Below are positions 1 through 64,000 of a DNA stretch of 64,000 nucleotides, one piece after another. Both the position numbers and the translations under genes were made by a program. This DNA is from Chitinophagales bacterium (GTDB lineage: Bacteria; Bacteroidota; Bacteroidia; Chitinophagales; JADIYW01): positions 77,525-141,524 of the forward strand of contig JAMLHI010000006.1 in assembly GCA_023957235.1 (NCBI GenBank). Reading direction: 5' to 3'. Every line of letters starts with the position of its first letter. The first letter of the stretch is position 1. The notes beneath the pieces are model-generated. The model saw nothing but the letters and a program-made list of their open reading frames with translations. It was not told the DNA's origin and did not search any database.

Positions 1-2
1 AA

Positions 3-410
3 GTGTTCAGTATTGGCTCTTCTTTTGAAAACGAAAGTAAAAGTATAGCTGTTCATAGTCAAGTGATTGGAGATAAAACTAGGCTAATTGATGGAATGAA
101 TGTGATTGGTATTGTCAATGTTGGCAATGAACTTTCTCAAGCTGTTCCAGATAATGCTATAGTAGAAGCAGAAGGAAAATACTTTGTTATTGTTAAAATG
201 CAAGAAAATGAGATTCCGGCAGATGAAAAGGAACATGGTGGTGTATGGTTCAAAAGGGTAGAAGTCTTCAAGGGAGTTTCAGATTTGGGATATACTGCGA
301 TTACTCCAATTACCGAACTATCATCTCAAGATGAAATTATAACTAAAAATGCATTTTTTGTTTATGCTAAAATGAGTAATAGCGGAGGAGAGCATGCTCA
401 TGCTCACTAA
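3..410 (+). CDS. Periplasmic adaptor (membrane-fusion) subunit of an RND/heavy-metal efflux pump, C-terminal fragment; 5' end outside window
   Basis: ORF is open to the window edge. The beta-rich C-terminal region and His-rich tail (GGEHAHAH) resemble CzcB/HlyD-type adaptors. This is resemblance only. Confidence 0.45.
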   Translation: MFSIGSSFENESKSIAVHSQVIGDKTRLIDGMNVIGIVNVGNELSQAVPDNAIVEAEGKYFVIVKMQENEIPADEKEHGGVWFKRVEVFKGVSDLGYTAITPITELSSQDEIITKNAFFVYAKMSNSGGEHAHAH

Positions 411-438
411 GTAATAAAATAACTAGGAGCTATGTGTG

Positions 439-1407
439 TTAAACTCCTCTTTTTTTAATTTTTTCCATAATGATAGAAGTGATTTCCAATGCTTTATATC
501 CGTGGTCAATATTAACAATAGGTTTTTCATCATTAATGATAGCGTGTGCAAAGCTGTCCATCTGATATTTTAAAGTGTCATATTCCTGAGGGCTAATAGG
601 CTGAAAAGTGATAAATTTCTTTTCTTCATTGATGATAGTCGGAATTGCACCAGTGGAGGTTTGACTATCTATGTATGTATAATCTGCTTTTTGCTTAATA
701 AAATCTATCTCGTATTTTTTATGATGTTCATACATCGTCATGGTTCTTTGCTTATGCGAGATAGAGTAACCAGCATTGAGATGGGCAACACAACCATTGT
801 CAAACTCAATCCTAGCAAATATTGTATCCGTATATTGTCCTAATATAGTAACTCCTGATGCATGAATGTATTTGATATTGGCATTGACAAGATTTAATAT
901 TAAGTCAATATCGTTGATGATAAGTTGAAAAACAGAAAATTCAGTCAGCTTCTTAGAATTGAACATTGCAATTCGGTGGGTCTCTATCAATAAGGGGTTT
1001 GTAGAGAATGATTGGATATGAGTAAAAATAGGGTTAAAGCGTTCTATATGTCCAATTTGTACTTTAATATTAGCTTCTCTAGCTAGCTCTGTTAATAATT
1101 TGGCTTCAGAAATATCTTCTGTGATAGGTCCTTGAATGAAGAGATGCTTGCTTTTGAGTAAAACCTTTTTAGCATAGCGAAAGTGTGAATTTGCCGGAGT
1201 TACAATATCTATTACATCGACATGATTGATTAATTCTTCAAAGTCTTGATAAATTGGAACATTATAGTCTTCTTGAATTCTCTTGAGCTTCTCTATATCT
1301 TTATCATAACAACCGATTAATTCGAAAAAGGAAGAGTTATTAAAATATTCCAAATGAATGCTTCCTTGTCTTCCAATACCAATTATTCCTACTTTGAGTC
1401 TTTGCAT
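439..1407 (-). CDS. Gfo/Idh/MocA family NAD(P)-dependent oxidoreductase
   Basis: N-terminal Rossmann motif KVGIIGIGRQG and family-typical length. The track ORF begins at a TTG (1422); the first ATG is at 1407. Confidence 0.8.
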   Translation of the reverse strand: MQRLKVGIIGIGRQGSIHLEYFNNSSFFELIGCYDKDIEKLKRIQEDYNVPIYQDFEELINHVDVIDIVTPANSHFRYAKKVLLKSKHLFIQGPITEDISEAKLLTELAREANIKVQIGHIERFNPIFTHIQSFSTNPLLIETHRIAMFNSKKLTEFSVFQLIINDIDLILNLVNANIKYIHASGVTILGQYTDTIFARIEFDNGCVAHLNAGYSISHKQRTMTMYEHHKKYEIDFIKQKADYTYIDSQTSTGAIPTIINEEKKFITFQPISPQEYDTLKYQMDSFAHAIINDEKPIVNIDHGYKALEITSIIMEKIKKRGV

Positions 1408-1498
1408 AACTCTAAAATACAAATCTATGTATGTTATTCTTACCTTAAAATATGCACAATGTTTATAAATGAAAAATTCTTTAAGTAATTTTGCATAA

Positions 1499-2821
1499 AT
1501 GAATAGCGGAAAAACAGTTGCGTTTTATACATTAGGTTGTAAATTGAATTTTTCTGAGACTTCTGCCATAGGACGTTCCATGGAATCTGCAGGTTTTCAG
1601 ATAGTTGACTATGATTCTCCTTCAGATGTATATGTGATAAATACTTGTTCTGTAACAGATAATGCAGATAAAAAATGTCGTTATTATGTTCGTAAAGCGT
1701 TGAGAAACAATCCTGATGCTTATGTTGTAGTGATTGGATGTTATGCACAATTGAAGCCCAATGAGATAGTAGAAATCAAAGGTGTAGATTTAGTTTTAGG
1801 AGCTGCAGAGAAATTTAGATTGCCTGAAATTCTCCATGATTTGAGCAAGAATGCATGTGGGCAGGTCATTGCTTCTAATATTAAAGCAGCAGATTTTTTT
1901 GTAAGTGCATATTCTGTGGGTGATCGAACAAGGTCTTTTTTGAAGGTACAAGATGGCTGTGATTATAAATGTTCATTTTGTACAATTCCATTAGCTAGAG
2001 GGCAAAGTCGTAGCGACTTGCCTGAAAATGTGATTGCCAATGTGAAAGATTTAGCTAGCAAAGGTGTAAAGGAAATAGTCTTAACTGGTGTCAATACTGG
2101 AGACTATGGAAAAGGATTGGATGATGAATGGAATTTTTTAAAATTGATTCAAGAGTTAGATGAAATTGAAGGTATTGAAAGGTTTAGAATTTCTTCCATT
2201 GAGCCTAATTTGTTAAGCAATGAAATTATAGAATTTTGTGCTCAGAGCAAAAGATTTGTACCTCATTTTCATATGCCATTACAGTCGGGTTCGGATGAGA
2301 TGCTTGCTTCAATGCGTAGGAGATATAAAAAGGATTTATATGCCAACCGTGTGAGCTATATCCGTCAGCTGATGCCAGATGCTTGTATTGGAGTGGATGT
2401 AATTGTTGGGTTTGCAGGAGAGTCAGATGAATATTTTGAAGAAACAGTTGCCTTTTTAAAGTCAATGGATGTTTCTTATTTCCATGTATTTACTTTTTCT
2501 GAACGCGCTAATACCAAAGCATTAGAATTGGATAATGTTGTTCCTCAAAAGGTGAGAGAAGAACGTAATGCTAGATTATCTATTCTTTCCGAGAAGAAAC
2601 GCAGAGAGTTTTACCAAAGATTTATTGGTAAAACAATGACGATATTGCCTGAAGATGAAAATAAAAATGGGTTAATGTATGGTTTTACAGATAATTATTT
2701 GAAAGTAGCCATACCTTATGATGAACAATTAGTTAATCAATTGGTCAAAGTAGAATTGTTAGGCTTCACAGAAGATGGATATCTAGAAGGTAAGGTTTTG
2801 GTTAGTCAACTTGCTATGTAA
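1499..2821 (+). CDS. mtaB: tRNA methylthiotransferase MtaB (MiaB-like radical SAM enzyme)
   Basis: N-terminal YTLGCKLN...NTCSVT cysteines, radical-SAM CxxxCxxC (CDYKCSFC), TRAM-like C-terminus, 440 aa. Confidence 0.85.
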   Translation: MNSGKTVAFYTLGCKLNFSETSAIGRSMESAGFQIVDYDSPSDVYVINTCSVTDNADKKCRYYVRKALRNNPDAYVVVIGCYAQLKPNEIVEIKGVDLVLGAAEKFRLPEILHDLSKNACGQVIASNIKAADFFVSAYSVGDRTRSFLKVQDGCDYKCSFCTIPLARGQSRSDLPENVIANVKDLASKGVKEIVLTGVNTGDYGKGLDDEWNFLKLIQELDEIEGIERFRISSIEPNLLSNEIIEFCAQSKRFVPHFHMPLQSGSDEMLASMRRRYKKDLYANRVSYIRQLMPDACIGVDVIVGFAGESDEYFEETVAFLKSMDVSYFHVFTFSERANTKALELDNVVPQKVREERNARLSILSEKKRREFYQRFIGKTMTILPEDENKNGLMYGFTDNYLKVAIPYDEQLVNQLVKVELLGFTEDGYLEGKVLVSQLAM

Positions 2822-2826
2822 ATTTG

Positions 2827-2860
2827 AAAAAGCTGTCCGAAAATTCGGACAGCTTTTTTT
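2827..2860. terminator. Bidirectional Rho-independent terminator between convergent mtaB and lipoprotein gene
   Basis: Perfect 9-bp stem agctgtccg / cggacagct (2831-2839 / 2846-2854) with a 6-nt loop. It is flanked by an A-run upstream and a T-run downstream. Confidence 0.75.
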
Positions 2861-2883
2861 AGGTTATTTTACCAATTGTTTTT

Positions 2884-4617
2884 CTAATCTTTTACACAAC
2901 GACAAGAAAGACCGACTGCTCTTGATTGAAAAAGCTCGGTTAATTTACTGTTATTATAAGCTAATCCATAATAAAAGGCATCTGTATTTGCTGAAGATGG
3001 AGTTGGTGTAGAACTCCACCAATAACCAATTTCACCAAAAGAATAGAATGATGGATAAGTTCTAATGGATCTCCATCCTCCGGGCAATCCGGTAAATCCA
3101 CTCTCATTAGTGGCGTTGGTCTTTGGAGTTTTCCAATCATCCGTTGTAGATTTCATCTTATCTCCCGCATAGCCTTCTCCACCTAAATAATTGCGCAAGG
3201 TAAGCCATTCTATATTTGTGGGAATATGCCATCCATTCGGACACAAATTACCTGTATTCACCGCAAACCAATTATATAGTTTGCCATAAGGCTGGTTATA
3301 TGCCGAGTTATTTTCATAATAAGCCCAAGCAGGAGTGTTTTGTTTACTTAAGAAGATAGCTCTCCAATCGTCATCATTTGTTACTTCAGCAATATTTCCC
3401 TCATATCTCAAGTTCTCGGCAAACCATGTCTGATTTCCTATTGTTACGACTTTATATTGCTCTCCATCTCTCGTATCAATAAAAATACCTGATTCAGGGT
3501 CGTTTGTATCTTCTTCTTCATCTGCCCATTCATAATATATTTTCAGACCGGCAATTTCCAGCATCTTTTCATCTGCATGATACACATAAGTATATTGAGC
3601 GGTAGAATCCACATCTTTATATACTGCATCAGTAATAATATAATCGGATGCTTGCTTCCCATCAACGAATTTTTTACCTTGTATATGCTTTGAAGATATC
3701 AGTTGATTTCCTTGTTCGGGAATACTATATGCATCCGTCAGACCAAAAGATATGATCCAATCCGCAAAACTATATTTGTATTTCGCCACCTTTTGTGCAT
3801 GTTTAATATCGCCTCTTGTGAAATTAGATTCAGGCAATAAGTCATATTCTTGTTGGAAATAATAATCTTCAAAACTAATCGGACTCAATCCCAAAACAGC
3901 TTGATTGATTTTGCGGATTAAATCTTTAGGAACACCGTCAGCTTTTTGGTAAGATACCTGTATTTCAAATTCCTGTCCTATCTTTGGCGAGCTTTGTATT
4001 CCGTTTAAATAATTTTCGATTTTATAATTTTTTACAAGTCCATTATCATAATTTTCTACTTGTATCTCTCCACCTCTAACACCTAACATTAAATCACTAC
4101 GGGTAATTTTTGTAAGGTTTCCAGTAGAATTATATGTATAGTTGATATTTCTTGAATACTGAGGCCCATTACCAAGACTAACTTGAAAAATATTAGAGCC
4201 ACTGACTATTTTTTCATTTTCTACATTTAATGTAATATTCATCAAACTCAATAGACTAATATTAGCAAAGTCGGCACTGACATCAAAATCATATTTTTCA
4301 TTATCGGATGAGCTATTATAGTAAGTATTAGAAGAATATCCACGCCATACGTTGACTCCTTGTAATGCACCATCAGAATAGTGATAGTCCACACTCATAA
4401 GTTCATCCGTATCAAAAGGGAATGAATTAGGACTTTCAGTCTGCTCTACCCTTACAATTCTGACCTTTCTATCATCATTGGATGTAGGGTTGTCATTGCC
4501 GGAGTCCGTAGATCCCGGATTTTCTGTTGTAGGAGGTTGTGGAGTAGTTGGTGGGAGCAAATCTTTTTTACATGCTATTATTCCCAACAACAGTGTGAAA
4601 TAAATTAACTTCTTCAT
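2884..4617 (-). CDS. Lipoprotein with C-terminal FISUMP (Fibrobacter succinogenes major paralogous, TIGR02145-like) domain and a long N-terminal extension
   Basis: Lipobox LLLGIIAC. C-terminal motifs GKLYNWFAV, CPNGWHIPT, NESGFTGLPGGWR, GYWWSST, ending CRCVKD; a paralogue lies at 60474-61208. Confidence 0.8.
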   Translation of the reverse strand: MKKLIYFTLLLGIIACKKDLLPPTTPQPPTTENPGSTDSGNDNPTSNDDRKVRIVRVEQTESPNSFPFDTDELMSVDYHYSDGALQGVNVWRGYSSNTYYNSSSDNEKYDFDVSADFANISLLSLMNITLNVENEKIVSGSNIFQVSLGNGPQYSRNINYTYNSTGNLTKITRSDLMLGVRGGEIQVENYDNGLVKNYKIENYLNGIQSSPKIGQEFEIQVSYQKADGVPKDLIRKINQAVLGLSPISFEDYYFQQEYDLLPESNFTRGDIKHAQKVAKYKYSFADWIISFGLTDAYSIPEQGNQLISSKHIQGKKFVDGKQASDYIITDAVYKDVDSTAQYTYVYHADEKMLEIAGLKIYYEWADEEEDTNDPESGIFIDTRDGEQYKVVTIGNQTWFAENLRYEGNIAEVTNDDDWRAIFLSKQNTPAWAYYENNSAYNQPYGKLYNWFAVNTGNLCPNGWHIPTNIEWLTLRNYLGGEGYAGDKMKSTTDDWKTPKTNATNESGFTGLPGGWRSIRTYPSFYSFGEIGYWWSSTPTPSSANTDAFYYGLAYNNSKLTELFQSRAVGLSCRCVKD

Positions 4618-4949
4618 AATTGTTAGTTTTTATTGTTTGATAATATTTAAAGTGGAAAATACCACGTATTTTGACTCTAACTCACGGATGTTATCTTGGG
4701 CGTTAACCTGATTATAACTAAATACAAGCAAAAGAAAGATTACTTTCTTTAAGAGTGAAAACCTGCCACTTGAATTAAAATTTCTCATAGCCAACTGTCT
4801 TTCATAGAATTTAGATTAATTATTTCAAAATAACAATCTTTTTAACATTTAAATATTATATTTATTTTTACCAATACATATAATTATTTCAAAAATAAGG
4901 TGATGTGGACAAAAATAGTATTTCTCATCTTCTGAATCCCTCACCATTA

Positions 4950-5370
4950 CTATGTTTGCGCTAAATGAAAGGTTTTGAATAAAATTATGCAAATACTGTG
5001 GAAAGAGTTTTGTTCGAAAACATGGTGTTCAAAATGGGAGACTATGTTATAAATTAATACTTTTTGGTTAGTAATGAGGCTCTTGTATTCTAGTAAAAAT
5101 TTTTGCTTTTCTAATAGCTTTACTTTAGCCTTTAGTTCCGATATGCATTGTTCAGGTTTTTTAGGCATATGTGAGGAGGGGAGAGTTTCCTTAATCAAAG
5201 TTGCTATAATTTCTGAGCCAAAGCATAACTGTTGAACGAAATTGTATGCTATACTTTCTTTGTGCTGCACTTGAACTTAGTTGCCCAAATTCTATTTCTT
5301 TAATAACTTGTAGTTTTATAATTAGCGAATAATCTTTTTGTGTATGATTTTTATAATTTGTCTTTTTTCT
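4950..5370 (-). pseudogene. Decayed IS-type transposase OrfA (HTH plus leucine-zipper) remnant, no start codon, frameshifted, no catalytic OrfB
   Basis: Minus-strand translation gives (stop)INFYRKKTNYKNHTQKDYSLIIKLQVIKEIEFGQLSSSAAQRKYSIQFRSTVMLWLRNYSNFD(stop). This resembles IS3-like OrfA HTH regions. A second frame (track ORF 4950-5270) continues with a zipper-like ELKAKVKLLEKQKFLLEYK. Confidence 0.45.
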
Positions 5371-5663
5371 ATAAAAATTTATTTATTCACATATAATTAT
5401 ATGTGCTTAAATTAATTTATAATTAGAGTATTGTTCCATTAAAGACGATTTGTATAAAACTTGATTAAAGTTTAAAGTAATGTTGTTCTCCATAAAAGTA
5501 TTTGTATTGATGATCAAACAATTAGTTTTGCTCTCTTAATATTGAAAAATATAGAAAATGATATAAATAGATTGTATAAATATTTTATTTTATTTATATT
5601 TTTAAATTTATAAATTACTATTTTGATAGCTTAAATATTGCTAAAATATATTCTTGGTCTCTA

Positions 5664-5710
5664 TACCCTATTTATGGTATTGTGCTTGCTATTTTCTGCA
5701 AATAACTTTA
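5664..5710 (+). promoter_or_regulatory. Candidate promoter with upstream dyad (TACC-N8-GGTA), TTG -33 element and TAACTTTA -7 element for the fibre operon
   Basis: TACCCTATTTATGGTATTGTG (5664-5684), then 19 nt, then TAACTTTA (5703-5710). The same cassette with identical spacing occurs at 9588-9634. It fits the Bacteroidetes TTG / TAnnTTTG promoter pattern, with the final G replaced by A. Confidence 0.4.
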
Positions 5711-5758
5711 CAATAAATTAATTATTAGTGATTTTATAACTAATTAAAAAATTATTGT

Positions 5759-6229
5759 ATGAAAAATTCACTTCTCTTACTTTTATTTTCCTTGTTATCT
5801 GTATCCGCCTTGGCTCAGGAATCATTTGTCAGTCTTGGAGGAGATGTTTTTGGAAATACAGCAAGCATGAGTTATTCAATAGGTCAGTTGAATTATCTTT
5901 CAACTAAAACAGGTACACATCTTATAGTTGAAGGAGTACAACAACCTGAATTAAAAAAGCCAACGGGTATTGTTATTTATAAAAATTTATATATTGATGC
6001 TTGGCCAAATCCTACGACCAATAGGTTGCACCTTCAAATAAATGGTGAATTGCCTCAGAAAATTGAATATGTTATGTTCGATGTCAAAGGGCAATATCAA
6101 TTCTCAAAGCGACTAACGAATTCTTCAGTAGATATTGATGTAAGTTCTCTTTTGCCAGGTGTATATATGTTGAATGTCATGGCAGACCAACAAGTGATTA
6201 AAAATTTTAAAATTATCAAACTTCAATAA
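5759..6229 (+). CDS. Small secreted protein with T9SS type-A C-terminal sorting domain
   Basis: Signal peptide ending SALAQE. The C-terminal ~80 aa has a Por-tail pattern (AWPNPTTNRLHLQI...LLPGVYMLNV...IIKLQ). It lies 26 nt upstream of the fibre gene. Confidence 0.75.
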   Translation: MKNSLLLLLFSLLSVSALAQESFVSLGGDVFGNTASMSYSIGQLNYLSTKTGTHLIVEGVQQPELKKPTGIVIYKNLYIDAWPNPTTNRLHLQINGELPQKIEYVMFDVKGQYQFSKRLTNSSVDIDVSSLLPGVYMLNVMADQQVIKNFKIIKLQ

Positions 6230-6255
6230 AATTTACTCACAATAAATTTATTCTT

Positions 6256-9200
6256 ATGAAAAAGCTAAGCATTACTTTACTATTTTTTCTTTTTTCTCTG
6301 CTGTTTGTCTATGCACAACTGCCCAAAAAACTAAGTTACCAAGCTATTATAAGAGATAATAATGGTCAAGTTATTTCTAACCATTCTATAGGTTTGAAGG
6401 TTGAAATATCCAATGGATTTGTTGTTTATTCCATACCAGTTCTAAGTGGATTGCAGACGAATAGTGTGGGACTTTTGAGTACTGATTTAGATTTGAGTAA
6501 TCAAAATATAGATTGGAGTCAAGGCCCTTTTACTATGAAAGTGCTAGTAAGTACGCAAGATGATGGAAATTATGATTTGATAACAGAGAAAGAAATTTCA
6601 AGTGTCCCTTATGCATTATTTGCTTTAGATGGAAATGTTGGTCCAAAAGGAGAAAAGGGTGACAAAGGTGATGCTGGGACTGGTATCACAGTCAAAGGTT
6701 CGCTTACAAGCCCAAATGATTTACCTGCAAGTGGAAATGATGGTGATGCCTATTTGATAGACGGTTCACTATATGTATGGACTGGCAACGGATGGGAAAA
6801 TGTAGGAAATATTCAAGGTCCCAAAGGCGATAAAGGAGATACTGGAGCTACTGGTTCACAAGGTATCCAAGGTGAAAAAGGAGAACAAGGTATAGCAGGA
6901 CAGCAAGGTCCAAAAGGCGATAAGGGTGATGCTGGAACTACTGGACCACAAGGTATTCAAGGTGAAAAGGGAGAACAAGGTATAGCAGGATTACAAGGTC
7001 CGAAAGGAGATAAAGGAGAAGCAGGTACAGGAGTAACTATCAAAGGTTCGCTTACAAGTCCAAATGATTTACCTGCAAGTGGAAATGATGGTGATGCCTA
7101 TTTGATAGACGGTTCTCTTTATGTATGGACTGGCAACGGATGGGAAAATGTAGGAAATATTCAAGGTCCAAAAGGCGATGCTGGAGCTACTGGCCCACAA
7201 GGTATTCAAGGTGAAAAAGGAGAACAAGGCATAGCAGGACAGCAAGGTCCAAAAGGTGATAAAGGAGATGCTGGAGCTACTGGCCCACAAGGTATTCAAG
7301 GTGAAAAGGGAGAACAAGGTATAGCAGGATTACAAGGTCCAAAAGGAGATAAAGGAGATGCTGGAGCTACTGGTCCACAAGGTATCCAAGGAGAAAAAGG
7401 AGAACAAGGCATAGCAGGACAGCAAGGTCCAAAAGGCGATAAGGGTGATGCTGGAGCTACTGGACCACAAGGTATTCAGGGTGAAAAAGGAGAGCAAGGT
7501 ATAGCTGGGCTACAAGGTCCAAAAGGAGATAAGGGTGATGCTGGAGCTACTGGACCACAAGGTATTCAGGGTGAAAAAGGAGAGCATGGTATAGCTGGGC
7601 TACAAGGTCCAAAAGGCGATGCTGGAGCTACTGGCCCACAAGGTATTCAAGGTGAAAAAGGAGAACAAGGTATAGCAGGATTACAAGGTCCAAAAGGCGA
7701 TAAAGGTGATGTTGGTGCAACAGGTATTCAAGGTATTCAAGGTGAAAAGGGAGAACAAGGTATAGCAGGGCTACAAGGTCCAAAAGGCGATAAAGGTGAT
7801 GTCGGTGCAACAGGTCCACAAGGTGTTCAAGGAGAAAAAGGAGAACAAGGTATAGCAGGACAGCAAGGTTCAAAAGGAGATAAAGGTGATGCTGGAGCTA
7901 CTGGTCCACAAGGTATTCAAGGTGAAAAAGGCGAACAAGGTATAGCTGGACTACAAGGTCCAAAAGGTGAAAAAGGTGATGCTGGAGCTACTGGACCACA
8001 AGGTATTCAAGGTGAAAAAGGAGAGCAAGGTATAGCTGGGCTACAAGGTCCAAAAGGAGATAAAGGGGACAAAGGAGATCCAGGGTCATATATTGCAGGG
8101 ACTGGAATTACAATCTCTGCTGGAGGTAATACCATTTCTGCCAATAATACTTTACCTATTTGGAATGCCAATCAACTACAATCCACAGGTGTTTCAAGTA
8201 CAGTTCCTACGATTGGTCAAGTGTTAGAATATAACGGTCAACAATGGGAGCCAGCTGATAAAGAGAATTTTTCAAGTTTTTTTAAATCTGATAATAATCA
8301 AATTACTTATAACGATTCTGCAGATTATGGTAAGAGTTTTCTAGTGAATACTTCATCTATCAACTATGCTGGAGGAAATAGCCAACAAGCTGAATATAAA
8401 TTGATGTTTTTACCTAGCAAAAAGGGTGCTTTTAGAGCAGGTTCAGTAGGATATACAGATTGGGATGAAAATAATATTGGAGAAGGTAGCATTGCTTTAG
8501 GAAAATCTTCTACTGCAAGTGGAGAAAATGCAGTTGCTATTGGTAGCTTTAATTTAGCTTCTGGTATTAATGCAGTTGCAATTGGAACATCAAGTCAAGC
8601 AACAAATATTTATGCGATGGCATTAGGTTTTAATAGTACTGCTTCAGGAGATAATTCCAAATCAATGGGATATGGATCTACTGCCTCTGGTAGTAATTCT
8701 TTAGCAACTGGATATATTTCAAATGCTTTAGGTAATAATTCTACCGCAATGGGGTCTTTTACTACCGCATCGGGCATTAGCTCTACTTCTTTGGGCACTA
8801 GCACATTGGCTGCAGGAGAAAATTCAATAGCTATGGGAAGAAATGCCACAACAGAAGTAAATAACTCTCTTGTTTATGGGTCTTATATTACTTTAGATAA
8901 AAATTCTCAAGGAAGTGTCATTTTAGCTGATGCTTCACGTAGCAGCAGTAATACAAAAATCTTTACAAGTACTCCTAATGTTTTTTACGGATTGTTTGCA
9001 GGAGGCTATCGCTTTTATACTGATGCTAATGGAACAGTTGGATTAGGTGTAGCTCCTGGTGGCAATAGTTGGGTAACTATTTCTGATAGTACCAAAAAGG
9101 AAAACTTCCAGCCATCTTCAGATATTTTAAGTAAAATTTCTAAAATGAAATTAGGTTCATGGAATTATAAAGGTCAGGATAAAAATGCTTTCAGGCACTA

Positions 9201-9483
9201 CGGACCGATGGCGCAGGAATTTTATCACTATTTTGGTCATGACGGTATCGGAACAGTAGGAAATGATACTACTATTGCATCTTCAGATATTGATGGAGTG
9301 ATGATGATTGCGATCCAGCAACTCATACAAGAAAACGAGCAACTCAAAACCGAAATCAGTGCCTTGAAATCTGAAAATAATACACTCAAAGTAAGTATTG
9401 AATCTGAATTGAGTATTTTAAAAGCTGACATAGCAAATTTAAAAGTTGGTATTAACAATAGCGGTATTGTGGAAAAAGAATAA
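6256..9483 (+). CDS. Chimeric surface fibre: collagen-like GXY repeats, YadA-head (Hep_Hag)-like repeats, and a C-terminal S74-type intramolecular chaperone (tail-fibre) domain with coiled coil
   Basis: Signal peptide. GXY triplets span 6640-8085. G-x-N-S/A-x-A-x-G repeats lie at about 8479-8850 (GENAVAIG, GINAVAIG, GDNSKSMG, GSNSLATG, GNNSTAMG, GENSIAMG). An S74-like segment ISDSTKKENF...YGPMAQEF...DGVMMIAIQQL starts at about 9079, followed by heptad-like ENEQLKTEISALKSEN. Confidence 0.85.
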   Translation: MKKLSITLLFFLFSLLFVYAQLPKKLSYQAIIRDNNGQVISNHSIGLKVEISNGFVVYSIPVLSGLQTNSVGLLSTDLDLSNQNIDWSQGPFTMKVLVSTQDDGNYDLITEKEISSVPYALFALDGNVGPKGEKGDKGDAGTGITVKGSLTSPNDLPASGNDGDAYLIDGSLYVWTGNGWENVGNIQGPKGDKGDTGATGSQGIQGEKGEQGIAGQQGPKGDKGDAGTTGPQGIQGEKGEQGIAGLQGPKGDKGEAGTGVTIKGSLTSPNDLPASGNDGDAYLIDGSLYVWTGNGWENVGNIQGPKGDAGATGPQGIQGEKGEQGIAGQQGPKGDKGDAGATGPQGIQGEKGEQGIAGLQGPKGDKGDAGATGPQGIQGEKGEQGIAGQQGPKGDKGDAGATGPQGIQGEKGEQGIAGLQGPKGDKGDAGATGPQGIQGEKGEHGIAGLQGPKGDAGATGPQGIQGEKGEQGIAGLQGPKGDKGDVGATGIQGIQGEKGEQGIAGLQGPKGDKGDVGATGPQGVQGEKGEQGIAGQQGSKGDKGDAGATGPQGIQGEKGEQGIAGLQGPKGEKGDAGATGPQGIQGEKGEQGIAGLQGPKGDKGDKGDPGSYIAGTGITISAGGNTISANNTLPIWNANQLQSTGVSSTVPTIGQVLEYNGQQWEPADKENFSSFFKSDNNQITYNDSADYGKSFLVNTSSINYAGGNSQQAEYKLMFLPSKKGAFRAGSVGYTDWDENNIGEGSIALGKSSTASGENAVAIGSFNLASGINAVAIGTSSQATNIYAMALGFNSTASGDNSKSMGYGSTASGSNSLATGYISNALGNNSTAMGSFTTASGISSTSLGTSTLAAGENSIAMGRNATTEVNNSLVYGSYITLDKNSQGSVILADASRSSSNTKIFTSTPNVFYGLFAGGYRFYTDANGTVGLGVAPGGNSWVTISDSTKKENFQPSSDILSKISKMKLGSWNYKGQDKNAFRHYGPMAQEFYHYFGHDGIGTVGNDTTIASSDIDGVMMIAIQQLIQENEQLKTEISALKSENNTLKVSIESELSILKADIANLKVGINNSGIVEKE
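6640..8085 (+). repeat. Intragenic tandem repeats: 12 copies of a 90-bp (two are 81-bp) collagen unit plus a ~348-bp macro-duplication
   Basis: The unit encodes GPKGDKGDAGATGPQGIQGEKGEQGIAG(L/Q)Q. A globular insert (KGSLTSPNDLPASGNDGDAYLIDGSLYVWTGNGWENVGNIQ) is duplicated at 6693-6830 and 7041-7178 with only a few mismatches. Confidence 0.9.
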
Positions 9484-9513
9484 AAATTGATTGTTTCATA
9501 TTGTTTTGATTTT

Positions 9514-9548
9514 GAAAGGTTGTCCTATAAGGCAACCTTTCTGATTTG
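9514..9548 (+). terminator. Possible terminator of the fibre operon
   Basis: Stem aaaggttg / caaccttt (9515-9522 / 9533-9540) with a ~10-nt loop. The downstream T-tract is weak (ctgatttg). Confidence 0.4.
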
Positions 9549-9587
9549 TCTATAGAAGTTCTAAATAAATATTGATTAATAAGTGAG

Positions 9588-9634
9588 TACCTTATTTATG
9601 GTATTGTGGTAAAATAGCTACTTCTTTAACTTTA
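9588..9634 (+). promoter_or_regulatory. Candidate promoter with the same dyad/-33/-7 cassette as 5664-5710, upstream of the beta-barrel/giant operon
   Basis: TACCTTATTTATGGTATTGTG (9588-9608), then 19 nt, then TAACTTTA (9627-9634). 20/21 identity to the first block, with identical spacing. Confidence 0.4.
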
Positions 9635-9692
9635 TATAAATTAAGAATATTTAAGTGAAGTATGGATTTGCTACACATTTAAAGACTCGCTC

Positions 9693-11402
9693 ATGAAAGT
9701 AGATAAAGCATATTTAGTCATTTTTCTTTTATTGTTTAAAAGCTTGTCAGCTCAAGATTTTACTGATATTAAAGAAAAGAAGCCTTTCGAAATATCTGGG
9801 AGTGTAGGTGCTGGTACTAATTTCTATACGTCTAATGAGGTCTATAAAACAAGAGATCCTTTTAATTGGAGTCTTTATGGCAATGTGAATATGAAAATCT
9901 ACGGTTTTGAACTTCCTTTCTCTTTCAATGTAGCGCAATTTAGCACTAGCTATACTACTCCTTTTGCACAGTTAGGCGTCAGTCCTACTTATAAATGGAT
10001 AAAAGTTCATGTAGGATATAGAAGTATGTCAATGAACCCATTGGTTTTTGATGGTCAGACTTTTCTCGGTGCTGGTGTAGAACTTAGTCCAGGCAAATTT
10101 AGGATAGGTGGTTTTTATGGAAGATTAAATAAAGCCATTAGTGAAGATACTACTGCTGATAGAAGAGTAGAGCCTCAATATTCTAGGCTTGGTTATGGAA
10201 TCAAAGCTGGTTATGAGGGCAAAAATGGGTCATTCGGTTTGCAACTATTTCATGCCAAAGACAATAAGGAATCTGTTAAAACAATATTGGACACATTAAA
10301 TACAATTTTTCCACAAGAAAATACAGTAATAGGAAGCATTTGGTCGGTAACGATTGCTAAGGTATTGTCTTTTACTGGAAATATAGGTATGAGTATGTTG
10401 AATAGAAATTCATTTTATCCCGAAACAGACGCTTCGACAGGTCTTGAAATGCCCAAATTTGTTAATAAAATCAATAAGTCTAATGTGACTTCTGCTTTTA
10501 GCTTTGCAGGAAAGGCAGGCATAAATTTAAGCCTAAAACCAATCAAATTAGCAGTTAACTACCAAAGAATACAACCTGATTATATTTCTTTAGGTATGCC
10601 ATATACAGTCAATGATGTAGAAGCTTATAATGCATCTGCAAGTACAACGCTCTTTAAAGGAAAATTAAATTTGAATGGTGCATTTAGTAATCAACATAAT
10701 AATTTAAGTAAATCGCTGATTTCTGAAATTCATTCAAGAGTTGGAAATGTAACTGTTTTTGCCAATTTAGGTCAGCATTTTAATATATCTAGCAATGGAA
10801 ATATTGCAAGAGTTTTTCAAAAGAATGGTATTGTAGAATTGAGTGATAGCGTAAAAATGGATCAGACGATGATTTCATTTATGGTTTCTCCCAACCTGAT
10901 ATTTAATTCAGAAAAAATCAATCATACCATCAATACTTCATTTACTTATACAAATCTTAACGACCATAATCCTGTCACTTCTGCACAAGTTCAAGGAAAT
11001 AATATGAATGTTTCTACCAACTATTCTTTACAATTCACTAAAGCGTTTACTGGTGTCAACACTGGCGTAAATTACAGCATATATGGACAAAAAGATTTAA
11101 GATATCAATCTACTGGTATTAATATAGGAGCAAATACTCAATTACTAAAGCAACATCAATTGGGCCTTCAAGGAAGTGTTGGTTATTTTTTCAATCAGTC
11201 TAATGGAGAAAAAGTGGGCAACAATATCAGTTTTACCTTCAATGCTAATATGAGTGCTAAGAAACATAGTTTTGGCCTATTTAGTAGTTATTTGATTACG
11301 CCACCTATTGACCTCAATCCTTTGAATAAATTAGAAATTGTTCCCTATTCTGTGAATACAAAAAATTTTTCAGCTGGTGTGAATTATACTTATCAATTTT
11401 AA
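9693..11402 (+). CDS. Predicted outer-membrane beta-barrel protein, family not recognised
   Basis: Signal peptide (LLLFKSLSAQ). Alternating hydrophobic/polar strand texture with many G/Y/N/S turns. The C-terminus ...GVNYTYQF carries the terminal-Phe OMP signature. Confidence 0.6.
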   Translation: MKVDKAYLVIFLLLFKSLSAQDFTDIKEKKPFEISGSVGAGTNFYTSNEVYKTRDPFNWSLYGNVNMKIYGFELPFSFNVAQFSTSYTTPFAQLGVSPTYKWIKVHVGYRSMSMNPLVFDGQTFLGAGVELSPGKFRIGGFYGRLNKAISEDTTADRRVEPQYSRLGYGIKAGYEGKNGSFGLQLFHAKDNKESVKTILDTLNTIFPQENTVIGSIWSVTIAKVLSFTGNIGMSMLNRNSFYPETDASTGLEMPKFVNKINKSNVTSAFSFAGKAGINLSLKPIKLAVNYQRIQPDYISLGMPYTVNDVEAYNASASTTLFKGKLNLNGAFSNQHNNLSKSLISEIHSRVGNVTVFANLGQHFNISSNGNIARVFQKNGIVELSDSVKMDQTMISFMVSPNLIFNSEKINHTINTSFTYTNLNDHNPVTSAQVQGNNMNVSTNYSLQFTKAFTGVNTGVNYSIYGQKDLRYQSTGINIGANTQLLKQHQLGLQGSVGYFFNQSNGEKVGNNISFTFNANMSAKKHSFGLFSSYLITPPIDLNPLNKLEIVPYSVNTKNFSAGVNYTYQF

Positions 11403-11411
11403 AATTTATTG

Positions 11412-14400
11412 ATGATGAAAAATACAGTTCAAATATTCAACGATATAAAGATAGCAGCTATTAGCTTTTTCTTATCCCTGCTTTTTACAACATATGCTTT
11501 TGGTCAACAGAATGTCAATGTCAATGTGATTGTCATGCAACCAATGTCACCCTACTTGCCTCAACTAGTCAATGAGATACAATATGGACAGTTGGGAACA
11601 GATGGCTCCACATTAAAAGATAAAATTATTATCAATTTGCACAATCTTTCTCAAGAACAGAAACAAATCAAATTGAGTGCAAAGTTAGAGCGTTTAAGTC
11701 CGACTTATGGGTCTATTTATCTTAATCCCAATTATCAACCTTCTCAACCTATCTTGATGGCACCTAATCAAATGATGCGTGTCGATAGAGCAATGGTAGA
11801 TGCTGCATTTGGTGGATTTTCCAAGAGAGAATTGATTTTTGACAATATGGATTATTCGTCCATGAAACAAAATGCTTTAAACTATAAACTACCTGAAGGG
11901 ATGTATAGACTTTGTGTGACAGCTTATGATTTTAATGATATAGGTCAGACGATTCCTTTGGGAAGTGGTTGTGCTACTTTTAATATATGTTATAGTGCTT
12001 CCGCTCCACAATTTACTATGCCGTTTTCTTCTATTATGCTGCAAGGTAGAGAGTTTGGCGTATTAACACCTATGACTAATCAAATTCAATTTGCCTGGAT
12101 CGCTCCTAGTACTACTTGTGGGTTTCCTCTTGGATTCATTACTTATGACTTTGAAATTAGAGAAATATATTCAGGGCAAAGTATCAACGATGCAAGGAAT
12201 AATGTTTATGTGTTTAGAAAAAATAATATTCCAACCAATCTATTTATTTTAGATACCCTTTTATACAGAAATGTATTAATGTCTGGTAAAAGTTATATAG
12301 CCAAAGTAAAGGCTAATACTCAGTACAATCCCAACAACCCTCTTGAAATACAAAATCAAGGTTATAGCGAGATTATAGCTTTCAAATATCAACCCAATAA
12401 TAATAGTAATCCACCAATAATTAGTGGAGGAACAGTACCAACAGTTCCAATAAATGCTCAAACGCCTATTACCCAACATTTACCTACAACACCGCCAATT
12501 ACAGGACTTCCAGGTGTCAATATCCCATCAAGCCCCACTCCATTTGCTATTGCCGATTCTGAACCAGCAACTATTTCTACTCCTCCAGGAGTTGTGCTTA
12601 CACCTACGTCTGGTTCTATACCAGATATGCCTATTAATTGTGGGCTACCTACTATTGATAATACAATATCTTTCTCTGGTGTACTCAATAATGGAGATAT
12701 TGTGAAAGTAGGTGAGTTTGATGTGAAAATTCTCAGTGCTACTAAAGATGGTAGCATATATAAAGGTACAGGAGAAATAATTTGGTCGCCATATTCTCGA
12801 CCTATTATGATGAATGTCAAATTTGATGACATAGAAATTAATAGTGATAAAAAAGTTATTTCAGGAAAAGTTATAACAACGAGTGCTATAGAAGATATCA
12901 ATATGATCAATGTTAGTGTTCCTGAATTTTTAAATCAAGTAGGTAACTTAAAAGATAAAGCGGATAATATTGTCAATAAGGCCAACAGTGCTTTAAAACC
13001 ATTGAATCAACTTACAGGAAATAGCCCTGTGGATTTCCCTTTAGGACTTAATAATGTCAACATTGCCGGAACTAAATCTACTCTTGCTATCATGGGGATA
13101 GTCTTTACTCCCAAAGGTGCAGATGCTAGGATGTTGTTTACTATGAAAATCCCTGGTGCTGGTGCTGGAAATGAATGGCTTTCATTGGCTGGAGCTGGAT
13201 TTTGTATTCACCCAGATGCATTTTCTGTGGCGGATGGTATATTGTATTTACCTAACGACAGAAGTATTGATATGGGTGGAGGTGTAGCCTTTAAACTAAG
13301 AGGTGGCTTTTTGGGAGACTCAAGCAATACTTCCTATGTGAAATGGAATAGCACAGATGGTTTTGAACGGGTATTTATAAAAGCATCTGTTACTTTACCA
13401 AAAGATGTCAAGCCTGTAGATGCTTTAGGCAATGAAACGAGTGGTCAAGTATCTTTGGATACCCGATTTGATTTTAAAGAATGGGAGAAATGGATAGCTC
13501 ATCTCAATACTGATTCAAGATTTTCTATCGAAGGACTTCCAGGATTTGTCATTGACCCAAAAGGAGGAATATTTTATGACCACTCAGTAGAAGCCAACCC
13601 TGCAAACCTCACTTGGCCGACAGATGCTTCTGATGTTAAGTTTGTAGGAAAAGAAGGAAATACTTATAAAGGTTTCTATATGAATGATCTTGAAATGAGT
13701 CTTCCAAAAGATTTTGCAGGAAGTTCCACCTCTACATTACCTACTATCAATATAAAAAATCTTTTTATCAATAGTGATAATGGACTTTGGGCGGATATCT
13801 CAGCTAATAAATTACTTGACTATGGAAAAGGAGATCTTGGAGGCTGGTTATTTAGTATAGATAAAATTGATATTCCTATCAAAAAATGGATACCTCGTGG
13901 TGCTGCTATGTCAGGGGTGGTATCCTTACCTATTAGTGATGACTCTTTATCATACTCATGTGGGCTCAATACTGTAGATGGTCATGTCAATTACAACTTC
14001 AGTGTTTCTACTGTTGGTGATTACATAATACCTATGTGGATTGCAGATGCAACTTTGGGGGCTGGTACTAGTATTCAGATTGTGAAAGAAAATGATGCTA
14101 AACTGAAAGTAGGTGCTGATTTGAATCTGCTACTGAGTATTGATATCAGCAATAAGCCCAAAGTAGTACTCAATGCCGTTGATATTCAAGGAATGCAAAT
14201 CGCCAACTACAACATGAAGGAAAGTAATATCGCTAAGCAAAAAATTGGTGAATTTTATTTCTTCTCAGGTGATATCAAGTTTGCTACTTTGGCTCGAAGT
14301 AGTGGAAAAGATAATGGTACTGGAATGCAGTTTTTTGAAGAAGAAAATGATGGTTTCTTATTCGCGCATGGACCTTATCCTACTCCTGACGGCGGAAGTA

Positions 14401-17400
14401 CATCAGGTGGCTCTTCATCCCAGGACAATACGGTATGTGGATTTGGTTTTGAACCCAAAAGTTTCAGCTCTAAAGTATCTACTAAAGATGGACATTTTGC
14501 AGTCGGTCTTGAGCTTGGTGTAGGTTTGAGATTAGGTACTGAGGCCATTCAGCTCAACGGAGAAACTGTATTTACTGTATGGGGAGTGATGGGAGGAACA
14601 ACTATGAAGCCCACAGCTAAAGGAAGTTATCCATTTGTAGAACTTAATAAGGTGTCTATCGATGGCAATTTTGGTGAAGCCATTAGAGCAAAAGCTACTT
14701 TGGAGTTTAAAAATGACGATGAATGGGGACAAGGTGTCATTGGAGAGGGAGATGTAATCTTCCCAATGGGAATAGAAATATCTGCCACAGTTGTCTTTGG
14801 TTCTAAATCCGATTATAAATATTTTGGTTTTGGAGCTTCTCTCTATATGCAATCAGGCTTGTTTCCAATAGGTCCTTTGGTAGTCAATGGATTTGGAGGA
14901 GGATACTATCACAATTTAGATATCATCACTGGAGATACCAGCAACTGGAATAGACCTTTTAGTTTTAAACCAAGGAAAGGAACAATGGCTTTTAATGTGA
15001 GCTTAGATCTCACTTATATTCGAGCTGAAATGGTTAAAGCCAATGCCGGATTTACTTTACAACTCAATAGCAGTGGTGGGTTTGATAAAATAATGATCAA
15101 TGGATGGGCAAATATTATATCTGATGGTAAGCAAAAAAGTAAAGGTATCGTCAATGCAGAACTCAAACTAGAGTTTGCACAAAACAACTTTGATATGTAT
15201 GTAGGTACTAATATCAAGATGTTCGTTTCTGAAGCTGATATTCCTATATGGGTGCACGTAGGAAAAGATAAAGAGGATTATCAATATTGGTTGTATCTAG
15301 GATATCCTGCAAGAGAAGGAAGTACAGAAGAAGCTATGGGAGAAGCATATCGTCGTATTGCAGTTACTTTTATCAATATCAATACTGGTATTTTAAAAGT
15401 ATATCTTGGTGCTCAAGCATATTTCTGTGCAGGAACAAAACTACCCCAATTTCCACCTTTACCCAACGAAGTCAATGAGTTTTTAGGAGACAAATCTTCT
15501 AGTATGAGCAAAATGCTTTCAGATATAGGAGGAGGTCAATCAGGGTTTGTGTTTGGTGCTTCTGTAGATGGGAATATCAGATTGCAAATGGGTATCTTTT
15601 ATGCAAAAGCTACTGCAAAAATAGGATTTGATGTTGCATTTAGGTACTTCACAAAATCACCTTGTGGAGGTGCAACTGATATGAATGAACGAGCTAACTA
15701 TCCTACTGATTTTGGCATGAATGGCTGGTATGCCAATGGACAGATGTATCTCTTTTTCAGTATGGATGTCGGCTTTATATTGGACTTGTGGTTTTGGTCT
15801 GGAGAAGTGAGTTTAGTCAAGTTAGCGATAGGAGCTGCTTTAGAAGCAGGGCTTCCTAATCCGACATGGATGGATGGTCGTATAAAGATTGAGGGAGAAG
15901 TATTAGGAGGCTTGATTAGAGTAAATACAAGTGCAAGATTTAGCATAGGTACCAAATGTTCAGCAGGAGGAGATCCTTTAGCCAATATCGAAATGATTTC
16001 AGAGTTTGGACCAGCTGAAAATGATGTCAGCATATTTGCTAATCCTTATGCTACTTATAGTATTCCTATGTCCAACAAGCAACCAGATAACCCAATTGAG
16101 GTAGAGTTTCAAGTTCCTAAAACAGTCAATGGCAAAGAGGTTTTAGATGACAATGATATGCCTGTAATAGTGACTAGAGTCTATAAGTTTATTGTAGATG
16201 ATGCTAAATTATTGAAATATTCTTCCAATGATAAAAAATCAACATCTACAAAAGTTGGTGGTATAGAAATTCAATATAGCGACAATGGATATGCATCTTC
16301 TTTTATCAACAAAGGACTCAATGCTCTTGAAGAAAAGACTTTATATGGCGCTTATATAAGAGGGAGGGCTTTTGAGAAAATTGGAAGTAAATGGGTGAAT
16401 CCAAAAGAACATCCTCAAGGGTTTACACAAGATTCTATCATATATTTTGCAACTGGAAATGCGCCAAGAGTGATTGATGATTATGCGGTAGTCAATAGCT
16501 ACCCAATGAAAGGACAGAATTTCTTCTTGAAAAATGAATTTAATCGAAAAGGCAAAATTTTATTATATCAATACACAGATTCCTATTTTACATTTGAAGA
16601 TGCTACTGTTCCCGAATTAAAATTGACGTTCGTTGAAAAAAATACAGGCGCTAGAATCAATACTTCATTTAAAGCGGATCCATCCCAGCATATTACATTT
16701 GATATTCCTTCAAGTCTTAAAAATGAAACTATTTATCAAATGTACTTCTCGGTAGAAGATAAAAATTATGCCAAAGGAATGACTGAAAAAATAAAAATAG
16801 CCGACATAGATTTACGTGAAAAAAGTGGTCGAATAAATTTGTCAATGGATAATGTTTTTGAGAATTTTGATGTTAGCAATAGTACTCAGAGTTCACCAAA
16901 CTTAACAGGAACTTCTGGAGGTGTTACAATGCCTAAAGCTGGAATCAACAATGCTTTAATTTTCCCTAAAGATGAGCCTAGTTCACCTCTTGCAATAGAT
17001 ACAAAAGGTATTAAAGCAACAAATCCATATTCTAGTTCTAGTTCAGGCTCTAGCTCCAATAGTTATTCTGTAAGCGATATAAAAGACAATGATTATAAAT
17101 CTATTACTCCAAGTACAATAAAAGATGCAGTTTATATCTATGGCAACTCTGTCGTGTCAGAAGAAGGAGATACTCTAGCATTGATTGGACATACGACTGA
17201 AGTGTTCCAACCTGAGTCTGGAAGAATTATTTATTCAAGTATATTTAAAACTAGTAAGTATAATAGTTTTCAAGAAAAAATGGCAAGTCTTGGAGATAAA
17301 TTGAATGCAGCTGAAAAATCAAGTGATGACTTTTCTGCTTTACTTTATTATGATATAAAGAATGATCCTGATATTGATAAGACTGTTCAAAAAGAGGTGA

Positions 17401-18632
17401 AAGGAAAAAGTATCTATGATGTTGAAATTCCAATATTTAATACTGGCGAATTGTTTGATGAGTTTGAAGTCAAAGGGATGAAAAGAAAAGTAGGTTACGA
17501 TAAATCACATTTATTTGACTATACCATTCCTCCTTTATTGAAAATCAATGCTAATAAATATCAAACAGATTATACACTATATGCCTATGCAAGCCCAAGA
17601 TTATCATCATCTGAACATTATTCAATAGCAATGTACTCTATTGCAAATACACTGGTAGATAGTAATTTTCTAAAGATTTCTTTTTCCAATCCATATATAA
17701 GAGGTTTAAAATTTGACTCACAAACATCTAAAATATTATCCACTACCTATAGCATACCTTCAGATCCTTATCAGATGTCTAATGAGGGTGTTTATTATAC
17801 ATTGCTTAATAATGAAGGGTTGAGCACCATTGCAGGTGGTATAGTAAATAGTGGTATTAGCTTCAATATCATTGACAAATCACCTTCAATTGTAGCGACA
17901 GATTTTTATCTGTTAAAATTAGCTGAAGAAAGCTATGCCAAAGGAAGAGTAGAGCTTAAATCATATTATAATCAAGTGGATTTTTCTACGTGGTCTTATT
18001 TAAGTGATTATAATTATTTGCAATTCAAAGATAGAATTGTAAAGACATATATGAAGAGGTTGGCAACTTATCAAGATGGTTTTATCAATGTCAATATTCA
18101 AGACAATAAAGTAGATTTTGATGATAAGACAAAGTATGCACAAAGTTTTTGGATAGGAAAAGAGGGACACAAACTTATGGAAAGTGTACGTTTGTTGGAT
18201 TATAAAGTCAATAGCAGTTACGACAATGAAATCTATATTTCTTATGGTCATGATGCATTGGGTGATTTAAGACAATACAATTCAGGCAATAATAAAGACC
18301 AATATGGGAACACAAAACTAGGTTTTGATTTTACTAATTATAGTTTATTTCCGACTAATGGCCCGATGATAATGAAGAAGGTAGAAATGATTTCATCATC
18401 AGCCATGAGAGAAAAGAAAAAATTTATTGAAAATACAGGAACAATGTATGGAGCAGGCGTAACCTTTAATCTCCCAGCTGCTACTAATAGTGGAGCGGGT
18501 AGTAGTGATAATAGCACGCCAATACAACCTGATTTAAGTGGAACCAATGTCATTATTACTGCCAATCCTAATGTTATTTATAATCAGCCGCCTCAACCTG
18601 TCCCTTGGCCGCCAATTGTAGGAAGAAAATAA
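11412..18632 (+). CDS. Giant (~2,400 aa) exported protein of unknown family
   Basis: Uninterrupted 7.2-kb frame in AT-rich DNA with a signal peptide (...FTTYAFGQQ). Has Pro/Thr- and Ser-rich linkers. No T9SS CTD or catalytic motif noticed. The track start 11409 is TTG; ATG ATG follow at 11412/11415. Confidence 0.8.
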   Translation: MMKNTVQIFNDIKIAAISFFLSLLFTTYAFGQQNVNVNVIVMQPMSPYLPQLVNEIQYGQLGTDGSTLKDKIIINLHNLSQEQKQIKLSAKLERLSPTYGSIYLNPNYQPSQPILMAPNQMMRVDRAMVDAAFGGFSKRELIFDNMDYSSMKQNALNYKLPEGMYRLCVTAYDFNDIGQTIPLGSGCATFNICYSASAPQFTMPFSSIMLQGREFGVLTPMTNQIQFAWIAPSTTCGFPLGFITYDFEIREIYSGQSINDARNNVYVFRKNNIPTNLFILDTLLYRNVLMSGKSYIAKVKANTQYNPNNPLEIQNQGYSEIIAFKYQPNNNSNPPIISGGTVPTVPINAQTPITQHLPTTPPITGLPGVNIPSSPTPFAIADSEPATISTPPGVVLTPTSGSIPDMPINCGLPTIDNTISFSGVLNNGDIVKVGEFDVKILSATKDGSIYKGTGEIIWSPYSRPIMMNVKFDDIEINSDKKVISGKVITTSAIEDINMINVSVPEFLNQVGNLKDKADNIVNKANSALKPLNQLTGNSPVDFPLGLNNVNIAGTKSTLAIMGIVFTPKGADARMLFTMKIPGAGAGNEWLSLAGAGFCIHPDAFSVADGILYLPNDRSIDMGGGVAFKLRGGFLGDSSNTSYVKWNSTDGFERVFIKASVTLPKDVKPVDALGNETSGQVSLDTRFDFKEWEKWIAHLNTDSRFSIEGLPGFVIDPKGGIFYDHSVEANPANLTWPTDASDVKFVGKEGNTYKGFYMNDLEMSLPKDFAGSSTSTLPTINIKNLFINSDNGLWADISANKLLDYGKGDLGGWLFSIDKIDIPIKKWIPRGAAMSGVVSLPISDDSLSYSCGLNTVDGHVNYNFSVSTVGDYIIPMWIADATLGAGTSIQIVKENDAKLKVGADLNLLLSIDISNKPKVVLNAVDIQGMQIANYNMKESNIAKQKIGEFYFFSGDIKFATLARSSGKDNGTGMQFFEEENDGFLFAHGPYPTPDGGSTSGGSSSQDNTVCGFGFEPKSFSSKVSTKDGHFAVGLELGVGLRLGTEAIQLNGETVFTVWGVMGGTTMKPTAKGSYPFVELNKVSIDGNFGEAIRAKATLEFKNDDEWGQGVIGEGDVIFPMGIEISATVVFGSKSDYKYFGFGASLYMQSGLFPIGPLVVNGFGGGYYHNLDIITGDTSNWNRPFSFKPRKGTMAFNVSLDLTYIRAEMVKANAGFTLQLNSSGGFDKIMINGWANIISDGKQKSKGIVNAELKLEFAQNNFDMYVGTNIKMFVSEADIPIWVHVGKDKEDYQYWLYLGYPAREGSTEEAMGEAYRRIAVTFININTGILKVYLGAQAYFCAGTKLPQFPPLPNEVNEFLGDKSSSMSKMLSDIGGGQSGFVFGASVDGNIRLQMGIFYAKATAKIGFDVAFRYFTKSPCGGATDMNERANYPTDFGMNGWYANGQMYLFFSMDVGFILDLWFWSGEVSLVKLAIGAALEAGLPNPTWMDGRIKIEGEVLGGLIRVNTSARFSIGTKCSAGGDPLANIEMISEFGPAENDVSIFANPYATYSIPMSNKQPDNPIEVEFQVPKTVNGKEVLDDNDMPVIVTRVYKFIVDDAKLLKYSSNDKKSTSTKVGGIEIQYSDNGYASSFINKGLNALEEKTLYGAYIRGRAFEKIGSKWVNPKEHPQGFTQDSIIYFATGNAPRVIDDYAVVNSYPMKGQNFFLKNEFNRKGKILLYQYTDSYFTFEDATVPELKLTFVEKNTGARINTSFKADPSQHITFDIPSSLKNETIYQMYFSVEDKNYAKGMTEKIKIADIDLREKSGRINLSMDNVFENFDVSNSTQSSPNLTGTSGGVTMPKAGINNALIFPKDEPSSPLAIDTKGIKATNPYSSSSSGSSSNSYSVSDIKDNDYKSITPSTIKDAVYIYGNSVVSEEGDTLALIGHTTEVFQPESGRIIYSSIFKTSKYNSFQEKMASLGDKLNAAEKSSDDFSALLYYDIKNDPDIDKTVQKEVKGKSIYDVEIPIFNTGELFDEFEVKGMKRKVGYDKSHLFDYTIPPLLKINANKYQTDYTLYAYASPRLSSSEHYSIAMYSIANTLVDSNFLKISFSNPYIRGLKFDSQTSKILSTTYSIPSDPYQMSNEGVYYTLLNNEGLSTIAGGIVNSGISFNIIDKSPSIVATDFYLLKLAEESYAKGRVELKSYYNQVDFSTWSYLSDYNYLQFKDRIVKTYMKRLATYQDGFINVNIQDNKVDFDDKTKYAQSFWIGKEGHKLMESVRLLDYKVNSSYDNEIYISYGHDALGDLRQYNSGNNKDQYGNTKLGFDFTNYSLFPTNGPMIMKKVEMISSSAMREKKKFIENTGTMYGAGVTFNLPAATNSGAGSSDNSTPIQPDLSGTNVIITANPNVIYNQPPQPVPWPPIVGRK

Positions 18633-18657
18633 TTACTAACTTTAAGACTTTAAGAAT

Positions 18658-20859
18658 ATGATGAGTATCAAATATTTTATCAGCGAATTAACAAGAAAAT
18701 ATCTTATTGCTATATCTATATCCTTATGTATCTTTTGTTCAAATAATGATGCATTAGCTCAAGAAGTATCTGCTGAAGGAGAACATGATGCTAATCAAGT
18801 AGAAATAGATATTTCTATACATGCCAAAGCCTATGGGGACTCAATCGTGTTGAGATGGGCGCCTAATACTCCCATCGGATGGGTGATGGGAAGAGAAAAA
18901 GGATATAAGTTATTTCGTATGGAGCTTAATAAAGATGGTTCTATAGATACATTGACACTGACCTCAGTACCTATTCTACCGATGACTCCCAATCAGTTGA
19001 AAGCGAGTGGAGATAAAAATGATCAATACCTTGGACTTGCAGCTCAAGCGATGTATGGACAGAATTTCACAATGTCAAACCCCAATGAACAACTTAGTGA
19101 AATAGAAAAAATACGCAGTGCAAGCGATATGTTTCGCATGAGATATTATTTTGCACTTCAATCGGCGGATCTTTCTATCAATGCAGCAAATGCTTTGGGA
19201 TTGAGATATGTCGATAAAAAAGTAGAGAAAGGGAAAATGTATGATTATTATGTTTTCTGTGATACTTTAGATGCGGTCTATAATTTGACAATAGGACATA
19301 CCAATGTCATCAATTTCTATCAAGCTTATGCTCCCCAAAATATTAAAGCATATGCTTCGGATAAGCAAATTGAGCTACAATGGGATAGAAATCAGCTTGG
19401 AGAGTTTACTACTTATTATATTGAACGAAGTGATGATCACGGAAAAACTTTCAAAAGACTCAATGAAGTTCCTTTTCAGTCTATTTATCAATCCGATTCA
19501 AGTAAAGATGAAAATAGTCCAGAATATAAAATTAGCAATATTCTTAAAGAACATCATGTTTATTTCGACACTATCCCGAAAAACTATTTTGACTATCAAT
19601 ACAGAATCATAGGAATAGATGCATTTGCTGAATTAAGTGAATATTCTGACACTTTAACAGTACATGGAATTGATTTGACAGCACCTAAACCAGCCACAAT
19701 TGATAGTGTCAGCAATATCAGACTCAATCATATCTATATATCTTGGGTAGATCCCAATCAAGAAGCTGATTTGAAAGGATATTATGTCAATAGAGGTTCT
19801 GATGCTGCAGGTCCATTTTTTCCGTTACACCAAGAAATGTTAAGCAAAAAAACTAATAGCTTTATTGACTCTACTGCTGATGCTTTGCGTCCCAACTATT
19901 ATACTATCGTATCTGTTGATACTGCGCAAAATTATTCCTATTCTATACCCAGAAGAGGAATATTGACTGATAGCATACCACCATCAGCACCCGAAGTTAT
20001 CAAAGGGATTATGGATTCTGTCGGTTATATTGCACTGTTTTGGAAAAGTAGCCCTGAACCAGATGTAAAAGGATATAGTGTCTATATTTCTTACAATCAA
20101 GAAGGACCATATAGTATCGTTTCGAGAAATTTTGTCCAAGAAACTTATTTCTTGGATAGCATTAACACACGATCTAGAGATAGAAAAGTATATTATAAAA
20201 TAGTGGCAGTCGATCAAAATGGAAATCATTCTAAATTTTCCAATGCTATCGAAGTTCTTAAACCTATTATAATACCGCCTACTGCTCCTGTGAACAAATC
20301 TATTGACACAAAAGAAGGAGCCATATACAGCGAATGGATAGGCAGTGAAAGTGAAGGAGTGTGGGGCTATGAAATTTATCGCAAATTGAAAGACAGTAAT
20401 CAATGGGATACTTTAGCATGGGTACAGAGAGACCCTTTGAATATCAATTTTTATGTCAATGATGCTTCTGTTGTACCCAATGTAAAATATGCCTATGCAG
20501 CTTGTACTGTGGATAGTAGCGGTTTGCGTTCAAAGATATCCTTTCCTGTATGGGCAATGAATTATGATGTTCATCTTTTACCTGCAATTAGTGCTTTGAA
20601 TGCAGTTTCTGTGAAAAAGGATAATGTGATTCAGCTTTCATGGGAATATACACCAAAAAATAAAAATTATTACTTTGTTATTTATAAAGCAGAAAATGAT
20701 GAGCCGTTGACTGAATGGAACTCTGTCGATAAAACTCAATTAAATACCATAGATAAAGATATTAAGAAAGGAAATACTTACAGATACGCTATCGAAGTTA
20801 AGCAAAGTAATGGTGATTTAAAATCGAATAGAAGTGATGAAATAAAAATTAAATTTTAA
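18658..20859 (+). CDS. Exported protein built from about six FN3-like modules
   Basis: N-terminal hydrophobic anchor/signal. Recurrent module pattern W-x(6-10)-(KGY/WGY/TYY)-x-(V/I)-(Y/N/E)-R ... Y-x-Y-x-(I/V)-x-(A/S)-(V/I)-D-x-x-G/Q-N-x-S, for example ISWVDPNQEADLKGYYVNR...YYTIVSVDTAQNYS and LFWKSSPEPDVKGYSVYIS...YYKIVAVDQNGNHS. Confidence 0.7.
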   Translation: MMSIKYFISELTRKYLIAISISLCIFCSNNDALAQEVSAEGEHDANQVEIDISIHAKAYGDSIVLRWAPNTPIGWVMGREKGYKLFRMELNKDGSIDTLTLTSVPILPMTPNQLKASGDKNDQYLGLAAQAMYGQNFTMSNPNEQLSEIEKIRSASDMFRMRYYFALQSADLSINAANALGLRYVDKKVEKGKMYDYYVFCDTLDAVYNLTIGHTNVINFYQAYAPQNIKAYASDKQIELQWDRNQLGEFTTYYIERSDDHGKTFKRLNEVPFQSIYQSDSSKDENSPEYKISNILKEHHVYFDTIPKNYFDYQYRIIGIDAFAELSEYSDTLTVHGIDLTAPKPATIDSVSNIRLNHIYISWVDPNQEADLKGYYVNRGSDAAGPFFPLHQEMLSKKTNSFIDSTADALRPNYYTIVSVDTAQNYSYSIPRRGILTDSIPPSAPEVIKGIMDSVGYIALFWKSSPEPDVKGYSVYISYNQEGPYSIVSRNFVQETYFLDSINTRSRDRKVYYKIVAVDQNGNHSKFSNAIEVLKPIIIPPTAPVNKSIDTKEGAIYSEWIGSESEGVWGYEIYRKLKDSNQWDTLAWVQRDPLNINFYVNDASVVPNVKYAYAACTVDSSGLRSKISFPVWAMNYDVHLLPAISALNAVSVKKDNVIQLSWEYTPKNKNYYFVIYKAENDEPLTEWNSVDKTQLNTIDKDIKKGNTYRYAIEVKQSNGDLKSNRSDEIKIKF

Positions 20860-20998
20860 TCTTATGCGATAGGGGCAGATTTTTTTGCTTTAGTATATAA
20901 AAGACAAATGAATAATCTGTTTTAAATAGTGCTTAAATCGTATAAATTAATTTGGTTTTTCTAGTATAATATAGATCCAATGACTTAAAAGTATAACT

Positions 20999-21631
20999 AT
21001 GAAAATAATAAAGGTATTACTATTTGAGGATAATGAAGAGTTGCGCCTCAGCCTTTCTGCATTATTGGGATTTTCTGAAGAATTTAAGCTTTTAGCATCT
21101 TTCAGCAATTGTGAAGATATTGAGTCTCATCTAATTGTATTCGAACCAGATATAGTCCTGATGGATATAGATATGCCAGTCGTCAATGGTATTGAAGGAT
21201 TAAAAAGAGTAAGAAAGGTGAATAATGATATTCCTGTGGTGATGTTGACTGTATTTGAGGATAACAAGCATATCATAAAAGCAATACAAAATGGTGCGAC
21301 AGGATATATTTTGAAACAAGATCTTTCGTCAAGACTTTCAAGTGCTATACATGAAGCATTAGATGGAGGTGCTCCAATGTCTCCTTTGGTAGCTTCTCTA
21401 GTATTGAAACATATTTCTAATAATATAAGTAAAATGGATTATCAGTTAACGAATAGAGAAAAGGAAATCTTGCAATCTTTGACAGATGGTAATAGTTATA
21501 AGATGGTTGCTAATTTATTAGGAATTGCCGAAGGTACAGTTTCGACTCATATCAAGAGGATATATGAAAAACTTGGTGTGCATTCTCAAGCAGAAGCAGT
21601 AAGCAAAGCTTTGAAAGAAAATATTTTATAG
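20999..21631 (+). CDS. NarL/FixJ-type response regulator (receiver plus LuxR HTH)
   Basis: Receiver with acidic pocket (LLFEDNEE, LMDIDMP). C-terminal LuxR-type HTH (LTNREKEILQSL...GTVSTHIKRIYEKLGV). Confidence 0.9.
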   Translation: MKIIKVLLFEDNEELRLSLSALLGFSEEFKLLASFSNCEDIESHLIVFEPDIVLMDIDMPVVNGIEGLKRVRKVNNDIPVVMLTVFEDNKHIIKAIQNGATGYILKQDLSSRLSSAIHEALDGGAPMSPLVASLVLKHISNNISKMDYQLTNREKEILQSLTDGNSYKMVANLLGIAEGTVSTHIKRIYEKLGVHSQAEAVSKALKENIL

Positions 21632-21685
21632 AAAAGTGTCGTGGCATTTTTTTAGATTTTCAAGAGAATTGTTATTTTTACTTAA

Positions 21686-23554
21686 ATGAGATATTATCGA
21701 ATATTCATACATTTATTTTTTATTATATTCTTTTTTTCAAATTCCAATGCGAATGAAAAGGATTCTATTGCCATAAAAGAAATCGTTCTGCTTGCAATGG
21801 ATACAGCAGATATAAATTTTGATATTGCATTACGCTTATTTAATCAAGCTGAAAAGATGGCTATTGAGAGAAAGTTAGTTTCTTCTCAAGGAGATTTATT
21901 GTTAGATAAAGGCTTGGTATATTTCAATCATTCAAGATATGAAGAGGCTATTGATATATTTAAGAAAGCGGCTGGTTTATTTAATACAATAGACAATGTT
22001 AAAGAGATTAGGTGTTATTATAATATGGGATATTGCTACACTTATCTTAATGATTATAAATCTGCATTGAGTATTATGTTTGCTGGCTTAAAGTTGGCAG
22101 AAAAGTATAAAGAGAAAAAATCCATCGCTTCTCTTTACACTAATATAGGTATTGCTTATTTAAATATTAATGATTTTAATAATTCACTTAAATATTCAAA
22201 CAAATCGTTGAATATTAATATCGAACTGAAAGATAGTGCTAGTATGGCTTATCTATATAACAATATTGGTCTTATCTATTCTGACTTGCAAAAATATAAA
22301 TTGTCGATTGATAATTTTAAAAAGGCAGTTTCTTTACATTCTAAATCAGGAGCTACTTTCCTTCAAGCGTCTAGTCTTTCAAACTTGTCAATCGCTTATG
22401 ATGGCTCTCAAGAATTAGATTCAGCAGTTTTTTATGGAAAATTGGCACTTCAAGTTTATGGTCAACCCAATTATAGTGATTATTCCTATTGTATCATGGT
22501 ATCCTCATTTGGGGCAACTTTAGTTAAAGCTGGCTATTTATCAGAGGCAAGAGAGTATATAGAATCATGTAATAAATGTATAAAAATTTCTGACTATGAT
22601 TATTATGCACTCAATCATTATACCTTTCTGAGCTCTTACTATTCAAAAATTGGGAAATATAAGGAAGCTTATGATAATCTCAATCATTTACTTGCTGTCA
22701 AGGATAGTATCCACAAAGAATCTGTTAGCATTGAAAACCAAAAGAAGAGTATTCAATACGAGTTTGAACAAAAATCCAAAGTTGATTCGCTCAATTATAA
22801 ATTGGAATTGGCTAAAAGGGAAAGTATAACAAAATCATATAAAGTTAGGATGTATGTTTTTTTGAGTATAGCAATTTTATTAATTGCCTTTACCTTAGTA
22901 ATTGTAAATAGAACAAAAAATATACAACGAATCAAACGTATTGTCCAATTAGAGAAAATGCGAAATGATATAGCTAGTGATTTGCACGACGATATAGGTT
23001 CTACACTTTCGAGTATTAAAATATTTAGTGATTTGGCTATCAAGCAGAGCGAGCAAGGTAAAGATATAAAAGCCACTTTGCTTCATGTTTCCAGTCTTAC
23101 TAATAAAATTGCTAATAATATTAGAGAGATTGTTTGGTCAATCAATCCTAGTAATGATACTTTGGAAGTTTTAGTTGATCATTTAAGGAAAATAGCAACC
23201 GAAATCATTGGCATTAGTGAGATACAATTGATTTTTGACATTAAGCTTGAAAAGAAAGAGATAAAAATACTTCCTAATAAGAGAAGAAATATTATTATGA
23301 TTTTTAAAGAAGCAATTAATAATGCCAGAAAATATAGTGATACTGATATAATTAACATTCAATTGAGTCAGAAAGGTTCTCTACTTCATCTTGTTGTCAA
23401 AGATTTTGGTAAAGGCTTTGATTTAGAACAGATTGAGAGAGGTAACGGTCTTTCTAATATGGAAAAAAGAGCGATAGAAATAGGAGGAAAGGTCACAATT
23501 CTTTCCGTTATTGAAAAAGGAACTGAAATTACTCTGAAAGTATCTGTATCTTAA
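21686..23554 (+). CDS. Sensor histidine kinase with N-terminal TPR array (HisKA_3 / HATPase_c)
   Basis: N-terminal signal/anchor and about 350 aa of TPR-like repeats. One TM helix (VRMYVFLSIAILLIAFTLVIV). H-box DLHDDIGSTLSSI, N-box EAINNARKYS, G-boxes DFGKGF and GNGLSNM. Confidence 0.85.
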   Translation: MRYYRIFIHLFFIIFFFSNSNANEKDSIAIKEIVLLAMDTADINFDIALRLFNQAEKMAIERKLVSSQGDLLLDKGLVYFNHSRYEEAIDIFKKAAGLFNTIDNVKEIRCYYNMGYCYTYLNDYKSALSIMFAGLKLAEKYKEKKSIASLYTNIGIAYLNINDFNNSLKYSNKSLNINIELKDSASMAYLYNNIGLIYSDLQKYKLSIDNFKKAVSLHSKSGATFLQASSLSNLSIAYDGSQELDSAVFYGKLALQVYGQPNYSDYSYCIMVSSFGATLVKAGYLSEAREYIESCNKCIKISDYDYYALNHYTFLSSYYSKIGKYKEAYDNLNHLLAVKDSIHKESVSIENQKKSIQYEFEQKSKVDSLNYKLELAKRESITKSYKVRMYVFLSIAILLIAFTLVIVNRTKNIQRIKRIVQLEKMRNDIASDLHDDIGSTLSSIKIFSDLAIKQSEQGKDIKATLLHVSSLTNKIANNIREIVWSINPSNDTLEVLVDHLRKIATEIIGISEIQLIFDIKLEKKEIKILPNKRRNIIMIFKEAINNARKYSDTDIINIQLSQKGSLLHLVVKDFGKGFDLEQIERGNGLSNMEKRAIEIGGKVTILSVIEKGTEITLKVSVS

Positions 23555-23580
23555 TTTACTTTATTTTGATAAGTATATGC

Positions 23581-23617
23581 AAAAAAAATCCCGAAGTTCT
23601 TTCGGGATTTTTTTATT
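23581..23617. terminator. Bidirectional terminator between convergent kinase gene and rpmE
   Basis: A-run, stem cccgaa / ttcggg (23590-23595 / 23601-23606) with a 5-nt loop, then a T-run. Confidence 0.7.
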
Positions 23618-23629
23618 AAAAATAGAAGA

Positions 23630-23878
23630 CTATTTTCTGTTGTATTTTTTATTGAATTTGTCGATACGTCCAGCAGTATCCAATAATTTCACTTTGCCAG
23701 TAAAGAATGGATGTGATTCGCTAGAAACGTCCAATTTTACCAAAGGGTATTCATTGCCATCTTTAAAAACAATTGTATCTGTTGTATTGGCACATGATTT
23801 ACCTAAGAATGTATAGTCACAAGAATAATCTTTAAAAACTACTGTTCTATAATTTTCAGGGTGGATTCCTTTTTTCAT
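23630..23878 (-). CDS. rpmE: 50S ribosomal protein L31, type B
   Basis: [10 protein letters not shown] start, [11 protein letters not shown] motif, 82 aa with the type-B C-terminal extension (RIDKFNKKY). Confidence 0.9.
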
Positions 23879-24023
23879 TTCAGTATAATTTCAGAGTGCA
23901 AAGATAATTCTAAATTTTAAAATAAAAAATAATGAATGAGAAAAGCCATGTTTTTTTCTTGAATTTATCCACAATTGAGAATTTCTATTTATTAACGCTG
24001 ATATTTTTACTAATAAAAGGCTT

Positions 24024-24521
24024 TTAACCTCTGACCAATGAAATAGCATAATAAACAATGCACAATCCAAAAATAAAATTGATTCTTCCTACCCAGCTAG
24101 TGATTTTCCTGTAGCGATTAGTTATTTCATGCTCAGGTTTTTGTCTGATAAGTTCAGCCGTTTTAGGACCCAACCAGAAATCGTGTATGCCACTAATGAT
24201 CAGCATAAAGGCAAAATATATCAGTTTATGCAATAGATTAAATCCAAAATGAGTATGCCAAAATTCGGAGCTTAATAATTTTTCCCAATGATACCCTCTG
24301 AATGCCAATTGGTAATAACCAGTAATGAGCAAAATGATAAATATTAACCAGCTGATTTGGCTAAAATATTGACCCATGATACTAAAAAAATCGCCTCTAT
24401 TAGGACTGAGTTGTGGTTGTCTGAGACTAGGGACAATTACAAACATAGTGAATAACATTCCTCCCATCCAAAACATTGCTGAAAGGATGTGGATAAAAAC
24501 ACTTATTTTGTATAAAATCAT
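24024..24521 (-). CDS. Integral membrane protein (4-5 TM, possibly CopD-like)
   Basis: Hydrophobic helices throughout. The N-terminal HILSAMFWMGGMLF resembles CopD-family helices. Function uncertain. Confidence 0.5.
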   Translation of the reverse strand: MILYKISVFIHILSAMFWMGGMLFTMFVIVPSLRQPQLSPNRGDFFSIMGQYFSQISWLIFIILLITGYYQLAFRGYHWEKLLSSEFWHTHFGFNLLHKLIYFAFMLIISGIHDFWLGPKTAELIRQKPEHEITNRYRKITSWVGRINFIFGLCIVYYAISLVRG

Positions 24522-24649
24522 AATGTGTTAAGATATGGACAAAGTTTTTATTTTATTTGGTTTTAATATCATGTCTCTCAACAAAAATTACTATTGTAAA
24601 TATTTTTTGACATTATTCTGATATTTCTATTAGGGTGAAAGGTGAAAAA

Positions 24650-25366
24650 TTAAATTAAATCATTCAACTGATGAATGCCGATATATCGATTGGAAATAAA
24701 TCCTTCAGCATAATCCACCCCAATAGGTCGCCCCATTTCTTTCATTCGCCCTAAGATAAAATCAAAAAAATCTTCTCTGGAGATTGGAGTATTGGGTTCG
24801 TTAGATTCAGGGTCGAAAAATTGTGTCTTAAATGCCTTGATAGCTTTGATTTTCTGCTTTTCAAATCCACTGACATCTACGACAAAATCAGGCTTTAAAA
24901 AATAATCTTGAATATAATGATATACTGCTTTTGGACGACTAGCCATTTGTTCGCTATCTTCATAGTAAGTTTTGATTTTGGGAAGTCCTGAAAGAAAGCA
25001 GGCTTCAGCAACAAGTTTGCCTGCTCTGCCATGATCGGGATGTCTATCACTCGGAGAATTACAAAGGACGATTTGAGGCTGGTATTTTCTAATCATTTTA
25101 ATAATCTCCATTAAATGAGGTTCGTCATGAACAAAGAAGCCATCTCTAAATTTTAAATTTTCTCTATAATGAATCCCCATTATCTTAGAAGATGCATTCG
25201 ATTCAGTAGCGCGAGTTTCTGAAGTCCCTCTTGTTCCCAATTCTCCTCTAGTCAAATCGACTATTGCCACTTTATGTCCTAATGAAATTTGTTTGCAAAT
25301 AGTTCCTGCACAAGAGATTTCAATATCATCAGGATGTGCTGCAAATGCTAATATATTGACTTTCAT
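24650..25366 (-). CDS. bshB1: Bacillithiol biosynthesis deacetylase BshB1 (PIG-L/LmbE family)
   Basis: AAHPDDIE zinc-site motif, DLTRGELGTRG, PSDRHPDHG, 238 aa. Confidence 0.8.
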   Translation of the reverse strand: MKVNILAFAAHPDDIEISCAGTICKQISLGHKVAIVDLTRGELGTRGTSETRATESNASSKIMGIHYRENLKFRDGFFVHDEPHLMEIIKMIRKYQPQIVLCNSPSDRHPDHGRAGKLVAEACFLSGLPKIKTYYEDSEQMASRPKAVYHYIQDYFLKPDFVVDVSGFEKQKIKAIKAFKTQFFDPESNEPNTPISREDFFDFILGRMKEMGRPIGVDYAEGFISNRYIGIHQLNDLI

Positions 25367-25860
25367 TGTAATAATAATTTTTTGATTGCACTATCAATTT
25401 TACTAGAAAGGGGAGAAGTGACAGTAAGAAAATAATCTACTACTTTCCCATTTTTGTCTATCAGATATTTTTGAAAATTCCAAAGAGGTGCCATATTCAC
25501 TTTCCCATTCAATTTTTTATTAGTGATATATTGAAACACATCATGTTGAAGCGGACTTTTTTTGACATGGATTTTTTCAGTAATAGGAAAGCTGACTCCA
25601 TAATTAATCTGACAAAATTCTTCCGCTTTTTCACTTGAGTGTGGTTCCTGTCCTGCAAATTCATTAGATGGGAAACCGATAACCACCAGTCCCTGGTCTT
25701 TATACTTTTGGTAGAGTTTTTCTAGCTCAGCAAATTGTGGAGTGAATCCACATTTGCTAGCAGTGTTTACAAGAAGCAGTACTTTGCCCTGGTAGTCAGA
25801 AAAATTAATTTCCTCGCCTTTTGCGCTTTTTATCTTGTACTGGTGGAGTGAATTGTTCAT
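25363..25860 (-). CDS. Glutathione peroxidase family thiol peroxidase
   Basis: NTASKCGFTPQ active-site Cys context, FPSNEFAGQEP, WNFQKYL. Its stop overlaps the bshB1 start (ATGA). Confidence 0.9.
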   Translation of the reverse strand: MNNSLHQYKIKSAKGEEINFSDYQGKVLLLVNTASKCGFTPQFAELEKLYQKYKDQGLVVIGFPSNEFAGQEPHSSEKAEEFCQINYGVSFPITEKIHVKKSPLQHDVFQYITNKKLNGKVNMAPLWNFQKYLIDKNGKVVDYFLTVTSPLSSKIDSAIKKLLLQ

Positions 25861-26461
25861 GCTGGATTTCTTCTTTTATTCCGTCTCTTTGGTAAACTTG
25901 GTCTAAATATCTGACATATTTTTCTATTTCCTGATCTTTGCCTTTGGGTTCATAGCGTAGCCTTAAATCTTGGCTATAAAATTTGCCTAAAAGATTCCAC
26001 CATCCAGCAGAAAATCCGTTCTTATAGTTCTTTATTAATTCAAAAACTGTCCGATTTGTTTCACGATAAATTAATTTAGTCAGCATTTGTCCTTGAATAC
26101 GTGTTAAATCTTTGACATCATCAGTAAATTGCTCTTTGAGCATTTTTTCCATCTCGGAAATATATTTCTTTCGTTTTCGGTTTTTATCAATGGCGTTGAT
26201 TTGCTTATCCAATTGCTCTACAAGGTGAGAAACTCTCAAAGCATAAGGATATACTTTTCTTAAATATGCCTTGTCGCGAGAGGATAATCCCAAATTTTTA
26301 GGGTAGGGAATACTGAATACATCTACTGGTTCCAATGTATATCCCATGAAAACAGTATCTGATAATTCTATATTGGGAATAGATATATTTTGATAGGTGC
26401 TATCTTGAGCATAAGCATTATTCAGTACAAAAAAAGCTAGAATGAATAAGTGTGTTTTCAT
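25805..26461 (-). CDS. Secreted hypothetical protein (signal peptide, basic C-terminal tail)
   Basis: Signal peptide MKTHLFILAFFVLNNAYAQ. The ORF overlaps the downstream peroxidase gene by 56 nt, out of frame. Confidence 0.6.
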   Translation of the reverse strand: MKTHLFILAFFVLNNAYAQDSTYQNISIPNIELSDTVFMGYTLEPVDVFSIPYPKNLGLSSRDKAYLRKVYPYALRVSHLVEQLDKQINAIDKNRKRKKYISEMEKMLKEQFTDDVKDLTRIQGQMLTKLIYRETNRTVFELIKNYKNGFSAGWWNLLGKFYSQDLRLRYEPKGKDQEIEKYVRYLDQVYQRDGIKEEIQHEQFTPPVQDKKRKRRGN

Positions 26462-26734
26462 TAAAATCTATTCGATAAATGTCAACCTAAAATATTAAAA
26501 AAGATATGAAAGTAGCGTTTTAAATGGTTAATAATGTTGAATTATTTTTCATTTCAAATAAGTTCATGGAATAATTGTGCCTCCTTTTTATTCATTTACA
26601 ATTGATTTTAATCCTGAAATGTGTATGCCATTCATACATTTTAGTGCTTTTTGGTGTAAATCAATTTTTGAACAAGGTGCTATAAACTTATAGTCTCTTC
26701 ATTTTCAAAGCAACAAATTTTTAAAAATTATTGA

Positions 26735-26770
26735 ATAAAAAAGGGCAACAATTTTATATGTTGCCCAAAG
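26735..26770 (-). terminator. Rho-independent terminator of the 1,364-aa T9SS cargo gene
   Basis: Stem gggcaac / gttgccc (26743-26749 / 26760-26766). On the minus strand it is followed by ttttttatt. Confidence 0.65.
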
Positions 26771-26790
26771 TGTGTTTGTGATAATATAAG

Positions 26791-29700
26791 TTATTCTTTA
26801 ATGAATTTGATACTTTGTTTATCCAAGTTAGCGTCTTGATAATGAAGTATATAAGTGCCACTTGGAAGCTGGAGTGTGTTGATATTCAATTGATTAATAC
26901 CTTTTGTCATATACTCAGTCCATGTTTGAATATTTTTTCCTGCAATATCTAAAATTGAAATTTGGATAGATTGTTTGCTGTTTGAAGATATCCAAATATT
27001 TAAATTAGATAAAGTAGGATTAGGGAATAAGCGCACAATTCCATTTTTATATGCATTGCTTTTATTTTCTATATTGATGATAGAGCTGAATTCATAACTC
27101 TTGTCATAATCAACTATTTTTAATCTATAATAGTTGATGCCTAAAGAAATATTTTCATCTTTAAAATGATATAGTTTTGGACTATTTGAAAATCCATGAG
27201 CAGCAACTTTGTCTATAGAATTCCACAATTTTCCATCTATACTTCTCTGAACTTCAAAGTATTCAGTATTGTTTTCTGAAGCCGTTGCCCAAGTCAATTC
27301 ATTGATATTCAAATCTTGATTATAAATTCCAGTGAAAGAGGTCAATTCAACTGGTAAAGGCGAATTATCATATTTGCTGGAATGGATATAAAAAGTAGAG
27401 AAACTTTCGACTTCAAATTCTGCATAATAATCATTGCCAAATTCTACAATTGTAGCTTGCATCAATACGGCTGCTTCGTTGTACTGTCCCGGAAGAGGAA
27501 TAACACCTGGAAGTTTGCTGACTTTTAAGTCATGGGCGCTATTGAAGGCATAAGGAGTTTGCAAGCAAGCAGTTTTTAAATTTTCTACCTCTTGAGCTGT
27601 GAAGTATATTCTTACTTTTGTTTTTCCGTTATTCTCTGGCGTTATGGCTACGCTTCTTTGCAGGTAAGGCTGTGCATCTCCTTCATCAGTAATGATATTT
27701 TGTACGGAAGGAGAAATGTTAAGACAGATATTTGTCTGAGATAGTTTACTTTGGTCAGTGTTCAAGTCTTCGATTTCAGCGATGAGATGACCGCTAGAAT
27801 TGCCAACAATCTTATAGATATTGCCGTCATCAAAGCTACAAGAAGAGCATTCTGTCTCGTTAGAAAGGATTTGGTCATCAATCGTTGGTGTATTGATATG
27901 GACAATTCCTGATATAATGTCTTGACAAGCTCCATTAGTGAGCTTTAATTGATATGAAGTAGTAGAACCAGCTTCTAGGTTGTTGATAAACAATTCATTT
28001 TGCAGTGGAGTTGCCGATGCTGTTCCAGCTATTTTTTCCCATGTTAGGTGAGTGCCATTTTCTGGGTTGATTTGAGTAGCAGCCAAGACAGCACTCATAT
28101 CGCATAAAAATAGATTTTTTACTATTGGAGTAGCCGATGGTCGGTCTTGCACAGTAGTGGTTGCAATATCTGAAATTGTAGGGCAATTATTTTCACTAAC
28201 TATACATCTGAACTGTGAGCCATTCAATGAAGAATTCACTAAAGAAAATTGTAGTATGTCAGTATTACTACCTGTGATATCGTTCAGTGTATTGGTGTTT
28301 TTCCATTCTGATCCATCAAGATATTGCCATTGGTATTCAGGTTGTGTAGCATTAGAACCAATATTCAACTGACCTGTACCATCTTGACATAAAGTAGTAT
28401 TGACTACTTGGTTAGTAATTGTAGGACTTTGAGGATTACTAAGTGTTGTGCTACCTAAATTTGAGATGCTGCAAGTGCTCATTTGAGTAGATTTCATCAA
28501 CAACTGATATGTTCCTGCAGGTTTATTGAAGGTGTTAGAAGATTGCCAATTACTTCCTCCATCTATAGAGTATTCAAATTGATTGTATCCCCATAAAGTG
28601 ATATTGTCCATTGAATAATTTTCTTTTGCTCCCCCTGTTTTACATGCCAATGCCAATTTCCATCCTGTTTTATCAATATTGACATAATCATTAGGAAGCT
28701 GTAGATTTGAAAATGCCACTTTGTTACCCACTAAAAGAGTCAACTGATTAGAAGCGTTGATGGATAGCTGGACATTTCTCCATGTACCACCTATCCAATC
28801 GTTGGTATGTAAAGCACAAGAACCTATCTGTACATTGTTGTAATAAACAGATACTGCATGGGCGCAGTTTGAAGATGATCCTGTCCATTCTCTAAATAGT
28901 ATTTCTAAACCATTAGCATTACTCAATCCATCTGGAGTGCCACTTGGGCTAGCAGGAATATCACCAGCATAAGTGATGCTCCATCCATCGCCTCCACTTG
29001 AGTTTGGTGGTTGCGCATAAAAACTAAATTCTAGGTTGATGGCTGTTGTGTTATAGTTTTCAGGATTATTGATGACAATTGTTCCTTGTTGATAAGTACT
29101 GCTATTTTCAGTCAATTTTAAGTATCCTTCTCCGTGATAGTATGCATTGCCATAAATATTTTGACTACCTACTAATGGTGTATTATCATTGCAAGAAGAT
29201 GAATACCAAATATATGGAGTGAAAGAAGTGGGTTCGATAGTAATTGAGCCTTCACCTTCACAAGTTGTTGGATCTAATGATGAAATGCTTGCAGTAGGGT
29301 TGGTGTTTTCAGTAGAATACACCACGATTAATTGTGGCTTTTCATTGGTATTATATCCTCTCCAATAGATAATATTAGATTCGCTATTGTTAGAATTATT
29401 CGGCACATGGTAAGTGACATTTGCTGCCATAACCATAAATCCATTGCTGATACGAGACAAAATTCTATTTTTTGCAAGAGGATAGTTCAAATCAAAAGTT
29501 TTCCATGTATTGCCACCTTCATTATAATCTGCACCACCATAACATCCTGTACAAGGAGCAATGTTGTTGTAAACATCATAACTATAGTATCTCTCCATAT
29601 TTGAGATGGCATTGTAAATGGTCGATCTAGAATCTGGAACAGGGTCAGTATTTGCCCAGCCTATATTAAATTGAAGTCCATCATTGCCATTTCCATTGAG

Positions 29701-30885
29701 CCAATTGTACTGAAATAATTTGTATTGAGTGTTGATGATACATATATTACTTGGAATTGCGCTAAGATTGAATTTTGAAAAAGCATCTCTAACAATATCA
29801 TTATTTCCACTATTATCTCTATCCCAAAATCCACATTCCATATTATTGCCTAAATAGCCGTTGTCTCCTGATGGTTGAGTGCCATTCGGAAGTGTGCCGG
29901 TGCATCCAGTCCAACTGTTGGTATTATTAGGCACTACAGATAAAGTAGGGTCAATTGTAATGGGATAGGATGTGTTTTTGTTGTTGAGCCATGTCAAAGG
30001 AACTAGCATTGTGACTAAAAAAGATTTATTATCTATTTTTTGAACTAAATAATCAGCTTCTTGACTAGAGTGCTTTTGAATTCCAGAATAATAAAACAAA
30101 TCTTTGTATGTCAATAATTGCTTGCCCTGACGATTGGTAAATACCAATTCTTTGTTTTTGAAAGTGTTTTTATTGTTGATAAACTCTGCTATATCAGCAT
30201 CTTCTTTGAAAGTGATATATTCTTCAAATCCTATAAAACCATCAGTATTATAGGAAGAAAAAATATTGTTTTGAATGAGATATTTAGATTCTATTTTATC
30301 AGAAAATTGCTCTATCGTATAATTGGTATGTTCATTGAGTTGATAGATGATAATATTATTATTCTCATTAGAGATATTTGGAGTTATATTATCATAAGTA
30401 TTAATTTCTTTTAATTTCTTTTTATCGGCACTAAATAAAGACATTTTCCTTGCTTGATAAGAAAGAACCATCTCTTTGTTTGGATTCATTATAGAAACAC
30501 CAGTGTTCAAATTGCCGTAATAGGTTTTGATTTGATTGTGAATATTGGCAAAAGGATATTGCTCATTTTGTATTTTAATAATTTGATTGGAAATGGTCTT
30601 CCATTTTCCCTCTTCTAAATAATGAATAGGCCCAGCAGTGATGAGGGCTGAAAATGTACCATCTTGATTATTGAAAATTTTTGTCGTTTCGCTTCTTTTT
30701 TCTATCGCTTCATGTCGAGGATTGAATTGTGCAAAGGGGCCGTGATGACTATATAAGTTCATGATGGTTTTATCGCTTAGCTCTTGTTGATAAGGAGTGT
30801 TGATATGATATCCCGAGTTAGCGAATAAAAAAGTAGAATATGCTATAAAATTAACATATAATAATGCTTGTAAAATTTTTTGCAT
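26791..30885 (-). CDS. Large T9SS-secreted surface protein (lectin-like and Ig-like modules, type-A CTD)
   Basis: Signal peptide. Central segment GEGYLKLTENSSTYQQGTIVINN...EFSFYAQPPNSSGGDGWSITYAGD resembles L-type lectin/ConA-like domains. Cys-containing Ig-like repeats are present. C-terminal Por tail (LFPNPTLSNLNIWI...LPSGTYILHY...IKFIKE). Confidence 0.8.
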   Translation of the reverse strand: MQKILQALLYVNFIAYSTFLFANSGYHINTPYQQELSDKTIMNLYSHHGPFAQFNPRHEAIEKRSETTKIFNNQDGTFSALITAGPIHYLEEGKWKTISNQIIKIQNEQYPFANIHNQIKTYYGNLNTGVSIMNPNKEMVLSYQARKMSLFSADKKKLKEINTYDNITPNISNENNNIIIYQLNEHTNYTIEQFSDKIESKYLIQNNIFSSYNTDGFIGFEEYITFKEDADIAEFINNKNTFKNKELVFTNRQGKQLLTYKDLFYYSGIQKHSSQEADYLVQKIDNKSFLVTMLVPLTWLNNKNTSYPITIDPTLSVVPNNTNSWTGCTGTLPNGTQPSGDNGYLGNNMECGFWDRDNSGNNDIVRDAFSKFNLSAIPSNICIINTQYKLFQYNWLNGNGNDGLQFNIGWANTDPVPDSRSTIYNAISNMERYYSYDVYNNIAPCTGCYGGADYNEGGNTWKTFDLNYPLAKNRILSRISNGFMVMAANVTYHVPNNSNNSESNIIYWRGYNTNEKPQLIVVYSTENTNPTASISSLDPTTCEGEGSITIEPTSFTPYIWYSSSCNDNTPLVGSQNIYGNAYYHGEGYLKLTENSSTYQQGTIVINNPENYNTTAINLEFSFYAQPPNSSGGDGWSITYAGDIPASPSGTPDGLSNANGLEILFREWTGSSSNCAHAVSVYYNNVQIGSCALHTNDWIGGTWRNVQLSINASNQLTLLVGNKVAFSNLQLPNDYVNIDKTGWKLALACKTGGAKENYSMDNITLWGYNQFEYSIDGGSNWQSSNTFNKPAGTYQLLMKSTQMSTCSISNLGSTTLSNPQSPTITNQVVNTTLCQDGTGQLNIGSNATQPEYQWQYLDGSEWKNTNTLNDITGSNTDILQFSLVNSSLNGSQFRCIVSENNCPTISDIATTTVQDRPSATPIVKNLFLCDMSAVLAATQINPENGTHLTWEKIAGTASATPLQNELFINNLEAGSTTSYQLKLTNGACQDIISGIVHINTPTIDDQILSNETECSSCSFDDGNIYKIVGNSSGHLIAEIEDLNTDQSKLSQTNICLNISPSVQNIITDEGDAQPYLQRSVAITPENNGKTKVRIYFTAQEVENLKTACLQTPYAFNSAHDLKVSKLPGVIPLPGQYNEAAVLMQATIVEFGNDYYAEFEVESFSTFYIHSSKYDNSPLPVELTSFTGIYNQDLNINELTWATASENNTEYFEVQRSIDGKLWNSIDKVAAHGFSNSPKLYHFKDENISLGINYYRLKIVDYDKSYEFSSIINIENKSNAYKNGIVRLFPNPTLSNLNIWISSNSKQSIQISILDIAGKNIQTWTEYMTKGINQLNINTLQLPSGTYILHYQDANLDKQSIKFIKE

Positions 30886-31037
30886 TTAGGACAATTTTGT
30901 CCCGAAGGTATATTTTACTTTTGAGCTTATAGTTTGATAAATATCAAGATATGATACTACCTTTTTTATTTGATATAAGTCAATTTGATTGGCTAGAAAA
31001 ATAATTTACCCAAAAGTTTTATTGGCTTTATAAAAAA

Positions 31038-33191
31038 TTAATTGGTATCAGATTTTTTAAAGATTGAACCGATTCCTTTACTTATTTTTTGTACTGCTTC
31101 AATACTCTTATTCAATGGCTCTGCTGAGAAATCATTGTAAGGCTCTAATGAAATAGTGCTATTGTATTCTTGAGGATAGATAATGATTTTACTATTGCTT
31201 GTAAAATATTTGTTGAGCTTTGAAGGCAAATTGTCCAATATACTCATATAAGAAGTCGCACCTTTCCTTGCAGAAGCTAGAACAATTAAGTCGTCTTTAT
31301 TTATACTTCTAGATAAGACCAAAAAATCTTCCCATTCATTAAATGGATGGTAGTGCATTGTAGCGGTTATCTTATGACTTTGGTTTAATTTTTTTATAGC
31401 TTTTTCTGTTGTTTCATTGCTATGAACTTGTATAGAAATACTGAGTTCTTGCGCCAAAATAGCTATTTTATTTAACCATAAAACAAATCCATTTTCATAT
31501 TCAGCGAGTGGAGGAATAGCTAAAACAATACGTTTATGAACTGCTAAAGGTTTTTCTATATGACAAACAAATACGGTTTTATCAGATGTACTGAGTACGC
31601 TATCTATCTTTTCACCTATTAATTTGTCAATAAATCCATGTTGTCTAGGCCATCTCATGACAATAATATCAGCCATAATTTCTCTAGATATTCTACTGAT
31701 ACCGCTTGCTGCATTATGGTCAATGGTGGTGATGGTATTTACCTTTGTTTCAGAAGCAGAGGCTTGTTTTACAAATTCTTCTAGTTTGTTTCTTGTTTTA
31801 AGCAGGTTAAGTTCGGCTTCATGGTCATTAGATACTACTGATAATACAGAGATTGGATTTGCTGATTTTTTATCTTTTATTAGAATAGTGAGTTCGAGTA
31901 TTTTCTCAATATTTTCAATTGTCGCTATCGGTAGTAAAATATGTTCACTATGGAATGCACTTGCCTTTACAATTTCTTCGTTGTCATCGGATTCTATCAA
32001 TATTGTTTTTGCAGCTTTTTCAGTAACAAAAGAAGCTACTATACATGTAATTAAGATTAAAATAATAGTACCATTTAATATATTTTCATCTATGATATTG
32101 GCTTTATATCCTACTAAAATAACGGCTAAAGTTGCTGCAGCATGGGCACTGCTCAATCCAAAAATCAAGTTGCCTTGTGTATTACTGTATTTAAAAGTAA
32201 GTTGGGTCAATTTGGCAGCTAACCATTTACCTACCAAAGCAACAACAGATAGTGTAGCTGCAACGATTAATGCATTGGGTCCACTGAGAATAACACTGAC
32301 ATCAACTAGCATCCCAACACTGATAAGGAAGAAGGGAATAAATAAGGAATTGCCAAAAAATTCTATTCTATTCATCAATGCAGATGAATGTGGAATTAGT
32401 TTATTCAATGCAAGTCCAGCCATGAATGCTCCTATAATCGCTTCTACACCAGCAACTTCTGCCAAAAAACCTGCAAAAAACATGATAGATAATACAAAAA
32501 TATAATGAGAGTGCTTTTCACTTTCTAATTTTTGAAAAAACCATTTGGCTATTCTAGGAATGAGTAAAAACATGATGGCACTGAATATGGCTAAGGAAAC
32601 GCCAAGTCTTATCCAAAATTCTGAACCTAAGCTCCCTTGATTACTACCCATGATCACTGCTAGAATGATTAACACAGCAGTATCGGTCAATAATGTTCCT
32701 CCTACAGCCACTGCAACTGCTTGATTTTTAGATATTCCTAATTTACTAACGATGGGATATGCTACCAAAGTGTGAGTGGCAAACATACTCGCAGTCAGTA
32801 AGCTGGTATTGAAATTATAGTCTAAAAAATAAAAACAGACTGGAAATCCGACTGAAAGTGGAATGGCAAAGGTAAATAAGCCAAAAACAAGACTTTTGTT
32901 GCGATTGACTTTAAATTCATTCAAATCTAATTCTAATCCAGCAATGAACATAATATATAATAATCCAATAGTGGAAAATAAATCTATTGCCGAATTTTTT
33001 TCAAGGATTCCAAAACCATGAGGTCCTATTGCAACACCTGCAATAATAAGTCCTATAATACCTGGAATATTTATTTTTTTTAATAAGATAGGAGAAAGTA
33101 AAATAATCAATAATATCAATGAAAATATAAGAATTGGACTATGGAGTGGCAATTTAAAATGTTCGACTAATTGACTGATAAAATACTCCAT
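31038..33191 (-). CDS. Cation:proton antiporter (CPA family) with C-terminal cytoplasmic regulatory (USP-like) region
   Basis: About 12 TM helices with Na+/H+ exchanger-like segments (GLIIAGVAIGPHGFG, LFIPFFLISVGM), plus a ~300-aa soluble C-terminal region. Confidence 0.85.
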   Translation of the reverse strand: MEYFISQLVEHFKLPLHSPILIFSLILLIILLSPILLKKINIPGIIGLIIAGVAIGPHGFGILEKNSAIDLFSTIGLLYIMFIAGLELDLNEFKVNRNKSLVFGLFTFAIPLSVGFPVCFYFLDYNFNTSLLTASMFATHTLVAYPIVSKLGISKNQAVAVAVGGTLLTDTAVLIILAVIMGSNQGSLGSEFWIRLGVSLAIFSAIMFLLIPRIAKWFFQKLESEKHSHYIFVLSIMFFAGFLAEVAGVEAIIGAFMAGLALNKLIPHSSALMNRIEFFGNSLFIPFFLISVGMLVDVSVILSGPNALIVAATLSVVALVGKWLAAKLTQLTFKYSNTQGNLIFGLSSAHAAATLAVILVGYKANIIDENILNGTIILILITCIVASFVTEKAAKTILIESDDNEEIVKASAFHSEHILLPIATIENIEKILELTILIKDKKSANPISVLSVVSNDHEAELNLLKTRNKLEEFVKQASASETKVNTITTIDHNAASGISRISREIMADIIVMRWPRQHGFIDKLIGEKIDSVLSTSDKTVFVCHIEKPLAVHKRIVLAIPPLAEYENGFVLWLNKIAILAQELSISIQVHSNETTEKAIKKLNQSHKITATMHYHPFNEWEDFLVLSRSINKDDLIVLASARKGATSYMSILDNLPSKLNKYFTSNSKIIIYPQEYNSTISLEPYNDFSAEPLNKSIEAVQKISKGIGSIFKKSDTN

Positions 33192-33309
33192 AATTGTTCT
33201 TTTTTAAATGTAGATGAGGAAAAGTAAATAATTTTTAGCTCAAATAATAATAGTTTAAGATTTCTTAAAGCCAAGTTAAGCAACAATATTTTCCTGTAAT
33301 TAAATTTGA

Positions 33310-33639
33310 TTATACACTACTCTTTGAGAATAAGTTGATTGTCAATACACCTGCTATGATGAATAAAATGCCTATGATGGCTGGTAAATCTATTTTCTGT
33401 TTGAAGACAATCAATCCTATCCATGTAATTAAGATAATACCCACTCCTGACCATATCGCATAGGCTATTCCAACTGGGATGGTCTTTAATGAAATACTCA
33501 AGAAATAAAATGTAGCAATATAACCTGAAATGCTCAATATCGTTGGGATAGGTCGGGTATATTGCTCTGAAGCTTTCAATAGTGAGGTAGCCGCAGTTTC
33601 TAAAATGATGGCTATAAATAAAGAGAGATAAGCATTCAT
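33310..33639 (-). CDS. SMR family small multidrug/quaternary-cation efflux protein (EmrE/SugE-like)
   Basis: Four TM helices with a conserved TM1 glutamate (AIILETAATSLLK). Start chosen at MNAYLSL (33639); an in-frame ATG also exists at 33660. Confidence 0.85.
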   Translation of the reverse strand: MNAYLSLFIAIILETAATSLLKASEQYTRPIPTILSISGYIATFYFLSISLKTIPVGIAYAIWSGVGIILITWIGLIVFKQKIDLPAIIGILFIIAGVLTINLFSKSSV

Positions 33640-33762
33640 TGGTGATAATTTATTTGCCATAGAGAGAAAATTAAAATTTGAATAGTATCACCTAATTCTA
33701 CTAGAGTAAAAGTTGTCTAAGTAGATATTATGGCAATACTATTCAATTCAAATGGCGCTCAT

Positions 33763-36687
33763 TTATTTTTCAGGACTCATGATGATCCGAATAAAATTTG
33801 CTCCATTGAGATATTCTTGGAAGGCTTTTTGTATTTGGTCTATTGAAACATTTTGAACTTTATTAAGATAAATATCAGTGTCTTTTATAGGTTCATTAAA
33901 TGTCACTGATTCTTTAATTGCACTCACCCAGTATGAATTTTCTTTGATATCTGTTTCTACTTCTCTTTTGATAGTCTCTTTGACTTTGTTCAGCGTAACT
34001 TCATCAATTGGATTTTTCTTTAAGTTTTCGATAGCATCCATCGCTGCTTTTTCAATTTCTAAAGCTTGATTTGGGTCAGCATTATAGGTGAATAATACAT
34101 GAAATTCTGGTGTCGGTATTCTGTCAAATCCTCCCTGAACGCCCACACCATATACGCCACCTTTATCCTCTCTAAGTATTTCTCTAAGTTTAATATTCAA
34201 TACACTTGTCATAATATCAAAAACTAATTCGTCATCACTCGTCCATTTTTTATCACCACTATAATAAAATAACGAATTGACTTTTGGAGCAGCCCCCATC
34301 GAGACCTCCTTATTGACTTTACCTTTAGGAGAGCTGACTTTAGTGTCTTTCCATATCTCTTTCTTTCCAGTGCTAGGCAATGAAGCAATATACTGTTCAA
34401 CTATTGAAGAAAGTTTCGCTGTATCTACATTTCCAATGACTACAAAATTAAAATCTGATGCATTGTTGAATCTTTCTTTATAAAATTGCAATGCGTTAGA
34501 AAAATTGATTTTGTCAAAGTCTTCTACTTCTGGAAATCTTTTTCTGACATTGTTTTGAAACAATGTTTCATAAATGACTTTTTGGAAATAGATGGCTGGG
34601 TTGGCTAAAAGATTGGAATATAAAGATTTGTTTTTGTTAATATACGATAGATAAATGGTGCTATCTTTTTTAGGCGAAGTAAAATTGAGATATAACAACT
34701 GAAATAATGTTTCTATATCTTTTGGAGAAGTAGAAGCATTAATACCTTCTTCCAACTCTCTAATATATGGTGATGAAGAAACTGTTTTCCCTACTAATGC
34801 TTTATTTAAACTGATTTTGTCAAAATCTCCATAGCCACTTTCATTGATAAGTGGAGCTGAATTGGTAATAGAGAAAAAGTCTGAATCAGCATAAAGCGAA
34901 CTTCCACCGGGGCTGAATGCATGAACAAGAATTTCATCATTTTTAAAATCTGTCTTTTTTACCCATACAGTGGCTCCATTACTTAATGTCCATTTTTCAA
35001 AACCATTGCTTGCACTTTCTTTTTTGCTAATCTTACCAGCTTGAGGTAAGGTAGGTAGCAATTGGGTTGTTACTTCTTTTTCTTCTATAGCCTTGAGTTC
35101 AGATTGTGCTACTTCTTTTTGAATTTCCAAAATTCTTTCTTTAGTAGGTAAAAGACTTTTGCTGTTTTCAGGAGAGGTGATAATGACAACTGTGTTTTTG
35201 TGAGTTATCATTTTTTTAAAATCTTCATTGATTTCTTCTAATGCAATAGTTGGCAGTAATATTTGAACTAATTGATTCTCAATTTCTATACCTGGACTTG
35301 CATTACCAGAAAGGTAATAATCAACGTATTCTCCTGCATAATTAGCAGATTCAGTTTTGTCTTTTTCATTTAAAGCTGTTTCATAGCTATTTAAAATTTC
35401 TGCTGACGCTCTATCATATTCACTTTTTGTGATGCCAAATTTTTCAGCCAGATACATTTGCTCATATAAGGTTTTCAACATGGTTTCTGTCTTATCTGGA
35501 GTGCCTACTGCTATTGCAGCGAAAGCATCTAGTCTTCTCAATTGGTTTTCATAGCTTGACATTGCACCAAAAAATGGAGGAGTTGGCTGTTGGAGAATTT
35601 CATCTAATCTTTCATTGATAGCATAGTTGATGATTTGTTGTTTCAACATTTCTCTGTATCCAATAATATTGTTATTACTTTGGGAAGGATGTTTTTCGAA
35701 GACCATGACCTGTGTATATGGAGCTTCTTTGTCAGTAACAATACTAATTAAAGTTTCTTGATGTGGTGGTATAGGATATTCTTCTTTTTTTCTAGGAGAT
35801 GTGACAGTAGGAATATCTGAAAATCTTTTGATAAGTTGAGCTTCTATTGCTTTGGGGTCAATATCCCCTACAACTACAACTGCCATCAAATCAGGTCTGT
35901 ACCAGTCTTTGTAAAATCTTTGAATCACTTGTGCTGGAGCATTTTTAATAATTGCTGTGTCTCCTATGGGCAATCGGTCTGCATATCTTGAATTGTGAAA
36001 GAGAATTGGCAAATATTGGTTTTGCATCCTTTGTTGTGGTCCTAATGAACTTCTCCATTCGGAAATGACAACTCCTCTTTCTTTATCGATTTCTTCTACT
36101 GGTAGGCTAAGCCCATTTGCCCAATCTTCTAATATCAATAAACTAGAATCAATAATTTCGGGCTTGTCAGTTGGAACTTGAAGCATATAGACAGTCTCGT
36201 CAAAACTGGTATAAGCATTGAGGTGTGGTCCAAATTTTGTTCCAATACGTTCTACATAATTGACCAAATCATTTTTTTTGAAATGTTGGCTGCCATTAAA
36301 TGCCATGTGCTCTAAAAAATGAGCCAGCCCTTTTTGGTCGTCATCTTCTTGATTGGAGCCAGCATTGACAACCAATCTGAGTTCCATTCGATTTTCAGGC
36401 TTGCTGTTTTTTCTAATGAAATATTGCATTCCATTAGGCAATGTCCCATGAAGTACATTGGGGTCAAGTGGTAAAAGTTGTTTTTTTGCTTCTTCAATCA
36501 AATTGTTATTTTCAGATGGAGGTGCTGTGGCTGTGCTTGCGGAAGGAGTAGTAAGCTCTTCTGTTTTTTGATTTTTTTTATGGGTTTTCTTTTTGCAATA
36601 TGCTTCTACAGGATGAAAATTTGAATATAACGATAAGCTTAAAATGCTGCCTACCCCTAAAATAAATACCTTTTTTACTTGATTCAT
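33763..36687 (-). CDS. M16 (pitrilysin/insulinase) family zinc peptidase, fused two-half form
   Basis: Inverted zinc motif HFLEHMAFNGS (HxxEH), signal peptide, 974 aa. Confidence 0.9.
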   Translation of the reverse strand: MNQVKKVFILGVGSILSLSLYSNFHPVEAYCKKKTHKKNQKTEELTTPSASTATAPPSENNNLIEEAKKQLLPLDPNVLHGTLPNGMQYFIRKNSKPENRMELRLVVNAGSNQEDDDQKGLAHFLEHMAFNGSQHFKKNDLVNYVERIGTKFGPHLNAYTSFDETVYMLQVPTDKPEIIDSSLLILEDWANGLSLPVEEIDKERGVVISEWRSSLGPQQRMQNQYLPILFHNSRYADRLPIGDTAIIKNAPAQVIQRFYKDWYRPDLMAVVVVGDIDPKAIEAQLIKRFSDIPTVTSPRKKEEYPIPPHQETLISIVTDKEAPYTQVMVFEKHPSQSNNNIIGYREMLKQQIINYAINERLDEILQQPTPPFFGAMSSYENQLRRLDAFAAIAVGTPDKTETMLKTLYEQMYLAEKFGITKSEYDRASAEILNSYETALNEKDKTESANYAGEYVDYYLSGNASPGIEIENQLVQILLPTIALEEINEDFKKMITHKNTVVIITSPENSKSLLPTKERILEIQKEVAQSELKAIEEKEVTTQLLPTLPQAGKISKKESASNGFEKWTLSNGATVWVKKTDFKNDEILVHAFSPGGSSLYADSDFFSITNSAPLINESGYGDFDKISLNKALVGKTVSSSPYIRELEEGINASTSPKDIETLFQLLYLNFTSPKKDSTIYLSYINKNKSLYSNLLANPAIYFQKVIYETLFQNNVRKRFPEVEDFDKINFSNALQFYKERFNNASDFNFVVIGNVDTAKLSSIVEQYIASLPSTGKKEIWKDTKVSSPKGKVNKEVSMGAAPKVNSLFYYSGDKKWTSDDELVFDIMTSVLNIKLREILREDKGGVYGVGVQGGFDRIPTPEFHVLFTYNADPNQALEIEKAAMDAIENLKKNPIDEVTLNKVKETIKREVETDIKENSYWVSAIKESVTFNEPIKDTDIYLNKVQNVSIDQIQKAFQEYLNGANFIRIIMSPEK

Positions 36688-36937
36688 AAAATTATTTTAT
36701 AGTTGAATTTCTATTTGAAAGGTACAAGTTTTAAACTAATAATGATTAAAAAATCAACATTACAATGATAAAAAAAGTTAAGTTGCAAAAACTCAATATC
36801 ATATACATTATTTATATTTATTTTGGTAAGATGATTTGAGATATAGATATTGTTTTGAAAGACTTTTCTACTGGAATCTGTATATTTTTGGATATTTTTA
36901 TACTTCTTTTTTTCAATTGATTTTAATGTATGACACA

Positions 36938-38593
36938 ATGAAAAAATATTTTCCAATCATTATTCTATTGTTAGTTGGATCTAGCCTGAATATTATAGCT
37001 CAACCTCATTCGCAATCACCCAAATTGATAGTGAATATTGTAGTTGATCAAATGAAACAAGACTATTTATTTAGGTTTTGGAATTTGTTTGGGGAAGAAG
37101 GCTTTAAAAAATTAGTCAACGAAGGGTATAATTTTGCTAATTGTCAGTATAGTTATTTTCCTACATATACCGCTGCTGGACATGCATGCATAGGTACAGG
37201 TGCAACTCCTTCTGTGAACGGTATTGTAGGCAATGATTGGTATGAAAATATTACTGGAGAGAAGATGTATTGTGTGTCAGATAGGAATGTAAAAGGAGTC
37301 GGTACGGAGACTGCCAGTGGACAGATGTCACCTCGAAATCTTCTATCTTCTACAATTGGTGATGAATTGAGATTAGCCACCAATTATCGTTCAAAAGTAT
37401 ATGGTGTTTCTCTCAAGGACAGAGGTGCTATCTTACCTCCGGGTCATTTAGCAAATGCTGCTTACTGGTTGGATATTACAGAAGGTAATTTTGTTTCTTC
37501 GACTTATTATATGGATGAATTGCCTTCTTGGGTCAAAGATTTTAACAAAAAAAATCTAGTGGACAAATATCTTAATCAGACATGGAAATCTTCAGTTTCT
37601 ATTCATACGCTAGAAAAATATACAGAAGAGGATAATAGCCCTTTTGAGAATATTCCCAAAGGAATGACTTCGTCTTCATTTCCCTATAATTTGAAAGAGT
37701 TAAAAGATAAAAATGGAGGGAAGTCCTTAATTATGAATACTCCTTTCGGCAATTCTTTGCTATTGGAATTTACTGAGGCACTGATAAAGAATGAAAAAAT
37801 TGGCAAAATGAAAGAGGCCAATGAGGCTCCAGACCTTTTGTATGTTAGCTTTTCTTCTACAGATTATATTGGGCATTTCTTTGGGATTCGTTCTGTAGAA
37901 ATTGCCGATACTTATATTCGATTGGATAAAGAGATAGCTAGTCTTATCAAGCTATTAGAATATCAGATAGGTAAAGATGAATTTGTTATTGTATTGACAG
38001 CAGATCATGCCGCTGCTGATAATCCAAAGTATTTGGCTTCAAAAAAGATGGAAACGGACTTTTTTAATAATAATGTAGTTAAATCTGATTTGAGAACTCA
38101 TTTGGAAAAACTATATGGACAAGATGTTATAGATGGATATATCAATTCACAAATTTATCTCAATAAGGAAGTTATTAATTCTTTAGCCCTTAATGAAAAC
38201 CAAGTAAAAGATGAGATTATTGAATTTATGAAATTTCAGCCTGGAGTAAAGAATGTTTTTTCATCAAAAATTCTTTCAGATGGGTGTATTTCTGATGATA
38301 TGCTGAAATACTATAGCAATGGATATTATCCTCTGCGTTGTGGAGATGTTTTTATCCAGCTTCAACCGGGATGGTTAGATATGAGTTGGTCTCAATCTGG
38401 AACTACTCATGGCTCTGTTTATGCTTATGACAAGCATGTGCCTCTACTCTTTTATGGCAAGGGTATTCCTGTAGGCAAAACTTATGACTTAGTCAGTCCT
38501 AGCCATATTGCTTCAACTTTATCTGCCATGATAGGTATTTCACCACCTAATGGTTGTACGATCTCTCCATTAGTCAATTATTTTGATAAATAA
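36938..38593 (+). CDS. Alkaline phosphatase / nucleotide pyrophosphatase superfamily enzyme (PafA-like)
   Basis: Signal peptide MKKYFPIIILLLVGSSLNIIAQ. Motifs PTYTAAGHACIGTGATPSVNGIVGNDWY, SFSSTDYIGH, LTADHAA. The track start 36836 is a TTG in non-coding-looking sequence. Confidence 0.8.
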   Translation: MKKYFPIIILLLVGSSLNIIAQPHSQSPKLIVNIVVDQMKQDYLFRFWNLFGEEGFKKLVNEGYNFANCQYSYFPTYTAAGHACIGTGATPSVNGIVGNDWYENITGEKMYCVSDRNVKGVGTETASGQMSPRNLLSSTIGDELRLATNYRSKVYGVSLKDRGAILPPGHLANAAYWLDITEGNFVSSTYYMDELPSWVKDFNKKNLVDKYLNQTWKSSVSIHTLEKYTEEDNSPFENIPKGMTSSSFPYNLKELKDKNGGKSLIMNTPFGNSLLLEFTEALIKNEKIGKMKEANEAPDLLYVSFSSTDYIGHFFGIRSVEIADTYIRLDKEIASLIKLLEYQIGKDEFVIVLTADHAAADNPKYLASKKMETDFFNNNVVKSDLRTHLEKLYGQDVIDGYINSQIYLNKEVINSLALNENQVKDEIIEFMKFQPGVKNVFSSKILSDGCISDDMLKYYSNGYYPLRCGDVFIQLQPGWLDMSWSQSGTTHGSVYAYDKHVPLLFYGKGIPVGKTYDLVSPSHIASTLSAMIGISPPNGCTISPLVNYFDK

Positions 38594-38611
38594 ATTCAAT
38601 ATTGTATTCAA

Positions 38612-40837
38612 ATGCTAAGGTGGGAGGAAATGCGTAAATGGTGGTGCGGCTTTTGGATATATTTGAGTCTATCCATTGTTGCCAATGCTCAGACTACCGT
38701 GGGCTTCCATGAGATTGATTATATTCCTGTCAAACAAGATGGAGTTTACTTAAAATATCCTTGGGCAGGAGGCTTGAACAGTGCTCAATTTTGTGATTTG
38801 GATTTGAATGGTGACGGGCTTAGAGATTTGATGGTGTATGAAAAGACAGATAATAGTATTCTAACTTTTATTGCTATTGATAAAGCACAATATGTATTAG
38901 ATAGAAGATTTATTAAGAATATACCACAGATACAAGGTTGGGTGGTCAATAAAGATATGAATTGTGATGGAATTGATGATTTGTTAACCTATAATGACGG
39001 TTCAATTGCTGTTTATCGTGGATATATGGAAAGTGATACATTAAAATTTGAATTGTGGGTAAGTGAAATATTATATCAAAGTAGTTCTGGAAGTATCAAT
39101 CTCTATGGAACTTTTGTGGATAGACCTGCTGTAGCAGATTTTGATTATGATGGAGATATGGATATCCTGACTTTCAACGTCAGTGCCAATCGTATTTTAC
39201 TATATAAAAATAGGAGAGTAGAGAATGGACTTGATTGTGATAGTCTATCTTTTACTTTGAATGATAATTGTTGGGGCAATGTGTATGAGTCAGGTTTTAG
39301 TGCAATTGTTGATATGAAGGATACTTGCTTATATAAGATTTCTGGAGGAAAGTTTGCTGATGTAAACAATAATGAGGCGACAAGAATGCGTCATGCAGGT
39401 TCAACGTTAGAAGCTTTTGATATCAGAGGTAGAGGAGTGTTGGATGTGTTGATGGGTGATGTATCTTATAATTTCATCAATCATCTTAGAAATGATGGAG
39501 ATAGGAAATATGCCTCAATACTAGCTCAGGATACTTTATTTCCCTCGTATAACACTTCAGTAGATGTGGCTTCATTTCCATTATCTACATTTATAGACAT
39601 TGATCATGATGGGAAAAAAGACTTGATTGTGACACCTTTTGAAGGTTTGGGTGTAGATAATTATCAGAATGTATTATTCTATAAAAATATAGGAAATGAT
39701 TCAGTCCATTTATCTTTTATGACCCGTTCGTTTCTTGTTGGTGATATGTTGGATGTCGGAGAAAATGCCGCACCAGCAATCATTGATATAGATGGTGATG
39801 GATTGAAAGATATGATAATAGGAGGAGGCTATCGTCGCAATGGAAAAATGAATTATCATTTACATTATTTTAAAAATATAGGTTCATTGACTTACCCAGT
39901 ATTTCGATTAGAAGAAGATGATTTTTTAAATTTCAACTCTTATGGATGGGCAGATCCTGTTCCAGCAGTTGGAGATTTAGATGGAGATGGTAAGGATGAT
40001 TTATTGCTTGGACTATATGACGGAAGGATTTTGTTTTATAGAAATATTTCTGAGAATGATGGATTTAAAGCAAGTCAGCCTGAGTTTTTAAAACTAGGCG
40101 CTTCCAATCTAGATATAGGTCAAAATGCTGCTCCTTGTGTTTTTGATATAGATAGAGATGGTAAAGCAGAACTGTTTGTTGGAGAATTTAATGGCAATAT
40201 TAATCTTTATAAAAATATAGAAACAAATGGAAAAGTACAGTTAGAACTCATCACTGATTCTGTAGGGAAAATTAGAACAACAACAGATGTCTTACCTTTT
40301 GGGTATAGCAGTATTGCTGTTGGTGATTTTTATCATGATGGAAAATTTGATCTTTTCGTAGGTTCATATCTTCATTTAAGATTTGTTGACAATATTGAGG
40401 ATAGTCTATTTCAACCCGTACAGATGCAAGACCTGTCTTTTAATTTGGGAAGGAGAGTTGTTCCAACATTTGATGACTTTATGGATAGCGGTGATAGAAC
40501 ATTGCTATTAGGAATTCAATCTGGAGGTGTAAGATGGTTTAGTCAGAATCCCCCTGAATATCAACCAGTAGGATGGAAAGAAATGGAGTCTTTATCAGTA
40601 AAATTTGAGATTTTTCCCAATCCAAGTAATGGAGAATTTCAGGTCAAATTATTTTCTCAGCTAGAACATGTAAGCTGGGTAGTGTATAATATGATGGGGA
40701 CGGCATGCCAATCAGGCAAATTAAATGGACAAATTGAAAAAATTTCTTTATCTTATCTTCCTAATGGAGTATATGTATTCCAACTCATGAAAGAAGGGCG
40801 ATTTTTTGGAAGTCAATTATTCGTTAAATCTCGGTAA
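38612..40837 (+). CDS. FG-GAP/VCBS repeat beta-propeller protein with T9SS type-A CTD
   Basis: At least eight D-x-(D/N)-x-D-G-x-x-D-(L/I) repeats (DLNGDGLRDLMVY, DIDGDGLKDMIIG, DLDGDGKDDLLLG and others). C-terminal FPNPSNGEFQVKL...LPNGVYVFQL tail. An alternative ATG lies at 38630. Confidence 0.85.
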   Translation: MLRWEEMRKWWCGFWIYLSLSIVANAQTTVGFHEIDYIPVKQDGVYLKYPWAGGLNSAQFCDLDLNGDGLRDLMVYEKTDNSILTFIAIDKAQYVLDRRFIKNIPQIQGWVVNKDMNCDGIDDLLTYNDGSIAVYRGYMESDTLKFELWVSEILYQSSSGSINLYGTFVDRPAVADFDYDGDMDILTFNVSANRILLYKNRRVENGLDCDSLSFTLNDNCWGNVYESGFSAIVDMKDTCLYKISGGKFADVNNNEATRMRHAGSTLEAFDIRGRGVLDVLMGDVSYNFINHLRNDGDRKYASILAQDTLFPSYNTSVDVASFPLSTFIDIDHDGKKDLIVTPFEGLGVDNYQNVLFYKNIGNDSVHLSFMTRSFLVGDMLDVGENAAPAIIDIDGDGLKDMIIGGGYRRNGKMNYHLHYFKNIGSLTYPVFRLEEDDFLNFNSYGWADPVPAVGDLDGDGKDDLLLGLYDGRILFYRNISENDGFKASQPEFLKLGASNLDIGQNAAPCVFDIDRDGKAELFVGEFNGNINLYKNIETNGKVQLELITDSVGKIRTTTDVLPFGYSSIAVGDFYHDGKFDLFVGSYLHLRFVDNIEDSLFQPVQMQDLSFNLGRRVVPTFDDFMDSGDRTLLLGIQSGGVRWFSQNPPEYQPVGWKEMESLSVKFEIFPNPSNGEFQVKLFSQLEHVSWVVYNMMGTACQSGKLNGQIEKISLSYLPNGVYVFQLMKEGRFFGSQLFVKSR

Positions 40838-40838
40838 G

Positions 40839-41495
40839 ATGTCAAATAATATAGCTATAGTTGCGGGAGGTACTGGTTTAGTAGGTCAGTATGTTTTGGA
40901 GTATCTATTAGAAGATGATGATTTTGAAAAAGTGTATATTCTCAATAGGCGCTCTGTAGGATATATACATCATAAAGCAAAAGAAATTATTGTAGATTTT
41001 GAAAATTTAAGTGACAGTGTCAATGATATTCGACCTACGCATGCATACTGTTGTCTAGGGACAACGATTAAAAAGGCGGGTAGCAAAGAAGCGTTTAAGA
41101 AAGTAGATTATTATTATGCGTTAGAATTTGCTGAAGTGGTTCATCGTTTGGGTTGTGAAAACTTTAGTGTGGTTACTGCCTTGGGTACTAATCATCCGTC
41201 CTCTATTTTTTACAATCAAGTCAAATATGAACTCACCCAATCATTAATAAGAGAAAGATTTCAAATTTTAAATATCATTCAACCTTCCTTATTGATAGGA
41301 GATAGAGGCGAGATTCGTATTGGTGAAAAAATAGGGCAAAAAGTTTTTGAATGGACAAATTCATTATGGATAGGACCTTTTAAGAAATATGCAGGTATTG
41401 AAGGTCGGCAAGTGGCGAAAGCAATGGTTGCTATTTCTAAAAAGCAGCAACATGGTATTTTTAAATATCCATCAGACCAGTTACAGAAATTTTAA
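40839..41495 (+). CDS. NAD(P)H-binding (atypical SDR/NmrA-like) protein
   Basis: Rossmann motif IAIVAGGTGLVGQYV directly after the ATG at 40839. The track start 40806 is a TTG overlapping the previous gene. Confidence 0.75.
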   Translation: MSNNIAIVAGGTGLVGQYVLEYLLEDDDFEKVYILNRRSVGYIHHKAKEIIVDFENLSDSVNDIRPTHAYCCLGTTIKKAGSKEAFKKVDYYYALEFAEVVHRLGCENFSVVTALGTNHPSSIFYNQVKYELTQSLIRERFQILNIIQPSLLIGDRGEIRIGEKIGQKVFEWTNSLWIGPFKKYAGIEGRQVAKAMVAISKKQQHGIFKYPSDQLQKF

Positions 41496-41759
41496 AATTT
41501 ATTTTAAAAATGAGAATGGAGAATATTTCGAAGCGGATTCTTTCGGATTTTTAGTAAAAGGAATTTCAGGTTCGATGATTTCTGCTAATAATTCTAATAG
41601 TTTTTCTTCAAATAGGATTTTAAAATAATCAGGAAGATAGTTGCCTTCATTGAGATATTTTATTCCTTTGTTTAGTTCTCTGATCGCGTAAAACCCAATA
41701 ACTGTGTTTTCTTTTTCAAATAAATAATTATAGAATAGTCCTTGGAAAGTTTGAGTAGA
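41482..41759. repeat. Direct repeat copy A (278 bp) of the nuclease-gene 3' end
   Basis: Aligns to 43542-43819 at a constant offset of 2,060 bp. There are 7 substitutions plus a 1-nt indel at the left edge. Confidence 0.95.
41499..41759 (-). pseudogene. Orphan 3' fragment (~86 codons) of the PD-(D/E)XK nuclease gene
   Basis: The minus-strand frame stays open and reads ...STQTFQGLFYNYLFEKENTVIGFYAIRELNKG...ESASKYSPFSFLK(stop), matching the C-terminus of the 926-aa protein. There is no start codon, and a TGA lies shortly upstream. Confidence 0.85.
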
Positions 41760-41884
41760 GTTTATTATTCTTTTCTTGCCAACACATATTCAATATCTAT
41801 TTCTTATAAAACGAAATAAGGATAAAAGTGTTTGGATGAGTATGAATTAGTCGTATTGAAAACTTTTCATCCATTTTCAGACAC

Positions 41885-43093
41885 CTATACTTCACCTAAC
41901 TCTCGATAGGGGATTAGTTTTATCTTTTTACCTTTTATGTTGTATTCGTCAGTTTGATTAAAAGTGATGATTTTCCCTTCTTGAACATCAAAGAAGTTCA
42001 TAGCTTCTTCTAAACCTTCAATTTCTCTTTTAAGATTATCTTCATTGATATGGTAACAAACCTGTACTAATTCATCTAACTTATCTTTATTAAATACTAC
42101 AAAATCACATTCCTTTTTTTCATTAAAGTAATAAAGTTGTCGCCCTTTTCTTCTATAATGTAGGAAGACTAAGTTTTCTAATCTTCGACCCCAGTCATCA
42201 GTAAAAACTACAGAATTATGTGTGAAAACACCCAAATCTATGGCATATACTTTCTTTGGATTTCTTATCTGTGTCTTGAGTGAATAACTAAATTTGGGTA
42301 TAAACTGTACTAAATAAGCATCTTCCATATAGGCGAAATATTCTAATATGGTACTGGTGGCTTTTATTTCTAAATTTTTGGATAGCTTACTTGCTGATAT
42401 GGGTTTGCCAATATTTGAAAGTAAATAAACAGCTAAACGTCTTAAAGATTGAGCATCTCTCACACCATATCTGACAGCTATATCTCTTAATAATATATCG
42501 TCTAGAAGTTGTTGTAAAACAAGTGGTATCTTAGTCTTGATGTAGTCCGGGAACCCACCATCTTTAAGGTATTCGGAAAGCTTTTCAAGTGACTCTTCGA
42601 CTTCTCTGAGTTGTAAATATTCAGAATATGAAAATGGAAAAAGTTCGTAAGACAAATGTCTTCCAGTTAATTTAGTACCTAACTCTTTACTCAATAAGGA
42701 AGCATTAGAACCTGTGACTACAATATTGTATCCTTCATCTAATTTCTGTCTGACATAGACTTCCCATTTGTTTAGCATTTGCACTTCATCTAGAAAAAGA
42801 TTTTTGATAGCTCGTTTTTCTAATTCTTTATCTAGTCGCCTGAAATCATCTATTTCAAAACCTGTCAATCTAGGGTCTTCAAAATTTAAAAAGATGGATT
42901 TCCCCACAACTGTCGGTAACAATTGCCTTAATAAAGTACTTTTACCACATCTTCTAACTCCTGTTATGATAGTTGCAAAACCTTGATGAAGCTTTATCTC
43001 TTCTAGCTTATTTCGCAACACTCCTTGGTCTCTTTCTATCCAAACAGTATTTTGATTATCTATGATATCTGCTATGATTTCTTGTGATATCAT
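41885..43093 (-). CDS. AAA-type ATPase with C-terminal DUF4143-like domain
   Basis: Walker A GVRRCGKSTLL and Walker B LFLDEVQ, with length and C-terminal pattern typical of AAA_14/DUF4143 proteins. The track start 43141 is TTG; ATGs lie at 43120 and 43093. Confidence 0.8.
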   Translation of the reverse strand: MISQEIIADIIDNQNTVWIERDQGVLRNKLEEIKLHQGFATIITGVRRCGKSTLLRQLLPTVVGKSIFLNFEDPRLTGFEIDDFRRLDKELEKRAIKNLFLDEVQMLNKWEVYVRQKLDEGYNIVVTGSNASLLSKELGTKLTGRHLSYELFPFSYSEYLQLREVEESLEKLSEYLKDGGFPDYIKTKIPLVLQQLLDDILLRDIAVRYGVRDAQSLRRLAVYLLSNIGKPISASKLSKNLEIKATSTILEYFAYMEDAYLVQFIPKFSYSLKTQIRNPKKVYAIDLGVFTHNSVVFTDDWGRRLENLVFLHYRRKGRQLYYFNEKKECDFVVFNKDKLDELVQVCYHINEDNLKREIEGLEEAMNFFDVQEGKIITFNQTDEYNIKGKKIKLIPYRELGEV

Positions 43094-43459
43094 TCCACTT
43101 TTTATAACAAATATAATCATTTGTTCGATACTGTAAAACAATATTGTTCGACTTTATCAAATAATATTGTTTGGTACTATCAAATGAAGTTGATAAGAGT
43201 GAATTGCTATTTCAAAATCTCCATCTTTTCCAAAACAATCAAGGCAGCTTTTCTATTGGAACCCCAATGAAATTCATCATGTTCACTAGTGGCTCTTACT
43301 GCACGATGATAGGGTATGATTAATTATGTTGTTATTGGATATGATATATTTTATTTATAATAGCACTATAATTCCCTTTATTTATTTGTTTTATGGCTTT
43401 AGTAGTAGCTATGCAAATTGAACTTAGAATAGGGTTTTTTATCCACAAGTTTATAGATG

Positions 43460-43502
43460 AAAAAAAGTAGTTGATGGAGAGATTTTTAACCAAATCATCA
43501 AC
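43460..43502 (-). terminator. Candidate terminator downstream of the nuclease gene
   Basis: Stem gttgatg / catcaac (43470-43476 / 43496-43502). The plus-strand A-run 43460-43466 gives a T-run after the stem on the minus strand. The loop is about 19 nt. Confidence 0.45.
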
Positions 43503-43541
43503 AAAGTAGTTACAGTAGAAACATAACCAACTACTAAAATG

Positions 43542-43819
43542 ACAGAAAATTTTAAAATTTATTTTAAAAAAGAAAATGGAGAATATTTCGAAGCTGATTC
43601 TTTCGGATTTTTAGTAAAAGGAATTTCAGGGTCGATGATTTCTGCTAATAATTCTAATAGTTTTTCTTCAAATAGGATTTTAAAATTTTCAGGAAGATAG
43701 TTGCCTTCATTGAGATATTTTATTCCTTTGTTTAGTTCTCTGATTGCGTAAAACCCAATAACTGTGTTTTCTTTTTCAAATAAATAATTATAGAATAGTC
43801 CTTGGAAAGTTTGAGTAGA
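43542..43819. repeat. Direct repeat copy B (part of the intact nuclease gene)
   Basis: See copy A (41482-41759). Confidence 0.95.
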
Positions 43820-46339
43820 TAGCTTATCCTGATTTCGTACAAACAATTGAGGAATCTTGTCTAAATTTTCTGATAAATTTATTTTCCCCGTTTTATAGTC
43901 CAATATTCTGTATCCTTTGTAAGTAATATCTACCCGATCGAGTTTGCCTTGAAGCTCAATATTGATACCGTTTGCTAAGGTTATGTTTTTGGAATATTTC
44001 TTTTCTAAACTTTCTATTTGAAAAGGTTCTTCTTTAGCGAGTTGTTTGTCAATTTGTAAAATATCTTTCATCACTTTTTGGATGACATCGAATGCTAACA
44101 AGTTTTTTCCTTTTAGGTTGTCAAAGGACTGGTATTCAGTGTGAAATGCTTGTTTTAGAATGCTGTCTAATTGTTTTTCGGCATTTTCTATCATTTCTGT
44201 GCTGATAGTTTGATGGATGAATGGTTGATAGATTAATTCTATAGCTTTGTGTAAAACATTACCAAAATCTGCTGCATTCAGTATTTCTTCAGTAATATCT
44301 TCTTCATAAATATTAGCAATATATTTAAGATAAAACTGAACAGGACATTTTAAATATAAGGTGAGTGCACTGGAAGAAAAGGCTTTCTTTTTTAAAATTT
44401 CAATATGAGCTTTTGTCTTTGGAATGATGAGATTTTCATTGATTAGTGCTTGATTCTTTTTAGGATATGACCAGTTATTTTGAATGATTTGATTAGTAGG
44501 AGTATTCAATTCTAATAGAACCTGTGAAAGAAATCTGCTCTTTTCAAATGGCATATCTCCTGATGTATTATTGTAAATAAAATGAGCTTCTTTAGTTCTC
44601 TTTAGAAGTCTAAAAAAGTGATATGCATACACACTATCATATTCTTTCAGTGTGGGTAATCCAAAAGGTACTCTTAGGCTATATGGAATATATGAGTTTC
44701 CTCGCTTGGATTTGGGTAAAATATCTTCATTTGCACCAGTAATGATGACTCTGTCAAAATCTAGTAAGCGTGTTTCCAAAAAACCCATGATTTGTATCGG
44801 TTTGGATTTTTCTGATATAAAAGGCACTTGAATAGTTCGTATATGGGTCAACAATAATTGATATATGGCTTTGAAAGAGATTTGATTTTCGTAGTTTTTT
44901 AATTGAACTTTTTTATTTTGAATGGCTGCCTCATAATAGTTCAAGATTATTTTCAGTTGACTATTCTCTTCTTGAATATGTTGAGTCAGTAATCTAAGTT
45001 GTTCTATCCAATATTGGCATAATATTTCTAAAGATTGGATATTTTTCTCCTTTTCTAAGAGGAGTTTCGGTATGTAAAGAGATAATATTTTGTGACTAAA
45101 ATAAAATGAATTGCTTTTTAGTATTACATTATTGAGTATATCAGCATCTTTTGCAGGATGAATCAGACGGAAAAAATAATGCTGGTACAACCGCTCAATG
45201 TCAGCCTTATGAATGCTTTCAGACAGATGAATTTTAAATAATATTTCCAACCAATCTGTCACCGAAGAATAACCTACAGGCAGACTCATCGTGATATTGA
45301 CTTTGTCATGTTGGCTGATTTCAAACAAGAGAGACTCTAAAGTGTTTTCATCAGAAAGGATGACTGCTGTGGAAAGAGCTTGACTTTGTTGATGATGAAC
45401 AATTTCTGAAACAATTTTATTTTGACCTTGAATCATTGGAGCACCATGAAAGAAATATTTTCTATTATTTTTTAATATATCATGCTGATTCCAAAAATGT
45501 TGTATTCCACTAAAACTAGTTTTGTATTTTCTTAAAAAATTTCCAGCTTCATGTTCTGGGTTATCCATGAAATAATCATCTACATCCCAATACATTGAAA
45601 TATTAACTGAGCTGGCAATTTTCTTTATTAATTTCTCATCAATTTCAGTAAACGCATTGAATCCAATAAAATGAATATTAGAGAAGGGTAGAGAAATAGA
45701 TTCGTCTTTTTTGATTTTATCATAGTATGCTCTATAAGCCATTCCTTCATAAGCCATGTTGTATTGGGAGAGATGCTCCTTGAACAGATGATATACTTTG
45801 CCGATTGTCTCCCAGGTGTTGACAAATTCTTTTTCAAATTCCTTTTCACTATCTGCCAATTTTAAAAAATGGCTTAATATTTCTTTTAACTCATTTTCAA
45901 TAGAAAATTGTGCATCTATTTTCTTCTCGTCTTGGATGATATTAAATAATCTATTGGCATCAACATAATATTTATCAATTTCATCAAAGTCACTGAGCAT
46001 CATTTTTCCCCACATTGCAAATTCTTCAAACTCCAGTTCTTCTTTCCACTGTGTTTTATAAACTTGAAAAAGTTCTAATAATAAAATGTCTTTATCTGGA
46101 ATAATATAATTACTCAACTGCACCCAAAAATTATTAATAGTTTGGATTTTCGGTAGTATAAATGTTGTACATCCCTTCGAAATAAGAATGTTTTTAAGAT
46201 GCTCTTTGAATAAAGAACAAGACCTCAGTGAAGGCAATATGATAGCTATGTTGATCATAGTGCCTTCATGGTTATTTGTGATATTTTCCGCTGCCCATTT
46301 TAGAAACGGAATATTTTGCTCCTCAGATTGTGAAATCAT
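43559..46339 (-). CDS. PD-(D/E)XK nuclease superfamily protein (AddB/RecB-nuclease-like, inactivated-helicase-like N-terminus)
   Basis: C-terminal nuclease motifs DFGNVLHKAIE ... GKLDRVD ... ILDYKTGK, 926 aa. No partner helicase gene in the window. Confidence 0.7.
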   Translation of the reverse strand: MISQSEEQNIPFLKWAAENITNNHEGTMINIAIILPSLRSCSLFKEHLKNILISKGCTTFILPKIQTINNFWVQLSNYIIPDKDILLLELFQVYKTQWKEELEFEEFAMWGKMMLSDFDEIDKYYVDANRLFNIIQDEKKIDAQFSIENELKEILSHFLKLADSEKEFEKEFVNTWETIGKVYHLFKEHLSQYNMAYEGMAYRAYYDKIKKDESISLPFSNIHFIGFNAFTEIDEKLIKKIASSVNISMYWDVDDYFMDNPEHEAGNFLRKYKTSFSGIQHFWNQHDILKNNRKYFFHGAPMIQGQNKIVSEIVHHQQSQALSTAVILSDENTLESLLFEISQHDKVNITMSLPVGYSSVTDWLEILFKIHLSESIHKADIERLYQHYFFRLIHPAKDADILNNVILKSNSFYFSHKILSLYIPKLLLEKEKNIQSLEILCQYWIEQLRLLTQHIQEENSQLKIILNYYEAAIQNKKVQLKNYENQISFKAIYQLLLTHIRTIQVPFISEKSKPIQIMGFLETRLLDFDRVIITGANEDILPKSKRGNSYIPYSLRVPFGLPTLKEYDSVYAYHFFRLLKRTKEAHFIYNNTSGDMPFEKSRFLSQVLLELNTPTNQIIQNNWSYPKKNQALINENLIIPKTKAHIEILKKKAFSSSALTLYLKCPVQFYLKYIANIYEEDITEEILNAADFGNVLHKAIELIYQPFIHQTISTEMIENAEKQLDSILKQAFHTEYQSFDNLKGKNLLAFDVIQKVMKDILQIDKQLAKEEPFQIESLEKKYSKNITLANGINIELQGKLDRVDITYKGYRILDYKTGKINLSENLDKIPQLFVRNQDKLSTQTFQGLFYNYLFEKENTVIGFYAIRELNKGIKYLNEGNYLPENFKILFEEKLLELLAEIIDPEIPFTKNPKESASKYSPFSFLK

Positions 46340-46395
46340 ATTTTAAGATATGAAATTATCTCAGTACTATGCTAATATTATAAAAAGAGTATTTT

Positions 46396-47208
46396 TTACC
46401 ATCCTCCGCTGGCCCCGCCGCCACCAAATCCACCTCCACCAAATCCGCCAAATCCACCGCTACTACCTCCACCAAATCCGCCACCAAATCCGCCACTACT
46501 TCTGCCACCAAACCCACCACCTATAAAGGGAGGAAACGTATCCCTATAGCCTCTGCCTGTATAGGTATGGTTGTCATTGTCTTTGCTCTTGGATATGATG
46601 ATAAGTATGATAATTATTATAATGAAAATGAAGAGGAGATTCATTGAAAGCCCCGAACTCTGATTCTTATCTACCTTAAAATTGCCACTCAGCAATTGTA
46701 TCATCCGATCAGTAGATTGGTCTAGACCTTGGTAATATTTGCCTTCTTTAAAATTGGGAATGAGGATTTCTCTTAAAATTCTATTGGCATCAATATCTGA
46801 AATGTATTGACCTACTCTATATCCTGTTTCGATATCAAATTTTCTTTCATCTCTAGCTATAAGTATCAGTATTCCATTGTCTTTGTCTTTGTCACCAATT
46901 CCCCATTTTCTAGCCAATCTAATCCCATATTCTTCTACTGGATAATCTCCCAATGTGGGAACAGTTACTATTGCAATCTGTGTAGAAGTGCTGTCATTAT
47001 AAGCTACAAGTTTGTTTTCTAACGCCTGAATTTCTTGACTTTGCAACATTTGGGCAAAATCATTTACTAGGCGTGGAGTTGATGAAGGTGATACGATATC
47101 TTTGTCTTCAAACTGTGCCTGAGCATGAGCTTTTGTTATTAAAAACAAGCATGTAACCAGAAAAATTAATAAAGTCTTCGATCTAGATACCATAGGAAAT
47201 ATTGTCAT
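46396..47208 (-). CDS. TPM domain protein (YgcG-like) with TM helix and Gly-rich C-terminal tail
   Basis: Signal peptide. TPM-like core (VNDFAQML...IAIVTVPTLGDYPVEEY...GILILIARDERKFDIETGY), a TM helix, and a GGGFGG-rich tail. Confidence 0.8.
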   Translation of the reverse strand: MTIFPMVSRSKTLLIFLVTCLFLITKAHAQAQFEDKDIVSPSSTPRLVNDFAQMLQSQEIQALENKLVAYNDSTSTQIAIVTVPTLGDYPVEEYGIRLARKWGIGDKDKDNGILILIARDERKFDIETGYRVGQYISDIDANRILREILIPNFKEGKYYQGLDQSTDRMIQLLSGNFKVDKNQSSGLSMNLLFIFIIIIIILIIISKSKDNDNHTYTGRGYRDTFPPFIGGGFGGRSSGGFGGGFGGGSSGGFGGFGGGGFGGGGASGGW

Positions 47209-47620
47209 TTAAGTCATTGGTATCATTGTCTTTGTCATAAGGAAAATGAGTGTGAAGGCTTTCTCCGATTTCTAAAATTGCTTCAATAATTCCTTTGTCA
47301 AATTGATTTTTTTTGAAGTGTTGTGAGAGTTTGAATACAGTGCCATCCCAATAATCATTACCTACTTTTGAATGAATATTGGCATCTCCTAAAATACATA
47401 TTTTATGGTCTGAGATTGAAATATAAATTAACACACCATTTTTTTGTGGTAAATCTTGCATTTTGAGATAATGAAAAATTTCAGTAGCATGTTGCATGAC
47501 CTCTCCTGAACACCTAGATTCTAGATGTATTTTAATTTCACCAGAAGTTTTTAATTCAGCCTTTTGAATAGCTTGAACGATTGCTTCAGGTTGTTTGAAA
47601 AAGGAATGAATATTAGACAT
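47183..47620 (-). CDS. Cytoplasmic TPM-domain protein
   Basis: Pattern SGEIKIHLE...NGVLIYISISDHKICILGD. Position between lemA and the ygcG-like gene is typical. Confidence 0.7.
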   Translation of the reverse strand: MSNIHSFFKQPEAIVQAIQKAELKTSGEIKIHLESRCSGEVMQHATEIFHYLKMQDLPQKNGVLIYISISDHKICILGDANIHSKVGNDYWDGTVFKLSQHFKKNQFDKGIIEAILEIGESLHTHFPYDKDNDTNDLNDNISYGI

Positions 47621-47621
47621 T

Positions 47622-48209
47622 TTAAAATTTTACTTTAGGTGCCTTTTCAGCTCCTGCCTCAGATTTAAAACCCTCTTTAGCACCAAACCCGAAAATTCTT
47701 GCGGTTATAACTGCTGGGAAAGTTCTAATGGAAGTGTTGTAAGTTTTGACACTGGCATTAAAATCTCGTCTAGAGATATTGATTTTTTGCTCTAATCTAG
47801 CCAGCTGGCTCTGTAAATCCATAAAGTGAGCACTTGCTTTGAGTTCTGGATATCTTTCTACAGTCAGCATTAATCTACTCAGAGAACCACTTAAAGCAGA
47901 TTGTGCTTGGTCAAATTTTTCTAAGTTGGCTGGAGTGATTTCGTCTGAATTAATAGTTACTCCAGTAGCTTTAGACCGTGCTTCAATGACTTGTGTTAGA
48001 GTTTCTTTTTCAAAATCGGCATATCCTTTCACTGTTTCAACTAAGTTATCAACCAAGTCGTATCTTTCTTGGTAGGATGCTTCAACATTGGCCCATGCTT
48101 CTTTTACTCCTTCATCATTTTTGATGATACTATTGTATGAGCAACTGGAAAATAATGTTGCTGAAGAAAATGCCACTATGGCGATGAAAAATAAACGTTT
48201 CATATTCAT
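47622..48209 (-). CDS. lemA: LemA family protein
   Basis: N-terminal anchor/lipobox, then YNSIIKNDEGVKEAWANVEASYQERYDLVDNLVETVKGYADFEKETL and RRDFNASVKTYNTSIRTFP, which are hallmark LemA segments. Confidence 0.9.
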   Translation of the reverse strand: MNMKRLFFIAIVAFSSATLFSSCSYNSIIKNDEGVKEAWANVEASYQERYDLVDNLVETVKGYADFEKETLTQVIEARSKATGVTINSDEITPANLEKFDQAQSALSGSLSRLMLTVERYPELKASAHFMDLQSQLARLEQKINISRRDFNASVKTYNTSIRTFPAVITARIFGFGAKEGFKSEAGAEKAPKVKF

Positions 48210-48498
48210 ACTATTTAATTAAATTGTGTGCATCAAGTTAGTAAATCTTCTAACTCTAAGTATGATTGATAAATATTTTTAACTAAATATAGATTTTTCT
48301 ACATGCTTTTAATGAGTGAAATATTCATTTTGGCTATTCATTTTTGTAAGATTTATTATTCTGTATTCTTTTCAATTTCACACACTTATTAAGTGTAATT
48401 TAGAATTTCTTTCAGATTTTAAATAATTTGACTTCTATTTCGTTAATATTTTATCTCTGATTGAATTATTCACTAACTTTACAAAGATTGAGTATAGA

Positions 48499-49215
48499 AT
48501 GAAATATATTAATACGTTTATTTTTATTGGAATAGTAGGAATAATTACTGCTTGTAAGAAAGACACAGATAAAACGGTGATTGATCTTAAAACAGATTAT
48601 TTTGTTGATGATGTTGGGAGTTTTATCGTTTATCAAGTAGATTCGGTGTTGTACAATGATTTTACAGGTGAAGTGACTAGTAAGTCAACAGTGGTCAAAG
48701 AAAAAGTCGTTGAAGAGTTTAAAGATGATATGAATAGACTAGCGAAGCGCTGGGAAAAATATACATTTGATTCGACAGACAAAGTTTGGAAGGCATTTAG
48801 GTCTTATTATACTGTCAGACAAAACCAATCAATCGAAAGAGTAGAAGAAAATCTCAGATTTATTAGTATTGTTTTTCCTCCAAAAAAAGATTTAACATGG
48901 AAGGGTAATAGATTTATTAATGCAGTAGATAATAATAAATATTTGAGTGATTGGACTTATCTATTTACCACTGTTGATGTACCCACAACTGTTTTGAAAA
49001 ATAACTTTGATCTTACTGCGACTATTTTACTAAGAGATAAGGAAACAGCAATTGAAAGAGTCTTTGCAAAGGAGATTTATGCCAGAGGAGTGGGTCTGAT
49101 ATATAAAGAATGGTGGCATTTAGAAACCCAAAATATTTCTGATTTACCTTGGGTAGATAAAGCAGAAAACGGATATATTGTCAAGTGGCAAGCATTGGAT
49201 TATGGCAAAGAATAA
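48499..49215 (+). CDS. Hypothetical lipoprotein
   Basis: Lipobox GIITAC. No recognisable family. Confidence 0.55.
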   Translation: MKYINTFIFIGIVGIITACKKDTDKTVIDLKTDYFVDDVGSFIVYQVDSVLYNDFTGEVTSKSTVVKEKVVEEFKDDMNRLAKRWEKYTFDSTDKVWKAFRSYYTVRQNQSIERVEENLRFISIVFPPKKDLTWKGNRFINAVDNNKYLSDWTYLFTTVDVPTTVLKNNFDLTATILLRDKETAIERVFAKEIYARGVGLIYKEWWHLETQNISDLPWVDKAENGYIVKWQALDYGKE

Positions 49216-50581
49216 GGGATTTTTCCTCTTTTTATTTCTTTTTATTTTTATCAATGTACATGCTGAAATTATCCCTACCCATTCTTATGTTTTAGTTTTT
49301 TTTAAGGATAAAAAGGAAATTCCAGAAGCACAATTGAAACTTTTGTTTTCTTCAGCTTCATTAGCGAGGAGAGAGAGGCAAGGGATCAGTTTTGATGAAG
49401 TGGACTATCCTGTTCATCAGGCATATATTCAAAAAATAAGTTCTAAAGGTTTTGTTGTAGAAGATTATTCCAAATGGCTCAATGCGGTATTGCTAAGAAA
49501 ACCTTTTTTCAAGAAAAGAGATATCAAGGAATTATGTAGCTTGGATTTTGTAGATAATGTGGAATATCTTGGAGGGCAAAGCCAATTAGAAGGATATCGA
49601 ACATCCAATCATCAAGTCTTATCTCATTATGAAGAGGTTTCCACTTTGGCTCATAGCTATTATAGAAAGATGGGTTTAGACACATTGCATGCAATGGGGT
49701 ATTGGGGAAAAAATATTCATATCGGTATCATTGATGGAGGTTTTTGGGGAGTCAATAGTTTGAAAGATTTTCAACATCTCTATCAAAATGGACAGATTGA
49801 CGAAGTTCAAGATTTTACTCATTCGAATGAATATATATATAGCGTGTCATCACATGGAACCAAAATATTGAGTTTGTTTTCTACTATGAATGGGAATAAA
49901 TTGCAAGGTGCAGCTCCATTATCTACATTTTCTTTATTAAAATCTGAATGGATATCACACGAGATTCCTTTAGAAGAATTTTTCTTTGTGAAAGCAGTTG
50001 AATATTGTGATAGTATAGGAGTAGATGTAATTAATGCGTCTATAGGTTATAATTATTTTGAAGATATAAGAGATAATTATTCCCGTAACAGTTTATATTC
50101 TCATAAGTCTATTTCTTCTCGAGTAGCTTCATTAGCTGCCAGTAGAGGGATGATATTTGTGACCAGTGCTGGTAATGAAGGAAACCAACCCTGGAAAGAG
50201 GTGACTTTTCCTGCTGATGCAGATAGTATTTTAGCTGTTGGAGCATTGGATTTTAAAGAACAAGCGGTAGTTTATGCTTCTTATGGAAGAGCAAACAGTC
50301 CTCTTGTACGCCCTAATGTTGCTGCATTTGGAGATAAGGTATATACAATCAATGAGGAGGGTAATTATGTTCTATCTTATGGCTCTTCTTATGCTGCGCC
50401 ATGGGTTACTGCTGCAGTAGCTTGTTTATGGGAAATGTATCCAAATTTAAAAGCTATTGAGTTGATTAAACTTCTTGAATGTACCTCCAAAGATGCAGAC
50501 AAACCTCAACTTCAATCTGGCTTTGGTATTCCCGATTTGAAAAAAGCAATAAATTTATTAGAAGGAAAGATACAGTTTTAG
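49202..50581 (+). CDS. S8 (subtilisin) family serine peptidase
   Basis: Triad contexts IGIIDGGF (Asp), SSHGTK (His), GSSYAAPW (Ser). Signal peptide after the ATG at 49202; the track start 49178 is TTG. Confidence 0.85.
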   Translation: MAKNKGFFLFLFLFIFINVHAEIIPTHSYVLVFFKDKKEIPEAQLKLLFSSASLARRERQGISFDEVDYPVHQAYIQKISSKGFVVEDYSKWLNAVLLRKPFFKKRDIKELCSLDFVDNVEYLGGQSQLEGYRTSNHQVLSHYEEVSTLAHSYYRKMGLDTLHAMGYWGKNIHIGIIDGGFWGVNSLKDFQHLYQNGQIDEVQDFTHSNEYIYSVSSHGTKILSLFSTMNGNKLQGAAPLSTFSLLKSEWISHEIPLEEFFFVKAVEYCDSIGVDVINASIGYNYFEDIRDNYSRNSLYSHKSISSRVASLAASRGMIFVTSAGNEGNQPWKEVTFPADADSILAVGALDFKEQAVVYASYGRANSPLVRPNVAAFGDKVYTINEEGNYVLSYGSSYAAPWVTAAVACLWEMYPNLKAIELIKLLECTSKDADKPQLQSGFGIPDLKKAINLLEGKIQF

Positions 50582-50724
50582 ATTTTAGTAATAATTGTGC
50601 TTATTGATGGATTTCTCTATGAAAGAAATTGAAAATAAATAGCACTTAAATGAATAAATTACTTGTTTACTTCCAATTTCTATCTAGAGATATAATGATA
50701 AAGATGTTTTATTTAAAAATTGAA

Positions 50725-52716
50725 CTACCAAATAATGACTCTGTCCTCTTCAGATACAGTAGGAGCGCATTTAAAGGCATCATAAAACTCTTTTAAGTTA
50801 GATAAGGTGACATTAATACGTGCTTTTGCTGGTGAATGTGGATCTACAGCTATCAATTGTTTTAAGGCTTCTGTAGTGGCATTGCTTCTCCATATTTTTG
50901 CCCATCCATAAAAAAATCTTTGTTTATAATCCATTCCATTGACCAACGGTGGTTCTGGTTTGTTTGAATATTCTTTAAGAAGTGCATAATAACCTAAAAT
51001 TACACCTCCTTGGTCAGCAATATTTTCACCAAGTGTAAATGCTCCATTGACTTTAACATCTGGTAAAATCTCGAAATTGTCATATTCTTTAACCAGTTTC
51101 TGTGTAAGTTTATCAAACTTCGCTCTATCTTCTTCTGTCCACCAATTATTTAAATTTCCTTCAGCATCAAATTGTGAACCTTGATCATCAAATCCATGTG
51201 AAAATTCATGACCAATTACAGCTCCAATACCTCCATAATTGACTGCATCGTCTATGTTAGCGTCGTAAAATGGAGCCTGTAAAATGCCCGCAGGAAAAAC
51301 AATCTCATTGAAAAGAGGATTGTAATAGGCATTGACTTCGTGAGCATTCATTTCAAATTTATCTTTATCAGTCTCTTTTCCATATTCTTTAAGATTCTTT
51401 TTTATCATAAAACTTTGAATTTTTATAACATTTTCAAAAGCTTTATCTTCTTGGATATCAATGCTTGAAAAGTCTGTCCATTTTTTGGGATATCCAATTT
51501 TATAGGTGAAAGTACTTAGTTTTTTAAGTGCTGCCTTTTTTGTTTCATCAGACATCCATTCTAAATTGTTAATTCTGTCAGCATAAACTAAACGCATATT
51601 TTCAATCATGTGCTCAATTTTTGCTTTAGATTCTGAAGAAAAATATTTGCTGACAAATAAGCGTCCAAGCGGTTCGCCAAAAATTTGATTCATTCTTCTG
51701 ATAGTCTTTTCATTGAGTGGAAGTTGCTCTTTGACCCCATTAATTGTTGTTGAGAAGAAATCAAAATTAGCTTGTTCAAAAGTTTCTGGTAAATAAGATG
51801 CCATACTCATAGTTAGATGGTACTTTAAATATTCTTTCCAACTTTCCAATGAATGATTTTTAATAATTTTTGAATATTTACCTAAGATTTCTGGGTTGAT
51901 AACAATGATTTCATGAGGCTGGATATTGAGTGCTTTGAAATAGTTGTCCCAATTAATAGTAGGAGAGGCTTTTTTCATATCAGCATAAGAATATTTATTA
52001 TATATCTTCATTGGATTTCTCATTTCTTCCTTGCTGAGATGATATTGAGCGATATCGTTTTCGATAGCAAATATCTGAGAAGCAATTTTTTCTGCTTTAG
52101 ATGCTTTTTTTCCTAATAATAATTCAATTTTTAATAGGTATTTTTTGAATGCTTCTCTAATTTTTTGCTTGTCTTCATCATTAGAAAGATAAAAGTCTTT
52201 ATCTCCTAAAGACAAGCCTGATTGTGATATATAAAATGTATTGTATTTTGAATTCATCATATCTGCTTCTACTCCTCCCTCAATAGGCAGTGTCAAACCT
52301 GGAATGATAGCATTTAATACGATGAGGTCATTAAATGAAGCTGCATTATCAATGAGTTTAAAATAGTTTTTTAATGGTGTTATACCTCTTTTATTTCTGA
52401 TTTCACTATTGCTTAAAGAATTGTATAAATCCTTAATTTGTTGCTGATAGGAATTTTTAGGAAATGAGGTCTTCAATAAATCGTTGACTATCCCTTCCAT
52501 TTTTTTGTCATTATCTTTTGCTAGGATATTAAACGAACCCCATCTGCTCTCAGTAGAGGGTACAGGGTTTTGAGCTTTCCAATCAGCATTGATATAGTGG
52601 TCAAAATCGTGACAGGCAGTTGAAGAAGGTTGTGCACGTAAAGGAGCACTCAACATCATTGAAAGGCAAAAAAGTCCTATTGAAGTTTTCATGTTAAAGA
52701 GATAGTTTTTATTCAT
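50725..52716 (-). CDS. M13 (neprilysin/PepO-like) zinc metallopeptidase
   Basis: VIGHEFSHGFD (HExxH) and GENIADQGG (third zinc ligand). Signal peptide. An alternative ATG lies at 52692. Confidence 0.9.
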   Translation of the reverse strand: MNKNYLFNMKTSIGLFCLSMMLSAPLRAQPSSTACHDFDHYINADWKAQNPVPSTESRWGSFNILAKDNDKKMEGIVNDLLKTSFPKNSYQQQIKDLYNSLSNSEIRNKRGITPLKNYFKLIDNAASFNDLIVLNAIIPGLTLPIEGGVEADMMNSKYNTFYISQSGLSLGDKDFYLSNDEDKQKIREAFKKYLLKIELLLGKKASKAEKIASQIFAIENDIAQYHLSKEEMRNPMKIYNKYSYADMKKASPTINWDNYFKALNIQPHEIIVINPEILGKYSKIIKNHSLESWKEYLKYHLTMSMASYLPETFEQANFDFFSTTINGVKEQLPLNEKTIRRMNQIFGEPLGRLFVSKYFSSESKAKIEHMIENMRLVYADRINNLEWMSDETKKAALKKLSTFTYKIGYPKKWTDFSSIDIQEDKAFENVIKIQSFMIKKNLKEYGKETDKDKFEMNAHEVNAYYNPLFNEIVFPAGILQAPFYDANIDDAVNYGGIGAVIGHEFSHGFDDQGSQFDAEGNLNNWWTEEDRAKFDKLTQKLVKEYDNFEILPDVKVNGAFTLGENIADQGGVILGYYALLKEYSNKPEPPLVNGMDYKQRFFYGWAKIWRSNATTEALKQLIAVDPHSPAKARINVTLSNLKEFYDAFKCAPTVSEEDRVIIW

Positions 52717-52816
52717 ATAATTAATATTGGTACAAATTTAAAGGAGAATTATCGTATAAATTTATACGATTAACGTTTATTAAGCAAATGTTAAAATGCT
52801 TATTAATATTGCTCCT

Positions 52817-53431
52817 TTAGGTGAGATTGGCAATTCTATATGCCATCACTAGCCCAAATAAGATGAGTAATACACCTCCTAAGGCTCTTAAATTCGATAA
52901 AAACGTTGAATTTAATTTTTGTGCAATTTTATCTGCAAAAAATATTTTTGTCAAATCAGCACAAATAGTTGTAGCTAAAATTCCAAAATAAAATAGTTGT
53001 GTTTCAATTTTAGATTCAAAACTAGCTTTACTAGCAACTCCTAGCCAAAATAAAAATACGAATGGATTGAATGTATTAATGATAAATCCCTTTAAGAATA
53101 AGTTTCCTGATTTGAAGAATTGAACATCTGTCTGCTTCTCAGTCTTGTTTTTTGTCTTAATAGATACAATCCCTAGTACTACGAGCAAAAATGCAACTAT
53201 ATACCCCAATCTATAATCAAGTTTGCTGTTTTCAAAGACAGAATATAACCCAAAGTAGGTGATATAGGCGATGAGAAAATCACTAGTCCATAGCCCTGAA
53301 GTCAGAAATATAGTAGCCTTTCTTCCTCTCTTGATGGTTTCTTCTAAAATGAGAATAAAAATTGGCCCCACTATTATGGAAATGACTATGCCTAAGCCTA
53401 TACCTTGAAAAAGTGCTATCACAAGTGGCAA
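52817..53431 (-). CDS. LysE/RhtB family amino-acid exporter
   Basis: Six TM helices with an N-terminal GxxxxxxxGP pattern (GLGIVISIIVGPIF). It starts at TTG because a stop lies immediately upstream and there is no ATG in the first ~100 codons. Confidence 0.75.
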   Translation of the reverse strand: MPLVIALFQGIGLGIVISIIVGPIFILILEETIKRGRKATIFLTSGLWTSDFLIAYITYFGLYSVFENSKLDYRLGYIVAFLLVVLGIVSIKTKNKTEKQTDVQFFKSGNLFLKGFIINTFNPFVFLFWLGVASKASFESKIETQLFYFGILATTICADLTKIFFADKIAQKLNSTFLSNLRALGGVLLILFGLVMAYRIANLT

Positions 53432-53506
53432 TTATAGTAATTTTTATCTTTTTAAAAACTTAAATATTGATAATAAACTGATATTTGCTAGAGTTTTGGA
53501 TAAATC

Positions 53507-54433
53507 ATGTTGGGAATAAAGGAAAATCTTCGTCAGTGGGCTTTGGAGTTGGGCTTTCAAGATGTAGGCTTCGCTCAGGCAGGATTTCTTAGCGAAGAAG
53601 CACCACTGCTAGAAAATTGGTTAAAGCAAGGGTATCACGGCCAAATGAAATACATGGAAAATTGGTTTGATAAAAGATTAGACCCTCGGTTATTAGTAGA
53701 TGGTGCTAAAACAGTTATGGTGATGACTTATAATTATCATCAGGAAGAAAAACAAAGATGCTCTAATGCTCCAAAAATATCTCAATATGCTTATAGTTTA
53801 GATTATCACGATGTTATAAGAGATAAGTTAAATTTATTGTTGAATAATGCTAGAGAAAAATATGGAGATTTTCAGGCACGTGGTTTTGTGGATTCAGCCC
53901 CTGTTCTAGAAAATGCTTGGGCAAAAAGAGCTGGAATAGGATGGATTGGAAAACACACATTGATTATTAACAAAAGGAAGGGGTCCTTCTTTTTTTTGGC
54001 TTCTATTGTGATGGATTTGAAAGTTGAAGAAGATCCACCTTTTAAAACTGATCATTGCGGTACTTGTACGAGATGTATTGATTTTTGTCCAACAGAAGCA
54101 ATTCTTGCTCCTGGGCTCTTGGATGCCAGTAAATGTATTTCATATCTGACGATTGAATTGAAAGATGCAATTCCAGATTCTTTCAAAGGTAAAACTGATG
54201 GCTGGGTATTCGGATGCGATATATGCCAAGAAGTTTGTCCATGGAATCGATTTAGTATAACCAATCACGAGCCTGCTTTCAAGCCTTCTGAAGAGTTTTT
54301 AAATATGACTCAAAGAGATTGGGAAGAGATGACTCAGGAGACTTTTAGTCGTGTTTTTCGCAAATCAGCAGTAAAAAGAACAAAATATGCTGGTCTAATG
54401 AGAAATATAAAATTTCTTAAGGAGAATGATTAA
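53507..54433 (+). CDS. queG: Epoxyqueuosine reductase QueG
   Basis: 4Fe-4S motifs CGTCTRCIDFCPT and CDICQEVCPWN, CISYLTIE, N-terminal DUF1730-like region. Confidence 0.9.
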   Translation: MLGIKENLRQWALELGFQDVGFAQAGFLSEEAPLLENWLKQGYHGQMKYMENWFDKRLDPRLLVDGAKTVMVMTYNYHQEEKQRCSNAPKISQYAYSLDYHDVIRDKLNLLLNNAREKYGDFQARGFVDSAPVLENAWAKRAGIGWIGKHTLIINKRKGSFFFLASIVMDLKVEEDPPFKTDHCGTCTRCIDFCPTEAILAPGLLDASKCISYLTIELKDAIPDSFKGKTDGWVFGCDICQEVCPWNRFSITNHEPAFKPSEEFLNMTQRDWEEMTQETFSRVFRKSAVKRTKYAGLMRNIKFLKEND

Positions 54434-54634
54434 ATATTTTTAAGTTATTAATATTCATTTTGTTATAATAAATATTTATTTTTATAGTTTAGTATGTAGT
54501 TTTCCTGTTTGGAAGATATAAAGAGTACTATTATTTTATGAATAACTATATAGTAAGGTTGAAAGCATATAATATTAATTCAATAATATCAGATTTTTTA
54601 AAAGAAAGGATGTATAAGTCCTTATATTTGTGAT

Positions 54635-55240
54635 GTGAGACAAGCAGATTTTTCAAAAGGATTATTGCCGGCAATCATTCAAGATGCGGTGACTGGACAA
54701 GTGTTGATGTTGGGATATATGAATGAAGAGTCTTTTCAGCAGACTCAAGCATCAGGGAAAGTGACATTTTTCAGCAGAAGTAGAAATACAATTTGGACAA
54801 AGGGCGAAACGAGCGGTCATTTTCTTTTAGTTGAAAAAATTCAGATAGATTGTGATGCTGATACAATTTTGATTCAGGCAATACCTGAAGGGCCTACTTG
54901 TCATGAAGGGACAGACACTTGTTGGGCAAATGATAATAAGGATGAATTTGGCTTTTTACACTATTTGGAAAGATTGATTTTGGATAGAAAATCCAATCCG
55001 CAGGAAGGTTCATATACCAATCATTTGTTTAACAAAGGAATTAATAGAATTGCTCAGAAAGTAGGAGAGGAAGCTATTGAAGTGGTGATAGAAGCTAAAG
55101 ACAATAATGATGAGTTGTTTAAAGGTGAAGCAGCTGATTTGTTATTTCATTTATTAGTGCTTTTGGCAGAGAAGAATATCACTTTAAATGAAGTTGTCGA
55201 TGTGTTGAAAAATAGACACTCTTTAAAATCTAATAAATAA
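54635..55240 (+). CDS. hisIE: Bifunctional phosphoribosyl-AMP cyclohydrolase / phosphoribosyl-ATP pyrophosphatase HisIE
   Basis: GLLPAIIQD...VLMLGYMNEE, WTKGETSGH, CHEGTDTCW, C-terminal EEAIEVVIEAK...EAADLLFHLLVL. GTG start. Confidence 0.9.
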   Translation: MRQADFSKGLLPAIIQDAVTGQVLMLGYMNEESFQQTQASGKVTFFSRSRNTIWTKGETSGHFLLVEKIQIDCDADTILIQAIPEGPTCHEGTDTCWANDNKDEFGFLHYLERLILDRKSNPQEGSYTNHLFNKGINRIAQKVGEEAIEVVIEAKDNNDELFKGEAADLLFHLLVLLAEKNITLNEVVDVLKNRHSLKSNK

Positions 55241-55375
55241 CTTATTTCTAGGTGATACAATTGACTGTTGACGAAACTGTCTGATAGATATTGTTGCGTT
55301 TTAACATTCTTTTCTTTTTGCTTCAAGGTTTAGCAGTCAATTTTTTTTATTTTGGAGCTACTTATATTGTAGATA

Positions 55376-57886
55376 ATGAAGAATGTGATATGGTTTGTAC
55401 TATTAGTAGGTAATTTCTTTTTCAATTTTAATGAAGTTTTTGCGCAATCAATTGTGCAAAAGAATAGCGCAGAGATATATCAAGATTTGCAGCGATTCAA
55501 TACGCTAGGTACAGTTTTATATGTGGCTGCTCATCCTGATGACGAAAATACTAGATTATTGTCATGGTTAGTCAATGAAAAGAAATTTAGAACGGCCTAT
55601 GTTTCTTTGACTAGGGGTGATGGAGGACAGAATCTGTTAGGAACAGAATTGGGAACTTTATTAGGAGTTATTCGAACACAGGAACTATTGGCTGCTAGGC
55701 GAATAGATGGGGCTGAGCAGTATTTTACAAGAGCTTATGATTTTGGATTTTCAAAAAGTCCAGAAGAAACCTTAGCTAAATGGAATGAAGATAGTGTGTT
55801 AATGGATTTGGTAGTCTTGATTAGGACTATTCAACCTGATGTGATGATTTGTCGCTTTCCGCCCACTGGAGAGGGAGGGCATGGTCATCATACAGCATCT
55901 GCAATTCTTGGAAGGAAAGCTTTTCAACTGGCCGCTGATTCACTTTTTAAAGATGATAAAGGGCTTCCGACTTGGAAAGTGAAAAGATTATTTTGGAATA
56001 CTTTTAATTTTGGTTCGGCTAATACAATTTCTGATAGTCAACTACAATTAGAAGTTGGAAATTTTAATCCTATTCTTGGTAAAAGTTATGGCGAGATAGC
56101 TTCGAGCAGTAGAAGTCAGCATAAGTCGCAAGGATTTGGTACGGCTGCTTTGAGGGGAGATTCAAAGGAATATTTTGTACAATGGTTGGGAGATTCTGTT
56201 TCTCAAAATATATTTGAAAATTTGAATACTTCATGGAGTAGAATACCTAGGACACAAGAGATTCAGTCTTTGTTTAATCAAGCAATAAATAAGTATAATA
56301 TTCAGAAGCCAGATGAAATATTGCCTATACTTTTAAATATTAAAGTGAAAATTCAACAGCTACAAATGTCTAAGGAGTATAACCCTGAAAAAAATAATTG
56401 GCTGAAATATAAAATTGAACAGTTGGATAAGTTGATTTTTCAATGTGCTGGAATATTTGTGACAGCAACTATTCATACCAATGAATTGTGTCATGAGGAT
56501 AGTGTACAAATTAAAATAGACGTATTGCATCGTTCGGAATTACCGGTAGCATTAAAAAGTGTAAGTCTATCTGAACAAAATATTATTTTAGATACATTAT
56601 TAAAATTCAATCAATTAAATTCTTTTACTTATACTATTACTATACCCAATAATTTACCTTTTACTAGCCCATATTGGCTGGATAGGGCCATCAAGAACAA
56701 TCTTTTTCAGCCTATAAAAGATAAGAATGGTAATCTGGCTTATATAGATGATGATATCTTGGTGAAAGGAGTTTTTGAAATCAATAGGCAAATATTTCAA
56801 CAAAATTTACCTTTGAACTACAGATATGTCGATCCGATACAGGGCGAAATTTATCAGCGTGCAATGATTCTACCTAAGGTGACAATGCAATGGTCCGAAC
56901 CATTTTCTTTACATCCAAATGGCAAAGAAGGTATTGTCAAATTGAAAGTAACTGCTCATACCACCGTAAAAGAAGGAGTCTTGAAATTGAAATATGCTGA
57001 TGGCTGGAATGTAATTTCAGAAAATGGTTGGAATCTACCTCAGTTATCAAAAAATCAGTCTTATGAGTTTGTATTAAAAATATCTCAAAAAGAAAAAGGA
57101 TATGCTAAAGACATTCTTGGGGCCTCTATTCTTATCCAAGGAGAGGCTTTTAATCAGGAATTGACAAATATTGATTATAGTCATATTCCTAAGCAGGCAA
57201 TATTAAAAACTTTAACTTTAACTTTAACATCATTTCCTATTGTTACTCATTTTCAACGTATTGGTTACTTGGAAGGAGCTGGAGATATGGTATCTGCCTC
57301 AATGAAGCAATTGGGGTATGAAGTGATTGAAATTAACGAGCAAAATTATAATCAGATAGATTGGAAGCAACTAGAAGCAGTAGTTGTTGGTGTTCGTGCA
57401 TATAATACTCATCAATGGCTGAATAATGCTTATGATAAAATGATGGAGTATGTTCATCAAGGAGGAAATCTTTTGGTTCAATATAATACGAATAACAGAT
57501 TAGGACCTATTATTGCACGTATGTTTCCTTATGAACTTCAAGTAACAACTGGTAGGGTGACAGTTGAAGAAGCTCCGGTAGAGATTTTAGATAGTTCTTC
57601 TGTGGTATTGAATTTTCCAAACAAAATATTGAAAAGCGATTTTGATGGATGGATTCAAGAAAGAGGAATTTATTTTGCTGGAACTAGAAGCAGTGAATGG
57701 AAGAGCCCTTTGGCAATGAATGATCCCAACGAATCTCCTAAAGATGGAAGTTTGGTATATGCTACTTATGGCAAAGGAAATCTAGTTTATACAGGTCTTT
57801 CATTTTTTAGAGAGTTGCCAGCTGGTGTAACAGGGGCATTCAGGTTATTTGTAAATCTTATAGAACTTCCTCAAAATAGCCAATAA
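55376..57886 (+). CDS. PIG-L/LmbE family deacetylase fused to a large C-terminal (GATase1/ThuA-like) region
   Basis: Signal peptide, AAHPDDENTRLL and GEGGHGHH zinc-site motifs, 836 aa. Confidence 0.8.
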   Translation: MKNVIWFVLLVGNFFFNFNEVFAQSIVQKNSAEIYQDLQRFNTLGTVLYVAAHPDDENTRLLSWLVNEKKFRTAYVSLTRGDGGQNLLGTELGTLLGVIRTQELLAARRIDGAEQYFTRAYDFGFSKSPEETLAKWNEDSVLMDLVVLIRTIQPDVMICRFPPTGEGGHGHHTASAILGRKAFQLAADSLFKDDKGLPTWKVKRLFWNTFNFGSANTISDSQLQLEVGNFNPILGKSYGEIASSSRSQHKSQGFGTAALRGDSKEYFVQWLGDSVSQNIFENLNTSWSRIPRTQEIQSLFNQAINKYNIQKPDEILPILLNIKVKIQQLQMSKEYNPEKNNWLKYKIEQLDKLIFQCAGIFVTATIHTNELCHEDSVQIKIDVLHRSELPVALKSVSLSEQNIILDTLLKFNQLNSFTYTITIPNNLPFTSPYWLDRAIKNNLFQPIKDKNGNLAYIDDDILVKGVFEINRQIFQQNLPLNYRYVDPIQGEIYQRAMILPKVTMQWSEPFSLHPNGKEGIVKLKVTAHTTVKEGVLKLKYADGWNVISENGWNLPQLSKNQSYEFVLKISQKEKGYAKDILGASILIQGEAFNQELTNIDYSHIPKQAILKTLTLTLTSFPIVTHFQRIGYLEGAGDMVSASMKQLGYEVIEINEQNYNQIDWKQLEAVVVGVRAYNTHQWLNNAYDKMMEYVHQGGNLLVQYNTNNRLGPIIARMFPYELQVTTGRVTVEEAPVEILDSSSVVLNFPNKILKSDFDGWIQERGIYFAGTRSSEWKSPLAMNDPNESPKDGSLVYATYGKGNLVYTGLSFFRELPAGVTGAFRLFVNLIELPQNSQ

Positions 57887-58017
57887 TGAAAGAAGATAAA
57901 GAAGAAGATAAAGTTCCTGTTTTTAAGTCATGGAGAGCTTGGTATATATTATCAATATCTGTTTTGCTTTTCCTTATTTTATTTTTTTTTATTCTAACTG
58001 CTTTATTTAATGAGTAA
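57886..58017 (+). CDS. Small (43-aa) single-pass membrane protein, not in the ORF track
   Basis: MKEDKEEDKVPVFKSWRAWYILSISVLLFLILFFFILTALFNE. Its ATG overlaps the upstream stop (TAATG), and its last 8 nt overlap the symporter ATG at 58010. Confidence 0.5.
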   Translation: MKEDKEEDKVPVFKSWRAWYILSISVLLFLILFFFILTALFNE

Positions 58018-59704
58018 TGTAGATTGGATTGTACTGAGTTCTACTATTTTATTAATAGTTGTTTACGGTATGTATAAAAGTCGAGGTCAAAAAAATCTTC
58101 AGGGATATTTATTGGCTGACCGTCAGCTTCCTTGGTATCATGTAGGACTTTCTGTGATGGCAACACAGGCTAGTGCGATTACTTTTCTTTCTGCTCCCGG
58201 TCAAGCTTTTAAAGATGGGATGAGTTTTGTCCAATTTTATTTAGGACTTCCATTAGCCATGATTGTATTGTGCATTGCATTTATTCCAGTATATCATCGG
58301 ATGAATATTTATACAGCTTACGAATATTTGGAAAAAAGATTTGATGTAAAAACTCGAACTCTGACTGCTATTCTATTTTTAATTCAACGAGGCCTATCGA
58401 CAGGTATCACTATTTATGCTCCTTCTATTGTCTTGTCGCATATTTTGGAGATGGATATTTATTATGCTATTGGCATTATTGGAGTTTTAGTGATTATTTA
58501 TACTGTTTATGGAGGGACAAAAGCAGTGTCATATACTCAAATGTTACAAATGGCTATCATTTTTTCAGGATTATTTATGGCTGCTTCTATGGTATTGTCT
58601 ATGTTGCCATCAGATATTGGTATCATACGTTCCATGAAGATTGCAGGAGCTACAGGTAGAATGAATGTGATAAATTTTGATTGGGATTTCAATAATAAAT
58701 ATACTTTATGGTCTGGGTTGATAGGAGGTTTTTTCCTTCAGTTGTCATATTTTGGGACAGATCAGTCTCAAGTAGGTAGATATCTGACAGGGAGTTCAAT
58801 GGCTGAGAGTAGATTAGGATTATTGATGAATGGCCTCATTAAAATCCCTATGCAATTTTTTATTTTAATGATTGGAATTTTGATTTTTATCTTTTACGAA
58901 ACACATCCTGCTCCAGTCAATTTTAATAAAGCTATTGTAGAAAAAGTTCAAGAGGACAACAATTCCAATGAGTTAAGTCATTATTTGGATGAATATGAAA
59001 TTGCCCAGAATGAAAAGCAAATTTCTGCCATTCAATATGCTGAAGCTTTGGAGTTGGGAAATTCAGAAGAGATTAGTCAAGCGAAGAAGCAATATCTTTT
59101 AGATTATACATATTCACAGGATATGCGTAAACAAGCCAATGATTTTATGACCTCACTGAATAGGCAATTAGATTTTAATGATTCAAATTATGTCTTTTTG
59201 AGTTTCGTTACAGAACATTTACCAATGGGTTTAGTAGGTTTATTGATTGCAATTATATTTTTAGCATCAATGGGTTCTTGCGCTTCTGGATTAAATTCTT
59301 TAGCATCCACATCTGTAGTTGACATTTATAAAAGATGGAATTCTAATAAAATGTCTGATAAATTGGAGTTGAAAATATCACGCTGGGCTACGTTTTTATG
59401 GGGAGTTTTTTGTGTGATAGTTGCTTTAAATGCCTCAAAATTGGGAAATCTTATTGAAGCCGTTAATATTTTAGGGTCATTATTTTATGGAACGATATTA
59501 GGTATATTCTTGGTTGCCTTATTTGTGAAGTCTGTCAATGGACAACAAGTGTTTATAGCAGCTATTATTGCTGAATGTATTGTGGCTTATTGTTATTGGT
59601 ATGACAAAGTAGAATATTTATGGTTGAATGTCATAGGTTGCTTGGCTGTGATGAGTATTTCTTGGATATTATCTATTTTTCGAGTGATGAAGACCGTCCG
59701 GTAA
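58010..59704 (+). CDS. Sodium:solute symporter (SSS family)
   Basis: About 13 TM helices with SSS-typical segments (SVMATQASAITFLSAPGQAF, YTAYEYLEKRF, GGTKAVSYTQ). Confidence 0.9.
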   Translation: MSNVDWIVLSSTILLIVVYGMYKSRGQKNLQGYLLADRQLPWYHVGLSVMATQASAITFLSAPGQAFKDGMSFVQFYLGLPLAMIVLCIAFIPVYHRMNIYTAYEYLEKRFDVKTRTLTAILFLIQRGLSTGITIYAPSIVLSHILEMDIYYAIGIIGVLVIIYTVYGGTKAVSYTQMLQMAIIFSGLFMAASMVLSMLPSDIGIIRSMKIAGATGRMNVINFDWDFNNKYTLWSGLIGGFFLQLSYFGTDQSQVGRYLTGSSMAESRLGLLMNGLIKIPMQFFILMIGILIFIFYETHPAPVNFNKAIVEKVQEDNNSNELSHYLDEYEIAQNEKQISAIQYAEALELGNSEEISQAKKQYLLDYTYSQDMRKQANDFMTSLNRQLDFNDSNYVFLSFVTEHLPMGLVGLLIAIIFLASMGSCASGLNSLASTSVVDIYKRWNSNKMSDKLELKISRWATFLWGVFCVIVALNASKLGNLIEAVNILGSLFYGTILGIFLVALFVKSVNGQQVFIAAIIAECIVAYCYWYDKVEYLWLNVIGCLAVMSISWILSIFRVMKTVR

Positions 59705-59850
59705 TGCTCGGTCATTGAGGTTCTAGTCTGGTCATTGAGGTTCTCGAAATGACCTCTCTCGAAATGACCACTCTCAATATGACGGTTCGAGTATTTCGAG
59801 AGCCTCAATAACCCTCACCGTCCGGTAGCACACGGTCATTGAGGTTTGGA
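59693..59850. repeat. REP/MITE-like block of short direct and inverted repeats, visibly G+C-richer than its surroundings
   Basis: accgtccggta...cggtcattgaggtt occurs at 59693-59722 and 59817-59846. ggtcattgaggttct occurs twice (59710, 59730). ctcgaaatgacc occurs about 3 times at a 15-bp period (59743, 59758, 59773). The arm 59730-59754 is the reverse complement of 59789-59813 (20/25). Confidence 0.7.
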
Positions 59851-59900
59851 CATCGAGCAGTTCGATAAACTCACTGTAGCACCTGTCGAAGCGAAAGAAT

Positions 59901-60135
59901 CTCATTTCTAGACTGTATTCTATATAGATGCTTACAGCATGACATCCTACTGCTGTCATTCTGCGGTCGCTGAGTTTGTCACCCTGTAAGGGTCTCATTC
60001 CTAAACTGTATTCTATATAGATGCTTACAGCATGACATCCTACTGCTGTCATTCTGCAGTCGCTGAGTTTGTCACCCTGTAAGGGTCTCATTCCTAAACT
60101 GTATTCTATATAGATGCTTACAACATGACATTTTA
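59901..60135. repeat. 93-bp tandem repeat, about 2.5 copies
   Basis: Copies start at 59901, 59994 and 60087. Copies 1 and 2 differ at 3 of 93 positions, and copy 3 diverges after ~45 nt. Confidence 0.9.
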
Positions 60136-60473
60136 CCCCTCATTATCCCATCACGACTAAAGTCATTGGTTAATGGGACATTGGTACATCACTACATTTG
60201 TACTTTAACATATATCACTCTAAAATTAAATTTATATTTTTTTGATAAAATGAAATAAATGATTAGATTAGTTGATTCAAATCAATTATAAATACCCTTG
60301 TAATCTACCCTTAAACCAAAAGATATAGTGCCTCTTGTTTTGCGGTTTGAGTGGGTAATTACTTTTAAATCAAATAGTTAATTGATGAAGTGTTTTTTTA
60401 AAGAGGAAATGACCTTTAGCCGTTTGTTTTTAATTAAATCCAAATTTTCCTTTAACGAAAAACTAGAATTATT

Positions 60474-61208
60474 ATGAAAAAGAACAATATTCTATTCTTT
60501 ATTATCATAACGAGTGTTATGATGATTGCAAGTGCTTGTAAAAAAGACAAGTCTCCTGAAGGCATCACAATCAATAATCCTTATCTCAATCCTAGTTTGA
60601 CTTATGGCAATGTGACTGATATAGATGGTAATAAATATGCGACCATACAGATAGGTAATCAAGTCTGGATGGCAGATAACCTACGTACAACCAGATACAA
60701 TGACGGTACACCAGTACCTAATATAACTAACAATAGCGAATGGAGTAAATTGACGACAGGTGCTTATGTCTATTATAATAACGATGCTAGTCATAATGCC
60801 ACTTATGGCAAGCTGTATAACTGGTATGCAGTGAATACAGGCAAGTTATGCCCTCAAGGCTGGCATGTGCCTACGGATACAGAATGGACACAGATGAGTA
60901 CTTATTTAGGAACTAATGTTGGAGGAAAGCTGAAAGCTACAGGGAATACGGCAGACGGCACAGGCTTGTGGATATTACCCAATAGCGGTGCTACTAACGA
61001 AAGTGGTTTTACAGGCCTTCCGGGCGGCTACCGTGGTAGTCTCGATGGAAAATACAATAATATGGGCAACAACGGTTACTGGTGGAGTTCTACGGAGTAC
61101 ACTACAGGCCTCGCTTGGGGTAGAGACTTGGATTACAGTAACAGTACTGTGGGCAGAAACGACGACCATAAGAGAGGTGGTTTCAGTTGTCGTTGTGTCA
61201 GGGATTAG
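60474..61208 (+). CDS. FISUMP-domain lipoprotein (TIGR02145-like)
   Basis: Lipobox MIASAC. Motifs GKLYNWYAV, CPQGWHVPT, NESGFTGLPGGYR, GYWWSST, ending CRCVRD. Confidence 0.85.
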   Translation: MKKNNILFFIIITSVMMIASACKKDKSPEGITINNPYLNPSLTYGNVTDIDGNKYATIQIGNQVWMADNLRTTRYNDGTPVPNITNNSEWSKLTTGAYVYYNNDASHNATYGKLYNWYAVNTGKLCPQGWHVPTDTEWTQMSTYLGTNVGGKLKATGNTADGTGLWILPNSGATNESGFTGLPGGYRGSLDGKYNNMGNNGYWWSSTEYTTGLAWGRDLDYSNSTVGRNDDHKRGGFSCRCVRD

Positions 61209-61232
61209 CCTTGTGAAGGTTCGAGCATTTCG

Positions 61233-61394
61233 GCAGGTGTTACAGATTTGAAAATTCCACCAGCTAATCGACTGGAAATATTAAAAGGAGATTTAAAAGA
61301 ATTCTATAGCATTAGAATTAATAATCAATGGCGGATTATTTTCAAGTGGCAAAATGGAAATGCTTTTGAGGTTGAAATTATAGATTATCATTAA
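61233..61394 (+). pseudogene. higB: 5'-truncated higB (RelE/ParE-superfamily toxin) remnant
   Basis: Reads ...GVTDLKIPPANRLEILKGDLKEFYSIRINNQWRIIFKWQNGNAFEVEIIDYH(stop), the C-terminal ~55% of a HigB toxin. There is no start codon, and the N-terminal ~40 residues are missing. Confidence 0.7.
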
Positions 61395-61405
61395 AAATTA
61401 GAAAA

Positions 61406-61720
61406 ATGGAAAAATTAAGAAATATAACCCCTGGAGAAATTTTGTTAGAAGAATTTTTAATTCCTCTAGGAATTTCACAATATAGATTGTCAAAAGATTT
61501 AGAAATTCCACAAACAAGAGTTTCTGAAATTATTAAAGGGAATAGAAGGATTTCTGCAGATACAGCAATAAGATTAAGTGCTTATTTTGGAAATTCTGCA
61601 AAATTTTGGCTTGGACTTCAAGATGATTATGACATTGAAAATGAAATATCTGAAAAGTCAAAGGAAGTTAAAAGAATTTTAAAAATAAGAAAAGAGAAAG
61701 AAAAACTACTACTAACATGA
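61406..61720 (+). CDS. higA: HigA family antitoxin (XRE-type HTH)
   Basis: ITPGEILLEEFLIPLGISQYRLSKDLEIPQTRVSEIIKGNRRISADTAIRLSAYFGNSAKFWLGLQ. It starts 12 nt after the higB remnant. Confidence 0.85.
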   Translation: MEKLRNITPGEILLEEFLIPLGISQYRLSKDLEIPQTRVSEIIKGNRRISADTAIRLSAYFGNSAKFWLGLQDDYDIENEISEKSKEVKRILKIRKEKEKLLLT

Positions 61721-61816
61721 TGACAAATATATCGTTCTGAAAAATGCAAAGCGATTTTAAAGCCCTGATTTTGGAGGACGGACGTATTGATGAAGTCTGG
61801 AAGATGTCCTGACTAG

Positions 61817-61848
61817 CAAAAAAAAGCCCAAAATTGGGCTTTTTATTT
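61817..61848. terminator. Bidirectional terminator between higA and the convergent MaoC-like gene
   Basis: A-run, stem agccca / tgggct (61825-61830 / 61835-61840) with a 4-nt loop, then a T-run. Confidence 0.7.
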
Positions 61849-61858
61849 ATGTTGTTGA

Positions 61859-62713
61859 TTATTGTTTAATATATCCTTTTAAATGCGGATAAGCTTCTTT
61901 TTCATTGATAACATCAAAGAATGTTGTATTATCATTGACATTTTGTATTCTAGATATCACTTTGCCGGGTAGAAACAAAGGCTTTTTAAAAGAAACATAT
62001 AATTCATGAATTCCTTTGGTTGCAGATTGTATTGGCGCAACAGCTCTACTGAGAGAGTACCAGCCATGAATCAGATGTTTCGGAAATCCTAATAACTTAG
62101 CTCCTAGGGTATGCAAATGTATAGGATTGAAATCTCCGCTCACCTTCGCATATTCAAGCCCTAGGTGAGTCGCCAAGGACCAAGGATAAATATTGTCGGG
62201 AGTTGTAATGTCTATAGCAGGTTTTTCTTCTGCTGCTTCTCCTATCCCTTTTTTTCCTAAATACAAATTAATATTTTTTTGTTGCCAAACAATCTTGTCA
62301 TTTCTAGTCAAGGTCGTAATGATTTCTATTGCTGTACCTTTATCATGTTGAATCAATCGTCCAAATTGGCAGGTAGCATCAAGTCTATCAGAAGGATAAA
62401 TTGTATTGAATTGTTTGATTTCGCAAGACAAATGAACCATGCCAGGCAATGGGAATGGAGCATCAGGATGTGCCATTAATAAAGACTGTAAGCCAAAAAG
62501 TCGAACATACCAATATGGAGATGGAACAGTGCTTTCATCAAAGCCAAACATTCTGCAGTATCCTTCATATTGCTTTTTATCTATTGCAAGATTTTTAATG
62601 GTATAACCTTTGTCAGGGATTGTGTTGCCTGGTTTTTTGATACTAGTAATACTAGCTCTAAAAAGTGTTTCTATTGAACTGGGCAAGGAGTTAAGAGGAA
62701 ATAATTGTGCCAT
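61859..62713 (-). CDS. MaoC-like (hot-dog fold) dehydratase family protein
   Basis: GDFNPIHL motif in the C-terminal half. The ~284-aa length is consistent with a double hot-dog. Confidence 0.7.
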   Translation of the reverse strand: MAQLFPLNSLPSSIETLFRASITSIKKPGNTIPDKGYTIKNLAIDKKQYEGYCRMFGFDESTVPSPYWYVRLFGLQSLLMAHPDAPFPLPGMVHLSCEIKQFNTIYPSDRLDATCQFGRLIQHDKGTAIEIITTLTRNDKIVWQQKNINLYLGKKGIGEAAEEKPAIDITTPDNIYPWSLATHLGLEYAKVSGDFNPIHLHTLGAKLLGFPKHLIHGWYSLSRAVAPIQSATKGIHELYVSFKKPLFLPGKVISRIQNVNDNTTFFDVINEKEAYPHLKGYIKQ

Positions 62714-62805
62714 AATACAAATATGGTTAAAACTCTTGACATGAGTACATTTTCCAATATTCTACTATGTAATTTTTCAATTTCTTAAAATTAGAAACTG
62801 AAAAA

Positions 62806-62835
62806 TAAAAAAGGAGCATTTCTGCTCCTTTTTAT
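62806..62835 (-). terminator. Terminator of the FKBP gene
   Basis: Stem aaggagca / tgctcctt (62811-62818 / 62823-62830) with a 4-nt loop. The plus-strand A-run gives a T-run on the minus strand. Confidence 0.65.
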
Positions 62836-63803
62836 TATTTTACTTCTAAGACTTCAATATCAAATATCAACACAGAATTGGGAGCTATGACTCCTCCTGC
62901 ACCTCTTTCTCCATATCCCAATGTAGATGGAATGATTAATGTGCCCTTTCCTCCTGCTTTAAATAGAGGAAGTCCTTGTTCCCAACCTTGTATTACTCTG
63001 TTAGAACCTACTGAAACATTAAAAGGTTGATTTCTGTCTTTAGATGAATCAAATTTAGTACCGTCAAGCAATTTTCCTGTATAATGAACCACCGCAATAG
63101 AACCAACTTTGACTTGTGCACCTTTTCCTTCTTCTGTCATATAATATGCTAATCCAGAAGGTAGATACTGAAGTTTCAAATGATGATCTTTAGCATATTG
63201 CTCTATGATTGATTTGTCAATAGCTCCTTGCTTTGCTATTCTTGCTTCTGCCTCAGCTTGAATTTTTTGTTGCAATACTTTTTGATGTTCCATATATGTA
63301 GCGTTGTCCATAGTCTCTAATACTTCGATATCAAATATTAAAGGGGAGTTGGCAGGTATGACTCCTCCGACTTCACTATCACCATAAGCTAAATTGTTGG
63401 GAATGAAAATTGTTCCTTTTTCACCAGTCAAAAATAAAGGAATTCCTTTATCCCAACCTTGAATTACTTGCCCTATCCCAATTTTAAAAGTAATAGGTTC
63501 TCCTCTTTGAATAGAAGAATCAAATATCCTTTCGCTTAACAACTTGCCAGTATAATGTACTGTAACATAGTCGTTAGCATTTACTTTTTTTCCTTCTGGG
63601 TTTGCTTTGCTTTTGATATAATAAATTCCTTCAGGAGAAACCTTTACGTCAAATAGCTGATTATCTCTTAAATAAGTTTCTATAGCTAGGTCTCTAATGG
63701 GAGCATTTTCAAATTGTTTTTCCATAATTTCTATTGTTTGTGCCTGACTTGAAATAATAGCTGAAAACAGCAAAAAACTACCTAATATCCATTTTGTTTT
63801 CAT
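62835..63803 (-). CDS. Periplasmic FKBP-type peptidyl-prolyl isomerase with two FKBP domains
   Basis: Two copies of VHYTGKLL-x-(G/E)-x-(K/I)-FDSS...VIQGW(D/E)...LIFDIEVLE. Signal peptide after the ATG at 63803; the track start 63827 is TTG. Confidence 0.9.
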   Translation of the reverse strand: MKTKWILGSFLLFSAIISSQAQTIEIMEKQFENAPIRDLAIETYLRDNQLFDVKVSPEGIYYIKSKANPEGKKVNANDYVTVHYTGKLLSERIFDSSIQRGEPITFKIGIGQVIQGWDKGIPLFLTGEKGTIFIPNNLAYGDSEVGGVIPANSPLIFDIEVLETMDNATYMEHQKVLQQKIQAEAEARIAKQGAIDKSIIEQYAKDHHLKLQYLPSGLAYYMTEEGKGAQVKVGSIAVVHYTGKLLDGTKFDSSKDRNQPFNVSVGSNRVIQGWEQGLPLFKAGGKGTLIIPSTLGYGERGAGGVIAPNSVLIFDIEVLEVK

Positions 63804-63899
63804 AACTGATAATTTTGATGAGTTCAATTGATTGAGTGTTTTTGAATAAGTAGTGATATTCTCAAACTTTATACCAAAATGTGAAGATATCCAAGGTGT

Positions 63900-64000
63900 T
63901 TAAGTGAGTTCTTTGATGAGTAGTTGTTTTAAATCTTCAGGTATTTTGACGCTTTTTTGTGTGATAGGGTCAGCGCATACCATTATTCCTTGACCTGTAG
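63900..64000 (-). CDS. 3' end of an unidentified gene running off the window
   Basis: The minus-strand frame is open to the window edge and ends ...TGQGIMVCADPITQKSVKIPEDLKQLLIKELT(stop). Too short to classify. Confidence 0.3.
   Translation of the reverse strand, partial: TGQGIMVCADPITQKSVKIPEDLKQLLIKELT

Follow-up and report, generated by a model that had tools for sequence, protein, structure and literature searches.

A three-gene operon for exported proteins

The operon lies within the window, the 64-kb stretch of DNA analysed here (64,000 nucleotides), and consists of three genes that run in the same direction, separated by 9 nt (ORF1-ORF2) and 25 nt (ORF2-ORF3). The operon and its surroundings contain the following features.

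5664-5684, + strand: dyad element, second copy; the small T9SS-CTD gene 5759-6229 starts 75 nt downstream
9514-9541, + strand: terminator-like hairpin (11-bp stem, T-rich tail) ending the upstream collagen-fibre gene
9588-9608, + strand: dyad element TACCTTATTTATGGTATTGTG, 21 nt; the ORF1 ATG is 85 nt downstream
9693-11402, + strand: ORF1, 569 aa; signal peptide aa 1-20 (cleavage A|Q), predicted 26-strand outer-membrane beta-barrel, terminal Phe
11412-18632, + strand: ORF2, predicted exported giant, 2406 aa from the ATG; signal peptide aa 1-32, invariant Gln33
11505-12413, + strand: ORF2 N-domain, aa 33-335; two beta-rich subdomains, conserved Cys residues
12621-14288, + strand: ORF2 coreA, aa 405-960; all-beta, after a Pro-rich linker
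14436-15968, + strand: ORF2 coreB, aa 1010-1520; conserved NGFGGG motif
15969-18629, + strand: ORF2 C-terminal part; C1 (aa 1521-1800) moderately conserved, distal aa 1801-2407 least conserved
18658-20859, + strand: ORF3, 733 aa; signal peptide (A34|Q35), N-terminal domain, five FN3 repeats (aa 225-732)
20999-23554, + strand: two-component system; NarL/GerE-type response regulator (20999-21631) and TPR-HisKA_3 histidine kinase (21686-23554)

The start of ORF2 was placed at the ATG at 11412, giving the 9-nt gap, because the database copy of the protein (P0001) is 2406 aa long; the open reading frame that begins at TTG spans 11409-18632, and ORF2 residue numbers follow its 2407-aa translation. 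With this start, the co-directional layout and the two gaps reported in an earlier note on this DNA were confirmed. The three products all carry Sec signal peptides: the signal-like segment that the note had seen on each is a hydrophobic signal peptide with Gln as the next residue, and the same arrangement was found in orthologues of all three families. As the note had also claimed, no internal terminator was evident, the hairpins inside the operon being weak and at chance frequency (8 terminator-like hairpins in the scanned region versus 8.6 expected). The hairpin at 9514-9541 closes the collagen-fibre gene, and the triad is therefore its own transcription unit.

ORF1 is predicted to be a bare 26-strand barrel

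The ORF1 protein ends in VNYTYQF, and Phe is also the last residue of the family consensus. In the confident AlphaFold2 model (pLDDT 86.9, pTM 0.76), the protein forms a barrel of 26 strands joined by short loops, in good agreement with the terminal-Phe beta-barrel that had been proposed from the sequence. Strands span residues 33-568, the first one lying 12 residues past the signal-peptide cleavage site, and the model contains no POTRA, plug, N-terminal or other accessory domain. The sequence has no Cys, and its best-conserved patch is aa 91-150. The top structural match in a Foldseek search was MtrB (6r2q_B; E 4e-12) with a TMq of 0.50, a level seen for generic similarity between big barrels. 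The structural neighbours (MtrB, FimD/PapC, LptD and TonB-dependent transporters) are all large barrels with an occupied lumen; to our knowledge, every monomeric barrel of at least 22 strands with an established structure contains either a plug or a partner that fills it. ORF1 matched no Omp85/ShlB, PorP/SprF, MtrB_PioB, LptD or usher profile, and neither it nor ORF2 was placed by Pfam, NCBIfam, PADLOC, PHROGs or PDB-sequence searches.

ORF2 combines a conserved N-terminal module with a variable distal end

When ORF2 was scanned whole and in five pieces, no Pfam or NCBIfam match was obtained at E ≤ 10, and the giant thus stays outside any named family, as it had been left by the earlier note. 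Profile searches across the operon gave no Omp85/POTRA, TPS, TamB/AsmA, SprA, PorP/SprF or T9SS-CTD signature; in particular, they detected neither a type A nor a type B CTD in ORF2, bearing out the claim that it lacks a T9SS C-terminal sorting domain. No CXXCH haem motif was found in ORF2 or ORF3. Across the family, the N-domain is the module that is universally conserved and linked to the barrel (478 clusters); it is 49% identical to that of a Flavobacteriales giant, the rest of which could not be aligned. It gave no TPS (Haemagg_act) match, and in some giants its subdomains occur in 2-5 tandem copies. By eye, the subdomains resemble Ig/FN3-type sandwiches, not a beta-helix.

Conservation fell along the chain: the N-domain was kept in all 128 giants compared, coreA/coreB in 111, C1 in 76, C2 in 51 and C3 in 34. 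Where the distal parts of relatives could be identified, they were LRR/DUF285 arrays and CarboxypepD_reg/bMG3 domains, both of them typical of surface adhesins. The tails of some relatives appeared LRR-rich or helical by eye.

CoreB contains 24 strongly amphipathic strands of 8-21 residues each, joined by tight hairpins at the strand density of ORF1, with one face 77% hydrophobic and 5.5% charged. Given these properties, coreB could itself be a membrane beta-barrel, or a sheet joining ORF1 in the membrane, in which case the giant would be an integral outer-membrane protein that, like an inverse or classical autotransporter, exports the domains flanking coreB and has ORF1 as an obligatory partner. 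In class-2 giants, the coreB homologue sits at the extreme C-terminus (hhalign probability 95.9%), a position comparable to that in classical autotransporters; however, class-2 proteins P0025 and P0162 lack the usual terminal aromatic motif. The other face of coreB is 29% charged, which is close to the value for the corresponding face of soluble-looking coreA (27%) and unlike that of ORF1 (9%). Foldseek matches of the coreA/coreB model were headed by LptD complexes (E 1.7e-6) and included ApoB100, SlpA, Occ porins, FhuA and ushers, but every TM-score was 0.27 or lower and the model itself was moderately confident (pLDDT 70, pTM 0.39). Together with the absence of coreB from a short variant of the module and the co-evolution results (both below), these observations lead us to regard such a two-barrel complex as unlikely.

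In ORF3, FN3-like repeats had statistical support at residues 225-335, 343-429, 442-533, 541-631 and 648-732. The earlier count of about six modules was fair, because the N-terminal domain also begins like an FN3 domain.

The gene order is conserved among Bacteroidota

The same gene order was present in 64 species genomes, all of them from Bacteroidota hosts and mostly Chitinophagaceae. The co-occurrence that the earlier note had proposed to test extends over five groups (Chitinophagales, Cytophagales, Flavobacteriales, Sphingobacteriales and Saprospiraceae/Lewinella-type genomes), and the operon is a non-chance arrangement. In 60 loci of this set, the gene immediately after the barrel gene encodes an N-domain protein; the other four are truncated or highly divergent. 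An FN3 protein gene comes next in 39 of the 46 loci that could be assessed, and the median gap is 12 nt between barrel and giant and 10 nt between giant and FN3 protein. One MAG carries two copies with different bodies (L013 and L050). The short variant consists only of the barrel and an N-domain protein of 676-899 aa, without coreB or ORF3. Since it retains these two alone, the barrel/N-domain pair is the minimal unit; the universal unit is a barrel plus a protein bearing the ORF2 N-domain, and ORF3 goes with the giant forms, not with the short variant. The short variant adjoins TIR and STAND-WD40 genes, which are of the conflict type.

This distribution bears on a reading of the module as envelope-biogenesis or lipid machinery of the LptD/LptE or TamA/TamB (AsmA-like) kind, in which a hydrophobic groove, formed by the amphipathic beta-sheet of coreB, would move lipid or other hydrophobic cargo to or through ORF1. 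LptD complexes and ApoB100 at the top of the coreA/coreB list, the strongly hydrophobic coreB face, and an ORF1 strand number equal to that of LptD are in keeping with this idea. However, LptD, OstA, AsmA and DUF490 profiles were unmatched, and the signal peptide of the giant is of the cleavable type rather than an inner-membrane anchor. Moreover, the module is accessory and patchy (loci in 64 species, two of them in a single MAG), often has a two-component system nearby, and includes giants with hypervariable adhesin-like ends, all of which would be unexpected for a housekeeping lipid transporter. We therefore consider a lipid machine quite improbable.

ORF1 might instead secrete the giant to the medium or to other cells as a released effector, with coreB inserting into the target membrane, the variable C-terminus providing specificity or activity, and ORF3 in the role of chaperone or accessory factor. 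A conserved N-terminal "delivery" part followed by a variable C-terminal part, several paralogues with different bodies, the amphipathic, beta-rich nature of coreB, and the neighbours of the short variant could all be accommodated. On the other hand, those variable ends that have been identified consist of the adhesin-type repeats listed above, not enzymatic toxin domains; PADLOC gave no matches; and no small immunity-like gene consistently follows the giant, the next gene encoding an FN3 protein of 660-770 aa. A released effector thus seems distinctly unlikely.

Barrel and N-domain co-evolve, as do ORF3 and coreA/coreB

Distance matrices for 24 complete loci were compared. The barrel correlated with the N-domain (r 0.93, partial 0.76), and ORF3 with coreA/coreB (r 0.95-0.96; for coreB, r 0.96 and partial 0.69), whereas the partial correlation between barrel and coreB was -0.01, which argues against a coreB-ORF1 complex. 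The module thus contains two co-evolving units, barrel plus N-domain and ORF3 plus coreA/coreB, although co-evolution of adjacent genes can partly mirror a shared recombination history instead of physical contact.

A proposed outer-membrane module for a giant surface protein

We propose, with a probability of about 0.5, that the triad is an outer-membrane module, specific to Bacteroidota and dedicated to a giant protein of the cell surface, similar in logic to two-partner and retention systems and built from unrelated parts. We infer a two-partner-like system of non-Omp85 type, with the barrel exporting and/or anchoring the giant through the N-domain; most likely, this system displays the adhesin-like giant on the cell surface. 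The module is undescribed in the searchable literature and fits no family or secretion system known from earlier work, and its anatomy and co-evolution point to the surface or secretion apparatus that the earlier note had suspected; neither a match to a characterised system nor confinement to this genome, either of which would have counted against that suspicion, was found.

After Sec export, ORF1 would insert into the outer membrane. The N-domain (~300 aa, two beta-sandwich-like subdomains) would engage the barrel and probably fill its lumen, serving first as targeting signal and later as the plug or anchor that retains the giant. The remainder of the chain would end outside the cell, with coreA/coreB and the FN3-array ORF3 as a conserved base or stalk and the variable C-terminal part as the exposed binding end. 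The tandem subdomain copies of some giants fit awkwardly with a single lumen plug, the modelled ORF1 barrel has no periplasmic receptor domain for substrate recognition, and the long amphipathic strands of coreB might instead serve as a membrane element or bind lipid.

Two-partner secretion (type Vb: TpsB/TpsA, such as FhaC/FHA and ShlB/ShlA) is similar in that a barrel gene adjoins a very large exoprotein gene, a conserved N-terminal domain of ~300 aa pairs with the barrel while the remainder varies, both partners are Sec-dependent, and the operon encodes no ATPase. TpsB is a 16-strand Omp85 barrel with two POTRA domains; ORF1 differs in strand number, domain content and profile, the ORF2 N-domain differs from TpsA in lacking the TPS match and, by eye, the beta-helix, and a third, FN3-array gene belongs to the module.

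In plugged or sheath-type large barrels such as MtrB/MtrA and LptD/LptE, the lumen is occupied by a separately encoded partner, and Mtr likewise comprises three proteins, one of them at the surface. ORF1 shares the strand number of MtrB/MtrA(/MtrC) and LptD/LptE, but not their profiles or an N-terminal beta-jellyroll; unlike in Mtr, ORF2 and ORF3 are devoid of haem motifs and the barrel's partner is a 2,400-aa multidomain protein. The retention logic proposed for ORF1/ORF2 is that of LapA/LapE-type adhesins (type 1 secretion), in which a giant repeat adhesin with a variable distal end is kept at the surface by a folded N-terminal module that stays inside an outer-membrane channel. The Lap channel, however, is trimeric and TolC-like, receives its substrate from an ABC transporter with a membrane-fusion protein, and exports a protein that has no Sec signal, whereas every component of the module described here is a Sec substrate, ABC/MFP genes are absent, and the channel would be a monomeric beta-barrel. 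The chaperone-usher pores FimD and PapC are large monomeric 24-strand barrels that let folded Ig-like domains through or hold them inside, and they turned up repeatedly as Foldseek neighbours of ORF1 (TMq 0.42-0.46); ORF1 lacks the usher plug, the N- and C-terminal domains and any usher or chaperone profile match, and its substrate would be one giant polypeptide, not polymerising pilins.

SprF/SprB and other PorP-family pairs also place a Bacteroidota-specific outer-membrane barrel gene beside a gene for a giant repeat-rich surface protein. ORF1 could accordingly be a PorP/SprF-type carrier for a giant adhesin that is type IX secretion or gliding cargo with an unrecognised signal, as SprF is for SprB. 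The hosts are all Bacteroidota, and T9SS substrates are encoded near the module (5759-6229 and 26791-30885 in the window, and at L004). Against this, ORF2 has no T9SS CTD and ORF1 no PorP/SprF match, and the conserved recognition module is N-terminal, not C-terminal. SprF works through twin C-tail cysteines that are disulfide-bonded to GldK (PMC12635249), and ORF1 has no cysteine that could provide this coupling. We judge this reading very unlikely.

A shared dyad element and a neighbouring two-component system

The 21-nt dyad TACC[C/T]TATTTATGGTATTGTG occurs just twice in the window, versus 0.02 copies expected. The promoter/dyad cassette said to be shared with the fibre operon is real as far as this element is concerned, but no similarity between the two regions extends beyond it. 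Its core, TTATGGKATTG, is also found upstream of the first gene of the operon in Leadbetterella (L009) and in L058. The T9SS-CTD gene 5759-6229 precedes a collagen/YadA-head fibre gene (6256-9483), and the dyad copy ahead of these genes suggests that the fibre unit shares its regulation with the triad. To the left, where the earlier note had placed an IS remnant, a 106-aa ORF at 4950-5270 had no Pfam match.

The neighbouring GerE/NarL-type response regulator may bind the copy at 9588-9608, and the adjacent two-component system likely regulates the module. In the mechanism we favour, the TPR-kinase/GerE-regulator pair would probably control expression through the shared dyad, jointly with that of the collagen-like fibre. 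An orthologous response regulator (64-70% identity) adjoins the triad in L009, L011 and L058, and a two-component system is present in L006 as well; the co-occurrence that the earlier note had wanted examined is frequent, but not universal.

Gene organization and family placement of the triad

The earlier note described three co-directional ORFs, each with a signal-like N terminus, and all three were found at the positions that it had assigned to them:

9693-11402 (+), ORF1, outer-membrane barrel, 569 aa
11409-18632 (+), ORF2, giant exported protein, 2407 aa when read from TTG and 2406 aa from the ATG at 11412
18658-20859 (+), ORF3, FN3-array protein, 733 aa

Because an identical database protein from a Chitinophagales MAG (P0001) is 2406 aa long, the ATG at 11412 is taken as the real start of ORF2, which leaves intergenic gaps of 9 and 25 nt. 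A good terminator-like hairpin lies at 9514-9541, between the upstream fibre gene and ORF1, and the operon interior contains only weak hairpins at chance frequency, in keeping with the proposed lack of an internal terminator. At the start of ORF1, ORF2 and ORF3, and of their orthologues, a hydrophobic signal peptide precedes a Gln; Gln after the cleavage site is a habit of Bacteroidota signal-peptidase-I substrates, and the triad fits it. The C terminus of ORF1 reads ...VNYTYQF, as had been pointed out for its terminal Phe, and the ending ...YTYQF is kept in the family. A chance arrangement of ORFs is ruled out by conservation across genomes.

Profile searches support the claim that ORF1 and ORF2 belong to no named family. 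Neither matched Pfam or NCBIfam as a whole protein, nor did ORF2 when searched in five pieces (E≤10); PADLOC and PHROGs gave nothing for either, which excludes a phage or defence element as far as these collections reach, and no PDB sequence was matched by single-sequence queries or family profiles. The database names of the homologues are all 'hypothetical protein', and full-text literature searches returned no paper describing the module. Neither the Rfam nor the tRNA scan found anything in the window. The Pfam/NCBIfam scans found no T9SS sorting domain in ORF2, as the earlier note had also maintained, and this absence is meaningful because the same scans readily detected Por_Secre_tail in the neighbours encoded at 5759-6229 and 26791-30885. 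ORF3 carries tandem ~90-aa beta-sandwich repeats that match fn3 profiles, as expected of fibronectin type III proteins. Its Pfam fn3 match (E 1.8e-5) is just over the gathering score and the PDB FN3 matches (6tpw_A, 3mpc_A) are weak; an iterated search within its own family resolved five repeats (aa 225-335, 343-429, 442-533, 541-631 and 648-732; E 1e-15 to 1e-28) behind an N-terminal domain.

Recurrence of the triad in Bacteroidota

The earlier note had suggested comparing the locus across Bacteroidota, and the order of the three genes proved to be kept in other genomes. Individual look-ups gave five further loci with the same order, in Leadbetterella sp. DM7, Chitinophaga sp. Cy-1792, Oceanihabitans sediminis, a metagenomic locus with a 4,014-aa LRR giant, and a Bacteroidetes MAG. 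A one-genome-per-species scan yielded 64 loci, all from Bacteroidota and mostly from Chitinophagaceae/Puia, the remainder including Saprospiraceae/Lewinella, Flavobacteriales, Sphingobacteriales and Cytophagales. The N-domain of the giant (aa 33-335 of ORF2) is encoded directly 3' of the barrel gene in 60 of the 64, the other four being truncated or very divergent, and clustering of all flanking ORFs gave counts of 64 loci for the barrel, 62 for the giant and 44 for the FN3 protein. The genes are tightly spaced: the barrel-to-giant gap has a median of 12 nt (≤42 nt in 55/62), and the giant-to-FN3 gap a median of 10 nt, with all values ≤58 nt. The FN3 protein is encoded next in 39 of the 46 loci having enough downstream DNA, and six of the seven exceptions belong to a short variant that consists of the barrel and a 676-899-aa N-domain protein, without the coreA and coreB regions of ORF2 (aa 405-960 and 1010-1520) and without ORF3. 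Since the short variant keeps the barrel and the N-domain protein, this pair constitutes the minimal unit.

The short-variant loci (L052, L056, L059, L060, L065 and L067; for example L065 9971-19419) always adjoin two paired genes, one for a TIR-domain protein of ~490 aa and one for a STAND-type NTPase of ~1,225 aa that has a predicted membrane helix and, after it, WD40 repeats. The Puia sp. MAG DATNBP01 has two module copies (L013 and L050) whose barrels are differently diverged (47% and 39% identity to ORF1), which suggests paralogous systems within one cell. In 15 of the 64 loci the barrel gene is immediately preceded by a gene for a ~210-aa predicted lipoprotein, 0.64-0.78 kb before the barrel start (for example L062 9343-9978 and L029 9322-9957); the window lacks this gene.

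Conserved and variable regions of the giant

ORF2 has homologues of 2,000-4,500 aa, annotated as 'hypothetical proteins', in Chitinophagales, Cytophagales and Flavobacteriales. With the Oceanihabitans giant, ORF2 could be aligned by BLAST over residues 30-327 only (49% identity). An exhaustive representative search placed the N-domain in 478 clusters at 50% identity, almost always at residues ~25-335 of very large proteins, and some proteins contain 2-5 tandem copies of its subdomain. Region HMMs built on a 24-sequence alignment and run against 128 giants revealed a clear fall in conservation from the N- to the C-terminus.

Table. Giants matched by the HMM of each ORF2 region
N-domain: 128/128
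coreA: 111/128
coreB: 111/128
C1: 76/128
C2: 51/128
C3: 34/128

The 17 of the 128 giants in which the region HMMs detected no core form a CarboxypepD_reg-rich class, and hhalign with a profile of 13 of these 17 found a coreB homologue at their extreme C-terminus (probability 95.9%, E 5.6e-9). The variable parts of the giants include 11 DUF285/LRR repeats and CarboxypepD_reg/bMG3 domains; other tails are, by eye, LRR-rich or long and helical. Such diversity would leave room for a module that exports an effector to be released; no enzymatic toxin domain was recognised by eye among the variable tails, and we consider a released effector quite improbable.

An AlphaFold2 model of ORF2 aa 405-1560 is all-beta and of moderate confidence (pLDDT 70, pTM 0.39), with coreB forming 24 strands of 8-21 residues arranged in hairpins. 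On one face these strands are 77% hydrophobic and 5.5% charged, features which could mean that coreB is itself a membrane barrel in a two-barrel complex with ORF1. The opposite face is 29% charged, resembling coreA and unlike ORF1 (9%), and the Foldseek matches in the PDB (LptD, SlpA, ApoB100, porins and an RHS shell) are weak (TM ≤0.27). The composition of the strand faces is not decisive, and coreB may be a membrane barrel, a groove or a sandwich; we regard a two-barrel complex as unlikely. Comparison of the model with viral models gave nothing meaningful.

Co-evolution of two units

We compared pairwise-distance matrices of the three proteins and the ORF2 regions over 24 complete loci.

Table. 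Correlation of pairwise distances (24 complete loci; pair distances are non-independent and shared recombination history could contribute)
Barrel and N-domain: r 0.93, partial r 0.76
ORF3 and coreB: r 0.96, partial r 0.69
ORF3 and coreA: r 0.95, partial r 0.21
Barrel and coreB: r 0.72, partial r -0.01

The distances of the N-domain follow those of the barrel more closely than those of the rest of its own polypeptide, which argues for one unit made of the barrel and the N-domain and another made of ORF3 and the core. The same distances argue for an exchange of the units at the Pro-rich linker. Cruder evidence agrees: the identity of ORF3 is 32-44% in loci with the core, and it drops to 22-28%, or ORF3 goes undetected, where the body of the giant is a different one, even at a barrel identity of 47-48%.

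Structure of the ORF1 barrel

The AlphaFold2 model of ORF1, obtained from a 91-sequence alignment (pLDDT 86.9, pTM 0.76), has 26 strands spanning residues 33-568, with short periplasmic turns and modest extracellular loops, and contains no POTRA, plug or N-terminal domain. The first strand begins at residue 33, only 12 residues past the signal-peptide cleavage site, and there is consequently no room for POTRA domains. One face of the strands is 67% hydrophobic and the other is rich in N, S, G and T; together with the Sec signal peptide, the even number of amphipathic strands and the C-terminal aromatic residue, these are the generic features of a BAM-assembled barrel. At 90% identity the family falls into at least 198 clusters. 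ORF1 is most conserved at residues 91-150 and has no cysteine. To our knowledge, monomeric barrels of at least 22 strands have their lumen occupied, either by a plug domain or by a partner protein, so that a partner would be expected in the lumen of ORF1. The top Foldseek match in the PDB was MtrB (6r2q_B, E 4e-12, TMq 0.50, 10% identity), followed by SlpA, the FimD/PapC ushers, TonB-dependent transporters and LptD, all at ~10% identity; these matches reflect generic large-barrel similarity and not membership.

Comparison with known systems

TpsB of the type Vb system is an Omp85-family barrel of 16 strands with two POTRA domains, whereas ORF1 has 26 strands and no POTRA, and it gave no Omp85/ShlB/POTRA match in Pfam/NCBIfam (E≤0.1). 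TpsA is defined by an N-terminal TPS (haemagglutination activity) beta-helix domain, a feature that ORF2 lacks: the whole protein and aa 1-340 gave no Pfam/NCBIfam match (E≤10) and no PDB match. Ushers are 24-strand barrels with a plug, an NTD and CTDs that work with a PapD-like chaperone and pilins; the ORF1 model reached TMq 0.42-0.46 with ushers but has neither plug nor terminal domains, and usher and chaperone profiles (Pfam/NCBIfam) found no match. Type Ve proteins combine an N-terminal 12-strand IAT_beta barrel and a Big/Ig passenger in one polypeptide, in contrast to the separate giant and 26-strand barrel of the module, and IAT_beta/Big profiles gave no match in Pfam scans. MtrB_PioB barrels sheathe a periplasmic multihaem cytochrome, and although MtrB is the best, if generic, fold match of ORF1, the MtrB_PioB profile did not match and ORF1-3 contain zero CXXCH motifs; an Mtr-like electron conduit was ruled out for want of haem motifs.

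A lipid machine of the LptD or TamB kind deserved consideration, given that LptD has the same number of strands as ORF1. However, LptD adds an N-terminal OstA beta-jellyroll and an LptE lipoprotein plug, and ORF1 has no N-terminal domain, the module itself contains no lipoprotein, TMq to LptD chains was 0.27-0.30, and OstA/LptD profiles (Pfam/NCBIfam) did not match. TamB/AsmA/DUF490 proteins have an N-terminal inner-membrane anchor and an Omp85 partner; ORF2 and its homologues instead carry a signal peptide that is cleavable and precedes a Gln, ORF1 is not Omp85-like, and the corresponding profiles found nothing in ORF2 (Pfam/NCBIfam). The score of coreB against beta-taco proteins (TM ≤0.17, in a moderately confident model) speaks neither for nor against such a fold. 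A lipid-handling role has little probability.

The T9SS is recognised by a type A or B CTD on its cargo and by SprA_N or PorP_SprF barrels, none of which was detected in ORF1-3; in addition, SprF acts through twin cysteines (PMC12635249), unlike the Cys-free ORF1. T9SS cargo was rejected for lack of a CTD. The neighbourhood does encode T9SS-CTD proteins, and an unrecognised T9SS cargo with its own carrier is, in our view, very unlikely. Every tested defining feature of TPS, TamAB, LptDE, MtrAB, ushers, T9SS components and inverse autotransporters failed, and we rate the module as lying outside the known kinds of system, a rating based on negative homology together with inferred function.

A possible display system

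In its workings the module would be most like two-partner secretion or a LapA-type retained adhesin, and a two-partner-like, retention-type display system is the best-supported reading, to which we assign a probability of about 0.5. The barrel would engage the N-domain of the giant, probably within the barrel lumen, and the rest of the giant would lie outside the cell, with coreA/coreB and ORF3 as a conserved base and binding left to the variable end. Genetic coupling, co-evolution, barrel anatomy and modular architecture are observed; from them we infer contact, topology, the direction of transport and the energy source. A more far-reaching proposal, which we put forward tentatively, is that the barrel/N-domain pair is a new Bacteroidota outer-membrane export-and-retention pathway, amounting to a secretion system of a new type: a 26-strand barrel that has no plug and does not belong to Omp85 would recognise an N-terminal Ig/FN3-like domain, pass cargoes of ~370 to >4,000 residues to the surface and be sealed by that domain, which would also anchor the cargo, and the FN3-array partner would assemble with the conserved beta-rich base of the cargo.

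Outer-membrane protein traffic in Bacteroidota is explained mainly by the type IX system, surface export of lipoproteins and BAM. The module is compact, recurs widely (at least 64 species genomes), is carried by several cultured strains (among them Chitinophaga sp. Cy-1792, Leadbetterella sp. DM7, Oceanihabitans sediminis S9-10 and Neolewinella agarilytica DSM 24740), and combines giants that bear adhesin-type ends with a very large barrel lacking accessory domains. If the barrel really exports or anchors the giants, proteins would have a new way of reaching the cell surface, which would account for the deployment of many 'hypothetical' proteins of 2,000-4,500 residues in Bacteroidota from soil, water and the sea. 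Even under another function, three new families (barrel, N-domain and coreA/coreB) and their co-evolution in two units are worth curating.

Regulation and neighbouring genes

Downstream of ORF3 are genes for a response regulator of the NarL/GerE type (20999-21631) and for a TPR-HisKA_3 kinase. Next to the triad of Leadbetterella (L009) and of loci L011 and L058 lie orthologous regulators of 64-70% identity; more distant ones adjoin it in L055, L064, L022 and L038, and the LRR-giant locus likewise has a regulator and kinase pair. The earlier note had proposed testing whether the neighbouring two-component system co-occurs with the three genes; it is a frequent neighbour but not a universal one, two-component genes of mixed type lying within 10 kb in 35 of the 64 loci (a raw count).

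The promoter cassette said to be common to the triad and the fibre operon was confirmed as a 21-nt dyad, present in the window only at 5664-5684 and 9588-9608, where it precedes the initial ATG of the fibre unit by 75 nt and that of the triad by 85 nt. By eye, its 16-nt core is a 7-2-7 inverted repeat. The outer TACC/GGTA positions alone fit the NarL heptamer, and a NarL-type reading is not claimed. A search of related loci for the exact dyad gave nothing relevant; the 11-nt core alone, TTATGGKATTG, recurs in the three loci with the 64-70%-identical regulator:

L009 (Leadbetterella) 8768-8778, upstream of the first operon gene
L058 8949-8959, upstream of the first operon gene
L011 15295-15305, ~90 nt before a gene for an RCC1-repeat lipoprotein that adjoins the triad

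The core may define a small regulon, and from the placement of the dyad we infer that the triad and the fibre unit would be co-regulated by the adjacent regulator.

The fibre unit (5759-9483) consists of a gene for a 156-aa T9SS-CTD protein followed by the fibre gene, whose product is Sec-exported and has collagen triple-helix repeats, YadA-head repeats and a C-terminal Peptidase_S74 chaperone domain. Genes for collagen-like (lipo)proteins adjoin the triad in seven related species loci (L009 8970-9971; L058 9049-9960; and L018, L021, L022, L023 and L064, just 3' of the FN3 gene), and a fibre match of 41% identity lies at L055 20471-21358; collagen fibres and the triad may be functionally linked. 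In L058, the intergenic DNA that separates the response regulator from the collagen-like gene (8400-8900) contains several tandem copies of a ~120-190-nt repeat (ctgcgcacctctgcgcaaccttcgcgaaactctgcgttataactcc...). Envelope and surface genes dominate the block of the window between an MtaB-like gene (1499-2821) and CopD/PIG-L/glutathione-peroxidase genes (24024-25860). A 577-aa secreted protein with a Fib_succ_major domain is encoded at 2884-4617 (-), and the T9SS C-terminal sorting domain protein of 26791-30885 (-) is 1,364 aa long.

Follow-up and report, generated by a model that had tools for sequence, protein, structure and literature searches.

A PDC-S01-type ATPase gene probably inserted with long target duplication between two convergent genes of a Chitinophagales genome

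Insertion with long target duplication (ILTD) of restriction-modification genes was reportedly described by Nobusato et al. in 2000. Other known processes also leave duplicated or replaced target sequences. For instance, prophage e14 of E. coli integrates in the 3' end of icd and carries a replacement 3' end for this gene. Furthermore, foreign DNA can be joined at microhomologies without dedicated enzymes, by homology-facilitated illegitimate recombination or by microhomology template switching; either process, proposed from experiments in other organisms, can give an insertion flanked by a duplication. According to the passages of Furuta et al. on which we draw here, the ILTDs of restriction-modification genes have repeats of 46 to 423 bp and lack mobility genes (Furuta 2010, PMC2853133). 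The same passages indicate that the screen retained repeats longer than 30 bp, inserts shorter than 20 kb without mobility-related genes and restriction-modification cargo; they also suggest that break-making by the cargo underlies ILTD, and Figure 1b of that paper depicts elements integrating at the 3' end of a protein or tRNA gene (PMC2853133).

Besides restriction-modification systems, genomes carry many candidate defence genes. PDC-S01 is reported to be among the most abundant of them in prokaryotes, its defence activity being reported as unvalidated for the family (PMC12988326). These genes are described as combining an ATPase with a domain of the PD-(D/E)XK superfamily (PMC12988326, PMC13356809). 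We found no account in the literature of the movement of a PDC-S01 gene between genomes.

Here, we analyzed such a gene in a 64-kb window, i.e. the whole stretch of DNA under study, from a Chitinophagales bacterium. We conclude that the locus is probably an ILTD in which 1.78 kb of foreign chromosomal DNA entered the 3-nt gap between an epimerase gene and a nuclease gene. The only working content of this DNA is predicted to be a PDC-S01-type ATPase-nuclease gene with its own operator/promoter, and the insertion used no element-encoded recombinase detectable at the locus. The features are as follows:

40839-41495 (+): epimerase-like NAD(P)-binding gene, 218 aa, an ORF forming the left flank of the target
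41483-41759: repeat copy A, the native junction joined to the epimerase gene, with an orphan nuclease fragment at 41499-41759 (-)
41760-41884 (-): insert tail (3') that follows the stop codon of the ATPase gene; fold z 0.07, not significant
41885-43120 (-): AAA_14 + DUF4143 ATPase, 411 aa, PDC-S01 candidate-defence family; intact, and the sole intact gene of the insert
43121-43200 (-): operator/promoter-like palindromic repeats of the GTATCGAACAA / TTGTTTGATA type, directly upstream of the ATPase gene
43207-43323 (-): MGMT/alkyltransferase-like remnant, 38 codons and a stop (LIIPYHRAV...), frame broken upstream
43324-43541: remaining insert DNA, about 220 nt unassignable, including a weak hairpin at 43459-43502 (-)
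43542-43819: repeat copy B, the functional 3' end of the nuclease gene, with the last 13 nt of the epimerase gene and an extra A
43559-46339 (-): PD-(D/E)XK nuclease family gene, AddB-like, 926 aa, an ORF forming the right flank of the target

The two direct repeats align over 278 columns with 97.1% identity (E 4e-132). Recovered in three ways (repeat finding, MAFFT and self-BLAST), they constitute the sole dispersed repeat of such size in the window. MAFFT and self-BLAST reproduce the fixed offset of 2060, the seven substitutions and the 1-nt indel noticed in a first-pass annotation of this DNA, the indel lying at the epimerase-side edge. As proposed there, the 926-aa nuclease gene truly ends in copy B; its product matches PDDEXK_1 (Pfam, E 3e-24), and orthologues of it were found. 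The epimerase stop (41493-41495) and the orphan nuclease stop (41499-41501) are indeed only 3 nt apart (AAT), and the repeat includes 13 nt of the epimerase gene, about 12 having been announced. Because 278 bp of target was duplicated (13 nt of epimerase end, 3 nt of spacer and 262 nt of nuclease end), both flanking genes kept complete reading frames. Codon alignment agrees with the earlier reading of the nuclease frame: four of the seven substitutions are synonymous (Ala, Ser, Phe and Ser codons), the three others are D>E, N>Y and E>D, and the orphan frame is open for 86 codons. At one joint, exactly at the epimerase-side edge of copy B, there is a 7-nt match, ACAGAAA, with a 1-nt offset. This stretch may be a microhomology at an illegitimate joint or, equally well, a part of the duplication that later underwent the 1-nt indel.

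Such a structure could come from a mis-joined repeat in a metagenome-assembled genome. Both available sources, the window and a second strain, L002 (GCA_026931855.1), are short-read metagenome assemblies. Moreover, the copies do not differ at all over their last 74 nt in the window and over their last 186 nt in L002, so that the path through the locus partly rests on the repeat resolution of the assembler. However, the two assemblies, made from different runs, contain the same repeat-insert-repeat structure base for base with an insert of identical extent, while differing by 37 SNPs in 18.8 kb (99.8% identity). Seven substitutions tell the copies apart, and on one side each copy continues into unique sequence. 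Furthermore, Logan contigs from two sequencing runs end exactly at the positions where a true two-copy repeat breaks the k-mer graph. The repeat structure is not a one-off assembly artefact, and a mis-joined repeat is extremely improbable as an explanation of the locus. Since the integrated form and an empty chromosome accompanied by a circle look alike in a k-mer graph, these contigs cannot choose between the two.

Comparison with relatives revealed an empty-site allele in L003, where the nuclease gene (product 71% identical) and the epimerase gene are adjacent, 68 nt apart, without the ATPase gene. Synteny is kept on both sides, the flanks aligning at 76-77% over 4.4 kb and 7.7 kb. The epimerase (218 aa) has a weak Pfam match (Epimerase/NAD_binding_10), and in L002 and L003 its gene was called with the same length. 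In a five-way alignment, both repeat copies match the single nuclease 3' end of L003 (tblastx of the repeat against L003 10536-10793: 58% amino-acid identity, E 1e-30). This bears out the initial proposal that foreign DNA was inserted with duplication of the native gene junction. As L003 is distant (76% nucleotide identity), the exact boundaries of the duplication are not checkable against it. The species itself yielded no empty-site allele, and L004, L098 and 80 metagenome loci gave no donor context for the insert; a contig scan with the nuclease protein returned only an unrelated match from Clostridia.

The ATPase gene is the sole intact gene of the 1782-bp insert, and a Pfam search of all insert ORFs of at least 50 aa returned AAA_14/DUF4143 only. 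The palindromes upstream of this gene were detected as an inverted repeat, by folding (z -4.3) and by k-mer enrichment. They are the only part of the upstream region with BLAST matches in other loci, and their motif is also found upstream of homologous ATPase genes in L004, L006, L013, L031 and L039. Hence, the motif travels with the gene. The first-pass annotation had listed only three things in the insert: the ATPase gene and the palindromes stand, but not the word 'only', about 340 nt more being present, including the MGMT-like remnant. This remnant matches Pfam DNA_binding_1 (PF01035) with 20.7 bits for a gathering cut-off of 27 (E 3.9e-4), covers only positions 49-80 of 81 and has a Tyr in place of the active-site Cys. 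No MGMT-like gene was found upstream of the ATPase gene in L004, L098 and the 80 metagenome loci, and BLAST found no similarity between the 41760-41884 tail and other ATPase loci. The third item, a terminator now serving the nuclease gene, was not retrieved: a simple scan gave no terminator and the segment 43324-43541 has no Pfam or Rfam match, the Rfam scan of 40500-44500 giving two sub-threshold chance matches only. The hairpin at 43459-43502 (-), weak, A+U-rich and followed by a U-run (z -1.9), could be a terminator of the nuclease transcript.

With its own palindromes and the 38-aa MGMT-like remnant, the insert resembles a piece of another chromosome, not a defined element. Across homologous ATPase loci, no conserved insert end was found beyond the operator of about 60 nt. 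Since the ends are not conserved, the operator is all that recurs and the far end holds a fragment of an unrelated MGMT-like gene, these sequence comparisons point to a random piece of a chromosome, not to a defined element. The undefined ends and the fragment of a neighbor gene from elsewhere also argue against a dedicated element.

The claim that integrase and transposase are lacking holds for the insert and for about 8 kb on each side (Pfam on ORFs, neighbor genes). Likewise, no encoded integrase or recombinase, as a site-specific integrative element would have, occurs in 41760-43541 or in the flanking 8 kb; no terminal inverted repeats pair the insert ends, and no tRNA gene was found in the window. 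A transposon or IS was rejected (no transposase, no inverted repeats at the insert ends, duplication of 278 bp and not below 15 bp), as were a tRNA-targeting island (no tRNA in the window) and a diversity-generating retroelement (no reverse transcriptase; the copy differences T/A, G/A, G/T, T/G, AA/TT and C/T are not adenine-specific).

A larger element with an integrase could nevertheless have integrated at the nuclease 3' end, bringing a substitute for this end as e14 does, and later have been reduced to the ATPase gene and debris. The insert does contain pseudogene debris and about 220 nt of unassignable DNA, and by analogy the repeat length and the 'replacement 3' end' geometry would recall such elements. 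Furthermore, different small cargo sits at this nuclease 3' flank elsewhere, namely a distant PDC-S01 ATPase gene in the lineage of L094 and a toxin-antitoxin pair in that of L096, which is also in keeping with ILTD. However, both of these insertions lack target duplication and integrase, the insert is only 1.78 kb long with the same extent in the two strains, and neither it nor the surrounding 8 kb or so contains an integrase or other element genes. We therefore regard such a decayed island as decidedly unlikely. An 84-nt repeat in L094, considered as a target duplication, was rejected as a REP-like element.

The cargo protein matches AAA_14 (114.8 bits, cut-off 27, E 3e-33) and DUF4143 (70.7 bits, cut-off 28.1, E 2e-19) in Pfam and PDC-S01 in PADLOC (E 1.5e-109; PDLC04787, 364.6 bits over 372 residues). 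On these matches, it is a candidate anti-phage gene product of the very common PDC-S01 type. It keeps every residue that is invariant across the family alignment. The position that we infer to be the catalytic lysine motif of the PD-(D/E)XK-like domain reads Q-V-C in all aligned family members. A PDB sequence search and Foldseek (moderate model, pLDDT 69) gave generic weak AAA+ matches, none of them on the C-terminal domain. There are thousands of homologues in Bacteroidota, the closest outside this species being 74% identical. In plasmid and phage collections, all homologues are distant (at most 46% identity). The 'phage' records were discarded, being short scaffolds without annotation; L093, the one that was examined, resembled a fragment from a bacterium.

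If the putative PD-(D/E)XK-like domain of the ATPase made the breaks at which its own gene inserts, a long duplication could be a signature of the family. In a gene-based control, which replaced an earlier shifted-window control, flanking direct repeats were indeed commoner around homologous ATPase genes (10/51) than around neighboring genes (5/123; p 0.002), also for repeats of at least 80 nt (7/51 vs 1/123; p 0.0008). The units between these repeats consistently consist of the gene and short flanks only. Moreover, a second, distant family member lies at the same nuclease flank in L094, and break-making by the cargo is suggested in the passages of Furuta et al. cited here (PMC2853133). However, once classified, the repeats proved to be of mixed kinds, most being REP-like, tandem or operator duplications, with few clean parallels to our locus. 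After removal of REP-like elements, tandem arrays and operator duplications, 2/51 remained against 1/123 (p 0.2). The suggestion to look for duplications around other DUF4143 ATPase genes was thus rewarded for repeats in general, but clean duplications are few. In line with ILTD, comparable structures occur in L013 (368 nt), in L004 (105 nt) and, with an Abi_2 gene, in L065 (129 nt). As this Abi_2 gene and a further gene of defence type also show clean cases, the pattern is not confined to the ATPase family. There are no conserved end sequences, the closest relative, only 74% identical, gives no sign of recent copying, and the Q-V-C reading at the expected catalytic lysine position would hardly favor the putative nuclease activity. 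Self-promoted insertion is therefore very improbable. A 'cassette array' in L080 was rejected, as it consists of 3' ends from SLFN/HATPase_c_4 paralogues.

Divergence is 2.5% between the repeat copies and 0.2% between the two strains, which fits an old insertion and the import of a diverged allele equally. In the latter case, DNA already carrying a diverged copy of the junction would have integrated by homology, the copies being alleles from two strains. Two versions can be considered: (i) a single crossover, of Campbell type, with a circle that comprised the insert and one junction copy or (ii) homology-facilitated illegitimate recombination, in which a linear fragment from another strain entered by a single homologous crossover inside the nuclease gene and, at its other end, by an illegitimate joint. 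The strain SNPs are clustered in two tracts (51001-51586 and 53626-54232), which shows that the population imports DNA by recombination. The k-mer graph is compatible with a free circle too, four of the seven changes are synonymous with the orphan frame open, and the orphan D-Y variant appears to function, or at least to be tolerated, in the live gene of L002. However, with in-place divergence and selection on copy B only, about 0.36 of the changes should be synonymous, and four or more out of seven would occur with a probability of about 0.2. The synonymous excess is therefore not significant, and the view that the copies are two functional alleles is not statistically supported.

Furthermore, three SNPs that distinguish L002 from the window in the live nuclease gene (43687, 43688 and 43745) are exactly the alleles of copy A (AA at 41627/41628 and C at 41685; E>D, N>Y and one synonymous change). 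This change is non-reciprocal, unlike what different Campbell crossover points would leave, and the sequences rather indicate gene conversion between the repeat copies in L002. With L003 as outgroup, the ancestral state is more probably that of copy B at three sites, the others giving no clear polarity. A homology-driven entry also requires that the ATPase gene had earlier been joined to an intact native junction, so that the question of origin is moved back a step. We saw no circle and, within the species, no donor strain or empty allele; the Logan contigs fit either topology. Taken together, we consider integration of an imported allele rather unlikely. The geometry is compatible with the Campbell-type integration first put forward, but does not single it out among several routes.

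The reading that we prefer, ILTD of a chromosomal fragment, would involve joints made by illegitimate recombination, by (i) two microhomology-guided template switches or (ii) the filling-in of a break with widely staggered ends. The cargo would have been a passive passenger, retained as useful or addictive. After insertion, the copies would have diverged and exchanged sequence, the live nuclease gene of L002 taking orphan alleles. Later, ordinary homologous recombination might allow the repeat-insert-repeat unit to excise as a loop and to reintegrate.

In a broader scheme, Bacteroidota would harbor defence cassettes of one gene (PDC-S01 ATPase-nucleases, Abi_2 and others) that encode no recombinase and spread by ILTD, maybe triggered by breaks made by their own nucleases; the repeat-gene-repeat units would then leave as circles and use host homologous recombination to reintegrate at empty sites. 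We hold this scheme to be unlikely. If true, it would reveal a cryptic class of mobile defence genes, and the orphaned gene ends would be gene-conversion donors for the host gene. The locus itself is a clean, doubly assembled case of a PDC-S01 gene that arrived without a mobility gene and with a long target duplication. It indicates that genes merely 3 nt apart can both survive an insertion between them and that a leftover gene fragment can rewrite a live gene by conversion. Two sequenced strains and public read sets, SRR15900772 and SRR17347226, provide a usable start for testing the mechanism of long target duplication.

Compared with known systems, the locus shares with elements of the e14/icd type a diverged 3'-end repeat flanking the insert, a complete live gene and an orphan copy left behind. 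In contrast to these elements, which have a site-specific integrase and a short crossover core, it has no recombinase and consists of 1.78 kb with a single gene. The 7-nt match at one joint would be analogous to those of microhomology-type joining. The ATPase gene has the same architecture as PDC-S01 genes (model match E 1e-109; PADLOC; PMC12988326, PMC13356809). The closest likeness is with ILTD as presented in the cited passages of PMC2853133: a small defence unit, an empty-site comparator, long repeats of one target and no transposase, integrase or inverted repeats, the repeats varying there between cases from tens of bp to about 420 bp and sometimes overlapping gene 3' ends. Set against the screen outlined in these passages, our locus has a repeat of 278 bp, an insert of 1782 bp, no mobility genes, an empty site and a single target; it differs in carrying a PDC-S01 ATPase gene, restriction-modification cargo having been a search filter in that study and not a mechanistic requirement (PMC2853133). 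ILTD is the name of a pattern, and the assignment covers geometry, not mechanism. Hence, instead of the unrecognised targeting mechanism that had been suspected, we see a class described in the cited passages of PMC2853133. As restriction-modification genes already provide cases of this pattern, the locus adds a well-documented example to it and is not a new kind of element. Within the limits of the examples quoted from PMC2853133, it extends the restriction-modification pattern to another defence family, with a single ATPase-nuclease gene as cargo, and to another phylum, Bacteroidota not being among the hosts quoted. In comparison with the same examples, the duplication demonstrably rescues two convergent genes 3 nt apart and there is evidence of gene conversion between the copies (PMC2853133).

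The window carries a direct repeat that a repeat search placed at 41487-41759 and 43547-43819 (97% identity) and that a BLAST of the window against itself extended to 41483-41759 and 43542-43819 (278 columns, 97.1%, E 4e-132), with no other dispersed repeat of comparable size in the window. The two copies, A and B, differ by seven substitutions and a 1-nt indel, which the alignment places within ACAGAAA(A), at the epimerase-side edge. The locus is organized as follows, the insert being described in the direction of its ATPase gene.

43559-46339, minus strand: PDDEXK_1 nuclease gene (926 aa), whose final 87 codons, stop included, form copy B
41760-43541: insert (1782 nt), beginning with about 220 nt of unassignable DNA
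43459-43502: A+U-rich hairpin followed by a U-run, just past the nuclease stop; weak (fold z-score -1.9)
43207-43323, minus strand: MGMT-like remnant (Pfam) of 38 codons plus stop, LIIPYHRAVRATSEHDEFHWGSNRKAALIVLEKMEILK
43121-43200: palindromic repeats over about 80 nt (fold z -4.3)
after these repeats: ATPase gene (411 aa)
past the ATPase gene: insert tail of 125 nt
41493-41501: stop junction at copy A, which abuts the epimerase-like stop (TAA, 41493-41495), followed by AAT and the orphan stop (41499-41501)

These coordinates agree with the first-pass annotation, made from the sequence alone, in which copy B was the 3' end of the nuclease gene and copy A an orphan abutting the convergent stop at a distance of 3 nt; its count of seven substitutions and one indel is also accurate. 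Its codon comparison was likewise reproduced: in the nuclease frame four changes are synonymous and three are not (D/E, Y/N and E/D), and the orphan frame is open over 86 codons.

The nuclease protein has one 100%-class match and one 71% match, both from Chitinophagales metagenome-assembled genomes. In the more distant relative (L003), synteny is kept on both sides (LemA and TPM genes; FG-GAP, phosphodiesterase and M16 peptidase genes), and the nuclease and epimerase genes lie tail to tail, 68 nt apart, without the ATPase gene. Furthermore, the repeat matches the single nuclease 3' end of this relative (tblastx, 58% amino acid identity, E 1e-30). Therefore, L003 represents the empty site that had been proposed for comparison, and the repeat results from duplication of the target: foreign DNA entered the 3-nt intergenic gap and 278 bp of target were duplicated, leaving both convergent genes intact. 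An A+T-only near-palindrome, TTTTAAAATTTATTTTAAAA (41490-41509), covers both convergent stops at the border of the duplication and may be a fragile, break-prone point; L003 has the 68-nt spacer at this position instead.

The structure is genuine and has good support. The second strain (L002, GCA_026931855.1), although a different assembly that differs at 37 positions over 18.8 kb of colinear sequence, shares the insert as well as the two repeat copies. The window itself belongs to a 235-kb contig. In a k-mer graph, a repeat-insert-repeat structure cannot be told from an empty chromosome accompanied by a circle that joins the insert to a single repeat copy, so that contigs fit either topology; the distinction lies with reads crossing the identical end of the repeat, which measures 74 nt in the window and 186 nt in L002. 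Logan contigs from two sequencing runs end as this graph predicts for a true repeat: one at 41759, the final base of copy A, and another at 41565, within the sole 35-nt stretch common to the copies in that part of the repeat. An assembly artefact is thus extremely improbable. The Logan contig that corresponds to the insert (L092) spans 41730-43516; it stops 26 nt short of copy B, still far from the point at which k-mers in common with copy A begin; strain variation, reduced coverage or another junction could account for this. Elsewhere, the differences between L002 and the window cluster in two tracts (51001-51586 and 53626-54232): a Peptidase_M13 gene has nine of them and a QueG-like gene 16, together 25 of the 37; this clustering suggests recombination imports in this population.

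The insert had been described as holding only the ATPase gene, palindromes and a terminator now serving the nuclease gene. The first two stand, while the terminator is doubtful, the hairpin at 43459-43502 not having been called by the terminator scan, and the MGMT-like remnant and the unassignable DNA have to be added. The remnant covers the final 32 positions of the MGMT DNA-binding domain (E 3.9e-4, under the Pfam cut-off), a Tyr replaces the catalytic Cys (PYHR) of this alkyltransferase-like sequence and the frame upstream is broken. Both strains and L092 have it, and we read it as a probable vestige of a neighbor gene from the source of the inserted DNA. No integrase or transposase was found in the insert, as previously stated, or among its neighbors (ORFs, Pfam, neighbor survey). 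The window encodes no tRNA, and the repeat search did not reveal any inverted repeat linking one end of the insert to the other. Islands that replace a gene 3' end by means of an integrase look similar, but their defining test fails here because no recombinase is present; a decayed island of this type is therefore quite unlikely. A transposon was rejected (no transposase, no inverted repeats at the insert ends), as was a diversity-generating retroelement (no reverse transcriptase, differences not adenine-specific).

The ATPase matches AAA_14 and DUF4143 well over the Pfam thresholds and the PADLOC model of PDC-S01 at 1.5e-109. PDC-S01 reportedly ranks fourth among the commonest defence candidates of prokaryotes; for it, as for most such candidates, experimental validation is pending (PMC12988326). 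Homologues are numerous (7932 of the 8000 scored candidates have E <1e-30), the closest outside the species being 74% identical. DUF4143 is listed among the PD-(D/E)XK families (PMC3424549). The structure model, of moderate quality (pLDDT 69), contains a confident alpha-beta-beta-beta-alpha-beta unit (residues 310-404); neither a PDB sequence search nor Foldseek found a solved relative. Within this unit, E337, D339, Q353 and C355 are invariant (E-C-D-F ... V-Q-V-C-Y, residues 337-355, about 42056-42112, minus strand). According to the model, Q-V-C would occupy the place expected for the canonical (D/E)-x-K, as in distant homologues from L094 and L065.

About 90 loci carrying ATPase homologues were compared. 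Of the upstream region, only about 60 nt next to the start codon recur in these loci. This stretch contains a repeated palindromic motif of the GTATCAAACAA / TTGTTTGATA type, also present upstream in L004, L006, L013, L031 and L039, with enriched k-mers; more distant subfamilies have a different motif, of the ATTACTAAT type. The former looks like an autoregulatory operator. Hence, the gene appears to travel with its own putative operator/promoter and nothing else conserved. The homologue loci share no conserved insert ends, and the MGMT-like fragment was not found next to the ATPase in any other locus compared. These two absences argue for a random chromosomal fragment rather than a defined element.

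Direct repeats were then sought up to 600 nt on either side of the gene, with other genes of similar size from the same loci as controls. They flank 10 of 51 ATPase genes versus 5 of 123 others (p 0.002), and repeats of at least 80 nt flank 7 of 51 versus 1 of 123 (p 0.0008). A check for duplications around other ATPase copies had been proposed; flanking repeats are in excess overall, but the excess is not significant for clean, two-copy, locus-unique repeats (2 of 51 versus 1 of 123, p 0.2), which are those of L013 (368 nt, 91%, which includes a decayed T9SS C-terminal fragment) and L004 (105 nt, 81%). The other repeats are of mixed kinds: REP- or terminator-like in L006, L039 and L031, tandem-repeat-rich in L062 and L079. 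Since the L034 repeat (4812-4929 and 6237-6354) includes the ATPase operator region, with matches upstream of the gene in L040, L069, L030 and L078, its downstream copy may be the leftover of a lost second tandem gene copy and not a target duplication. The sole control gene with a long clean repeat encodes an Abi_2 abortive infection protein (L065, 1844-2746, minus strand; repeats at 1518-1646 and 3010-3138, 129 nt, 95%). These repeats open with a terminator hairpin, and the neighboring PDC-S01 ATPase gene is preceded by an incomplete third copy (2-36), giving the order repeat-ATPase-repeat-Abi-repeat over 1-3140. In L085, a DUF4062/HATPase_c_4/Fic-C gene has a perfect 44-nt repeat. The pattern therefore looks general to small defence cassettes rather than peculiar to the ATPase, the window locus being the one with an empty-site comparison. 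Insertion promoted by the predicted nuclease of the cargo itself is accordingly very unlikely. In another cluster (L080, 3327-7558), a repeat of 34-73 nt recurs three to four times at intervals of 1.3-2.9 kb. Each copy is the 3' end of one of several paralogous SLFN_AlbA_2/HATPase_c_4/HTH genes, which neighbor the ATPase and a HipA-like gene and form with them a small defence-type gene cluster.

The copies appear to have exchanged sequence later. Three of the 37 differences between the strains lie in copy B (43687, 43688 and 43745), where L002 has the base found in copy A of both strains, and copy A shows no reciprocal change. The simplest reading is that, in the L002 lineage, the orphan fragment converted the end of the live nuclease gene; this conversion alters two nuclease residues (E>D and N>Y). 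Divergence is 2.5% between copies versus 0.2% between strains, so either the duplication predates the strain split or it started from copies that had already diverged. The latter is expected if DNA bearing a diverged junction entered through homology, by Campbell integration, as first proposed, or by homology-facilitated illegitimate recombination. However, Campbell integration with different crossover points predicts reciprocal swaps, and none is seen between L002 and the window; such homology-driven entry is rather unlikely. The inference of two functional alleles from the four synonymous changes out of seven is not statistically supported: the expected share is about 0.24 if all changes are neutral (P(>=4 of 7) about 0.06) and about 0.36 if the orphan drifts in place while the live copy takes mainly synonymous changes (P about 0.2). 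When polarized with L003, three sites point to copy B as the ancestral state and the others are ambiguous, so the data fit in-place divergence and allelic import alike.

We consider that the insertion joints are probably illegitimate. They would have been created by two template switches at microhomology, which the ACAGAAA match at one joint fits, or alternatively by the filling-in of a break with widely staggered ends; only products that preserve both genes would subsequently be kept by selection. In distant lineages, the downstream neighbor of the nuclease orthologues is EamA. Two of these flanks are filled, one by a different PDC-S01-type ATPase in opposite orientation (L094, 7783-9444; 31% identical to that of the window), the other by a Gp49/HTH toxin-antitoxin pair (L096, 6891-7757), neither with a target duplication, and two are empty (L095, 7817-7985; L097). 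Hence, the nuclease 3' flank has been hit repeatedly by small accessory cargo. Other repeats of the window include 2.5 copies (97%) of a 93-nt tandem unit at 59900-60131 with an inverted motif, GCTTACAGCATGAC...GTCATTCTGCAG, similar REP-like units being intergenic in L094 (7860-7943 and 10472-10555), and a tandem array at 6640-8066 (90-nt period, about 10 copies, with 339-441-nt super-repeats) coding for Gly-X-Y collagen-like repeats.

Insertions with long target duplication (ILTD) were named by Kobayashi's group for restriction-modification genes that are inserted by comparison with an empty-site genome and lie between direct repeats of the target sequence (PMC2853133). As described in the available part of that paper, the repeats range from 46 to about 420 bp, mobility genes are absent, gene 3' ends are sometimes overlapped and several phyla are concerned; the mechanism is unknown, the authors having proposed double-strand breakage by the cargo. 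The window locus displays every structural feature of the screen set out there and is structurally an ILTD, but its cargo is not a restriction-modification system. What is new is the kind of cargo and the host phylum, which is not among the examples in that part of the paper. This locus thus extends ILTD to a candidate defence gene that ranks among the commonest, adds evidence of conversion and offers a testable locus with public reads.
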